NCBI GenBank assembly: GCA_002269645.1
Contig: NIVC01001310.1
Span: forward strand, 124,001 to 188,000
Length of the DNA stretch: 64,000 bases
Direction of reading: 5' to 3'
Source: Macrostomum lignano
Taxonomy: Eukaryota
Both the position numbers and the translations under genes were made by a program. The notes under the pieces are model-generated. The model was not told where the DNA came from. It was given only the letters and a program-made list of their open reading frames with translations, and ran no database searches. Positions 1 through 64,000 of this stretch are shown piece by piece. Every line of letters begins with the position of its first letter. The first letter of the stretch is position 1.

Positions 1-1871
1 AAATGGCCGGAAAACTACGTCTGTACGCTACACGCCGAGATTGGCAAAGCAATGGCTCAGGTCATTGTCAACAACTTGCCATGTCGAGCACTACTGGATT
101 CAGGCAGCTCGATCACAGTCATCTCGCAACAATTATGCAACAAGCTACGACTCGCGGTACGACCAGCAGCAATCGCAGTTGCAGGAGCAGGAGGACATTC
201 ACTCAACATCCTAGGAAAAGCAGATATCGACTTGAAAATTGCTAATAAACAGCTGACGGTCCCGACGTACATCATCGACAGACTACCAAACCAAGACGTC
301 ATCGTTGGAATCGACACGTTCAAGCAGCTTCAACTACCATTGACCTTCGACTTCAACAAGCAAACGTTTAGGATCGACACGGTGGAGCAACCGCTGATCA
401 ACCAGATTCGAGTACTACCGAAAGTAACTCTGCAGCAAGATGTCATTATCCAGCCTGAAAGCGCATGCTGGGTCAGAGCGAAAACGACCAGCGCGGCAGA
501 TGAAGCAATGATATTTGATCCACACAGGAGAGTCACGGCAAAACATCAAATCATGATGCCTACGGCACTAGTGCTGGTTGCAAAGGATAAGCAACTGCCA
601 GTACAAATCTTCAACCCGAACACAGAAACGGTTCATCTACGACAAGGAATGTGCATCGGTCATCTCAACACCCAAGCATCGGTTATGCTGATTGAACAAG
701 CGACTCCACGACTAACAGAGGAAGAATTTCAAAAGAAGATCAATTTGGATGACAGCCCGATTACGGAACAGCAAAAGAGGAAAGTTCGACAGCTGTTGTG
801 GAAGTACAACGAAGCCTTCTGCCATCATGATTACGACATCGGACGAGCCAAGGACATCAAACAGGAAATCAAACTTCTGCCGCACACGGAACCAATTCAG
901 TGCAAGCCGTACCCGATCGCCAAGCATCTGCAACAACACTTTGACGAAATCATCGATAAAATGCTAAAGCACGGCATCATCAGCAAAGCTATTTCGGCTT
1001 ACTCCTCACCGTGCCTACTGGTACAGAAGAAGGAGACAAACGAAAGACGACTCGTATGCGACTTCAGACTGTTGAACAAGTACATACCGACGGATCAGCA
1101 AAGCCTACCGAAGATCTCCGAACTACTAGCAAAGCTCAACACGGCAAAATTGTTCACGGTGTTCGACCTACGTCATGGATTTTGGCAAATTGAAATCGAG
1201 AAAGAGTCACGACAGTACACGGCTTTCAAAACCTACAATGGACAAGTATACGAGTACAATCGATCGCCGATGGGACTTAGCAACAGCCCAGCAACGATGA
1301 GTCGACTAACAGCATACATGCTAGCAGGATGCACGAACCTGCTGCACTATGTCGACGACATTTTAGCCTACGGAGAGGATTTCGAGCGACTCTACGAAGC
1401 TACGGAGAAGGCCCTAGCGCTCATTCAACGCCAAGGTCTGAAGCTACAACCAACTAAATGCAAATTCTTCCGAGACAACGTGCGTTACCTGGGACATCAG
1501 GTGACAGCCAAAGGAATCTCACCGGACCCAGACAACGTGGAAAAGGTGAAGAAGTTTCCTACGCCAACCAGTATAACGAAGGTCCAATCATTCCTTGGAC
1601 TTGCGCAATACTTCAGGAAGTTCTTACCTAACTTCGCAAAGACAGCAAAGCCACTGTACGACCTGCTCAAGTTCGACAAATGGAAGCAAGACAACTGGAC
1701 ACAGAGACAACAGGAAAGTTTCGACGAAATCAAACGACAGCTGACATCAGACGCACTGCTACAGCATCCGGACTTCGACAAGCCCTTCATCATCGAGACA
1801 GACGCCTCAGGAACGGGACTCGGAGCAGTCCTACTACAGGAAACCGAGGACAAGAAGGAACGACCTATTGC
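1..1871 (+). CDS. pol: Gypsy pol part 1: aspartyl protease, reverse transcriptase, start of RNase H
   Basis: Frame 1 is open from base 1. Motifs: LLDSGS (protease), RLVCDFRLLN, FTVFDLRHGFWQI, YVDD (RT), FIIETDASGTGLGAVL (RNase H). Homology continues in another frame after RPIA at about 1871. Confidence 0.95.
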
Positions 1872-3560
1872 TACGTCAGTCGAGCACTCAAACCAAATGA
1901 AACAAAGTGGTCAGCTACGGAACGAGAGCTACTAGGAGTCTTGTTCGCCCTGCGACAGTTTCATTACTACATCTATGGTTCTCCAATACAGACGATAGTA
2001 CGCACGGATCATGCACCATTGACCTACGTCGTAACTACAAAAGGACAGACCAACAACCGACTCATCAGAATGACACTCAAGATCCAGGATTACAACTACA
2101 AACTCGTCTACAAACCAGGAATTACCAACAAAGCCGCGGACGCCCTGTCAAGAGCCTATGAAGTCAACGCCATTCATCCAATCCCTAACATCAAGGAGTT
2201 GGTGGATGAAACCGAGCGCGACAACTTCTACCAAGCGGTTAAAGACGACGACAAGAACATCAAACTCAGTCCCATGGAACGAAAATTCCTACGCAAGCAA
2301 CGACAACACCTAACAATCAATAAGTCACGGCTCTACTGGATGAGCGACAATAAACCCAAGATCTACATACCATATTCGTTTCGGCAAGCAATTCTCAACG
2401 AGCTACACGACAACCCACTCGCTGGACACCTGTCGGCAGCAAAGACCATCGCGAGAGTGGAACAATACTACTTTTGGCCAACTATGTACGGCGACATCAA
2501 GCAGTATTGCAACAACTGCCATTCATGTGCTGCATCAAAGACAGGACGACGACAGAAACCGCAGCTACAGTCCATTCCGAAGTCGACTACAATGGACTGT
2601 CTAAGCATCGACATCACCGGACCGCTACCACCGAGCTGTCTCCAGGGCATCGCCTACACCTACATTCTAACCGCCTTGGATATCTTCTCGAAGTTTGCTA
2701 TCGCCATACCGATACCGGACATCACAGCTCAGACAGTGGCAATGAGTTTCTTCAACGAAATCATTTGCAAGTACGGCACGCCGAAGAACCTCACATCGGA
2801 CAACGGATCGCAGTTTACATCGCAACTGTTTCAGCAAGTCGTAAGGATTCTCAACATTACGCAGATCTACACATCGACCTACAATCCGAAGGCAAACATG
2901 GTTGAACGGTTTCACCGCAACCTGCACGAGATGATTACACATTTCGCGCACCAACAGCCGGAAGACTGGATCATCTACCTGCAATCTGTAACAATGGCCT
3001 ACAACAGCGCTATTCATCGATCAACGGACAATACGCCATTCTTCCTAATGTTTGGACGAGACTTCCAACCGCCGAATCTGCTCGCACAGCAATTGCTACC
3101 ATCGCAGTACGTGGAAGTACCGACTTCCATTCAGAAATTCGTCACGCAACTACACCTCGCATGGAAGATCGCCAAGCACAACATTGACAACCAGGTGGCT
3201 CTGACCACCGGCAACGACGCGAGATCGACAACCCTGACGGCCGGCGACATCGTCTACCTACACTACCCGCCACAGCAGACGCATAAACATGCACAGAAGT
3301 ACAAAGGACCCTATCGAGTGGTCCAACTAACGTCACCAACAACGGCACGCCTGGCTAATGTACAAGATCCACATCAGCACCAGTTCTACGTACACATTCA
3401 TCGACTAAAGAAGATCAACACTGACACAGCGACGTTTCTACCGACATTAGACAACGCTGATCGCACGCGTTCAACGAACCGCCACATCGCGACGAAGCAC
3501 GAGGAGACTCAAACGACAGATGTGAGCCAGCCACATGGCTACAACCTACGACCACGCTAG
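1872..3560 (+). CDS. pol: Gypsy pol part 2: RNase H remainder and integrase (HHCC, DDE, GPY/F)
   Basis: YVSRALKPNETKWSATERELL, TDHAPL, NKAADALSR; H-x5-H...C-x2-C zinc finger; SIDITGP / TSDNGSQF / MVERF catalytic motifs; KYKGPYRV; C-terminal GYNLRPR. Confidence 0.95.
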   Translation, partial: YVSRALKPNETKWSATERELLGVLFALRQFHYYIYGSPIQTIVRTDHAPLTYVVTTKGQTNNRLIRMTLKIQDYNYKLVYKPGITNKAADALSRAYEVNAIHPIPNIKELVDETERDNFYQAVKDDDKNIKLSPMERKFLRKQRQHLTINKSRLYWMSDNKPKIYIPYSFRQAILNELHDNPLAGHLSAAKTIARVEQYYFWPTMYGDIKQYCNNCHSCAASKTGRRQKPQLQSIPKSTTMDCLSIDITGPLPPSCLQGIAYTYILTALDIFSKFAIAIPIPDITAQTVAMSFFNEIICKYGTPKNLTSDNGSQFTSQLFQQVVRILNITQIYTSTYNPKANMVERFHRNLHEMITHFAHQQPEDWIIYLQSVTMAYNSAIHRSTDNTPFFLMFGRDFQPPNLLAQQLLPSQYVEVPTSIQKFVTQLHLAWKIAKHNIDNQVALTTGNDARSTTLTAGDIVYLHYPPQQTHKHAQKYKGPYRVVQLTSPTTARLANVQDPHQHQFYVHIHRLKKINTDTATFLPTLDNADRTRSTNRHIATKHEETQTTDVSQPHGYNLRPR

Positions 3561-3680
3561 AGTTTAGAGAACAACCCCGTGTAGTGACCGGGATAAAGAA
3601 TAGCACTACAGCTTCGCAAGCTTGTCGTAAAAGGCGACTAATCCGAGCGACACAAAGACAGCGACAAATTGACGACAATT

Positions 3681-4115
3681 ATGGGCAACGCACTGTCAAA
3701 ACAGGCGCCCCAGCCTCAGCAGCTATATGACTGCCCGATATGTTTAACTGATGACTTGGCTGTCAAGCCACCGACTATTTGCATCAATGGACATAAAGTT
3801 TGCGGACAATGTTTAAGTGATTCACACTATATTCAGCCCTGGCAGAGTTGTCCCCTCTGTAGAGATAGTTTGCGACAATGTGCCTATTGTTATTCTTGGC
3901 GCACGTTTCAATATTGTAACCACCAACATTTTATTTGCATGCACTGTTTGAAGCAAACCGCTAGTAGGGGCATTATAGGATGCCCCTTATGTAATAGTAT
4001 GCCGCGAGACTGCACGTTTCGAAAGTGGTGTCGTATCAAACCTGATGCCACTCGATGTCTACGCGATATTCGAGTTTTGACCGCTATATGTACTGAAAAG
4101 TTTTTAGAGTTTTGA
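3681..4115 (+). CDS. Accessory ORF of the retrotransposon: 144-aa tandem RING-finger protein with N-myristoylation motif
   Basis: ATG at 3681 gives MGNALSK. RING1 is C18-x2-C21-x12-C34-x3-H38-x2-C41-x2-C44-x12-C57-x2-C60. RING2 is C67-x2-C70-x8-C79-x3-H83-x2-C86-x2-C89-x11-C101-x2-C104. The ORF lies between the integrase stop and the PPT. Confidence 0.85.
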   Translation: MGNALSKQAPQPQQLYDCPICLTDDLAVKPPTICINGHKVCGQCLSDSHYIQPWQSCPLCRDSLRQCAYCYSWRTFQYCNHQHFICMHCLKQTASRGIIGCPLCNSMPRDCTFRKWCRIKPDATRCLRDIRVLTAICTEKFLEF

Positions 4116-4228
4116 CCAAACCCTCGCTTCTCTAGACGCGCACAAAATCAATTGTTTATTTCCTATATTACCTGATCACCGCAGAATTTTATTATTTCAT
4201 TGTTAAAACTCGGGACGAGTTTTTTCGT

Positions 4229-4240
4229 AAAAAAGGGAGA
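4229..4240 (+). promoter_or_regulatory. Polypurine tract (plus-strand primer)
   Basis: AAAAAAGGGAGA, preceded by the CTCGGGACGAG hairpin and followed 3 nt later by TGTAG. Confidence 0.8.
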
Positions 4241-4243
4241 TTT

Positions 4244-5107
4244 TGTAGAGTGTTCTACCTCCCGTTAAAAAAGGAAAAAAGAAGATAATCGTATAATACT
4301 ACTATAAGTAAGTAAGTACACGCATGTGCGCCTAAGCTTTGAATGAATCACGCTACCAGAAAAAGATGTTACCAGAATAATACGCCATGAGCCATTTTCC
4401 CCTTTTAGCGCAACACGTGAATTGTCATGATACTATTTTGGATCAAAAACTTGTCTATAAATACAAGCGATCTGAAGCGGTACCGGAGCCATTCTCCCCA
4501 CGGAAGAGGAGCGCTCCGAAGAGGAAGCCTTAGGAGGACTTCCTGATCTACCAAGTCAATCGAGACTCGGTCGAGTTGTTGCGGTAAGCCTTCCTTATTT
4601 GCGCCCGTTGTGTTAGAGACGTCTCGCTCAAGTCTATTGAGACTTGAGTCTAATTGAGTCTGTTGAGACTCTTGAGTCTGTTTAGACTCCATTGGTTGCA
4701 GTCTCCAGAAGGACTGCCCCTGATAGATCTTAGAGGACTATCAGTGGTTTCCGGAGCTATACCTAGAGTGCATAGAGGCACTGCTAGAAGAAGGAGGCTT
4801 AATTTAGACCGCAGTTTGGCGCAGGGTACCCATTGTTGCTACGAGGCCTCTGATTGGTCCTGACGGAAGATACCGGCCGGAAGAACTTATCGGAAGTACA
4901 AGAGGAACCAGGACCAGAGCAACTGAAGAATCAAGGCGCCTGATCTACGAGATCTACTGACAAGTTCCTAGCGAGAACTACTCAAGAAATTCAAATCCGG
5001 ATTAAAGGTAATTGAATACCTTCGTTTGACTTACTGGGTTGCCTAGCTGTTGAGCTAGAAGTGATTGTTCCTTGATTATCGAAAGTCGGGTAATAAGGAA
5101 CACATCA
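4244..5107 (+). repeat. 3' LTR (end tentative; may extend to about 5353)
   Basis: Starts TGTAGAGTGTTC just after the PPT. The candidate end GAACACATCA is partly inverse-complementary to the start. TATAAATA at 4456-4463. The 5' LTR is not in the window for comparison. Confidence 0.6.
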
Positions 5108-5121
5108 GGGGCTGAAAAATG

Positions 5122-5335
5122 TAGCAGGACCAACTGAAGTACATGAAGGAATCTAGCAGGACCAACTGAAGTACATGAAGGAATCTAGCAGGACCAACTG
5201 AAGTACATGAAGGAATCTAGCAGGACTAACTGAAGTACATGAAGGAATCAAGCAGCACCAACTGAAGTACATGAAGGAATCTAGCAGGACCAACTGAAGT
5301 GACTGAAGGAATCTGGCATGACCAATTGAAGGACC
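5122..5335. repeat. 32-bp tandem repeat (TAGCAGGACCAACTGAAGTACATGAAGGAATC), about 6.5 copies
   Basis: Units start at 5122, 5154 and onward with 32-bp spacing. Confidence 0.9.
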
Positions 5336-5426
5336 AATGGAAGAGCGGCGTCAATGGTACTTTGTACTTTTAAACTTTAAGACCCGCATACTGACGGGCA
5401 TACTGGCAGACAAAATTCAAACGTAC

Positions 5427-5770
5427 TTGGAACCCTCTCTGTGCAATTTAAACATCGCCTCGCCAGTGCATTTCGCGTCGCACAATTCGCAGTGAAACTG
5501 CTGCACAGGCGGCCGCTGCGGTGCAACAACAACGCTACTATTGTTCCTACCCAGACCGTTGTTAAGTTTTCGTTTAAACTGCGGCTGTTGCTGTCGATAC
5601 GGCTGCAGCATGTGGGGTGGCGGCGGCCCGCCGCGGTACTGCCGTTTAGCAGAAATCTGCTGACCCTGCTGCTGAAGCATGAGATCGGACACACTCTGCT
5701 GGTTTGTCCCGGGCCCGCTTGGCTTCTTATAGAAGCCGCAATAGGCACTTGATGGCACTGTCACTTCCAT
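5427..5770 (-). CDS. Coding exon of a U1/matrin-type zinc-finger (ZFR-like) RNA-binding protein; downstream exons lie beyond the window start
   Basis: Q/P-rich segment followed by FHCELCDAKCTGEAMFKLHREGSK, then donor AA|GTACGT at 5426. The pattern resembles ZFR finger CELCDVSCTG...H..G.KH. The start at MEVTV (5770) is tentative. Confidence 0.65.
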
Positions 5771-5842
5771 CACGGCCAAGTAGCTTTGTATGGCATGAAG
5801 TTTATATCCTAATGTTTTAAATGTTAAATGCCTTTTTGATAG

Positions 5843-6507
5843 ATCAGTAGATATCCCTAACACCAGCAGATATCCCTAAAATCAGCAGATATCCCTAAAA
5901 TCAGTAGATATCCCTAAAATTAGTAGATATCTCTAAAATCAGTAGATATCCCTAAAATCAGTAGATGTCCCTAAAATCCCTAAAATCAGTAGATATCCCT
6001 AAAATCAGTAGATATCCCTAAAATCAGTAGATGTCCCTAAATTCAGTAGATATCACTAACACCAATAGATATCCCTAACACCAGTAGATATCCCTAAAAT
6101 CAGTAGATATCCCTAAAATCAGTAGATATCCCTAAAATCAGTAGATATCTCTAAAATCAGTAGATATCCCTAAAATCAGTAGATATCCCTAAAATCAGCA
6201 GATATCCCTAAAATCAGTAGATATCCCTAAAATCAGTAGATATCCCTAAAATCAGTAGATATCCCTAAAATCAGTAGATATCTCTAAAATCAGTAGATAT
6301 CCCTAAAATCAGTAGATATCCCTAAAATCAGCAGATATCCCTAAAATCAGCAGATATCCCTAAAATCAGTAGATATCCCTAAAATCAGTAGATATCCCTA
6401 AAATCAGTAGATGTCCCTAAAATCCCTAAAATCAGTAGATATCCCTAAAACCAGTAGATGTCCCTAAAATCCCTAAAATCAGTAGTTATCTCTAAAATCA
6501 GTAGTTA
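5843..6507. repeat. 19-bp minisatellite ATCAGTAGATATCCCTAAA, about 35 copies
   Basis: Direct reading; 19-bp spacing (5881, 5900, ...). Confidence 0.97.
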
Positions 6508-6974
6508 TAAATAATTTTGTAAAAAACAAGCACAATCACCAAACAAATCTATCGTGTATGGATACGCGCATTAAGAATTTATTTTCGTTTACTAAGCAGC
6601 AGAGCACGGGTGCAAACTTGGTGTTTGGAAGCTGCGAGATGTATGTAAAAAAGGCAAAGGAGAAATCATAAATAGCTATAGAATAGCATACATGGGTATA
6701 TATATGCTTTAAGCTTAAAATGCACATGCGTCTGATTTCATAAACAAAGGAAGTGAACGATTGCATACAGAACCGTGCGATTATATAAATTATATTCTTG
6801 CAAAATAGTCTAACAGATAGTTAAAAAAGCGGAACTATGCTACTGAAAAGTAGTTAAGCGTTTATGAAAATTCGCAAAGCTACGTGCAAAGTCAAATACG
6901 AGGGAGAAGCAACGAGATTAATTTGAACTTTTTAAAGGGCACTTAACGTCAAAAGTAATAGTGGATTTCCCGTA

Positions 6975-7622
6975 ATCAGCAGACATTCCCTAATCAGTAA
7001 TCCTCTAATAGACAGATATCCCCTAATCAGAAATCCTCTAATAGACGGACATCCCCTAATCGACAATTCTCTAATAGACAGACATCCCATAATCGACGAT
7101 TCTCTAATAGACAGACATCCCCTAATCGACGATTCTCTAATAGACAGACATCCCCTAATCGACGATTCTCTAATAGACAGACATCCCCTAATCGACGATT
7201 CTCTAATAGACAGACATCCCCTAATCGACGATTCTCTAATAGACAGACATCCCCTAATCAGTAATCCTCTAATAGACAGACATCCCCTAATCGACAATTC
7301 TCTAATAGACAGACATCCCATAATCGACGATTCTCTAATAGACAGACATCCCATAATCGACGATTCTCTAATAGACAGACATCCCATAATCGACGATTCT
7401 CTAATAGACAGACATCCCATAATCGACAATTCTCTAATAGACAGACATCCCCTAATCGACGATTCTCTAATAGACAGACATCCCATAATCGACAATTCTC
7501 TAATAGACAGACATCCCATAATCGACGATTCTCTAATAGACAGACATCCCCTAATCGACGATTCTCTAATAGACAGACATCCCCTAATCGACAATTCTCT
7601 AATAGACAGACATCCCCTAATC
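6975..7622. repeat. 33-bp minisatellite (AATCGACGATTCTCTAATAGACAGACATCCCCT), about 19 copies
   Basis: Direct reading; it produces the spurious IRGCLSIRESS-repeat ORF and abuts the B3GAT stop codon. Confidence 0.97.
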
Positions 7623-7624
7623 AA

Positions 7625-10600
7625 TCACACATGGCCAATCACTGGCGGCAGTGTCAGCCCCCGTTCAGCCAGCAGGGCAACATTATTAAGCTTTGGTGGC
7701 GCTGTTCTGGTGTGCCAGACAAGAATTCTGCTGCAATCGTTGGCCCGAGCTTCCAGGTCAGACTGACGGACGCCCAGGCTGGTTAACAGCAGGCTCTCCT
7801 GTTGATGCGTTGAAACGGCGTAATTATTTTAATTACATACTATTAAGAATCTGCGCATGGTAGATATCCCAAATCAGCAGATATCCCAAACCAGTAGATA
7901 TCCCAAACCAGTAGATTTCCCAAACCAGTAGATTTCCCAAATCAGCAGATATCCCAAACCAGTAGATATCCCAAACCAGTAGATTTCCCAAATCAGCAGA
8001 TATCCCAAACCAGTAGATATCCCAAACCAGTAGATTTCCCAAACCAGTAGATTTCCCAAATCAGCAGATATCCCAAACCAGTAGATATCCCAAACCAGTA
8101 GATTTCCCAAATCAGCAGATATCCCAAACCAGTAGATATCCCAAACCAGTAGATTTCCCAAATCAGCAGATATCCCTAATTAGTAGATATCCCAAATCAG
8201 TAGATATCCCAAATCAGCAGATATCCCAAATCAGTAGATATCCCAAATCAGCAGATATCCCAAATCAGTAGATATCCCAAATCAGCAGATATCCCAAATC
8301 AGTAGATATCCCAAATCAGCAGATATCCAATTATACAATTTCAAATGGATACTCAAATGACTAGAGCTAGCTAATGCGAGCAAATCCGATACCTGAAATC
8401 CTCTTTCAACCTTGTAGGCCAGTTTGGCTGCCGGTCGCTCATGCAGCAGCTGCAAATTGATGGCGAAGCCGGCCATGTCCAGGGGAAACTGGCGGTGCGG
8501 CTTGAACGCGACAATCCAACCCTGTTTTTGAGGTTGTGGAGTTTTTAATGCCAGTTCTTTGTGTACTTTTTAAATGCATTTGTGAGTACGTCATGGCTGT
8601 GGAAGTGTGGTAGCCTAATGGCTGTGGGAGTGTGCTAGCCTAATGGCTGTGAGAGTGTGGTAGCCTAATGGCTGTGGAAGTGTGATAACCTAATAGCTGT
8701 TAGAGTGTGGTAGCCTAATAGCTGTGAGAGTGTGGTAGCCTAATGGCTGTGAGAGTGTGGTAGCCTAATAGCTGTGAGAGTGTGGTAGCCTAATGGCTGT
8801 GAGAGTGTGGTAGCCTAATGGCTGTGAGAGTGTGGTAGCCTAATAGCTGTGAGAGTGTGGTAGCCTAATAGCTGTGAGAGTGTGGTAGCCTAATGGCTGT
8901 GAGAGTGTGGTAGCCTAATAGCTGTGAGAGTGTGGTAGCCTAATGGCTGTGAGAGTGTGGTAGCCTAATGGCTGTGAGAGTGTGGTAGCCTAATGGCTGT
9001 GAGAGTGTGGTAGCCTAATGGCTGTGAGAGTGTGGTAGCCTAATGGCTGTGAGAGTGTGGTAGCCTAATGGCTGTGAGAGTGTGGTAGCCTAATGGCTGT
9101 GAGAGTGTGGTAGCCTAATGGCTGTGAGAGTGTGGTAGCCTAATGGCTGTGAGAGTGTGGTAGCCTAATAGCTGTGAGAGTGTGGTAGCCTAATGGCTGT
9201 GAGAGTGTGGTAGCCTAATGGCTGTGAGAGTGTGGTAGCCTAATAGCTGTGAGAGTGTGGTAGCCTAATGACTATTCTGGTAGCCTAATGACTATTCTTG
9301 TAGCCTAATGACTATTCTGGTAGCCTAATGACTATTCTGGTAGCCTAATGACTATTCTGGTAGCCTAATGACTATTCTTGTAGCCTAATGACTATTCTTG
9401 TAGCCTAATGACTATTCTTGTAGCCTAATGACTATTCTGGTAGCCTGATGACTATTCTGGTAGCCTGATGACTATTCTGGTAGTCTAATGACTATTCTGG
9501 TAGTCTAATGACTATTCTGGTAGTCTAATGACTATTCTGGGAGCCTAATGACTATTCTGGTTGCCTAATGACTATTCTGGGAGCCTAATGACTATTCTGG
9601 TAGCCTAATGACTATTCTGGTAGCCTAATGACTATTCTGGTTGCCTAATGACTATTCTGGGAGCCTAATGACTATTCTGGTAGCCTAATGACTATTCTGG
9701 TAGCCTAATGACTATTCTGGTAGAGTAAGAGCTAGCTATTTTGTAGCTAAATAATATGAAAAACGATGCCTTAAAGAACAGAATGTACTTTTAATAACGC
9801 AATAAACCAACGCCGGCTTACTAGTACTCGACCATGAGCACAGCGAATTCCCTCGTACAGCAGGCCGCCAGCAAAGGCTACAGGCCATACCGATACTCGC
9901 CGAGTAGCCCTAATCTCGTCAAACAATCGCACATCATAGGTATTGTCATCGTCAGCTATGTACATAACGCCAGTTCTAGACGGATCGTTGCGTAACCATT
10001 CGAAAGCCAAATTGCGCTGTCTGACACCCTTCGGCCGCCACCAATAGGGCTCAGTTGACTTGAGCTTCTCATCCTCTGGTGTGGCCACGTATAGATGAGT
10101 ATAAGAAAGCACACCGCAGTTCCCAATGGTGTCGGCAACCAGAGACGATGGAGAATCGGCGTCTTCTACAACTAGCCAGTGAATTGCAGGCACTCTGGCG
10201 AGGGTGTTGCAGAGTCTAGTGAGTTCAGCTCGCTGCTCAGGTCGCCTAGAGTTAAGGTTGAGACATTGTTGCGTAACTAAGGCAGAAGTCCGTAGGGAAA
10301 CGCTTAAATTTTTTTACCAGTGTACACTTGGCAACGTGTTAAAGTTTCCACCCCGAAACGGGGGTTTCATAACTCCGAAAAGCAGCTTGTTTTCATATCT
10401 CCGACACTTCATGTCTCCGACACTTCATAACTCCGACACTTCATAACTCCCGACACTTCATGTCTCCGACACTTCATATCTCCAACACTTCATGTCTCCA
10501 TCACTTTCATATCTCCGACACTTCATGTCTCCAACACTTCATATCTCCGACACTTTCCTATCTCCGACACTTTCATATCTCCGACACTTTCATATCTCCG

Positions 10601-11475
10601 ACACTTTCCTATCTCCGACACTTTCCTATCTCCGACACTTTCCTATCTCCGACACTTTCCTATCTCCGACACTTCATGTCTCCAACAGTTTCATATCTCC
10701 GACACTTCATGTCTCCAACAGTTTCATATCTCCGACACTTCATATCTCCGACACTTCATATCTCCGACACTTCATATCTCCGACAATTCATGTCTCCAAC
10801 CAACTTAACCCTAACGGAGAAATGATGTCTCGAAGATATGGTGTCAGAACTGTGAGATTCTGCTGAACTGAAGTGTCAGAGATATGAAATTTCGGATATA
10901 TAGGCCCCCACTAACACTAATTTAACCAATCAAAGCCACGCCCGTAGTTCTCGTCTCAAATAGGGATGATGCAATTTGCGTCACAAGGAGGCCCTAGCAT
11001 AGGCTGGTGAGGAGAGAGTGAGAAGTAACGGCTAGCGTTGTATTAAAGCTACCAGTCTCAATTCTCAGTCCTTATAATCTGATTTCGGGTGGAAACTATA
11101 ACATGTTGCTGAGAGTGCAATCGATGCATTGCTCGAACGGATAATAAATGTGCAAAAGCAGTCATGTGATGAAATTTGTACTTGGGGTAAATTTACATTG
11201 TTGCTATTATTGTGTTTAGGCTAAAGTCCAACTGTGTTATAACCTTACTTGTAAGTAGCTGTCACAACATAGATAGTTGGTAAGATATTCCCATTGGAGG
11301 CGGCCCTAGAATCCAACTGACAAATCCAAATACCGAATGTTAGTCCAAGCACAAATGCACTAATCAATGGCAGCAGGACTGCTAGTCGACAATATTGATG
11401 AGTTTGCCAAAAATACTGCCATACAATGCGTTTAAATGATTTTCTGTCTCCAATGCACCGACTGTTAGGTGGCAT
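7625..11475 (-). CDS. B3GAT3: Galactosylgalactosylxylosylprotein 3-beta-glucuronosyltransferase (GT43, GlcAT), about 317 aa, 4 exons
   Basis: Exons 11475-11249, 10245-9822, 8521-8393 and 7798-7625, all GT-AG and in frame. N-terminal TM, LPTIYVVTATY, QRAELTRL, IHWLVVED, YIADDDNTYD (DDD motif), PLDMAGFA, LVWHTRT. The paralog assignment within B3GAT is tentative. Confidence 0.93.
7858..8328. repeat. 17-bp minisatellite (AGATATCCCAAAYCAGY) with a 51-bp higher-order period, B3GAT intron 3
   Basis: 17-bp spacing; the antisense translation repeats every 17 aa. Confidence 0.95.
8593..9723. repeat. Compound array in B3GAT intron 2: 25-bp unit (8593-9270) then 20-bp unit (9261-9723)
   Basis: GTGGTAGCCTAATGGCTGTGAGAGT then TAGCCTAATGACTATTCTGG. 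Confidence 0.97.
10395..10800. repeat. 16-17-bp minisatellite (ATATCTCCGACACTTC), B3GAT intron 1
   Basis: Direct reading. Confidence 0.93.
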
Positions 11476-12412
11476 GATTGCCACATTGAGGTGTAGCAGA
11501 TAAGCATATATGCAGCAGATCAAGGCTGAAAATATGGGTTTAACAAGACCCTTTCTTAACAAATCAGTGCTATGATTAGTCAATTTATAACTACTTATTT
11601 AATGATTTAAAATAATTAAATTAAGAAACTGATTTCTATATAATTCTAGATTATTTCTGGTTTTATTAGATTCTATGAATGATATACTAATAAGTACTTA
11701 AGCCAAGACAACATGCAAAAAATCTAATCAAATTAGGCCTAATCATTTTGAATTGTCTTGATTTAAAAAAATAATCTCATTTAAGTTACAAAAAGTAAGA
11801 TTTTTGGAATAAAAATTTTTACAGAATAAATAATCATTTAGGATCCTAAATTGGAATACCCAAATATTGATTTTTACATGATAGTCTTTTTATTTATATG
11901 ATTACAAGGCAACTTTTAAATATAAAAGACTCTAATAAGTTTTTTTAAAGTATTTTTAGCATTTTTATTCCATTTGATAAATCTTACTGGCCTCAAAAAA
12001 GACACATAACTTAAGAAAACTAGTTAAAGTAAAAATAGTAGATGTTACAAAACTTTTTTATCTTTAATGGTAGAAACGGCAGTTTTTTAGAGTTTATAGA
12101 GTTTTTGAAAAGCTTATATTTCTGCAATATTACTCATTGTTGAATTTTAGTGGACTTTTGAAAATTGTTACTTAGCTTAATGATGCTGCTAAAATGATGC
12201 TCTAATTGCTAAGCAAATCATTGAGATGCTTAATGCTCAAGGATCAAGTACTGGAGCATGCTTGTAGTTTGTAGTTGTATGTCATATACACAATTGGCAA
12301 AGCAGTTCTAGCTATTGTTATTATATATGTTATGCATTAAGACCAAGTAGACCTAACATGCAAAAAAATGCATCTAATTGTATCTCAATGCCTCTAAGAA
12401 TGAATCTGGGAG

Positions 12413-12413
<1 letters not shown>

Positions 12414-12463
<50 letters not shown>
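12414..12463. repeat. (TA)25 microsatellite
   Basis: Direct reading. Confidence 0.99.
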
Positions 12464-12464
<1 letters not shown>

Positions 12465-13258
12465 CCACAAAGAAGTCTTTGAGGCTGGCAGTGATAGCCT
12501 AGATAGCTGTATAGGCAGCAATAGCCTTACTTATAAGTGACAATTTAAGACTGCACTATCAAATATTGTCACACATCTGTTTCTTATGAAGCCTTGCATA
12601 GTGAATAAAAGCACTTGTGTAACATTTAAATTATATATTGCTACTTTTGGTCTAGCATTTTGAAAGATGCACTTAAAATGCAGACATTCTTAGAACCATT
12701 GGCCACCCAATGGAGGCACTTTCTTCAAACTAAACTAGAGAAGCACACAATATGTTCAAATCATTTTTGACAAGAGATATTATATACATACATAACATGT
12801 ATATATATAATATGTTTCCTACAATGCTTCACTATAAATAAAACAGGTTATGCACTGTCTGCACCCAAGGTATAAAACTTTTGAAACAATAGTTTTTAAA
12901 AGATATCTGCTGACTCACCTATCTATCGAATTGTCTATATCTATAAAGCAGGTGATAAACACAATGCTGTGTTGCTGGAATTTTTATCAGCAAACCAATA
13001 AAATGATAGCTAAACTATAGCTTAACAATAACCACTAAAATTCTAAAAAATAGCAAGTAGGTCTTTCTTGACAATCTTATTAAAGTGGACAAGTGTCTGC
13101 TAAAAGCAAAGAACTTTAAGCAAGTCAAAACAAAATGCATAAAGATGAATCTGGTTGCTAGCTGACTACATTCAATAATCAGTAATACAATTCAGAGAAA
13201 TAAGGATCCACTGTGCCAGTTTGGAAAACTTTTAACAGAATATTCAAACCATTATAGT

Positions 13259-13934
13259 GCATTCTTTTGTCTTACGATGCCTGCTATGCATTTAAATGGG
13301 ATGGCCCCTGTTCGTTTTACGATGCCCATAGAAAGCATATGGTGTAGGCGTGATGGTGTAGTTTCTGTATAATTTTCATTTTATGGCTATACACATATTT
13401 TGTATTTTGTATACTTGACAGATTGTTGTTCATTAATGAAAGTCAAGCTATATATTCCATTTCATTTTACGATGCCACAAGTGTTAGAATTATACATTGG
13501 GCATCGTAAGACGAAAGTGAGGGGGGGTTACTTTGGGTCCTTAAATTGGCTTACCGCTTCTTCAGCCATGGCTACGAAGCGCTCACCAGGATCATTCTTA
13601 TAATCGCCCACCAGGCCTATAATATCCGATTTGTTTTGCAATGCCCCAGACGTTGTAATTATTCATAAGGCATTATAAAACGAAATGGATTATAATGGCT
13701 CGATAGCTTTAGTTGCTAATGAGGGTGGACATAATGTTAAAGCGCATGAGTCGTGACATTTGCGTGGAAATAAAGTCAGAAGTACAAATCAACTGTGTGA
13801 CTCAATTTAAGACCTCTGAAACACTGCACTCTTCCGTCATAAAGTATAAATTTTTAAAGCCTTCTTGCTTATTTAACATGGGCATTGTAAGACGAAACAG
13901 ATACAATTTTGGGCATTGTAAGATGAAAGAATGC
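13259..13934. mobile_element. MITE-like element with 23-bp TIRs and internal copies of the TIR core
   Basis: GCATTCTTTTGTCTTACGATGCC (13259-13281) vs GGCATTGTAAGATGAAAGAATGC (13912-13934). Further TTTTACGATGCC and GGCATYGTAAGACG copies occur at about 13315, 13465, 13500 and 13881. Confidence 0.7.
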
Positions 13935-16900
13935 CAAGATCTTTTTGAGCTCACTATGCTCTCTAAAGGTCAACTCAGAATGATCCTTGATAGCATGCAC
14001 AATATGCAAGTATTGTATTTTGATGCTAGTAATAGTATATGTAAAGTGTATGTAACTGGCAAACCATTTTTGTATTTAACCATATCATAGCAACAATCTT
14101 TTACTATGACACTATTTAGCACATATGGTGCAGTACGAAAGATTTTGTTGGCTTTTACTAAGAGAGTTGCTTAATACAAGACAGTTGAGACTCTAAATTT
14201 ATAGATATTATTTGGTTTTCCAGAAAGTCTAGAAATATTTCTCACAGTATAACAAATTGTAATTGCATACAAATTGTATACAATTTCTTCTGATGCCATT
14301 TAAATAAAATAAACTAATTATTAACCATTAGTAAATGGTTGAAATTAGAATATCATTAAGCAAAAAGAAATTTCTAGAAAGATTGTTACATACATTTGGA
14401 TTTATGATTTCTAGAATGTTCAATCATTATAGTAAATGGAATTTTCCAGAATAAATGAAGGTCATTACATATATACTCAAAAAAGTATACTAAATTGCTC
14501 ATTAATAAATGGCTTCTTTTGGGTCCTTTTAAGCATTCTTTAGCCAAGAACTAGACATAGACATACCTTGAAATGGAAAATTTATAATATTTAACTATGA
14601 TTGCCAATAACTACTTCAGAAACATCAATTATAATGTGGACTATTTAATTTTACCTTTACAGTTTTTATGCCAAAATTATTTTTGTCCATTGGTATAAAT
14701 GTCTAAGGCCTAATATAGACAAAATCTCTTTAGATAATACTTACAAGTTAGCATATGTCTAAGATATATTAAGGAATTAAAGAAAAATACTTTATGCTAT
14801 TTTTTACCTATAGATAAAAAGTTTCATTCACTTCTTTAAATTGTAGTCAGATATACTTTAGCATATTATAAATTGTTTTTTAATTGCATAAAATAAAGCT
14901 ACCTTGCTAAAAAGAAAAGACAATAAAATGCAAAGAAATTGTTAAATATAGGCTTTATAAAATTTTAAAATTAAAAAAATTAAAAAATAAAGAATTAAAA
15001 AAATAGCTTATTATATTGGCTCTGTATTTATAATGACATTCTATCTCAGGCCTACAATTTATTATTTTTATTCAATTTTTAATTCAATTTAATTCAAAAA
15101 TTCAATTTTTATGTCATCATTGTAATTAGCATTTCCCATAATAAAGAATTTATAGTTGTTATTAACCCAATCAAATAAAAACTAGATATACATAGGCCTA
15201 TAAACCCTGCATCTGGCCCTCAAGTGGAAAAAGGTTGCTGACACCTGCAATATATAGATATAGGTTGAAGTTGAAAAAGCTAGAAAAAATTCACTGAAGT
15301 ACAGTTAGGGGGGCCTATTGGTTTAATTTACAAGATCTAAGAATTTGGGTGAGTAATTTTCAAATTAAGATTTAGCTCTTGAGTTTGAGTTTTAAAGCAA
15401 GAAATCAAGACTTCAAGATAATTAATTTGTCAAAATTGTTAAAACAGAAACAGGATTAGGCCCAATGTGATGATAAGTTCCGAGAAAGCGCTGGCGCAGG
15501 CTAGTGCAGCATAATGTCAATGATAGGCACCTATCGTCTTTGTCTATCGCATGCCATGACATCACCGTGCGTGGTCAAGTTAAGTACGAGCATAAGTAAG
15601 TTAGCTAGACCATGGCATGACCCATTGACCCATGACCAGTTTTTCAGTTAGTAGTAGTAGTAGTAGAAGTAGTAAGTTGGCTCAGGCAAGAAGCCTGTTT
15701 GGCCAAAATATATCTGTGTATTTTAAGATTATTTCAGGAACAGAAAGCAATATTTTAGCATTACTTATTTACTACTACGATTACAAAGTACGAGTTTTGC
15801 AATATGTGGGTCGTTCTCAAATTCTGGGAGGAGCAAAAATTTTAACAATTTTCGGAACATTTACTATTGTTACTGCCGTATTGAAAATAATAGGACACTT
15901 TCATCTGTGAATAAAGATAATTTTTAGGTTGAAATTTATGTTGCAAAAGTGTTTTAAGTTGTCTTGCGGTATTAGGCGATATTAGGTGATGAAAAAATTC
16001 AAATTCAATCACTTCACCGATGTCCTAATTTTTGACACTATGATGTCTGTAGCTAAAAAAAGTTGTTGTTGTGTTGAAAACTTGCTATATTACATTTAAA
16101 ATGAAAGCTTATATAAATTTAATTTAAGATTTTTTTTAAAGCTTAATAAACTGCACTATAAATGATTTTATAGACGCTTAACTGTACGCCTAGCATTTCC
16201 GGTGGGATAGCCTCTTCTCATTTCACAAAATGTATTTTTCAGCTGACGTCTAGAATGTGCGCTTAAAATGATACATTTTGATGCAGATAATTAGAAAAAC
16301 ATGTCTTATTATCTTTTTGTAAAAATTGTTATGAAATAGAGTACTATTGTTGATAAAAATAATTAAAAGCAACCATGCATTGCAATAAACTCCTACTTTG
16401 AAGCACAAAATAAATATCCTGTAACCACACTAGCATTCTCCATGGAGCACCTTTTGAGCTGAAATTTTACACAGATATCGAGTAAAGTAAACTGAGCAAA
16501 TGATTTTTTTTGTTTTTGAAAATACTTCAATTTGGCTATGTATCAGTTAGTTCATTGGACATATTTATTATATTTTTATTAGAATCCTTGTAACCAAGCT
16601 ACAGAGAAACATGTGCAAAACTGGACCTTGAAATTTGACCTGAATGATCAGCAAATGTGTATCTCGAAATGATTTTTTTTTGTTTTCATCAAGTCATTCT
16701 ATGCTAATTTTTTCTGAAGGGAAAGATACCATATATTTAAAGTCAATAGGGGAAGCATTTAGACTTATTCAATAGTCATTAAAATTGCAACTATATTATT
16801 ATAATATAGTAATAATATTATACATGTATTATATAGTAATCTTAACTTCTAAGATGCCCTTATAAATTTAAGTAAAGACAACAGGCCTTAATTAATTAAT

Positions 16901-19900
16901 CAGCATTTTGAAGAAACTGACCTTATACAGATGGGCCCCAAGCTAAGAAATGAATGTAGAGCTTATTTCGTGTAAGGTATAAAAATCAATTTATTATAAT
17001 ATTAAATACTCCTAATAAATTGGTTAAATTAGTTATTTACCTTGAATTAATTTAATTTAATAATTAAATATATAAATTTGTTTCACTTCTTACTGCATTT
17101 AAATAGAGTACCTCTCTACTATACTATAGAAGTATAGTAAAAGTATATGGTAAAAAAGTATAGTAAAAAATTTTCTTTGGTTTAATCCCAGCTTGCCTCA
17201 GTTTTTTAGTCTTAATACGAGCTAGATAGTAAGTGTTGATTAATTTGCTCCATCACCTTTTGCCACGGAAACAGCACATGTCGGACATGCAACACTCTTC
17301 CTGATCCCTGGATTCAAGATGACTGCTTCTGCTTCTTCAATGCTTGAAAACTGAGCTCATGGAGCTTTAGGTTATGCTGTCAGAGTGCTGCTGCCGGTGC
17401 TGTGTGTGTATGTGTGTGTCTTCTGCGGGTAGGTTCCCTGTCCCTCAGTTTAGCCACTGTTGTGGGCTAACTGGAGGAATTGCCGTTGTCGGTGCTGCAG
17501 GTGGCACTGCATGGTAGTATTGACGCTGTCAGTGACGCTGACAAAGGCTTGGACGAAGCTAGGTGCCGTCATTGTCAGGAGGACAAGCGTGTGCTGCTTA
17601 GACTAGTGCGCACATTCGACTGGACTCGTATCTGGTGCAGTCTGGTGTATTCACTGAGATTGTGTGGATCTGCCTCCTCGCATCACCTCAACCAGGCTCA
17701 ATTTCTTTTGTAGAATTTTCGTGCGCTGCTTAACTGCATCTTGTGCCTGCTGAGTGATGCCAAGAATTGTGCCACACAATAATTTGGCCCATAAACTACT
17801 CGTATATTATACATATGTATGCACAGCACACACACACGCAGTTCATTCACATTAAACGTACTAGTTAATGGAATTCTCATCTCATGAGCTCTAGTCTATG
17901 GACAAACCTGAAATTACTAGAATATCTAGACAGATCTAAACTTCTTTGAGCAGCGCGCTGCGCTGCGAGCAAATACATGTAGATTCCTTAGCGCAACTAA
18001 TTAATAGTGTAGTACAGTCTACAGCCTGAAGTAGCCTGTGTAAGATGCGGAGGGATGATTTTTGCATAGGAAGCCACTACGGTAAGGTTGATGGAACTAT
18101 GGGGAGGTGAGAGATTCAAAGCGAGGGACGGAAGCCATGCATAGTTCGATCATAAGTTTGATTATTGCATGAGTCTGGGGATGCATTAACGAGAGGCGGA
18201 CGAGAGCATAGAAATAAAGCGGGCTAAATATATTAATACACAAAATTACATGTACTAGCTTGTAATTTCAGAATGTTCAGCGACTCCTCCGATTTGTATC
18301 CGGGACCGCGTGCCCACAAATCCCCCGGCAGACCCTGTCGCAGTTGGTGGTTGTGCACAGAATACAATGTTAATTTTCGAGCTTCTCTGCAAAAAATGTG
18401 TGATGCACTCAAGATGCGTGCTATAGTCTACTTCTTTGATTGATGGCTGGGTTTTGCCTTTTCGCTTGTGATCATCAAAAGCTTGGGCGTCATTGCTACT
18501 GGTGTTTCAGTGTGCGCATTATGTCTGGTTATCATATTATGTGCATGTGCAGTGTCTTTTACCTACATTTTTGTTTGTCTCTGTTTCCTGCATGCTCTTT
18601 CGCATTTTTACACCTCGCACACCCTCATTTTTCTCAATTAACAAGTGAAATCTTTTCTTAAAGACTAATTGCTATTTTAGTTAAGCTAGTAGGTTTTTGG
18701 TAATTAAATAATTCAATTTTGTCTATTTTCCAAAAAGTTTCAAAAAATGAATTAATTAAAATAAATTTGAATTATTTTAAGTTAATTGGAGTAAAATGTC
18801 TAACAAGTAACTATAATTTTTTATTTTAAGTACATGTAGCTTTGGTATAAGTATTAATGTAATGAGTACTTAAAGTAAAATCAAGCAAGTTATAGTTTTC
18901 AGAAATTATGCTACAAATAATCAAATATATACTAGTATCCGAATTCCTTTATTAAGGAACATGCAGTCGATATTAAATCCACAATGTGCTTTTTGGTGTT
19001 CAAGGATAGTTCCCTGACTTTTTCTATTATTAGTTAGATTTTATTATATTTAATGTAAAAATGAACAATTCTATTCGAGGTAAAAATGAACATTCTTTAT
19101 TTGTCGAATCATCTTGCCTTTGAAAAGAAACATAGTGAAAACTTGATTTTTAATTCAACCTTTCAAGACTTATTTAGACTTCTCAATTCAGTGATTAGTT
19201 AAACTGATCGAAGTTCTTTCGAGTGCATGCTATAATAATTTCGCACTTTTTCGCACACGATAATTTTAAATGTCTGGGATTTAGAGCAGAGTAACAAAAT
19301 GCTGTGCTCAAAAACATTTCCTTTGTCAATTTCTTGTTCTTTTATTTTTGCAAAAGAAATTTAACTGCATATTTAAAATAAAAATGGAAGAAAATTTTAT
19401 TTTCTCTTTAATATTTTTGTCGTTTATTTTCCGCAACAAAGAATAACAAATAGCCTTGATTTCTTCTTAATTTCAAGTTTTCTTGTGGTTTTAGTAGCAG
19501 CTTCTTACAGAAATTGTCAAAAGAATTTTTTTTGTACGATTATTGGTCGATGTATAAACTTTTTTTGCAATAACAAAAAGTTGTGACCTAGCTTTGAGAA
19601 CGACCCATGTAAAGTATTTTTATGTATCAATTAAATCTCCGCACTTTTTATGATGTGTCCGGCATTCTTAAATATTATTGTGTTGTTGTTTAGTTAGTAG
19701 TTATTCAGTAGTGAGTTTCTATTTCCGCGATTCTTACTGTACGTACTTTACTACTATTGTTTTACTGTATGCTAATTCCTATCGTATTTCAAACGCGAAT
19801 GCGCCGTGTTTTGGTGTTAGTTCTCCTGCGCGCCGTAGTAGTTGTAGTCGTAGGGTTGCATAGCCGTTCCAGAGTTCCAGTCGATCCAGTTTTGATTCAA

Positions 19901-20266
19901 TAATAGATATAGACATTATTTAGAATATATATTAATTACTTTGACTACATAGATTGTTCAGATACGAATACAAATATATAAATAAAATGAATTAAGGCGC
20001 ATTGCATCCACAAGCCAAGAACGCATTCGGCATTCGTTCATTCATCTGTCATCACAACAAAAATAAGGCGATTCTTTGAATTCTTGGACTTCAAGAAACT
20101 TATTTTACAAATATGGTATTTGAAATAACGCGTAGATTTTGTTGACGAAACTTTGGACGACTAACGAGGTGAAAGAAAAAGCAGGGAGTTAAAAAGTATT
20201 GCGTGAAATTTATGTGTGTAGTTGGCGATATTGCGCAAAACAGTTTAGCCCATAGGTTATAAAAAT

Positions 20267-21522
20267 CAGTGTTGGGCAAGTTACTCAAAAAAAGTAACTT
20301 GCGTTACTGAATCTTAAGTTACCACTTTTTAAAAAGTAACTTACGTTAGCCTAGTAACTTTGAACAAAAACCCGGTAACTTTTAAGTTACTTCCGTTACT
20401 TACTTCCGTTACCTATGTTATTAACAAAATTTTCTGCTTTTTTAACATTGCAAATGTGATGGAACAGCACAAATGATCGCGAAAGCCAGGAGGAAGAATA
20501 CAACAACATCAATTTCAGTAACTGTATTAAATTTTAATTACTTTAGGCCCTTTCCGTAAAAAGAAGAGAAGCTGAAGGTCAGAAACGTTAAAGGCAAAAC
20601 GCAATTTAATTTTTAATAACATTATAAGTTATAATACACAAGGACAACTTAACGTAACTTCAGTTGTCCTTGATAATACATCGCTCGTAATAAGTACCTG
20701 GCTTTACTCCACTCTACGGTCTGCTTTACTAGTCTTTTTATTTATTTTCAATTATTATCATTAATATTAAATTATTGTGCAGTGCAGTGCAGTGCCAGTG
20801 GACTTTAGTGGTGTAGCCAGGGAGGCCGCCTTAACAATCGTTGGGGCGGCAACTTCACCCCACCTGCAAGACACCCCACCTGGGATGGGGTTGGGCGTGG
20901 CGGGTACCAAAAACCATGAGGCGATTGAGTGCCTGCGGCGCTTAAATGAGTGCCTGCGGCGCTTAAATGAGTGCTTGCGGCGCTAAAATGAGTGCCTGCG
21001 GCGCTAAAAGTGGCAATGGCATGAGGCATGGCCAGCCAGGCCAACCCGCCCCCCCCCCAATTAAAATTCCTGGCTACGTCGATCACTGAGTGGATTTGTG
21101 GAGACTACAGATGAATTTCTTTCTTTGGTTGTTTGTTTCTAAGAACTAAACAAAATATTTTTATTAACTTAAAAACGAAAAGCAAAAATATTTTACCGAA
21201 AATAACAAAGTAAAAACATGTTTCAAGTATTTCTTTATTAATTACAGCGTAATACCGTATGATATTATTCACTTAGTTTTGAATTTAGGAATGAAAAATG
21301 CTAAAAATGTGACAACTGGCGTATAGCTAAGCATATCAGTTTTAAATTTAAATATTGCGATTGTTGCAAAGTAACTGTAACGGACTTCCGAAATTTGAGT
21401 AACTTACTGTTACTCCGTTACCAAAATAGGAAAGTAACTTGCGTAAGGAACGCTTTACGAAAAAGTAACTTGCGTTACCATTTACAAGTTACTCGGTAAC
21501 GGAAGTGCCCAATGCAACACTA
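20267..21522. mobile_element. Degenerate hAT-like non-autonomous element with GTAAC/GTTAC subterminal repeats
   Basis: Left end CAGTGTTGGGCAAGTTAC, right end ...GTGCCCAATGCAACACTA. Dense GTAAC/GTTAC motifs at 20275-20415 and 21370-21500. Confidence 0.55.
20796..21088. mobile_element. Small MITE nested in the previous element
   Basis: CAGTG...GTAGCCAGG / CCTGGCTAC...CACTG inverted ends; four internal TGAGTGCCTGCGGCGCTTAAA-type repeats. Confidence 0.55.
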
Positions 21523-21997
21523 ATAGAAATAAGTTATATAGATATTAATCAGGTGATAACAAACTTGTATAAAATATAATATTTGAAAGAGCGAATAGGA
21601 TTTTTTGCGGTTTTTACGAAAAAATATCGAGTAAAAGGATTGCTCATAATATTTGGCGATAATTGTATGCGTGTAAATATACGATATTCTGAAGTTAGTA
21701 GTAGTAAGAATTTAGTAAGAATTTGGCTCAGGCAATTAGCCTGTTTGGCCAATATATTATAGAGCTATGTATTTGGAAAAATTTTCGAAATAGAAGTTTA
21801 TAAAGACGATTTGACGACGATTTGACGAACTCGTTATTGTAAAAGATAAAGTATTTGAAAGCGCGCCAGAATTTTTACGGTATTTTTGGACGAAAAGTGA
21901 CGACTAACAACTACAACGCGTATAAATATTAATACAAAAATGAGTACGAATTACGAGGTATAGCTTTAATTGCGAGATTACTTTGATTACGATAAGG

Positions 21998-22257
21998 AGC
22001 CTCTTTACGGCAATCGATTCCCGAACCAGAATCGGTTCGGATTTCTAAGAAAAAAAGCAGTATAACTATTTAACTTTGTTGAATGTTTGACTGCCTTAAC
22101 AGCCTCACTTTGCACAAGTTTTCACTTTCTTCTTGGCTATTGCCATTCAATGATCACAATCTTAAAGCACTAATATCCCTCTAGTTTAGGAGACAAAAAA
22201 TATACTTTACAAAATTGTTTCTGGTTCTAGAACCAGAACAAGCAATATGAAGAGCCT
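21998..22257 (+). mobile_element. 260-bp MITE, degenerate copy 1
   Basis: Shares GAACCAGAATCGGTTCG, AGCAGTATAACTATTTAAC, TTTGACTGCCTTAACA and GGAGACAAAAA blocks with the copies at 42074 and 45116. Confidence 0.75.
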
Positions 22258-22327
22258 GAAGGTGCGAATGAAGTTCGAACGAAAAATCCAAAAGAAAAGA
22301 AAAAAAAGTATAAAAAAGTAATTTTTA

Positions 22328-23036
22328 GTAGGTTCTGATGTCCGTTGGTTTTACTTGCAGTAGCATTTAACTACTTTTCTGGCAGTCCTTTTTGTGTAAA
22401 CATGACTGCTGCACAAGCTGTAAAATATGACGATTGCACATTGTGCCAAAAATGACAGAAGACAGTCTTCTATTTACACTATATTATAGTTCCTCCTTTT
22501 TATCGGCTATTTCAAATGTAGGTTCTGATGTCCGTTGGTTTTACTTGCAGTAGCATTTAACTACTTTTCTGGCAGTGCTCGCTGTGTAAAAATGACTGCT
22601 GCACAAGCTGTAAAATATGACGATTGCACATTGTGCCAAAAATGACAGAAGACAGTCTTCTATTTACACTATATTATAGTTCTTCCTTTTTATCGGCTAT
22701 TTCAAATGTAGGTTCTGATGTCCGTTGGTTTTACTTGCAGTAGCATTTAACTACTTTTCTGGCGTGCTCGCTGTGTAAAAATGACTGCTGCACAAGCTGT
22801 AAAATATGACGATTGCACATTGTGCCAAAAATGACAGAAGACAGTCTTCTATTTACACTATATTATAGTTCCTCCTTTTTATCGGCTATTTCAAATGTAG
22901 GTTCTGATGTCCGTTGGTTTTACTTGCAGTAGCATTTAACTACTTTTCTGGCAGTGCTTGCTGTGTAAAAATGACTGCTGCACAAGCTGTAAAATATGAC
23001 GATTGCACATTGTGCCAAAAATGACAGAAGACAGTG
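22328..23036. repeat. 190-bp tandem repeat, 3.7 copies
   Basis: Units start GTAGGTTCTGATG at 22328, 22518, 22708 and 22897; they are near-identical. Confidence 0.97.
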
Positions 23037-23728
23037 TATTACGTATTATAGCCTTAATTATGTACTTTTAATAAGTTTTATAATTTTATAATTTAAAACG
23101 ATTTAGTATATAATTGTCATATTAAATGTGCTATGCTTGCAATCTCGTATATGAATAAACCATCTATGTTTGCAACATACAACTATTTGCATGTTCAACA
23201 AAATTCAAACTTAAAATGCTGCAACTCACTTTCTACTTTCTCTTCCACACAATCTACTTAACTGATTTTTACAATTTCTTTAGTAGTAGCTATACTACTT
23301 CTCATATAGACTAATTTAATGTGAATATAAGATCCCTGTTGTTTTATTACAGGGTAAAGTTTATTGTATAAATTGCTAAGTATTTACAGTCGTTAATTTT
23401 AGTCTAACAGTATTTATCAGCACTGCACAAATGTCGTGCAGTTGTGCGCCAATACAGGCTTAAAGGATCGTACACTACGGAATACTGTACAGTATATTGT
23501 CAGAGAGGCTGGAAGTTTTACAAAAATCGAGCAATTTGGAAGTGTCATGAATTTGTCATTTTTGCAAAGTCTGTGTCATGGCCAAAACTTTGCGCGTTTC
23601 CATTGGGATACACAGCGGTCATTTTTTGTTAAATGTGCCATGTCATTTTTTACAATTCTCGTCATAAACGTGCCCCTTCTCGGCACGTTGATTTTAATTC
23701 CTGTTAACTCCTGTCCAACGGCTTATCC

Positions 23729-25366
23729 AAGCCGGTTGCATTCGCAAGCAGAGCCCTATCGGCAGTCGAGTCGAGGTACTCGGGAGGATGAGGCTCTCGC
23801 AATCAAGTTCGGCTGCCTGAAATTTCGACACTATCTCAGCGGCGCCGCCAACTTCACTGTCGTCACCGACCACAAGCCGCTGACCTTCATGCTCAAGCCC
23901 GGCTCGCGCCCACCTCCACGCAGCGAAGGCATGGCGCTCAGCATCAAGGACATGCAGTTCAGCGTCATCTATCAGCCAGGCCCGTTCAACCCGAGCGACA
24001 TCCTCAGCCGGCAGCCAGAGCCCGCTCCGACATCGATCAACATCGGCGAGATCTTGGACTCAAACTTCATCGGCAGCATCACACAAGCGGTGACGCCGAG
24101 AGGCCTGTCCCTGCAGCAAGTCCGGGAAGCCACGGCCCGTGATGCTATTCTATCGACTGTGCTGTCATTGTTGAGAACAGGCAATTGTGATCTGCGGGAC
24201 GGCAGCATCCGACGACTGCACGCCGACAGGCACGAGTTGACAAAGGCTTCTGGCCTTCTGCTGCGAGACCAAAGATTGATAATCCCAAAAGCCCAGCGGC
24301 CCGCTGTTCTCCAGCTTGCTCACCAAGGACATCAAGGCGAGACCAAAACACTGCGCCGACTCAATTCCAAGGTCTGGTGGCCCGGAATGTCAGCTCAGGC
24401 CAAGCAACTGGTAGCACATTGCCTGGAATGTGCGGCCACAAAACATCAAGCGGAAGTTCCGGCAAAACCCACTGCAACCGACTGAGCTGCCGGAGTCTGC
24501 CTGGTCCACCATCGGCATCGACTCTCTTGGACCTGCCAACGGCCGGCATTTCCTGATGATCGTAGACCACAACTCGCGCTACCCCATGGTCGTGGCGATG
24601 AAGTCGATCACAGCTAACCGCGCCACCTGACAGTTACAGCAGGTCTTCCCGACCTTCAGGATTCCCCAGCGGATCGTGACGGAAAACGGTCCGACATTCA
24701 CATCAGAAGCCTTCAGGAGTTTCGTCACAATCCACGGAATCACCAACCGGCGCATCACACCGTACCATCCTGAGGCAAATGGCATTACCGAGCGAATGAA
24801 CAGGTCCCTGAACAAGCTGCTCCACATCTCCAACGCCCAAGGAACCGACTGGAGGACGGCATTGCAGGAGTGGCTCGCCGCGTACCGCAGCACTCCGCAC
24901 ACGGCCACAGGAGTCGCCCCAGCCGACCTGATGTTCGGGAGACCAGTCCAAGACTGCATTCCAGGAGTCAAGCCGCAGGCTCCAGCAAAGACGGTCAGGA
25001 ACAGAGACCGTCAGTACAAGGCCGCCATGAAGCACTACGCCGACCGACAAGATCCGCCGCAGAGCATCGCATCCAAGCTGGCGATAAAGTCCTCCAGCTA
25101 TCGAATCCAGCCATCGAAAACGGACACGCCATTTGAAATTCAGCCCTGGACGATTACGGAGGTCAAAGGCGACTCTGTCATCCTGGAGAGCACGGGCGGC
25201 AGCAACAGGAGACGGACCAGACGAGACCGGCGGTCCAGAAGGCGACCCGACGGCCGCTCCAGCACCCGCGGAGCCACTGGCAGCAGCCGGTGCGGGGGAG
25301 CTGCCAATCACGAACCGTCAGCATCCAAGAAGCTGCAAACTGCCGCAACCCGATTATAGGACCTGA
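23729..25366 (+). pseudogene. Decayed Ty3/Gypsy pol fragment (RNase H-integrase), several frameshifts and stops
   Basis: KPVAFASRALSAVESRY, FTVVTDHKPL, NPSDILSR, AHQGHQG..VWWPGM..C..C, IGIDSLGP, TENGPTF (catalytic D to E), YHPEANGITERMN, YRSTPHTATGVAPADLMFGR. No LTR seen. Confidence 0.9.
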
Positions 25367-25723
25367 ATTTTTTTCCTGCAAAACTGACGAACCAACCTAT
25401 GAACCTCTTTTTGCTTTTACAACTTCAAAAGCTAAGAATCACTCTAGAATTGTCTTCTTCGATCCATTTTGCAGTTTTTTATGCAACAAAAGTAATTTAG
25501 CTAAGTCAAAAGACGCCTCTGAGTTACCTCTGTTCTGCTACTCAAGCAAATTTGTACTACTAGCTCCTTGTAGATCTAACAGTCGTGACAGAGCTGCGCA
25601 AACCACAGATTATTTTATGCATTTCTGTTGTCAAACGCAATCCTATCATGAGAATAAAATGTTTGATTTAACAGGAGGTTTTGTTAACGTAAATACTATA
25701 GCTACAATCAAGGGGTTTTTGTA

Positions 25724-25900
25724 GCCTAGGAGTTACGAGAGCGTCATGCTCACGACTAATTAAAGAATCGGGAGGTTCGATTCTCGATCAACTTGGAACA
25801 ATTTATGTCCTTGAGCATTAGCTGGAGTAAGGAGAGTGTGCATGGCGAGCTCCCAGTCCTTGGACTGAACAGCCGTACGCAGCCTTCAGATGCAGTTGCT
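25724..25900 (+). mobile_element. Possible degenerate second tRNA-derived SINE
   Basis: B-box-like GGTTCGATTC at about 25773, followed by GTCCTTGAGCA; single copy. Confidence 0.3.
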
Positions 25901-25950
25901 TGCAATCTATTATATTAGAAGTCGCATTAGTATTGCATGTATATAAGCCT

Positions 25951-26309
25951 TTTTTTTAGAGGCAGGGGGGTTGTGTGCACCCTGGCGCAATTTAAGCGTC
26001 ATTGGCACACAACCGGCGAGAGGCATTACTGCCCATTCCGCCGACTCCCCTGAGCAGGCATACAAGCGCGCGGATACGTTACGCAGGCACACACTCACAC
26101 AGGAGTGTACAGCGGCCCTAACTTTATCAATTGTTAGGCATGTACACTTCACTGCGCCTTGGGGGGGTTGGCCCTCAAGGCCGTTAATTGCACAAGCGAG
26201 CCAAGCCAAGATTCCAATCCAGCCCCAAATTAATGTGGCTGCACTTGGAATCGAGCCTGGGTCGCGGCACACCAGAGCAGCTGCGCTACCGCTGGGCTAC
26301 GGCCCCCTC
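25951..26309 (-). mobile_element. tRNA-derived SINE copy 1 with 12-bp TSD
   Basis: Head GGGGCCGTAGCCCAGCGG (A box) and GGCTCGATTCC (B box), A-tail, TSD GTATATAAGCCT at 25939-25950 and 26310-26321. Confidence 0.9.
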
Positions 26310-26537
26310 GTATATAAGCCTAGTAAATATTAACTCCGTGTTTTTTTCCTCTTCAGCAAACGTTTCTTTGCTTCCATAAATGGTGTAAGCAGAATGTTTC
26401 AGGGGATCGCATGCACCCCTTACCTCCAATTAATGGTCTCCAAATAAGTTGCGCTCCTCCTGAAAATATTTGAAAGAGTTAACCGGCCATGACTTTGAAG
26501 AATGTCAGAATCCTAAATTTTGCCACCTATTCAGCGA

Positions 26538-26771
26538 GAGACAGGGGCGCCCACCAAGAGACAGAGGCGGCTACCAAAAGACAGGGACGCCCACCAAGAG
26601 ACAGGGACGCCCACCAAGAGACAGGGGCGCCCACCAAGAGACAGGGGCGCCCACCAAGAGGCAGGGGCGCCCACCAAGAGACAGGGGCGCCCACCAAGAG
26701 ACAGGGACGCCCACCAAGAGACAGGGGCGCCCACCAAGAGACAGGGGCGCCCACCAAGAGACAGGGGCGCC
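26538..26771. repeat. 21-bp GC-rich minisatellite (GAGACAGGGGCGCCCACCAA-type), about 11 copies
   Basis: Direct reading. Confidence 0.95.
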
Positions 26772-27694
26772 GTGCCCACGAAAACACTAAATATTGGCGC
26801 CCATTGGCGCCCATTGGCGCCCATTGGCGCCCATACGTGCCAATTAAAATTCCTCCAATTAAAGTTCCGCAAATGCCCCAAGCTACAATTTAATCGCTGC
26901 AAAAACGTTTCTGTGCACAAATTTGCATTTTACTTCGCATTCGACGCGAATTCCATGAAAAATGAGAAAGGAGCAAAACTTACAGCGAGAGCTAATATTA
27001 GTTCTTAAAAAAAATTATCTGTCAAAAACCAGTGTAAAAAGAGGGGGTGGAAAAGCAGTGCTTTTATTCAACTTGGTAGGAATTTGTTTGCCGAATATCA
27101 ACCAGCCGATTTTCGGTGTTTAAACAGCGCTGTTGATTCAACAGCAGGAAATTTTCACTTTTGAAAATTTTACCACTCGGAGCTTGCTTTTATAGTAACA
27201 GGGGGTGTAGAGGTAAAAATTATAGTTGCATGTGTATAGCAAAACTTCGATGAAAAATCTGATTTTTTACGCAGATTTTTGTGAGAAAGAACCGATAAAA
27301 CGAATTAGACTTAACGAATTTTACGAATTAAACTTCTATAACTAAATAAACTAAACTATGAAACTTGCATGTGCGAGTATGTCAAAGAATATGTGCAATA
27401 ATTAACATGTTGCAGCTACTAAGTAAGACTCAGTACAGAGCGTCCAGTTTGACGTCTGACTAGAAAAACAAACTACAATTATCACGCAGTAAAACAAAAT
27501 CGAACAGACTTAAAAAATAGGTTTAAATTAAGCAGGAGGTGTTAGCAGAAATTCGATGCATGTCATAGCCATGCATGGCATGTCATGTATTATATAGTGT
27601 GCCAATAAGTTCATTATCAGTATCGTTTTTCGCCATCACAGTGAAACTAACGCTCGTATAGAGAGAAACAAAAGAAACAAATTTGTCGTCTCAA

Positions 27695-29637
27695 TTACTT
27701 CAAAACCGAAGCGATAGAATCCAAACTGAGCGCCAATAGACGACTCTTCTTGCAAATTGGCTGGCAGATGTTAATCTTGGCCTGCCGGCTTCCTCGGAAT
27801 TTAGCAATTAGGTTATGAATATAGTAGGTGCCGGTCTCGGAAAACTCACCTACCGACAGCATCAGCAGGTAGCGATCTTCAACGCAGTGGTCGTAAACGT
27901 AAGCTACAATCGAAGTCAGAATGCTAATAACAAAGTTAATGAATAGAACGGGGACAAATAGAACATAGAATACGTGCGTAACACTGAGGTCAATGCGGTC
28001 GATTCCGGGTACAAAAATATACGAGTCCACTATGCTCAACGATATTAGAAACGTGTTGTAAAAAGCTTTGAAAAATTCGTCTGCAGTATCCATTCGAGTA
28101 TCTGACGAATTGCCGATTCGTGAAAAAGCAAAACTCGACTGGAACATCCGGGTGAAGAAACAAGTCATCACAAGATAGAAGAAAATGAATACTATTGAAC
28201 TGGAGATGCACGTATAGAAACTGCTCATAAGTGTTGTTATTGGCAGAATGAGCCTGGCATAGCAGATGATGTTAGAGACACTGGCTAGCATGAGCAGCAT
28301 GACGCAGCAGCCACACACTGGGTAGATGAATTCGCCAAGCAGCAAACAGTTCCGCCCTGCATCCATATAGAGCCACAGAAGCAACGCAGCGACAATAAAT
28401 GACACCATGCAGGGCGTCATCCAGCTGACTATTTCCATCACGTTCTTTCTCGGACGTTGTGGGTAGCCAACCTTTCGTCTGCAAAAAATGAACCGATCAT
28501 TGCATTCATTGCAAGGTTTTAATATAAATTGTCACATTGCGGCTCAATTGTAACTCACCGATAGGTCTCCTTCTGCAAATACCAGAAACTGGCGTGCGCT
28601 ACTCCGTAAAGATTTACAAATATCCAGATTAATAGAATGAACTTGAAACCAGTTGGCATCGCCGCATCGCTTCCGCCGCACCGACTTCGCAGGTAGTCAT
28701 TGAGATCCGGCCCGGAGAACATCAGCGTGGCGAAGGTCATGAACAGTGAATTGCATAGATACACACCGAACACTACCTGGTTACGATGGAACAGCAGCTC
28801 AGCCCATCGACGCCAAAGCCTGCCGGAGCGGAAGATGCCCAGCTTTTTTAGTTCAGCCAAATCGCTGCGGCTGTACAAGTCTAGAAGCACGTTGATCGGG
28901 CCCGTCATGAACTGAGGACTGCCTCCGGTGATGTAAGCATCGTATGTAATTTGCTCACTCAAACCAAATGGTTCCGAGTGCACTTGCGGGCTTGAAGCGA
29001 GGTAAATGATAACGTACTCAACATAATTCGCCAGGCCTAGGAACACGCCCCAGCTCATCGGATCCATTCCAAACCTACACAAGGTCTGAATCATTCGCTG
29101 TTGCTGTTCCGTCGTGAACAGGGTCCTGTGAAACAGATCTAACAGACTCTTGCACTCTTCAGTCATACCCGAGCCTGAGGCGGAACCGGCGCTCTCGTCA
29201 GTCATGAAGCGAATCGCGCTCATCAGCACGTGATACGCAGTGAAGCCGTTGTCGTTAATCTCAGCAAAGTCGACGCCAGATTCGTTCATAAACCGGAGAC
29301 AGCGCTGAGCATTGTAGAAGATGGCAATAAAAAACGGATTGGTCGGAAACGGGTGCTTTGAGTTACCGATCGATGACGTGTGAAAAAAGTTGGGATCGCA
29401 ATCCGACCAGGTACCAGAAGTGTCGAAGCTCTGTAAGAACTTCTTCCAATTGAGTCGCCGAGAGGCCGCTTTCAAGTCGTCAACATTGTCGGTCGCGATG
29501 CACTTTATAAATGCAAGCCATTGTCGGTGACCTGGTAGAAACTCTTTGATGTCAAACTGACCTGGCTCATTTTTGGTACTCGTATCTTCCTCCAGGCAAT
29601 GTTGGACCGCAGTAGCAGGTGATACTTTGACTTTCAT
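27695..29637 (-). CDS. TRPV-like cation channel copy C, about 620 aa, 2 exons
   Basis: Exons 29637-28559 and 28478-27695 (80-bp GT-AG intron). Ankyrin-like NGFTAYHVL and GMDPMSWGVFLG, six hydrophobic segments, pore FYNTFLISLSIVD, S6 LFINFVISILTS. Confidence 0.8.
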
Positions 29638-30418
29638 GACGCGATTTTTTAACGCCTAGTTATTTTTTGTCTTTTTCAGTCAGTAGGTTGCCTTTCTATC
29701 GGTTGTTTAAGGTGGTAGCTGTAGCTGCTAAGTGCCTCTGCAACCAATCGGATTGTTTGTACCTCACAGGGCCGAGCAGTCCTTATATTGAGTAGGATAT
29801 CTTCAATTTCTTCCCCAAGACTGGAAATATTCAAGTTATATGAGCCATTTGCTTTGCTTCCTCATACGAATTCTTGTTAACTGATTCTTTTACAAAACTT
29901 TTATTATTCCACTTCCTACGCTTGCACTTGGCTTGGCCAAATATTGAAATTCAATTTGAATGCATATAGTATCTGAGAAGCTACAACTTCAATCTTTCAC
30001 GGCTTCACGTCGAGGCAAATTAAATTTCAATGAAAACAGAAACGGGATGCTTATGCACACTTTGGGAGGAGCTGCTCTTGTAGCATTTGTTCTCCAATAT
30101 GTACATTTACGCTTTGAAGTCTGAATAGTCTGAAGTTGAGATGACCGATGCATCTTGGAGACAAAAGCACGATATGTGAACAGAAATCCGGACTAGTGTT
30201 GATAAGGCCACAGTGAACTAGGATTCCCAGCTAGTGGTGCTAATTCTTATCATCTGGGAATAAACAAGGCTTAAACAAAAGATGAAGAGTGTCAATTTTA
30301 ATCGAACTGAAGGAATCAATAAATAGATATGATGTTTTGTTAAAAAAGGGTACGGCTCGTAGTAGCTACTGCTAAAGTAAGTGTGGAATTCTTCAAATCA
30401 AACTGTCAAATTCGTGTG

Positions 30419-32431
30419 GGGTCTACGACGTTTGCCTGCGGGACGTTTGCCAGCCGACGTTTGCCTGCGGGACGTTTGCCAGCCGACGTTTGCCTGCGGG
30501 ACGTTTGCCAGCCGACATTTGCCAGCCGACGTTTGCCAGCCGACGTTTGCCAGCGGGACGTTTGCCAGCCGAAGTTTGCCTGCCGGACGTTTGCCTGCGG
30601 GACGTTTGCCGGCCGACGTTTGCCGGCCGACGTTTGCCAGCCGACATTTGCCGGCCGACATTTGCCAGCCGACATTTGCCAGCCGACATTTGCCAGCCGA
30701 ATGTTTGCCAGCGGGACGTTTGCCAGTCGGACGTTTGCCAGCCGACATTTGCCAGCCGACGTTTGCCTGCCGGATGTTTGTTAGCCTACGTTTGCCAGCC
30801 GACGCTTGCCTGCCGGAAGTTTGCCAGTCAAAATTTGCTAGCCAATATAAAGCCAGTCAGTGAAAAATTTGATACTGAAACATTCGCAGTTTAGCGGTTT
30901 GACAAAAACCGTTTTTACTCCAACTTTTTGACGGTTATTCGCATATATACAAGTTTGAATGCAAAATCTATAAATAATGAAATTTATGCAAAATCTAAAT
31001 AAATTATGCAATTTATATAGATTTACGTCTAATATCCAGTTTAACAACGATTTTCTTTGAATGTGAAAATATTGTTTACTTTTGACAATTGTGTATCGTT
31101 TTTCCCAGTTTGAGATGTTTGATTTTTGATGTGCGAAAGAAGACGCGCAGATTACAACGGGAATCTCCAGCGATTAAGTTATGAGGCAAACAAAAAGAGC
31201 TGCTGAGCGGTAATTCTGGCTCATATATTTCTCAGTTCATTGGGAGATCTAAAAGTAAGCAAATTGATTCCAATGCTGTTGTATTACTACTCAAGTAAGC
31301 AAGGAAACCGCGATCTCAACGTACATGTGTAGACGAGTCGAATGCGGTACGTTTTTATAGTAAGCTATATAGCTGAATAGCCAGACAAGCCACCAGTAGC
31401 AAGCTAGTAGAATAGCAAGCGCTAGACACTACGTATGCAAAGCTTAGTCATGCCAAGGACTACTAAAGTAGAAGTACGCAGCACTCGAAATCTATGAAAA
31501 ATGTTTTGAAGGCCATAGGGAGATAGGAAGTTTTCATCTTTTCATCACAACAATTGTTATTGCTTTCATACGAGGCAAACCAATGTTCATCTTTTGATAT
31601 GTTGTGCCAAAATCGTTGTTAAACTAGATATTAGACGTTAGACTGATGAACTGCATAATTTATATATTTTGCTTTCAAACTTGTATACATGCGAATAACC
31701 GTCAAAAAGTTGGAGTAAAAACGGTTTTTGTCAAACCGCTAAACTGCGAATGTTTCAGTATCAAATTTTTCACTGACTGGCTTTATATTGGCTAGCAAAT
31801 TTTGGCTGGCAAACTTCCGGCAGGCAAACGTCGGCTGGCAAACGTCGGCTGGCCAACATTCGGCAGGCAAACGTCCGGCAGGCAAACTTCGGCTGGCAAA
31901 CGTCCCGCTGGCAAACGTCGGCTGGCAAACATTCGGCAGGCAAACGTCCGGCAGGCAAACTTCGGCTGGCAAACGTCCCGCTGGCAAACGTCGGCTGGCA
32001 AACGTCGGCTTGCAAACGTCGGCTGGCAAATGTCGGCTGGCAAACGTCCCGCAGGCAAACGTCGGCTGGCAAACGTCCGGCAGGCAAACTTCGGCTGGCA
32101 AACGTCCCACTGGCAAACATCGGCTGGCAAACGTCGGCTGGCAAACATTCGGCAGGCAAACGTCCGGCAGGCAAACTTCGGCTGGCAAACGTCCCGCTGG
32201 CAAACGTCGGCTGGCAAACGTCGGCTGGCAAACGTCGGCTGGCAAATGTCGGCTGGCAAACGTCCCGCAGGCAAACGTCGGCTGGCAAACGTCCGGCAGG
32301 CAAACTTCGGCTGGCAAACGTCCCACTGGCAAACATCGGCTGGCAAACGTCGGCTGGCAAATGTCGGCTGGCAAGCGTCCCGCAGGCAAACGTCGGCTGG
32401 CAAACGTCCCGCAGGCAAACGTCGCTATCCC
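30419..32431. mobile_element. Foldback-type (MULE-like) non-autonomous DNA transposon
   Basis: 9-bp TSD ATTCGTGTG (30410-30418 / 32432-32440); termini GGGTCTACGACGTTTGCC / GGCAAACGTCGCTATCCC. Arms 30419-31053 and 31609-32431 are inverted, each an ACGTTTGCCAGCCG-type array plus about 230 bp of unique DNA. Confidence 0.88.
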
Positions 32432-34090
32432 ATTCGTGTGTATTAGTAACTGGTACAGGCGACTAAAATTGCTCTTTCTTACGTAAGGTATACTCAACAG
32501 CATGAAAAAGTTACGATCCTTTGAGACTGCGCAGAAAATTCTAGTTTAGTAGCTGGTGACTTTTGAGTGACGCAACTTGCGCCACGAAACCCAGAGTTGG
32601 GCTGGGTGAGGAGGGATCGGATGGGATGAAGCTTCCGCGCCCGGTTTTATTGCATTTTTTCAAGCATTTTTTAATATCAAAACGGTTTTACCAGGTGATA
32701 GACACTGGTCGAAAGACACTGCTCACTGGGGCAAAAGGTGGCGACTTTTCAATGTTGCTGAGTATACTAAATGTTCAGTATAGAGCTGCAGATGCAGATT
32801 ATATATTCACCTGGTACATTGTTTTTTATGCGAGGTTTTACAAGTCTGCCAAGTGCTCTCGTGAACAAACTTGAAAATAACAACAACGACCACATGGTGT
32901 TACAGCGGTCCAGACTTTCTAATCGTCAGGCACGAACACTCGCTGTGTGCCTTGAGGTTGGGCCCTCTTGGGTAAAGTCCCAAATTAATTCTACCGCGGA
33001 TATACTGTAGAACCGAACGAGGGGCCAGAGGTGTTTAGCCCTAAGGTTGCTGCATTTACTAGTGCTTTTGAACATTGAGTTTTGTACCTGAAGCCTTTTT
33101 CTTTGCTGGATGCATATCGTTTGCTGTAGCGGTTTGTTAAGGACTTGCAGCGTTCACTCGGATTTTTTGAAGGATGCTTTAATAGGCTTGCCAGATGCCT
33201 CTAATTCTACGGGTAGTTGCACATGTACGGAAGCTATAAATCTACGAAAATATCAATTGTTTTGCAACTGTAAATAATATCCAGATAACTGTGGATTCTT
33301 CCATTAAATATTTGTTATGCATACAAGCACTGTGGCTTGCAATTGTACTTTATAGCGACTCTGCAAACTGTAGGAAACTGGGTATCAGCATAGCATGAAT
33401 GCGGGTTGATTAATTCAATCATGTTGCAACAAGGCTTCACATCACAGAGAATTCTTTTATTTACCTAGCGGCAAAGAGAACTGAGCAAACAGAAGCAAAA
33501 ATCTTTGGGGAATATTTCTCCTTAAATTCTGATTATAAACTTTCCAACTCGAACCCATGCAGTGCCGCTTTTGCGGCCCATTTCATCGAGTCACTTCAGA
33601 AGAAAACTGAAGTTGAAACCATATTGACGCAACTTGAACTATTGCAGAACGTGACCAGAAATTCAATATTATTTGTTTGCTAAAATAGAACTGAAGCTTT
33701 TTAAAGATTTTCTCTTTATTTGTGAAGAAAAAAGACTTGACGATAGATGAGAAGTGTTGACTTAAAGATACAAGATAGGTGCATGGCTGTTCACCTGAGA
33801 AATCTGTGCCAGATAGGGCTACTCATGGCTGACTGCATCGCTTTACGCAGTTGTTCGTTGATATTGTTCGTAGCTCCAGAACTAATTTTCTTTGTTGCTT
33901 CGTTCTCTGTATGACAGAGAATCTTCTGAGTAGCATCTTCCGTTTGTTTCAGACGGTGCTCGAGACCATTTTGCTTCAACAACGGCTTAAGTTACTGCAT
34001 GACATTTTCTAGTGTCCTGCGCGTGATTTAGCGTCGTACACTGTGTCTGTCGCCTCCTTTCCTGTCGACTGCTTTTCCTGTTGGTTAGCT

Positions 34091-34440
34091 GAGGCAGGGG
34101 CTGTACACTTTAAGCGACATTGTCACACAACCGGCGAGAGGCATTGCTGCCCATTCCGCCGACTCCCCTGAGCAGGCACACAAGCGCGCGGATATGTACG
34201 CAGTCAAACGCACAGGCACACACTCACACAGGAGTGCACAGCGGCCCTAATTTTATTTATCGTTAGGCATGTACACTTCACTGCGCCTTGGGGTTTGCCC
34301 TCAAGGACGTTAATTGCACAAGCAGAGCCAAACCGCGATTCCAATTTAGCCCCAAATTAATGTGACTGCATTTGGAATCGAACCTGGGCCGCTGGCACAT
34401 AAAAGCGCCGCGCGCGCTGGACCCCTAGGCGACGGCCCCC
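34091..34440 (-). mobile_element. tRNA-derived SINE copy 2
   Basis: Same body as 25951-26309 (GGGGAGTCGGCGGAATGGGCAG..GCCTCTCGCCGGTTGTGTG); diverged head. Confidence 0.88.
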
Positions 34441-35319
34441 AATTATTGCTTTTCCTGACCAAGCGGGTGGTAATTTTTTCTTCAGGTAATTCTCACAGCG
34501 CTTATGTGAACGTAGCATATGCATTAGCTGATTCATCAACATTAGCAAAATTTGTGTTTCACTAATTGCAGTGGTAATAATACTGTATTGCATCATGCAT
34601 CTACATGAATAAAAAGTATAAAGTCATCCCCTTGACGGAGAGCAAAGTGACGGAGACAAATTTTGTTATTTTTAGTTCTAACCACTGGTGCATACAGTGA
34701 AGACTAGTGCAAACAGACTTTCATGGAAAGTAAATCAAGCAAAGCCAAAGTCAATGGCTATTATATTGTCCCAGTTTTGCATAATTGAGTTTACAGAAGC
34801 TCACTGAGGAAGGGATTGCTAATAAAGAGGGATTTTTGCATAAATCAGATTTTTATCGATTGCTAAAGCTACGAAAAAAGTTTGCTTAATACCATTGACT
34901 TTATATGCATGCAGCAACGATCTGATTAGTGGGTGACAGAGACACATTGTAAATAGTCAAGCGGATTAGTGGAAAAGTCAAACATTAACATTTTAAAGTA
35001 GAAAAATTATTCAGACAAATCAATAGTATATAAACTGACCTTTCGAGTTAGGACTGTGCTAATTGTTTTTTATAATCAGTGTTTTAAGGAAATAATTCAG
35101 AATAGCAGTATATTTATGTCATTTTATATCGTCGGGATTAATAGTTAAACAAACATTTTCAAGAAATTTTCAAAAAATCTGCATGGACTATGTATTACCT
35201 ATGGTGTAATTTAGCCGCTTAGATTGCATGCAGGTTGCATGCACATGGCATGTCTATTATCAATTTCAATGCGGACAAACTATCGGAGGAGATCTCGGCT
35301 CTTCGACGCCATGATATTG

Positions 35320-37312
35320 TTAAAACAGACTGCTTCGACTCTCGCTGTCTCTGTGTCCTGTCGCGCACGTGTCCGATGGCGCATCGATTGCTGATTCGAA
35401 TGAGCAATAGCAGTTCACTATAAGCCTGCTCTGCTTTCGAATAGGACCGCAGAGTTTTATACGAACCTCTCGCCGACGAAAGCACTTACTTAATAGCTTG
35501 TGGATTAGGAAGAAAGTGGTCTCAGCGAACTCTGCCACGGATAGCATCAGCATGTACCTGTTCTCAACGCTATGTTCCTGCACGTGAGCGGCAATCGATG
35601 ACAAAATGCCGATTACAAAGTTGATGAAGAGCACAGGAACAAACAAGACGTAGAATACGTGCGTCACGTTTAGGTCAATACGATCGCTAGCCGGATAAAA
35701 CTTTTCTGCATCGACGATGTTAAGCGAAACCAGAAAGGTTTGATAGAAGGACTTGAGAAACTCGGCCAGATTATCCGGTCGGGTTGTGGTCGAATTTTCT
35801 GCTCTAGAGAAGGCAAAGCTAGACTGAAAAATTCTAGCGAAAACTCCAGTGAGCAGTACGTAGAGAAGGAAGAACCACGAGAACGTCACCATGCTTCGAT
35901 AGAGGCTACTCATCATTGCTGTTAGGCAGTGCAAATGCCGCAAGAAGCTGATCATCTGAGAGAAACCCGCTATTAGAAGCAGCATGATGCCGCAGCCGCT
36001 AACTGGATAAATTTGCTGACCTAGCAAGGCGCAGCTGTGCTCAGTGTCAAGGTAGATCCAGAGTAGAAAAATTGATGTCGGGAAGGCCAAGATGTACGGC
36101 AGGTACCAGCCAAGAATGTCGCCGACATTTTTTCGCGGCGAGCAGGGATATCCTACAGAGCGCCTAAAAGGAGATAAAATTTACTTTTATTTTCAGTTTT
36201 AACTTTGTGAATAATGATTTGATGAAACTGTGTGATAATTAATAATTCGCTTACCGATAGCGTTCCTTGCGCATATAACCGTAAACAACTGCTACGGTGC
36301 CAAAGAAACCAAGCGTAATCCAGCCAATTAGTATTGTAAGTAGACCGTATGGAAACGTAAATGGCTTGTCAGAACACCGATCATTTAAATATTCGTACAC
36401 GTTCGATCCGGCGAAAAATGCACTTGCGAATGTAAATATCAGTGCAACAAACAAGAATTGAACAAAGAACACTCGATTGCGCAAGTACAATGCCTCGGTC
36501 CACTGCTTCCAGAGAAAGCCGGTACGAAAGATTCCTAACGCTTTGATCTCAGCCAAGGTGCTCTGGCTGTAGATATCTACAAGAACGCTGATAGGACTGG
36601 TGAAAAAGCAGAAATTCTCGGCAGTAAAATCTGACACATCAAACGAGATTCGTTCATTAAGACCTTCAGTGTCTGAGTGAGCCAGAGTAGTTGGAGAGCA
36701 GTAGATTAGGACGTACTCAACGTAATTCGCCAGGCCTAGGAACACGCCCCAGCTCATCGGATCCATTCCGAACCTACACAAGGTCTGAATCATTCGCTGT
36801 TGCTGTTCCGTCGTGAACAGGGTCCTGTGAAACAGATCTAACAGACTCTTGCACTCTTCAGTCATACCCGAGCCTGAGGCGGAACCGGCGTTCTCGTCAG
36901 TCATGAAGCGAATCGCACTCATCAGCACGTGATACGCAGTGAAGCCGTTGTCTTTAATCTCAGCAAAGTCGACGCCAGATTCGTTCATAAACCGGAGACA
37001 GCGCTGAGCGTTGTAGAAGATGGCAATAAAAAACGGATTTGTCGGAAACGGGTGCTTTGAGTTACCGATCGATGACGTGTGCAAAAAGTTTGGATCGCAA
37101 TTCGACCAGGTACCAGAAGTGTCGAAGCTCTGTAAGAACTTCTTCCAATTGAGTCGCCGAGAGGCCGCTTTTAAGTCGTCAACATTGTCGGTCGCGATGC
37201 ACTTTACAAATGCCAGCCATTCCGAACGGCTATTGACAATTCTTTTAATATCCATTAGCAATTTGGCTGTCTCTTTACCATCCATAGATTTTGGTGCTAC
37301 TTTTGCCGTCAT
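35320..37312 (-). CDS. TRPV-like cation channel copy B, about 633 aa, 2 exons
   Basis: Exons 37312-36255 and 36163-35320 (91-bp intron at the same YR|R position). Pore FYQTFLVSLNIVD. Confidence 0.8.
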
Positions 37313-37895
37313 TTATAAGCTAATTCTAATAGCTGGGAGAACTCGTTCACTTTGCTCTGCTGCACTCCAGCAATCAGAGAGGGACAAAAAATTGGAGCAG
37401 GCATTAGATTTATTGCGTTTCTGTCTCATTGGTTCAAAGCTCCCTCCGTTCAATATTGATACTCTGACAGAATTTGATTTGCTGCTGACCAGTATGTCTG
37501 ATTTTTATGCCAGAATTTCATGTTGGGGCATAAAACAGCAGGTTACTTTTCGAGTGTAGCTTTACATTTTCTCTTGCAGTCATGAAAACTATCTAATAGG
37601 TTATAGCTCTTTAAATATTTTTAATAAGGGCATTCGCTTAAAATGTTTCAGAACTTTGTCTTTATACGAGCGTAAATACACTTTTGAAAGTCGTGGGGCA
37701 TTTCAAAAACTCATCGTTTTGAATCGTTGAAGTGGTTGATTTTCTAGGTTAGGAAAGTAAAAAAAACTGGCTTATCGACAAAATAATTTTTCCGTCTGTA
37801 CCGACTTCGACGATGTAAAAGTTTGAGCCTATGAAAGCGACCCATTTTTTCATTCAAGCAAGTATTGTCGCCTGTATTAGTTAGTAACAGTGAAA

Positions 37896-39869
37896 TCAGT
37901 TCTGCTGACAATTTTTGGCCTCAAGCACAGCCGAGAGCCGTTCATTGTTGGCTGCCAGAAGTCGGCTGTGCCTACTCACTGGACGGCAGCAACGAAGCAC
38001 CAACTGCTCACCGCTGCTTCCCACTAGTTTCCTTATCGCCGACCGAGTTGGCGACAAAATCATCTCGGAGAACTCCGCCACCGACAATATGAGAAGGTAG
38101 CGATTCTCTGGACTGTGCTCGTGAACGTGCGTTACAACCGATGTCAGAATGCCGATCGCAAAGTTTAGAAACAGAACAGGTACAAACAGGATGTAGATCA
38201 TATGCGTGATGCTCATGTCGATTCGATCATCCGATGGTGAAAGCATGCTCGAATCGATAATGTTTAGCGACACTAGAAACGTTCGATAAAAGGCGGTGAA
38301 GAAGTTGACAGATTTTGGGCCACTATTCTCCTCCGATATTGAGGTGCTGTTTCTAACTACATAATCGCTGCTAGCAGAGAACAGGCGCACTTGAAATACG
38401 CGTGTGAAGACGCCAGTTAGTACCAAGTAGAGCATGATGAACACGTTGAATGTACCAATGCTCTTGTACATGCTGGTCATCAGGGTTGTAAGCGATGGGA
38501 CCAGTCGGAGATAGGCAACGATTAGCGATACACTAGTAAGCAGCAACAGTAGAATGCAGCAGCCGCTCACAGAGCAGATGTGATCGCCCAGCAGTCTGCA
38601 ACTGTTGCCAGTGTCCGAGTAAAGCCATAAGAGAAATGTTGAGATGGGAATAGACAGCATCCACGGCAGGAACCAAAACAGCATGTCAACGTGCGCATGC
38701 CTAGGCGCAATCGGATAGCCAACTTTTCTTCTGGAAGAAACATTGGTTAAATACCGTTATAATTAAGTGTCTCTTCAGGAGTACGAGCGTATTTAAAGTT
38801 GCTATACTTACCTGTACTGCTCTTTGCGCCAGAGACTGTAGCCGCTGGCGGCAGTTCCAAATGTAGCATAAAAGAACCAGTAAACCAAGATGATGAACAC
38901 TCCTATTGGAAATGGAAAATCCCGACCTGAACACCTGGCCTTAAGAAAATCGTTGACACCGCCGCCAACAACTGACACCGTTGCAGCGGTGAGGAAAATT
39001 ACGTTGGACAGAAGCAGCGCGGTGAAGAAGCGGTTGCGCATGTACAACACTTCGGCCCACTGCTTCCAAATAAAGCCAGTCCGGAAAATTCCAAGAGCCT
39101 TGATCTCCGCTAAAGTGCTCTGTCCGTACATGTCGACCAGGACACAAATTGGGCTAGTGAAAAAGCTGGAATCATCGCCGGTCATTTCGGACACGTCAAT
39201 GCTGACGCGTTCATTTAGTCCAGCAGCGTCGGAATTCACGACGGGGGCTGGAACGCAGAATGTCATGATGTACTCGACGTAGTTTGCCAGGCCGAGAAAC
39301 ACTCCCCAACTGAGTGGGGCCATGCCGAGCTTGCAGGTTACATTTAGCATGCGGCGTTGCTGCTCTGCCGTGAATAGAGTCTTGTGAAACAGAGCTAACA
39401 GACTTTTGCACTCTTCGGTTATGCCCGAGCCTGATGCGGAATCGGCGCTCTCGTCAGTCATGAAGCGAATCGCGCTCATCAGCACGTGATACGCCGTAAA
39501 GCCGTTATCGCTGATCCTAGAGAAGTCGACATCGGATTCGTTCATAAACCGGAGACAGCGCTGGGCATTGTAGAAGATGGCAATAAAAAACGGATTAGTA
39601 GGAAACGGATGCTTTGAGTTACCAATCGCTGATGGATGCGCAAAGTTCGATTCGCAATCAGACCAGATGGCATTAATGTCGGAGCTCTTCAGAAACTCTT
39701 TCCAATTAAAACTCTTTGAAGCTACTCGCAAGTCCTCGACATCATCGTTGGCTATACAATTGACGAATGTAAGCCACTCTTTGGGGCCCTGCAGGAAGCT
39801 TGTGATGTCGTTTTGAGTGTGCAGATCTGCCTTTGACAGTTGCCCGTTGTTAAGAATTAGCTCAAACAT
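37896..39869 (-). CDS. TRPV-like cation channel copy A, about 630 aa, 2 exons
   Basis: Exons 39869-38812 and 38730-37896 (81-bp intron, same position). Pore FYRTFLVSLNIID, S6 LFLNFAIGILTS. Confidence 0.8.
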
Positions 39870-42073
39870 TTTAAAGGATATCTGAGTGCTGCAAAACTAG
39901 TTATGAGCTACTCCTGGCTCTGTGCAGCTCAGTTTGTCGACGAGCTCCGTTATATCCACACAGCAGGCACTGACTGCTGCTCAAATGAGATTACGTCGGA
40001 TTAGCCTACATTCACTGACTCGGTACTCTCAACGCTTTTAAATTAACTCGTATTGATTCGCTGTCGTTGTGACAAATGTTATCAGAAGCGCTGGTTCGTT
40101 TAATTAAGCGAGATTAAGTAAATGAACAAGCCTATTCTCTTCATTTACAGTGCCTATCTGCAGTTTGCTAGACTAGCAATCATATTAGAGAACTGGCGGC
40201 CACCGTGTCACGTCCGATTACGCTGATAATTTACATGAATTTCAGCCAACCTTGATGAGAAATGATTATTTGTCCCAGCTTGTAGAACTACATTTCCATT
40301 AAATAGATTGGAAGTGATTTTTTGTTGTGCTTTGCAATCAGACTTTGCAATTATTCTCAAGAGAAAGAGTTCAATAATTAGATTATGGTTACTGGTATAA
40401 TAAGTTCTTGTGAATTGCATTGTTAGCGAAGCTGCACTTTTCATTTGAACGAGGGTCTAGGAGTGTGCGATTAAGTGGAGCCATTGCGACGCTCATAGCA
40501 ACGCAAGCAAACAGCGCGGTAGCTCAGAAAAACCCCATAATTGAATATCGCATTCTAATTATCAATCTTGATTCTTGAGCACTTGGCTAGCACTGATTTA
40601 TTCTCAGGTTTAATTCTAGATTATTCTTAATTGAACTTGATGCCAGAACAAGCCTTCGCAAAAAACTAAAATCTTATTAAGAGTCGAAAGTGACAAGCAA
40701 GTGCTGTGTGATAAAAGTCTAGTGCTAAGAACTTCGGGGGTGTAAGTAAGAAGAATATTGTAATCGAATTCTTGTGTTTCTGTGTTTGTAACGCCACTTT
40801 CCTTTATTTTTCACATTCTATCAATGATTGTGCATCTACAGTAAACATTATTCATTGGAATAATTGTTTCTTGCACTCTGTTCCAGAAAACATGCTCGCA
40901 TTTGGAGTTAGTCAAAAAATGAACAAATTAAAACAAATTTGCAAATAAACCAGTATTCTGCTGTAAGTAGAATGCTTGGAGGATTTCAATAGTATTGAAT
41001 AATACATGTATGTGCATTAATGCATAACAATTTATATTTAGGATGCCGGATCATGTCCTGAAGTATACGTAAAGAGCAAATTAAAAAAACAAAAGTACAT
41101 GTATATGCTACCAAATATAAGTTAGAGTCGGATCTGTTGAATTTCAAGTCTGCATTTACAATGCAGTCAAAAGCTTTTTGTTATATTTATTTATTAAACT
41201 TATAATTGAGTCTTAAATTCCTGCTTAGTTTTTAGTTACCATCACCAAATTTCACTTAGGTTTTTACTCGTATTTTTAATCAGCAGCTCGAGCAGAATCT
41301 TTAGTTTTAGTTTTCTGATGAAACAATTGACTGTTGGAATTCATGTTGAGCTTTACGATTTGATGTACGAAAAATAATGGACGCTGACAAAAGAATGTGC
41401 TACTATGGTAGACGCATCTTACCGTTCAGGTAATTAATTTAGGCATCGACAAATCTAAACGACATGCTGTAGCCCTGAGCCGCGTCACTGACAATACCAT
41501 GCTTAGTTGCCGACTTGTAGGAATCCTGTCCAGCCAGGAACTGAACTCGAAGAACTTGCTCTGGCCAAGCCTCAGCAGGCCAATTTGGACTGCAGCTTTG
41601 ACCATACACGACGTGGCTCTGTAGACTCCAAATCCATATAGAGTTTGCCTCGGCGTTCCTCTCAAGCGGATGGTGCGGCATTTGCCAATCAGATTTTGGT
41701 AGCGGCTTACGTCGTTCCCCTTCAACTCTTTGCCGCGTGGGCAATCTGGAATATGCGACATGTAGTGCTGTTAGTGGTAGTAGTCAAAGACCAGGTATGA
41801 CAAGGACGAAAAACTCGAAGCTCGTTTAATATCTTTGAAGGCCAATTTCCTAAAAAAATACACTGCGGATATCGACACTAGCAAGTGGGCAGAGTTACAG
41901 AGTTGTGACGTTGTCAGTTTAAGGTGGTCCCGAAAAGGGCCGTTGGACTGCTGTTTCTCTATAGTTTCAACCCTTCAGTTTCACCGTTTCAACTAAACTT
42001 TTCCATTTGTTTATTGCGACGTTTACTTGTAGTAGTGCCCAACGATTTTGTGGCAATTTCTAATTCACTGTAT

Positions 42074-42333
42074 GGGCCTTTTCATATTGCTTGCTCTGGT
42101 TCCAGAACCAGAACCAATTTGTGAAGTATAACTTTTTGTCTCCATAACTAGAGGGAGATACGTGCTATAAAGTTTTTATTATTGAATGACAATCGCCAAG
42201 AAGAAAGTGAAAAATTGTGCTAAGTTAGGTTGTTAAGGCAGTCAAATATTAACAGAGTTTAATAGTTATACTGCTGTTTTTCTTGGAATTCCGAACCGAT
42301 TCTGGTTCTGGAATTGGTAATATGAAAAGGCCC
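42074..42333 (-). mobile_element. 260-bp MITE (PIF/Harbinger-like), best-preserved copy 2
   Basis: Perfect 15-bp TIR GGGCCTTTTCATATT / AATATGAAAAGGCCC flanked by a 3-bp duplication TAT. Confidence 0.82.
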
Positions 42334-45115
42334 TATATTTTACTATCCTCTCTCGCGACCGTATAAAATTGGCACGATCGATAATTTCAAGTTCTCTCGC
42401 CAGCCAATGAAAACTCTCCGTGTTTGCGCTACCCCCTTTTTCGCTCTTTATTAGCCCCCCCCCGTCTGGCGGCGGGCTGGTTTTTCACCTTTCTTTCTTT
42501 CCTTCGTTCTGTGCTTGTCTGTTCTTCGCGGCTCTTGTTTTCCTTCTCCTGCCTTCTGTCTGCCGCCTTATCTCTCGCCACGGCTCCGCTGTCTGGGCCA
42601 GCCTGTTTACACTGCCACTGTCTGCCACGGCTAACGCCAATCTCACCACTACGCATCTGCCTCTTCTGTGCTCATCGCCGCTACTCACCACGTTGCATCG
42701 CCCTGCATCAATCGCCTACCACTCGACTACAATTTCTAATTCACCTTCAATTCAAAACCATTGTTGCAGCCGCCAGTGCCCCAAAAGTACAATAAGTTCT
42801 GTATTAACGTTAACCAAATTTGAATATTGATTTAAACAATAAACAACTACGACAGTTACCTGCCTTGTATGCCAAGTGCTCCGCTACACAATCCGCTTCT
42901 CAAGACTTGACTCGATTCATTTTGGGACTACGACTTACGGCAACTCTCGTAAAACGGCCCTTCTAAGGGTCATAGCCTCAACACCAATAATCGTGACAGA
43001 GTCAATGAGCGTGACTGTAGCGTTCATTTTTTTAAATGCCCCTAAGCTGCCTGCAAATTGTGATCAAGGATTCTGTACCAAAGCGCTGCAGAAGATTCGT
43101 ACGCATGCGAGTACATGATATGCAAACTGTATAATGTACATGTATACTTACAAAAGGCCGAATGTTTCACTGATGACGAACGCAGCAAGGACAAACGCAA
43201 CCAGTAGAATTCTCATTTTGACGTGTTGGGTAATCGGATATGAAAAGACCAGACCGGAACACTATATTGCTCTAGTATAGATCTCTGACTTCATAGTACA
43301 GATAAAATGGTTGCTAAGCTTTATAGACAATCATTTTGGTTATGGGGTTGGTGGGTTTTTGAAAAATTATCTTGTCAAATGGAGTGCCGCCATGTCTGTC
43401 GATATAGTCTAGGTGGAATCCAGTAATCGTACTACTTCAATGAATCTTGAATACTCCTGACAACAATCCCCCTGACTTCTAATGCAAAACTATATAATAA
43501 AATGCGAAAGCAGTAGACAGCGATATTGCAGAGCACAACAACAACCTACTGTCCTGTATGCGAAGAGTACAAAATACGAGTATATTTTGCTAATATAAAC
43601 AATTCTAATGAAGCGAAAAAACTATGTGATTGTGATGCGATGAGTAAGCAAGTGCATGGATGATCGCGAGCTAAAAAACTAGAGATTAAAAAATAAAACG
43701 CACATAAGCGAGACAAGGCGAGGCTGGCACAATACACGGCCCCCACTACCACCCATCCCCGACAGGCCGCGACGCACCCATCCAACCCCAGACCAAAGAA
43801 CACGACGGGGACCCCTAACGGTCCCGGCCCCTCAAACACATCAGCGGCCAGCAGCGATTGACCAGCCAATCTACACTAGCTTGGTACTAACTACTAAGTA
43901 GTAATAGTACAGTTGTAATAGTACATGTTCATGATGTTAATCCTGAAGGTCGGCGGCAAGCGATAGAGTCACTCTCGATCTGTCGACAAATTGGAAACCC
44001 TGATCTGCTAAAATCAATAGGCGGTAAGCAAAAGCCCCCTGGTTATGGATTTTTCTTTATTCTCATTCTTGATTCCGATATCTTGAAGTCTCAAAGTAGG
44101 CTCCAAGTAAGTATCTAACTCAATATTTACATGAAATCATTGTACGGTCGCGAGCCATATCCGAGTTTAACATTTTAAATCTTTCGTCATTTCTATTTTC
44201 GTATATAAAGTGAAGCTGTTTGTTTGCGCAAAAATATGCTTTTAGATACGAGTTTGAATTAACTTCGAAACTAAAACATGTAATTGTATGAAAGCTTTTA
44301 AATTTTTGGTTTAATTGGTACATCCAAGAAACAAACCAAAGTTTAAACGTGATGAGAAATTTTTTGGTAAAATTATAAAAAAAACTACGAGCTAGCCTGC
44401 GAGAGTTTCCGACACGAATCTGTTTTTGACCTTAACTTACGACTGGTTTGACTGCGTACTAACTTGACTGATTTATTTCAAATGTTTAATTGAATTTATG
44501 AAGTAGGCTTTTGATTTTAGTTTTGTTTTAAAATATGTAAAAACGAGGCGTACAGTTGTACTTAGCGCAAAGAGTTTTAAGTTTTAACATTATTTTACAT
44601 AGTTGGCGTACATTTAGAAAAGTCACAAGTATATAAACCTTTGAGATTTAGTTTATAGGGCTTTTTGATGGCAGGATACTTTCATTTGTATAGTATAGAT
44701 TACAAAATACAATAGGCCTACAAATACAATGGCTTCTATTTTTATTGCAGCATGGTTTTATTTCGGAGGAAAAATAGATAAGATAGCACTATTGCCTTAG
44801 TCTAGATTGTGTAATAATGCACATTTTATGGCAATTTTTTCTAATATATTTTAGGCCTAATGATGTAATAAAACAACTATAATAATGTTAGGAACTCTAT
44901 TAGGGCCTATGCTATAATAGAAGTTACTGCAATGTTTGTTGCTAATATGACTTGTTGCTAAAATATCTGTCATTGAAGCTTCTTGTCACCAGTGTCTAGA
45001 AACCTATGGCTATGACAGTTACTATATGCCTATCTACTATTTAGCACAGGCAGACAAATTGTCCACTGGCCATTTGCCTAGGGTAGACAAATAGTCTGGT
45101 AGACAAACAATCCTT

Positions 45116-45374
45116 GGCCCTTTTCATATTACCAATTCCAGAACCAGAATCGGTTCGAAATTCCAAGAAAAATAGCAGTATAACTATTTAACTGTTAATA
45201 TTTGACTGCCTTAACAACCTCACTTAGCACAATTTTTCACTTTTTTCGTGGTGATTGTCATTCAATAATATAAACTTTATAGCACATATCTTCTTCTAGT
45301 TATGGAGACAAAAAGTTATACTTCACAAATTGGTTCTTGTTCTGGAACTAGAAAAAGCAATAGGAAAAGGCCCC
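45116..45374 (+). mobile_element. 260-bp MITE copy 3
   Basis: GGCCCTTTTCATATTACC...AATAGGAAAAGGCCC; the interior matches the reverse complement of 42074-42333. Confidence 0.82.
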
Positions 45375-47121
45375 TAGATCCATTAGAGAAATGCTATTTT
45401 TTGAAAACCCACATAAGCCTAGGCCTATAACAGTCTCAAATATGACAACTTTGGCATTTTTGTGACTTTTTGGCTGTGGTGTTTTGCCAAATAACCAAAT
45501 TGGCCAACTTGGCTAGGTCTAGATATTATACATAGGTGTATACATAGGCAGATCAAATCCATAATGTCAAAAGTTGATAGACCAAGGTCAAGGACCAAGA
45601 CCAAAACCAATATTAAAAAAAATGGTGTGCCAATATACAGAGTACACCAAAAAAACTTTTAGATTTTTTGATATATATTATGTATATGTCACATGACCAA
45701 GATGTCCATACACCAAAATGGCCATAGTTCTAAATGTCTAAATAGATAATTTAATAAGTCTAGGTCTAGGCCTATATATTTCACTCATTTCCTATTTGTA
45801 GTAATTTGTATTAGGTATAGATCTTTAAGTCTTAAAAAGAAAAATAGAATTATATTGTATTTTAATAATTTCTTTTTGGCTTTAGCTTTTATTGTAGCCT
45901 GGCCTATAGATATTTATCTGCTAAATAAAGCAAGTAGCCTAGTAGCATAAAATAAATACCTTGTTGCATATTGATCATTTTGTTATACATGTATAGCATT
46001 ACTAGTACCACTAGCACTAGCAATGGTTTCTTGATAAACTGATAGTAATAGATTTGATACTGATAAATATAAGATAAAGAATAAATTGGCACAAGCACTG
46101 AAAAATATTAATGGTTTTATATTATTGGTCATTAGTTTTAAATCTATTATTATATTAGTATTGATAAATATGATTGATTAACATAATAATAAATACAATA
46201 ATAGCTCTAAAATTGCTAATTAATAATAGAAAAAGAGTAGATACAATAGCGATTCAATATTTTGGCCATCTTGGTATATGGCTATCTTGGTCTTACACTA
46301 TATACATAATAGTAAACTGTTGAAAACCTAGTTGCATATAATAATTTTTCCAAAAAACAGTATCTTTGAGAATATGTATGCCATGTCTTTATAGTTAATT
46401 TTATTCTAGTTTGTAGTTGATCTTTTCTTCCTAAATATCTTGACAGATTATAATAAAAATATTGCTAGAATTGTCTAATAGATTAGAATGCAGTTAGGCC
46501 TAAATTGCTTTTGTCTTATAGGTGAGAGTAGTTTTATTAAAACATTTTTTTCCATGAGCCATTTTGTGTATCTAGGGTTTGACTAGGTATTATAGTCTAT
46601 AAGGAATTGATATATTTGGTAGGATTAAGTCTAATGCATTTAAGAAAAGTGCAAAGCCATGATCTATTACTTACTATTTAGTGCATCAGAAAGTTCTTAT
46701 GGTTTTACTAACATATCTCACAAAGCAGCTCACAATAGCACCAACAAGCTTAAGTATCTAAATAGTGTCTGACTAGTGCTTTTGCATTTTTATTTAAATA
46801 GAAAAGTCTGCTTTTTCATTTAAGGCAATATAGCCCTTGGCAAATTTCTAAACCATGGTCTAGGAAAAGTTGAACCTTGCTATAAAGAAAGTCAGAGTGA
46901 ACATTTTGTCTTTTGTTTTAGTCTATTTACTTGGAGAAATATCTTCTTTATTTATAACATTTTGCCTTTTTGTTAAGCTTTAGTGGCATTTTATTATTCT
47001 AGAGATAGAATAGGATCTATAATCCTAGCAAAAGTTAAATTTATAATTTTACTTGATCCTAAAATTTTTGATCTAATCTAATTTTAGTCTACATTTTACC
47101 ATTAATTATAATACAATAAAG

Positions 47122-47485
47122 CAAGGGTTGACAAATTACCCCAATGGCCAGATAGACAATCTAGAAAATGACGATCACATAGATACCTACCAACAAACTA
47201 TTTTTAATATATGGATGGCAGGCCAGAGAAATAGAGAAAAGAGGGAATAGAGAAAGAGACAAAATAAGAGATGAGAAGAGAGATGAGAGGAAAGAAGAGA
47301 AGAGAATGGATTAAAAGGAAGGATATTAGTAAGAAAAGAGCTGAGAAGATGCAAACTAAACCTTAAGCAGGCTAGATTGCTATTGTGTCTTAGCCAGATT
47401 GATAATCTTTAAAGGGCCCCAGAAAGGTTTTGGAAAGGCTTTGGAGGCTGCATGTTGTCTGCGGGCCAAAGTTTGCTAATCCCTG
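47122..47485 (+). mobile_element. hAT-like MITE copy 1
   Basis: CAAGGGTTGACAAATT...AAGTTTGCTAATCCCTG; 8-bp flanks CAATAAAG / CAATAGAG (7/8 match); AG-rich interior. Confidence 0.7.
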
Positions 47486-47561
47486 CAATAGAGCAATAAT
47501 TTTTAGTATATTTGATTGAAGATTTCCTTCTGTTTTTTTTACATAGAAATCCTCTTTTACT

Positions 47562-49248
47562 ATGGTATAAAATTGTACACTAGAGTCTATTTTACCACTA
47601 TAATAACCTCAAAGTTATTTTCACTCGCTTCAGGGCGTCTCAGACTACTTCAACGACCTATTTAAGGACAATCCGTACTTTGGCGCCGGTTTCGGCCTAG
47701 CCGGAGTAGGAGTTGGCCTCACCGCGCTGCGTCGTGGCGCACAATTGGGCGCTATTTTTTTGCGGCGTCGCTACACGGCCACGCTTGAAGTGCCCAGCCA
47801 CGATCCCAGCTATGCTTGGCTGCTGCAGTGGATCACTAAGCGGGTTGGCAATTGTCAGCATGTTAGCGTGCAGACTGCGCTGGAACAGAGCGACAGTGGC
47901 CGGATAATTACTAAGTGAGGAGAGAGTAGATAAGGAGAGTAGAGACTAGATAAGGATAAGAGATGGTAGATATGAAGGGAGAGAGTAGATAAGGAGAGTA
48001 GTAGAGACTAGATAAGGATAAGAGATGGTAGATATGAAGGGAGAGAGTAGATAAGGAGAGTAGAGACCAGATAAGGATAAGAGATGGTAGATATGAAGGG
48101 AGAGAGTAGATAAGGAGAGTAGAGACTAGATAAGGATAAGAGATGGTAGATATGAAGGGAGAGAGTAGATAAGGAGAGTAGAGACCAGATAAGGATAAGA
48201 GATGGTAGATATGAAGGGAGAGAGTAGATAAGGAGAGCTCACTAGATAAGGATAAGAGATGGTAGATATGAAGGGAGAGAGTAGATAAGGAGAGCTCACT
48301 AGATAAGGATAAGAGATGGTAGATAAGAAAGGAGAGTTGAGAGTAGATAAGGAGGATGGAGAGTAGATAAGAATAGGAGATGGTAGATATGAAGGGAAAT
48401 AGTAGATAAGGAGGTTAGAGAGTAGATAAGGATAGGAGAGAGTAGATAAGGATAGGAGAGAGTAGATAAGGATAGGAGAGAGTAGATAAGGATAGGAGAG
48501 AGTAGATAAGGATAGGAGAGAGTAGATAAGGATAGGAGAGAGTGGATAAGGATAGGAGAGAGTGGATAAGGATAGGAGAGAGTGGATAAGGATAGGAGAG
48601 AGTAGATAATGATAGGAGAGAGTAGATAATATGTGAGAGAGTAGATAAGAAAATGAAAGAGTAGGTAAAGAAGGGACAGTATATGATAGGGAGGGATAAG
48701 TTAAGAGTGGAGAGATAACAGTAGGAAGAGAAACGCATATTAAAGACTGTCCTTTCACCAACAACAGGAGCTCCTACCTGCCGAGCGTTGGCAATCATTT
48801 CTTTCGCTACGGCGGCACCTGGATTAGAGTTGAGCGCAATCGCGAAGCCCAGATGCGTCGAGAGCGAACGGGCGAAACGTCGCCATTCGAATCGGTTCGA
48901 CTGACGGCCATCGGGCGCGGTCGGGGCGTCTTCGATCGGGTGCTGGACGAGGCCAGGGAGATGGCTTTCCAGGCTAGGGAGGGCTGGACTGTGGTGTACA
49001 AGGCCAGGGGCGCCGAGTGGGAGCCGTTCGGCTATCCCAGGCGGAGGCGGCCGGTTGAATCCGTGAGTCTGTGTTTGTCTGTCTGTCTGCCTGTCTGTCT
49101 GTCTGCCTGTCTGTCTGCCTGTCTGTCTGTCTGCCTGTCTGTCTGCCTGTCTGTCTGCCTGTCTGTCTGCCGGTCTGTCTGTCTGCCTGTCTGTCTGCCT
49201 GTCTGTCTGTCTGCCTGTCTGTCTGTCTGTCTGCCTGTCTGTCTGCCG

Positions 49249-49284
<36 letters not shown>

Positions 49285-49568
49285 GCCGGTCTGTCTGTCT
49301 GCCTGTCTGTCTGTCTGTCTGCCTGCCTGTCTGCCGGTCTGTCTGTCTGTCTGTCTGTCTGCCTGTCTGTCTGTCTGTCTGTCTGCCTGTCTGTCTGCCT
49401 GTCTGTCTGCCGGTCTGTCTGTATTTCTGTCTGTCTGCCTGCCTGTCTGTCTGTCTGTCTGTCTGTCTGCCTGTCTGTTTGTCTGTCTGTCTGCCTGTCT
49501 GTCTGCCGGTCTGTCTGTCTTTCTGTCTGTCTGCCTGTCTGCCTGTCTGTCTGCCGGTCTGTCTGCCG

Positions 49569-49604
<36 letters not shown>

Positions 49605-49934
49605 GCCGGTCTGTCTGTCTGCCTGTCTGTCTGTCTGTCTGCCTGCCTGTCTGCCGGTCTGTCTGTCTGTCTGTCTGTCTGCCTGTCTGTCTGTCTGTCT
49701 GTCTGTCTGCCTGTCTGTCTGCCTGTCTGTCTGCCGGTCTGTCTGTATTTCTGTCTGTCTGCCTGCCTGTCTGTCTGTCTGTCTGTCTGTCTGCCTGTCT
49801 GTTTGTCTGTCTGCCTGTCTGTCTGCCGGTCTGTCTGTCTTTCTGTCTGTCTGCCTGTCTGCCTGTCTGTCTGCCGGTCTGTCTGTCTTTCTGTCTGTCT
49901 GCCTGTCTGCCGTCTTTCTGTCTGTCTGCCTGCC

Positions 49935-49998
<64 letters not shown>

Positions 49999-51014
49999 CA
50001 GACATTCAGGTATTGCTTTTGAACCAGCTTTTACCTGCAGATCGATGCTAAAAGTTATAATATTATGATAGCGTTTAGATTAACGCATTTAGTTGGATAA
50101 TTGAATAGACGCGGGTTGGAGTCCCGGTTTCTAATGCCTGATTATTTGTAATTCAGTATCCGGAAAGGAACTGGGAAAAATTAGTCACTCACTATAAGCT
50201 ACATTACTCTCTCCCATTTTCCTTTATCCCCTCTCCTCACGCTAAAGTCCACCTGATAATCCATTGCTCAACAAATGCATAACCGCAGGTGATTCTTGCA
50301 GCTGGCCAAGCCGAATCGCTCCTGGCTGACATCAGGGAGTTCCAATCCAGCCAGCGCTGGTACACGGACCGCGGAGTCCCCTACCGACGCGGATACCTGC
50401 TGCACGGGCCGCCCGGCTGCGGCAAGACCAGCTTCATCACAGCTTTGGCCGGCTCTCTCCAGTGCTCAATCTGCATGCTGAACCTGGGCGAATACGGCTT
50501 AGACGATGCCCGCCTGGACCACCTGTTGAATCACGCGCCGCCTCAGTCTGTTCTGCTACTAGAGGATGTCGATGCCGCTCTGGCTGCCCAAGCTAGATTA
50601 GCCGAGTCGCCTAGCCGGTACTCCGGCATGCCCGGGATCAGCCTGACCGGCCTGTTGAACACCTTAGACGGGGTGACGTCATCTGAGGGCCGGCTGCTGT
50701 TTATGACCACTAATTACCCGGAGCGGCTGGACCCGGCTCTGACCCGGCCAGGTCGAGTTGACCTCTACGTCCGAATTGGCTACTGCAGCCGAGATCAGCT
50801 GGTCCGAATGTTTGCCAGGTTTTATCCCGAGGCCGGTATGGAAGCGGCTAAAGAATTTGCTAATAAATTATTAATTAGCGATTCAATTGATTGCGTTGAA
50901 AGCGCTAGAATTAGTCCGGCTAAAGTGCAAGGACATTTTCTAATGCACAAATCGGATTGGAAAGCGGCTTTGGATTCGGCTACTGACTGCCTGACTGTTG
51001 CTGAGGCTGCTTGA
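47562..51014 (+). CDS. BCS1L: Mitochondrial AAA chaperone BCS1, about 434 aa
   Basis: Exons 47562-47564 (ATG only, tentative), 47634-47914, 48768-49062 and 50289-51014. [36 protein letters not shown], Walker A GPPGCGKT, Walker [20 protein letters not shown]. Confidence 0.96.
47921..48640. repeat. Purine-rich compound array in BCS1 intron (longer unit, then 20-bp GAGAGAGTAGATAAGGATAG)
   Basis: Direct reading; begins right after the donor. Confidence 0.93.
49067..49998. repeat. (GTCT)n/(GCCT)n compound microsatellite, about 930 bp, BCS1 intron
   Basis: Direct reading; begins immediately after the GTGA of the donor. Confidence 0.98.
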
Positions 51015-51231
51015 ATGCTTGAAATTGTAAATTTGGCATTTAATATTCTGGCCGCTTAAGTGCTGAATTAGTTCAATTGTAGCATAATTAATTAGTTAAA
51101 TATAATATAAGAACATATTTAAAGTTGAGTGATTTATGTGATTTATAAAATAGTAACATTTTCCTTGTCCTAGATCCCCTTTGCTTTCATTGTTTACTAA
51201 TAGTTTCAAGTTTTTAAAGCGTATGAGATTC

Positions 51232-53100
51232 AAACCTGATTGAGAGGCTCACAATCCTGATCTAGAGCTCACAATCCTGATCTAGAGGCTTACAATCCTG
51301 ATCTAGAGGCTCACAATCCTGATCTAGAGGCTCACAATCCTGATCTAGAGGCTCACAATCCTGATCTAGAGGCTCACAATCCTGATATAGAGACTTACAA
51401 TCCTGATCTAGAGACTTACAATCCTGATCTAGAGACTTACAATCCTGATCTAGAGACTTACAATACTGATCAAGAACCTCACAATACTGATCTCAGCGAC
51501 TCACAATCCTGATCTAGAGACTCAATCCTGATCTAGAGACTTACAATCCTGATCTAGAGACTTACAATACTGATCTAGAGACTGACAATCCTGATCTAGA
51601 GACTTACAATACTGATCAAGAGCCTCACAATACTGATCTCAGAGACTCACAATCCTGATCTAGAGACTTACAATCCTGATATAGAGACTTACAATCCTGA
51701 TCTAGAGACTTACAATCCTGATCTAGAGACTCACAATCCTGATCTAGAGACTTACAATCCTGATCTAGAGACTCACAATCCTGATCTAGAGACTTACAAT
51801 CCTGATCTAGAGACTTACAATCCTGATCTAAAGACTTACAATCCTGATCTAGAGACTCACAATCCTGATCTAGAGACTTACAATCCTGATCTAGAGACTT
51901 GCAATCCTGATCTAGAAACTCAATCCTGATCTAGAGACTTACAATCCTGATCTAGAGACTTACAATCCTGATCTACAGACTGACAATCCTGATCTAGAGA
52001 CTTACAATCCTGATCTAGAGACTTACAATTCTGATCTAGAGACTTACAATCCTGATCTAGAGACTTACAATACTGATCAAGAGCCTCACAATACTGATCT
52101 CAGAGACTCACAATCCTGATCTAAAGACTTACAATACTGATCAAGAGCCTCACAATACTGATCTCAGAGACTCACAATCCTGATCTAGAGACTTACAATC
52201 CTGATCTAGAGACTTACAATTCTGATCTAGAGACTTACAATCCTGATCTAGAGACTTACAATACTGATCAAGAGCCTCACAATACTGATCTCAGAGACTC
52301 ACAATCCTGATCTAAAGACTTACAATACTGATCAAGAGCCTCACAATACTGATCTCAGAGACTCACAATCCTGATCTAAAGACTTACAATCCTGATCTAG
52401 AAACTCAATCCTGATCTAGAGACTTACAATCCTGATCTAGAGACTTACAATCCTGATCTAGAGACTTACAATCCTGATCTAGAGACTTACAATACTGATC
52501 TAGAGACTTACAATTCTGATCTAGAGACTTACAATCCTGATCTAGAGACTTACAATACTGATCAAGAACCTCACAATACTGATCTCAGCGACTCACAATC
52601 CTGATCTAGAGACTTACAATACTGATCTAGAGACTTACAATACTGATCAATAGCCTCACAATACTGATCTCAGAGACTCACAATCCTGATCTAAAGACTT
52701 ACAATCCTGATCTAGAAACTCAATCCTGATCTAGAGACTTACAATCCTGATCTAGAGACTTACAATACTGATCTAGAGACTTACAATACTGATCTAGAGA
52801 CTGACAATCCTGATCTAGAGACTTACAATACTGATCAAGAGCCTCACAATACTGATCTCAGAGACTCACAATCCTGATCTAGAGACTTACAATCCTGATA
52901 TAGAGACTTACAATCCTGATCTAGAGACTTACAATCCTGATCTAGAGACTCACAATCCTGATCTAGAGACTTACAATCCTGATCTAGAGACTCACAATCC
53001 TGATCTAGAGACTTACAATCCTGATCTAGAGACTTACAATCCTGATCTAAAGACTTACAATCCTGATCTAGAGACTCACAATCCTGATCTAGAGACTCAG
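51232..53100. repeat. 21-bp minisatellite ACAATCCTGATCTAGAGACTT, about 88 copies
   Basis: Direct reading; fills most of the BCS1-ACBD6 interval. Confidence 0.98.
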
Positions 53101-53178
53101 TAACAATAACACTCATAATATTTTTCTGAAAACTTAATTCTGACCTAATCTAGAAACAATCCTTTGTTTTCCAGCTGA

Positions 53179-54865
53179 ATGATGAGTAACCCTTTGGATT
53201 CCGAAGACGAAGATTCAATGGACAGTTGGTCGCCTTTAAAAAAAGAATTTCAAGCCGCTTCGCTGTTCGTTCGAAGCGCAACTGGCAACTTGAAGCCTGA
53301 CGAACTGCTGTATCTTTACGCCAGATATAAGCAGGTAATATTCTTCAGCTATAAAATGCGTTTTCTTCTACTTATGTTAGTAGGAAAAATGCATTTTTCA
53401 GTTTTAAACAGTTCAAAACTTTGAATCTTTAGGCTCTGGACGGACCTTGCAATATTCCGAGACCTGGATTTTTCGATTTTCAAGGCAAACAGAAATGGTA
53501 AGATTTTTTAAGGAGACTTTAGATAATAGATATCCAGTGATGCTTTTATACAAGTTTAATAAGTACTTTTAAATGGGTTTTTAGGCCCCGGAACAGTCTG
53601 AATGATATTTTAAATTTTTAGTAGTTTTTAAAAAACACGAGTTACCCGATGGAATCTAGTCTGAGTTTAGAGGTGTCCAATATCATAGATATTGACTGAG
53701 ATTAGAGATATTGACTGAGATTATAGATACCCAATATAGATATTGACTGAGATTAGAGATACCCAATGTAGATGTCCACTGAAATTAGAGATACCCAATA
53801 TAGATATCAACTGAGATTAGGGATACCCGGTGTAGATATCAACTGAGATTAAAGATACCCAATATAGATATCAACTGAGATTAGAGATACCAAATATAGA
53901 TATCAACTGAGATTAGAGATACCCAATAGAGATATCAACTGAGATTAGAGATACCAAATGTAGATATCAACTGAGATTAAAGATACCCAATATAGATATC
54001 AATTGAGATTAGAGATACCAAATGTAGATATCAACTGAGATTAGAGATACCAAATGTAGATATCAACTGAGATTAGAGATACCAAATGTAGATATCAACT
54101 GAGATTAGAGATACCAAATGTAGATATCAACTGAGATTAGAGATACTGATACAATAGTACTGAGACTTGATATATCCAATAGAAATCAGTTATTAGTTAT
54201 CAAGTGACGTAGCAACTAAAATTTATCAATATCAAAACAGGGACGCTTGGCACTCGTTGGGCCAAATGCCGACAGAAACGGCCATGTCAGAGTACGTAGC
54301 CTTTGTCAGCGATCGTTTTCCTGATTGGTCTTCTTCTGATAAAAAAGTTGGCAAAGGCAGCGGCGCTGGTGGTGCAGCATTTGGCGCCAGAGTCAGCACA
54401 ATGACGGCGCTAGGCAGTGTTGAAGGCGACAACGATGTTGAACATGACGATAAAATTGATAAAGAAATCTTGCAAGCTTTCACTTTGTTTAAATCAGACG
54501 GTTTAACCGAACGAGTTCGGGCACTGTTGAAAAGCAAGCCGGAATTGGCAAAATCTAGCGCAGACTCTGCTGGTCAGACTCTGTTGCATTGGGCAGCTGA
54601 TCGAGCTGATGAAGCAGCCTGTAGGGAATTGCTGAAGCTGGGATCTGATCCTAATAGACCGGACTGCGACGGTATGACTCCGTTGCACACAGCCGTAGCC
54701 TCTACACGATCAATCGAATCCGTTAAGACTGTAGTCGCATTGTTGCTGGCTTCTGGTGGACAATTCGACATCTCAGTTGAGGACGAGTCTGAGACCGTCA
54801 AGCCTGAGGATCTAACTGATAATGCCGAGATTTTGGCTCTGTTGTGGCAAGCTGCAGTTGGTTAA
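53179..54865 (+). CDS. ACBD6: Acyl-CoA-binding domain + ankyrin repeat protein, about 281 aa, 3 exons
   Basis: Exons 53179-53334, 53433-53497 and 54241-54865. ACB domain [33 protein letters not shown], then ankyrins GQTLLHWAADR and GMTPLHTA. Confidence 0.93.
53685..54146. repeat. 32-bp minisatellite (AGATATCAACTGAGATTAGAGATACC...), ACBD6 intron 2
   Basis: Direct reading; 32-bp spacing. Confidence 0.93.
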
Positions 54866-55365
54866 ACTACTTATAAATACATAAAAAATTTTCACTTAGT
54901 AACTTTTCCAGGCTGATCGTGTCTATGGTTCTGGAGGCAGGCATTCAATGAAATTTCGTCTGGAATTTCGCATAGTCTATGGTCCAAGCAGTGTTCAGTT
55001 CGACGGAGTGTGATTTCTAAGAAACAAAAATTAACAATTTGTTGGCAACCAAACGGTTCGTGTGGAGTAACCTTAATAACAAAACTAATTGTCACTTTGG
55101 AAGTTCGGTTAAACAGTTAGTCTCTAGAAAAACTACTGTTTACCTATACCATTTGAGTCAATCTTCATGTACGTCCGCAATTCCCCCCCCCCCCTCCAGA
55201 AGAATTCGCGCAAAATCTCTGTTTAGCTCTTCTAGATAACGACTTGTTAATTCAGAAGTAACCCACGCTGGCTCTTACGTTGATAGTCAAAGACATTTGA
55301 TCAGGCAGATTGCTTCAGTTTATGATTCTTCGGACGTAGTAAGCAGACTTTTGTATCGCTTTCGA

Positions 55366-56088
55366 TGATCTAAATGGGAATTTGGACAATCAAAACGGGA
55401 CGCCATATGCATTCAAGCCAGGCCACAAACTCGGGCTGCTTGGGACTACACAACCAATCAACCATATAATGTAGAATGGACAATCAATATGGGGAAAAGC
55501 CATTCAAAACGGGAATTCGCCCAATTTAGTGTTTTTTATATCCCAGGGCCACTGGAATATTTAAAAGTGAACAATTCAGACATTTTTTAGCGTCAGGAAA
55601 GAATTTTCATAAAGTTTCTCAACCAAGAATTCTCTCATTTCCTGATCGGCCTTGCACAATCCTTCTTTCGGACCACCGCGAGGAAGAGATTCCACTCTGC
55701 CATCGAGTCGAAAGCTGGCAGCGCTTTGAAAGGCGGTTGTTTTCTTGATTTTCAGGATTCTTGCAGCTCCTGTAATGTATGACCTTTGTTCAATCGCATT
55801 AGTCAGCCGCTGGCGATCTGCTACAGGAATTGGTGGCGCCATTGAATGGGGTCGAGCAAACAGGGGAGGGAGGGACAGAGAGCTGTAAAATCTCAGTCCG
55901 ATTCCCGTTTTGAATGGCTTTCTCCGATATTGAATGTCCAAAGTTATAGTCTATGGCCAAGCCTCCCTCAGTAGACTTTGCTAAACTGCTTCAGTCCATG
56001 ACCATGACTAGGGTGTGTGTGATCTGTGGCCTGGCTTGAATGTCTATGGCGTTCCGTTTTGATTGTCCGAATTCCCATTTAGACCGTC
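55366..56088 (-). mobile_element. Internally deleted IS630/Tc1-mariner-like element retaining an N-terminal HTH ORF (55842-55576)
   Basis: About 60-bp TIRs (TCTAAATGGGAATTTGGACAATCAAAACGGG... / ...CCGTTTTGATTGTCCGAATTCCCATTTAGA) plus inner inverted repeats at about 55480-55515 and 55900-55940. ORF MAPPIPVADRQRL...AARILKIKKTTA...GRVESLPRGG...EMREFLVE..ENSFLTL; no DDE domain. Confidence 0.72.
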
Positions 56089-57277
56089 ATAAGTGATAAC
56101 AAAGCTCTGTATCGTCACTTCCCTAGATAAAAGCAAACAAGTGTTTCTCCAGAACCTTCTTGTGAAATTAAGTCTATGGCTCAACTCTTTCCCCATCAGC
56201 GAATCAAAGACAGACTTGACCATAGACATTCTCTGCTCAACTCCAACTCCAAAGACACAAGTAACTAACTAAAGCAGCTAGATGAATATTGAAAAAAAAT
56301 TGAAGTTTGCTTTTAAAAACTTGTGCTACAAATTATTTTTGTGTTAACTTGTAGACAAAAAGATTAGGTTTCATATTGTTATATACAAACTTTTCAGTTT
56401 TGTAATGACGCAAGCAAGTTTTAACGGAATGTTTTTCTACTCCGTGTGGAGATTCTTTAAATCTTGAAACTATTGACTGTTAAGAGTTGTGAGAAAATAT
56501 ATAAAAAGTTTTCAATTTAAAAAAATTATGCATTGCTTCAAGGTTATATACAGTTTTACAAGGGTATTATTTAACGATGAGTTAACAATAGATAGTGCAA
56601 AATATAATGAAAATTTGCAGTCGCATTTTATTCTGAATTCTACTGTTAGTTACTGTTGTTATATTTTCAAGTCTTTCCTTATTTGCGTTACTTGTATATT
56701 AATTTAATTGACTAATAAGTTTGAATTAAAAATATACGAGCGTACTTTAAAGTTACTTACTACTTGCGCAGATAGTCTTATTGTTGCTGTTTCTGTTTTG
56801 AATTCAGTGTAGCTTAATTTATATATCTTTAGCGTCAATATTTATATATTTCTTTTTCCCCGTTTTCGTCAGTGCGCTTGTTCGAGTTCAAGTTCAAGTG
56901 GGCCATCGCACCCAAGTTCGAGTCCAAGTTCGTGCTGCAGTGGATAACTATCAGTGGTTTATAATAGTGTTAGCAATTTACACAACTGATAATGATTGTT
57001 GCTGTCTGAAGCTAGCTACTCTAACTGCGAGTACCTTAGGAGCGCCTTGAGTGAGATAGCAGTTTGATAACAGTTTGATAAAATGTTTCCAGACCATTTT
57101 TTCATTTTTCAAAGTCTTTAAATTGGCGCCCTCTGCCTTTTGCTCTTTTGCTTGATGCAAGACTCGATACGGAGACGGCTTAAAATTTGTCGGACAATTT
57201 TGACCGAACTTGAGTTCGGCGAATAGTTCATTATAATAAACAGTCAGCTTCTCTGTGGTATTTAGATCAGCCACAAG

Positions 57278-58921
57278 ATGCACCGGTCGTCATTAGAAAA
57301 CGCCAGGCGAAGCAACGGCAGTTTAAACGTACTCGAAGACGCTCGTCGGCGTCGAAAGTTTCTACACGACAAGCAGTCGATTCTGGAGCTGTTGGATTCA
57401 CAGCTGACTGGCTTGATTGACAGAGCGTCAACGGAGCTTGAGACGTCATTGGTAGATGCACCTGCGAGTTCAGAAACCGCTCGCATGACGTCACTAGACT
57501 CCTTAGCCGCTCTCGACGCCAATATTAGTTACCAGGCTAAAAATAATCGTCAAGGCAAGAATGATGACAATTTGTCAGTTGAACAGCGTCTGCCTCCGAA
57601 AACCTTTCACTTGCGCAATAGTCTACTAACTGAGCTGTTTGAACTGGCGCATTTTCGCAGTTTGCAAAACATCTTCATTGCAATAATGTCGCTGTTCTGT
57701 TTAAACACGCTTATCTCGGACGTTCTAGAAGGTAAATCCTTGATTGACACATTCTCCTTGTCGCTAGTGTTCTGGGCATTCGGTCGGCTATCCGACGCTA
57801 TAGCAATCTGGCTGTTGATGCACGCGGCTGCTTTGCTAGTTTTTTATCCGGCTTTTCACTACTATGTAAGCATTGCTGGCACTAAAGGTCATAGTCGGAT
57901 TAGTAAGTCTATGTGGATGATTGCTTACTCAGTTTATCAGCTATGGTTTCTAGTGCAGCCGATTCGTATGGTTCTGCAGTTTGAATTGCTGCCCGCCTCT
58001 GCTCTAATAGTACTAACCGAACAGGCTCGCCTAATGATGAAGGTTCACGCTTTCCTTTGGGAGAATGCACGTCGTGGTTACTATTCGTCGACTGGTAGTT
58101 GTAGCGCAACCGCTTCTGATAGTTCTTCGTCAACTGCTAGTCTGACGCCTCGTTGTCCTAGCTTCGGTCGGTTCTTGTACTTTTTATTCGCCCCAACTCT
58201 GGTTTATCGGGATAATTATCCGCGAACTGATCACATCCGATGGAACTACGTGGCCTCTAATCTTGGTCAAGTTGTTGCCGGAATATTCTTTGTCTACCTG
58301 TTGGTGCTTCGCTACTATCGACCAGTGTTTAGCCATTGGCGTAGGCCCAGTCTGGCTCATTTTGTTCGCACAGCATTCCAATCGGCTCTACCTGGCGGCC
58401 TAGTACTGCTAATCACATTCTTCACTGTTCTGCACTCGTGGATGAACGCTTTCGCGGAAATGCTTACATTTGGCGATAGACAGTTTTACTGCGATTGGTG
58501 GAATGCTACGTCGTTTAGAACTTGGTACCGAACTTGGAATACCGTTGTACACGATTGGCTATACGCCTATGTGTATCGCGAGATCTGCATGCTGCTTGGA
58601 TACGAATATCGTCTGTTAGCAACCGTCTGCGTGTTCCTCCTGTCGGCCATCTTCCACGAAATTGTAATTTCCTTCGGTTTAGGCTTCTTCTTTCCGGCAT
58701 TATTTGTCTCATTTTGCAGTTTCGGATTTGCGCTAATGTTTGCCAACGGTCGTTCCCGTTTCTGGGCTGTATTTGTCTGGGTTTGCCTGTTTCTTGGCAC
58801 AGGCGTGCTGATGTGTCTGTACAGCATGGAGTGGTATGCAAGACGGAATTGTCCTACTAAGTATGCGGACAGGCCGCTGCTTGATTTTCTAATCCCAAGG
58901 TCATTTACGTGTGTCGTGTAG
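57278..58921 (+). CDS. SOAT1: Sterol O-acyltransferase (ACAT/SOAT, MBOAT family), 547 aa, single coding exon
   Basis: FLFAPTLVYRDNYPR, WMNAFAEMLTFGDRQFYCDWWN, WNTVVHDWLY, SAIFHE (catalytic His). Confidence 0.95.
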   Translation: MHRSSLENARRSNGSLNVLEDARRRRKFLHDKQSILELLDSQLTGLIDRASTELETSLVDAPASSETARMTSLDSLAALDANISYQAKNNRQGKNDDNLSVEQRLPPKTFHLRNSLLTELFELAHFRSLQNIFIAIMSLFCLNTLISDVLEGKSLIDTFSLSLVFWAFGRLSDAIAIWLLMHAAALLVFYPAFHYYVSIAGTKGHSRISKSMWMIAYSVYQLWFLVQPIRMVLQFELLPASALIVLTEQARLMMKVHAFLWENARRGYYSSTGSCSATASDSSSSTASLTPRCPSFGRFLYFLFAPTLVYRDNYPRTDHIRWNYVASNLGQVVAGIFFVYLLVLRYYRPVFSHWRRPSLAHFVRTAFQSALPGGLVLLITFFTVLHSWMNAFAEMLTFGDRQFYCDWWNATSFRTWYRTWNTVVHDWLYAYVYREICMLLGYEYRLLATVCVFLLSAIFHEIVISFGLGFFFPALFVSFCSFGFALMFANGRSRFWAVFVWVCLFLGTGVLMCLYSMEWYARRNCPTKYADRPLLDFLIPRSFTCVV

Positions 58922-59030
58922 CTAACGGACTATGCTGTTGTTGTTTCTTAGACAGCTAATGTAGCCTTAAGACTTGATTGTTAGAGAACCACATTATAGC
59001 AAAGTTATTGCACTGTATCATGCTCTAAGT

Positions 59031-59466
59031 GGGGGGTCGGCAAATTTTATTTTATTTTTTATTTCAAAGGCCAGATAAATAATCTAGCTCATGACTGCGG
59101 GGCAGGTACAGTTAATTAAGGAGATAGGAGAGGAGAGAGGAGAGGCGAGAGAGGAAATAAAAGTGAAGAGAAGAGAGGCGAGATGAGATAGAGAGAAGAA
59201 ATAAGAGCATAGACGAGATAAGTGAGATGAGAGATAAATGAGTTAAATGATAGAGAATAGAAGAAAGAGAATATAAGATGAGAGATGAGATGAAAGAAAG
59301 AGATTAGAGGATAAAAGTTATATGAGGAGAGATTAGATGAGAGATGGAGAGAAGAGATAATATAAGAAAGAGAGAAGAGAACTGGAAAGAGACAAAAACC
59401 TTGAGCGGACCGGATTGCTATTTTAAAGTTTTAAAGGACCCGAGGGCCAAAATTTGCCGATCCCTC
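59031..59466 (+). mobile_element. hAT-like MITE copy 2
   Basis: GGGGTCGGCAAATTTT...AAAATTTGCCGATCCCT; AG-rich interior and an AAACCTTRAGC...GATTGCTATT block shared with 47122-47485. Confidence 0.7.
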
Positions 59467-59895
59467 TCTAATAAATCATCTAAAAATTTATATATTGGTG
59501 TAATATTCAATTTTTTATCATAAAAACGCAATTTTTTGGCTGTGTCTCTAAAGACTTTTAGGTGTTTTTTAAAGACTCGATCAACATTTCCATGTCATTA
59601 GATTATTTCCTATTCCTATTGTTTAGCTTGTTAACAACTTTTTTGTTTGAAAACCAACTTTTTTACTATCGCACTTATGTGCAGTCCTTCGTGTTTTTTA
59701 GTCCTCACACACGGTAAGGGCAATATAATAAAGTGCAAATCGCAAGGCAAATTTTCATTTAGCAAATTACGAGGATGCGCATGTAGTTCCTGTAATAATC
59801 GAAATAAATAACACTTTGTTTAATGTCTGTCAGTGTCGAACTGACGATTAACGATCAAAGACATCGAACTAATGCGTTAGTAAATACACTAAAGT

Positions 59896-60229
59896 GGAGC
59901 CGTAGCCCAGTGGTCAAGCGGCGGTGCTCTGATGTGCCAGCGGCCCAGGCTCGATTCCCAGTGCAGTCACATTAATTTGAGGCTGAATTGGAATCTCCGC
60001 TTGGCTCTGCTCGTGCAATTAACGGCCTTGAGGGCCAACCCCCAAAGCGCAGTGAAGTGTACATGCCTAACGATAAATGAGTGTGTGCCTGTGCGTGTGA
60101 CTGCGTACGCATCCGCGCGCTTGTGTGCCTGCTCAGGGGAGTCGGCGGAATGGGCAGTAATGCCTCTCGCCGGTTGTGTGACAATGTCGCTTATAGTGCG
60201 CCAGGGTGCTCACAGCGCCTGCCTCTAAA
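59896..60229 (+). mobile_element. tRNA-derived SINE copy 3
   Basis: A box TAGCCCAGTGG (59903-59913), B box GGCTCGATTCC (59948-59958), same body, ends GCCTCTAAA. Confidence 0.9.
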
Positions 60230-61292
60230 CTAGAATAAAATATTAGGAACTTCTTTGCTGTTTCAAGTTCTGGAAAAATAACTACTTAACACCCTGTATA
60301 CATGTAATTAAAGTAAACTATTTCGACTTGAAGTAATTTTTAAATGTAACTCAAACTAAAAAAGAAGCATTTTATTTTTCTAGCAGAGGAACAAAGCTGT
60401 TTGCTATTTTGTCAAAGACGAATGTCGTTAGTCTTACTGTTTACTGTTTATTGAATATTTTTCTATTTAGATTTCTTTATCTACTACTGTTTCCATATAA
60501 TCAGAAAAAATTAGCAGACGTCAAGACAGTTCAATCATGTAAGCTAGCACAGAAATTTTGTCATGCTTTTCCTGCACTATTTTTTATTCATAACGTTATT
60601 GTAAAGAATCTTGATAAAGTTGTACCAATTCGTTTTTTATACCAATTTGATATTTTCTATGCTAATGCACTTTTTTTTCAATTTGGCATCCCTGTGAATG
60701 CTTTAAAATGCTTCCTGAGTAGTTTACATTGCTAATATTGTTATTAGTACTTCGGTTGAAGAAATTGAAACTGAACAGAAAAAAAACAGTTTAGAAGTAT
60801 TATTTAACAAAAAGTCACTCATTTGCAGCGAACCAATTTTTTACTTGTGTAGTTAAGTGCACTGCAGTTACAAGTTTACTGTATATTTAAGCTTCTATTT
60901 AAGGTAATGCACTGTATTCTTAATTTGCTTGTAACTCAGCAGCATTATTGCAAAGCTAAGCAGCTGATATATTTGAGCATTAATAAAAATTGGTTATTTT
61001 TTGCAATGTTTACAAATACCCGAAAACAATATTTGGCCTTTTAAATTTTACGTTTACTTAGAGTTCGTCTACTCATACCAGTAGAAAGTAGAACATTTTA
61101 CTGAATTTTTGTAGCGGAAGATTAAAAATGACGCAATTCTTTTTATTATCTATGGCTCGTAAGTCGCGAAAGCAGCTAATTTTTTTTAATTTGAAATTCA
61201 TATTTCAGAGCTTCGAGCACAGCTAATCTGTAAAAAAAGCAACTTGAATCTATCAGCTTCAAAGCTAATAAATCAAAAAAATTTCTTGTACA

Positions 61293-63535
61293 ATGTCGTC
61301 AGCTGCCGACCGACAAGAGCAATACGACAGCCTATATTTGTCCATACTGCAGCGTGAGGGCACTCTGCCGGCTTTCTTTGACAGTCTGTTCAGCTTTTTA
61401 ATGCGTCGGACTGATTATTATTATCAGCTGACTGAGAACGGGCCAAGAGATCGCGGCTTCCCACCTGGTGCCGCCTTCGATATGGTTAAGCAGTCGTTTA
61501 AGAAGCACGAGGCCTTGTTCAAGTGAGTGAGAGCTGGCTTGAGGTGTAAGAGAAAATGATTTAGTGAGGGTGGAAAAGGTTAGATGGATGGATGAAAGGG
61601 GGTAGATTGGAGGAGAGAAAGGGGGTAGATGGAGGAGAGAAAGGGGGTAGATGGAGGAGAGAAAGGGGGTAGATGGAGGAGAGAAAGAAGGTAAATTGGA
61701 GTGGAAAAGGGGAAGATTGAAGGAGTGAAAAGGGCAGATTGGAGTAGAATAGAGAGAGGGTAGATTAAAGGATAGAAAAAGAGTAGATTAGAGGAGAGAA
61801 AGGGGTAGATTGGAGCAGAGACGGGGTAGATTGGAAGAGAAAAGGGTAGATTGGAGGAGAGAAGAAGGTAGATTGGAATAGAGGAGGTAGATTGGAGGAG
61901 AGAAAAGGTAGATTGGAAGAGAGAAGGAGGTCGATTGGAAGAGAAGGGGTAGATTGGAAGAGAGAAGTGTAGATTAGAGGAGAGAAGGGGGTAGATTAGA
62001 TCAGTGTGAGGAGATGAGGGAATGCAGTGACAAGGAAGCGCATCTTTTCCATTGCGCACTTTCCAAATTTGAATTATTTCGCCATTCTAACCTTTCATTC
62101 GTCTCTCCGACTGAAGACGAGCTCACGAGGCTAAGCAACAGCAGCAGCAACAGCAGCAGCCACAGCAGCCAATTCCTAAGTCCTCCAGCGCCTCTGCTGC
62201 ATCCCAGTCGACAGTTTCTAAGAAACCCGAACAGCCGCCGGACGAGAAGAAGCCGACAGCCAGTTCAACTGTAATTAACAAAGCCACAGGTGAGTTGGCC
62301 TACTCAGCCGATCCAGAGTGCTACAACGGCGCTGCCAGGGATGGCTACAGTTGGAGCCAGAGCATCACCGAGCTGGACATTCGAGTTAACGTCGATCGTT
62401 CGCTGGCCAGCAAAGGCTCCGATGTTCGCGTGAATGTCGGTAGGAAATCGTTGAGGGTCGATTGTCGCAGCGGCGGTGGAGCTCGGGACTTCTCAACCGT
62501 GTTGGATCGGCAGCTGTCCCACGAGGTTCGAGCTGAGGAGGCCGTCTGGTCTCTGGTGCCTAGCGACGGCGTGGTGCAGGTGAGCGAGCTGGAGTCCCAG
62601 TGCCTGTCTCAGTGTCTGTATGAGTGTCCGTCTGAGTGTCTCTTAGTGTCTGTCTCAGTGTCTGTCTCAGTGCCCGTCTTAGATTCTGTCCTAGTGTCTG
62701 TCCTAATGTCTGTCTTAGTGTCTTTCTTAGTGTTTGCTTCAGTGCCTGCCTTAGTGCTTGCTCAGTGTCTGCTTTTGTGTCCGTCTCAGTGTCTACCTTA
62801 GTGCCTGTCGCAGTGTCTACCTTAGTGCCTGTCTCAGTGTCTACCTTAGTGCCTGTCTCAGTGTCTGCTTTTGTGTCCGTCTCAGTGTCTACCTTAGTGC
62901 CTGTCGCAGTGTCTACCTTAGTGCCTGTCTCAGTGTCTACCTTAGGGCCTGTCTCAGTGTCTGCTTTTATGTCCGTCTCACTGTCTACCTTCGTGTCTGC
63001 CTTAGTGCCTGTCTCAGTGTCTGTCTTGGTGTCTGTCACAGCATGTCTGTCTCAATGCCTTGACTGTCTTAGTGTCTGTCTTACTCTTAGTGCCTGTCTC
63101 AGCTTCTACTTTAGTGTTTATTTTACTATCGTTCTGCGTTACTGTCTATCTGTCGTAGCTCGTAGTGCCTGAGTCTGTCAAAATTGAATTCCATAATTGC
63201 CCCCCCCCTTGCAGATCAGCCTAGAGAAAGTGCAGGAACGCTGGTGGGACTGCTGCTTCACTGGGGAAGAGAAAATCAATACCAGAGAGATCGACTGCTC
63301 GCGTCCTATGTCCGACTTAGACGAGGAGGCCCAAGCTAAAATCGACCAGATGATGTTCGACCAGCGCCAGAAGCAGATGGGCCTGCCAACTAGCGAAGAA
63401 GCAAAAACTTTGGACCTGTTGCGCAAAGCCTGGGACGCCGAAGGCTCGCCATTCAAGGGGACTCCGTTTGATCCGAGCGTGATTTCTAACCAGATGCCCG
63501 CTGATCTGTTGAAACAGCAGCAGCAGCAGCAGTAA
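61293..63535 (+). CDS. NUDCD3: NudC domain-containing protein 3, about 337 aa, 3 exons
   Basis: Exons 61293-61522, 62117-62579 and 63215-63535. NudC N-terminus FFDSLFSFLMRRTD..GFPPG, CS domain YNGAARDGYSWSQSITE, C-terminus EEAQAKIDQMMFDQRQKQMGLPTS..LLRKAWDAEGSPFKG. Confidence 0.93.
61585..62000. repeat. Purine-rich degenerate array (GGTAGATTGGAGGAGAGAAA-like), NUDCD3 intron 1
   Basis: Direct reading. Confidence 0.88.
62600..63110. repeat. Degenerate about 24-bp array (CTTAGTGCCTGTCTCAGTGTCTAC), NUDCD3 intron 2
   Basis: Direct reading. Confidence 0.88.
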
Positions 63536-63629
63536 CATCCAGTACAGTTATTGATCAAATTCAACCTCTAATTTGCTTGTTACTGCATCGATTTATTTAT
63601 ATTACTATTGATAGCTGGGTAAATTGGTA

Positions 63630-64000
63630 AGAAATGGGTAAGATAAGGCAGATAGGGATAGGGGAGACAAAATTGGAGATAGGGAGAGGGAGATAGGGAA
63701 GAGAGAGATAGGGGAGAGGGAGATAGGGGAGACGGAGATAGGGGAGACGGAGATGGGGGAGACGGAGATGGGGAAGAGGGAGATAGGGGAGACGGAGATA
63801 GGGGAGAGGGAGATAGGGGAGAGGAAGGCAGGGGAGGGGTAGATAGTTGAGAGGGAGATACATAAGAGGGAAATAGGGGAGAGGGTGATGGGGAAGAGGG
63901 AGATAAGGGAGAGGGAGACAGGGGAGACTGAGATAAGACAGAGGGAGATACATTACAGGTGGATAAGAGGGATAAGTAGATAATGGATAAGTGATTGTTA
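63630..64000. repeat. G/A-rich 15-bp array (GGGAGATAGGGGAGA) downstream of NUDCD3
   Basis: Direct reading. Confidence 0.88.

Follow-up and report, generated by a model that had tools for sequence, protein, structure and literature searches.

A truncated gene 3' of the integrase of a Macrostomum lignano Ty3/gypsy element points to a cassette of likely RING E3 ligases

What is a small gene with two RING-type zinc finger patterns doing inside a Ty3/gypsy retrotransposon of the flatworm Macrostomum lignano? The question is raised by the window that we analysed, a stretch of 64,000 nucleotides (contig NIVC01001310.1, positions 124,001 to 188,000), in which an open reading frame of 144 codons (positions 3681-4115) is placed after the integrase stop codon (3558-3560) and before the polypurine tract (4229-4240); these and all other features of the element are on the plus strand. 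As proposed in an earlier note, the product starts with MGNALSK and carries two C3HC4 ligand patterns, which we located at residues 18-60 and 67-104. Our work supports the following answer: the frame is the truncated first gene (ORF-A) of a cassette of two to three paralogues located 3' of the integrase in an enveloped Ty3/gypsy clade, and the full-length proteins are likely the element's own RING E3 ligases, with a predicted action in trans on host restriction proteins. We assign this reading as a whole a probability of about 0.55.

The membership of the element in the Ty3/gypsy group is evident from paired LTRs of 864 bp that are 100% identical and bounded by TG...CA, from a flanking GGGG target-site duplication, from the presence of both a primer binding site (PBS) and a polypurine tract, and from the Pfam domain order protease, reverse transcriptase (RT), RNase H and integrase. 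The 3' part of its gag-env-pol polyprotein gene occupies positions 1-3560, with a single frame change within RNase H near position 1,870, and the 3' LTR, which has a TATA near 4456, extends from 4244 to 5107. The 5' LTR, gag and an env-like region lie upstream of the window (G000:C1310:118485-124000). There, a single long frame encodes Gag with a CCHC knuckle, an acidic stretch, an env-like region of 628 residues (208-2,091 bases upstream of window base 1) and then the protease. The env-like region has two bounding hydrophobic segments, a basic cleavage-like site and six N-glycosylation sequons, and it is conserved at 61-100% in every RING-bearing family whose stretch covered env. Five of five members matched the Pfam family Monjiviricetes_fusion, under the cut-off (best E 9.4e-6), and a comparison of the region with PDB sequences gave no match. 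The arrangement, with an env-like region in frame between gag and pol, is that of a GAG-ENV-POL errantivirus; as our RT tree was poorly supported and had no named references among its sequences, we place the element in none of the named clades (Mag, CsRN1, Gmr1/Osvaldo). Since an env-like gene is present, the premise of the earlier note that the ORF replaces env in an element without one fails. Elsewhere in the window, we take positions 23403-25359 (minus strand) to be a second, decayed gypsy pol. Three tandem ORF pairs that are partly homogenised between copies (27695-29655 and 35320-39896, minus strand) look to us like ankyrin/TRPV-type channel genes, and host-like exons at 50283-51014, 54197-54865, 57266-58921 and 62115-62801 (all plus strand) resemble, in this order, BCS1, an ankyrin/ACBP protein, sterol O-acyltransferase and a NudC-type protein.

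The ORF had been described as intact; comparison with other loci revealed that it is a shortened form of a gene that normally encodes about 222 amino acids. At six loci (L024-L029), window-like flanks on both sides enclose about 1.2 kb of extra sequence, and there ORF-A has 222 codons and is followed by a paralogue of 210 amino acids, ORF-B. Codons 1-104 of the window ORF are identical to those of the full ORF-A, dense differences begin at about nucleotide 4004, and the stop codon falls at the start of the family's invariant W-P motif: the C-terminal domain and the entire ORF-B are gone and a segment of a foreign subfamily (4004-4188) stands in their place. Since the similarity of this segment to the other subfamilies compared reaches only 69-80%, we regard the short form as a recombination product that lost the helical C-terminal domain and ORF-B. 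The short form occurs at 23 genomic places, all of them devoid of both parts, and its junction is present in contigs of public runs from four studies, which together rule out an assembly artefact as its source. Around the ORF at the window locus, neither a separate target-site duplication nor repeat ends were seen.

The short forms are themselves decaying. The ORF stops at codon 144 in six of the 23 copies, at codon 125 in 15, and at codons 114 and 82 in one each; zinc ligands are lost in three of the six copies that reach 144 amino acids, and Gly2 in 2 of the 23. Frequent stops in other copies had been named in the earlier note as a finding that would speak against a functional gene: they were indeed found in the window subfamily, where 17 of the 23 closest copies stop earlier, but not in the clade as a whole. 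Another subfamily, present at about 20 places, has a stop at codon 71; the one copy examined lacks two RING1 cysteines and ORF-B, and its LTRs are 99.2% identical. As the most numerous young copies have broken cassettes, the cassette genes are dispensable in cis. The 144-amino acid product of the window copy, which keeps both fingers, is likely to be inactive or a decoy because the predicted substrate domain is missing.

The RING cassette marks one Ty3/gypsy clade and has a fixed slot 3' of the integrase. Integrase matches fall into two tiers of 66-100% and 34-47% identity, and the 91 rows of the upper tier merge to 88 places. A RING-gene match lies no more than 1.5 kb downstream at 82 of these 88 places, a count based on the 83 ORF-A-type places from a genome search that gave at least 151 matches to the window ORF; among the six misses are two contig ends, two places with the leader motif described below and no match in range, and one doubled integrase. 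None of the 11 sister-family stretches from the lower tier matched the RING-family profile. This co-occurrence bears out the idea that the gene is a part of the element. Some of the sister families carry other cargo. One of them (L097, L098; 41% integrase identity) has, after the integrase, an ORF for a J-domain with the HPD motif (L098:4083-4490, plus strand; Pfam DnaJ, E 1.1e-13). Others (L091-L094) have an ORF of about 260 amino acids that starts at CAG|ATG as well as an antisense ORF of 85 amino acids (L092:5481-5735, minus strand; L093:6055-6312, plus strand), whose product combines a coiled-coil-like stretch with a linker rich in glycine, a single transmembrane segment and a tail of Cys and basic residues and resembles a small fusogen or viroporin.

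Cassettes of two genes were found in the families C282, C1154, C583 and C301, and cassettes of three in C391, C1063 and C1405. Where both LTRs were covered, the LTR pairs that enclose the two or three paralogues are 99-100% identical, and every ORF-A-type match examined sits inside an LTR element or among clustered LTR fragments. The paralogues align over their full length, with RING1, RING2 and then a helical domain with a W-P-x-P motif; different paralogues may serve different substrates or compartments. At L036-L042 (G000:C2121:1-70000), many subfamilies contribute copies and fragments of LTR elements to dense same-strand clusters that abound in pieces of RING genes, and similar clusters occur on C87, C1130, C272, C1405 and C4009; they look like traps of the piRNA-cluster type. 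A UniRef entry annotated as a host "RING-type protein" (P0004, 660 amino acids) is a chimeric gene model that joins LTR exons and ORF-B copies in such a fragment cluster.

The full-length genes are old and maintained. Purifying selection between subfamilies, on both zinc fingers as well as the helical domain, is indicated by Nei-Gojobori dN/dS ratios of 0.07-0.29: 0.07-0.13 for full ORF-A pairs in the subgroup that starts with Met-Gly (MG), 0.21 and 0.28 for two other ORF-A pairs, 0.18-0.22 for ORF-B pairs and 0.07-0.29 for the C-terminal domains; many subfamily pairs are saturated at synonymous sites, and saturated pairs yield no ratio. An HMM search of 1.84 billion proteins identified three full-length relatives (P0005-P0007, E 1e-38 to 2e-32) and fragments. 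The ORF-A-like P0005 shares 36-42% identity with its best full-length matches in the M. lignano genome. In the tree, P0005-P0007 fall on both sides of the split between A and B/C, with long branches that leave their exact place unsure; the gene duplication is thus old. Only the full HMM search succeeded: word-index searches for homologues of ORF-A and of the family alignment gave no match, and neither did pattern scans of metagenome and viral contigs. Genes that are under strong selection and yet lost from most young copies are what one would expect if their product acts in trans on the host. If the product does act in trans, copies with broken cassettes, the window copy included, would still multiply with the aid of full-length copies.

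How the RING genes might be expressed is suggested by the sequences in front of them. A non-coding leader of 63 nucleotides (3576-3638) between the pol stop codon and ORF-A is conserved across families; it consists of a predicted H-type pseudoknot (3576-3610), which ends in the candidate splice acceptor AG (3610-3611), and a hairpin (3624-3638). The core pattern of the leader has 104 matches as compared to eight for the reversed control, nearly always about 100-130 nucleotides before an ORF-A match. The pseudoknot is predicted from the pairing of the loop of a stem with a stretch further downstream; among eight related sequences, this pairing shows two-sided changes at two of its seven pairs, with 97.7% of cells paired and few independent events. 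Rfam gave no match for the leader other than two at chance level. For ORF-B, CAG directly precedes the ATG in 9 of 11 sequences, and CAG plus two nucleotides in the other two, while the upstream sequences are otherwise widely different; the background for CAG|ATG is 5 of 154 ATGs in one element stretch. The LTR exon is free of ATG and ends in a conserved splice donor (window 4583/4584), and one contig of run X13 joins exactly this predicted donor to an acceptor inside the LTR (4869/4870). The LTR thus probably contains an intron (4584-4869); its donor lies about 110-125 nucleotides after the TATA in five of six LTR families, and a second donor-like site is located near 5009. The P0004 model uses the same LTR donor as well as the acceptor before ORF-B. 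Splicing to the RING genes is a prediction: contigs of seven runs presumed to be RNA contained no joint from the LTR donor to an ORF-A or ORF-B acceptor, and contigs drop rare forms, so that these data show neither splicing nor its absence. We propose that the LTR promoter drives the RING genes through subgenomic messages with a non-coding LTR exon, and that the pseudoknot leader tunes splicing or initiation of ORF-A. Readthrough of the pol stop codon into ORF-A was rejected, as the window has an intervening in-frame stop codon and the frame differs among families.

Which activity can be expected from the proteins? Pfam matches of the window ORF are weak, below the curated cut-offs and mostly in RING1 (Sina_RING, E 4.6e-4, 20.7 bits versus a cut-off of 29.3). 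The genome matches and the zinc ligands, which are near-invariant in an alignment of 18 diverged relatives, place the double-RING pattern beyond chance. RING1 (C18-C60; 3732-3863) has seven invariant C3HC4 ligands and the eighth in 17 of 18 representatives. The residues of an active E3 ligase, an option already raised in the earlier note, are present in 15-18 of the 18: Val/Ile before the second Cys (15/18), Leu/Tyr after it (18/18), Pro (18/18) and an Arg after the last Cys (Arg61 in the window; 18/18, and also in P0005-P0007). We take the position directly after the last RING Cys to be that of the linchpin. According to section 6 of PMC12326332, E2~Ub is made ready for transfer by a cationic linchpin, in most cases an Arg. 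Because RING1 has kept both the E2-binding residues and the linchpin Arg, it is predicted, and likely, to be an active E3 ligase that would bind the ubiquitin-charged E2 through conserved hydrophobic residues, the Pro and the Arg. Among the E2s of the host, a UBE2D-like gene is located at L116:1489-1929. The expected cross-brace fold was recovered for RING1: the family profile had 28 matches among PDB sequences (best E 9e-6), all but three within RING1, to RING proteins (TRIM5, TRIM21, RING1B, SIAH1, BRCA1). Moreover, residues 13-65 of an AlphaFold model of full ORF-A (pLDDT 87.7, pTM 0.79) superpose on RING domains with an rmsd of 2-2.5 Å over about 48 residues at Z 4-5, which is a middling value such as common structural arrangements also give.

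The likeness to SINA/SIAH ligases that had been noticed in the window ORF extends to the family. Sina_RING is the best Pfam match of RING1, with 16 of 18 members at E<=0.1 and some second genes above the cut-off, and the RING of host SINA is 30-44% identical to RING1. The alignment with host SINA is limited to the RING, and no Pfam match to the SINA zinc fingers or the TRAF-like substrate domain was found in the 18 members, which instead have a second RING-like finger and an all-helical domain. RING1 was therefore probably acquired from a SINA-like donor. Among viral folds, the closest are those of RING E3 ligases encoded by large DNA viruses, for RING1 only and none at E<=0.001, from genomes and with an architecture that differ from those of the cassette; in the Atlas, clusters of generic viral RINGs came up at 0.90-0.91, with low recognition, and serve as a lead only. 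RING2 (C67-C104; 3879-3992) has eight invariant ligands and, in the model, the same hairpin-helix order as RING1; the fold matches are not centred on it. The E2-activating residues are not conserved: an Arg in the linchpin place occurs in 0 of 18 representatives and the Pro in 12, and the second Cys is mostly followed by Gly, Asn or Thr. We predict a structural role for RING2. The C-terminal part is all helical in the model and has no recognised relative in a fold-match search or a usable match in the Atlas; this novel domain with its W-P-x-P motif may select the substrate.

The features of RING2 also suit a different idea, namely that the proteins are non-catalytic zinc-finger adaptors or decoys, which would block a pathway through binding of nucleic acid or of the host's E2s or E3s, with no ubiquitin transfer. 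Many RING proteins are inactive partners, and short forms that retain both fingers and lack the helical domain are the most numerous copies. The linchpin Arg, however, has been kept in all 18 representatives and in P0005-P0007 at an overall identity of only about 20-40%, for which selection for catalysis is the best fit, and we consider a purely non-catalytic role rather unlikely.

If the proteins are indeed ligases, their substrate might be the element itself: ubiquitination of Gag or Env at membranes could serve polyprotein processing, ESCRT recruitment or budding. This idea shares the RING1 evidence (E2-binding residues, linchpin Arg and fold) with the preferred one, and it is in line with the env-like gene and the myristoylation motif of one ORF-A subgroup. 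PTAP and PPNY motifs resembling late domains were observed just upstream of window base 1 (L031:9947-9979); they follow directly after the env transmembrane segment, before the protease and outside Gag proper, and can be counted in its favour. However, a PPxY motif by itself suffices to attract NEDD4-type ligases of the host, the myristoylation motif is absent from 14 of 18 family representatives, and two to three paralogues that diverged long ago are easier to reconcile with several host targets than with a single substrate of the element. Ligases directed at the element's own particle are thus an unlikely explanation.

The myristoylation motif was part of the case, in the earlier note, for a second option, a matrix factor resembling arenavirus Z, which would bring particles to membranes instead of an envelope protein. 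We take the M-G-x-x-x-S at the start of the window ORF (3681-3701) to fit the N-myristoylation consensus. As a defining trait, it did not stand up to comparison: MG starts were found in four of eight ORF-A representatives, in none of ten second or third genes and in none of the three outside relatives, that is, in 4 of 18 representatives of the family. All four belong to one derived ORF-A branch (support 100/99), and the predicted motif is a local add-on of this branch, which may have gained a myristoyl anchor to membranes. Arenavirus Z is a small, essential protein with an N-terminal Gly, one RING and late motifs; the cassette proteins have two fingers and a helical domain, Gly2 in one subgroup only, and are lost in most young copies. 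As had been noted before, the window ORF contains no PTAP, PPxY or YPxL, and late-domain motifs are likewise absent from ORF-A and ORF-B (P0001-P0003). Arenavirus Z was not among the fold matches listed, 50 of them for the viral library, which still leaves room for a likeness. The four MG-subgroup representatives have kept G2 and S6 at a divergence of 25-32%, in agreement with a matrix function; yet the element has an env-like gene of its own, the motif is lost even in 2 of 23 close copies, and a structural particle protein should be hard to lose. A matrix protein or env stand-in is thus highly improbable.

Equally improbable is a neutral, decaying passenger, be it a captured piece of a host gene or a separate insertion: this is narrowly true for the window subfamily, in which stops and ligand losses accumulate, and is already largely refuted for the clade by purifying selection between subfamilies that are almost saturated at synonymous sites, by the fixed position in one clade, by the restriction of the similarity with host SINA to the RING, by the absence of separate insertion ends around the ORF, and by the location of every ORF-A-type match examined in LTR elements or LTR-fragment clusters.

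How does a cassette of trans-acting RING ligases compare with known systems? Large DNA viruses use self-encoded RING proteins against host defences (herpesvirus ICP0, baculovirus PE38 and the RING proteins of giant viruses), and retroviral accessory proteins such as Vif, Vpr and Vpu rely on ligases of the host and are not known to have a RING of their own. An AIR1 finger, for its part, is a CCHC knuckle and not a C3HC4 RING. By analogy, we infer that host defence proteins may be the targets of the cassette. The nearest precedent for the idea of element-carried ubiquitination domains is Burro/GYPSM1, a giant planarian gypsy element that, in the part of PMC6431247 covered here, has env between gag and pol as well as ubiquitination and apoptosis domains (MATH/TRAF, BIR, BCL2, a SUMO-like domain and an AIR1 motif labelled "RING Zn-finger"). 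Unlike the cassette, these domains lie inside a giant polyprotein or in an upstream ORF, and no stand-alone tandem double-RING genes 3' of the integrase appear in that part. LTR retrotransposons of bdelloid rotifers are similar in having a family-specific non-env ORF3 after pol, reportedly expressed from spliced messages, with a GDSL esterase, a DEDDy exonuclease or CC/TM as cargo; they differ by their single ORF3 without a tandem of paralogues, whereas the window element adds its cargo to env (PMC5408684, as far as covered here, with no match for RING or ubiquitin cargo).

The element family itself is most likely that of Platyhelminthes_Rhabditophora_Mlig_errantivirus_2, a GAG-ENV-POL errantivirus with an HSV/gB-type Env (ENV_HSV) and 16 copies (Chary and Hayashi, eLife 2026, PMC13524379). 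The portion of that article considered here describes an env-like region in frame between gag and pol, as in the window element, and the two share the LTR length (about 864) and the 12-base PBS; the LTR-to-LTR spacing is 9,727 in the published entry and 9,716-9,759 in our short-form copies. The same portion covers gag, env and pol only and includes neither the RING cassette nor the longer form or the leader: the terms "RING" and "accessory" had no match in the main text, and "RING" had none in seven supplementary files. The text of PMC12801592, by term search, does not contain RING either, and its supplements have the word 150 times in a differential-expression table, where the row checked was a transcript annotation. 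We found no description of RING accessory genes in a gypsy element in the openly searchable literature; within this scope, the earlier remark that the combination had not been described agrees with our search. Thus, the element family is known, and its RING cassette appears, in the literature covered, to be undescribed.

A bolder version of our preferred reading, of trans-acting ligases directed at the host, is tentative: this Ty3/gypsy lineage might be an invertebrate "complex retrovirus", with an envelope, an old duplicated set of E3 ligases whose new substrate fold serves to destroy host silencing or restriction factors (e.g. of the piRNA pathway), a pseudoknot switch, and cassette-less free-riders that are supported in trans. 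Retroviruses borrow host ligases and large DNA viruses encode their own, and we found no Ty3/gypsy element with stand-alone RING ligase genes described. The genome of M. lignano offers natural controls, with full, shortened and broken cassettes side by side, and in addition an uncharacterised helical domain and a conserved leader without an Rfam match. The defences of flatworms against retroelements are barely mapped; should the cassette proteins prove active, their substrates would reveal which host factors hold retroelements in check in a transgenic flatworm model rich in stem cells.
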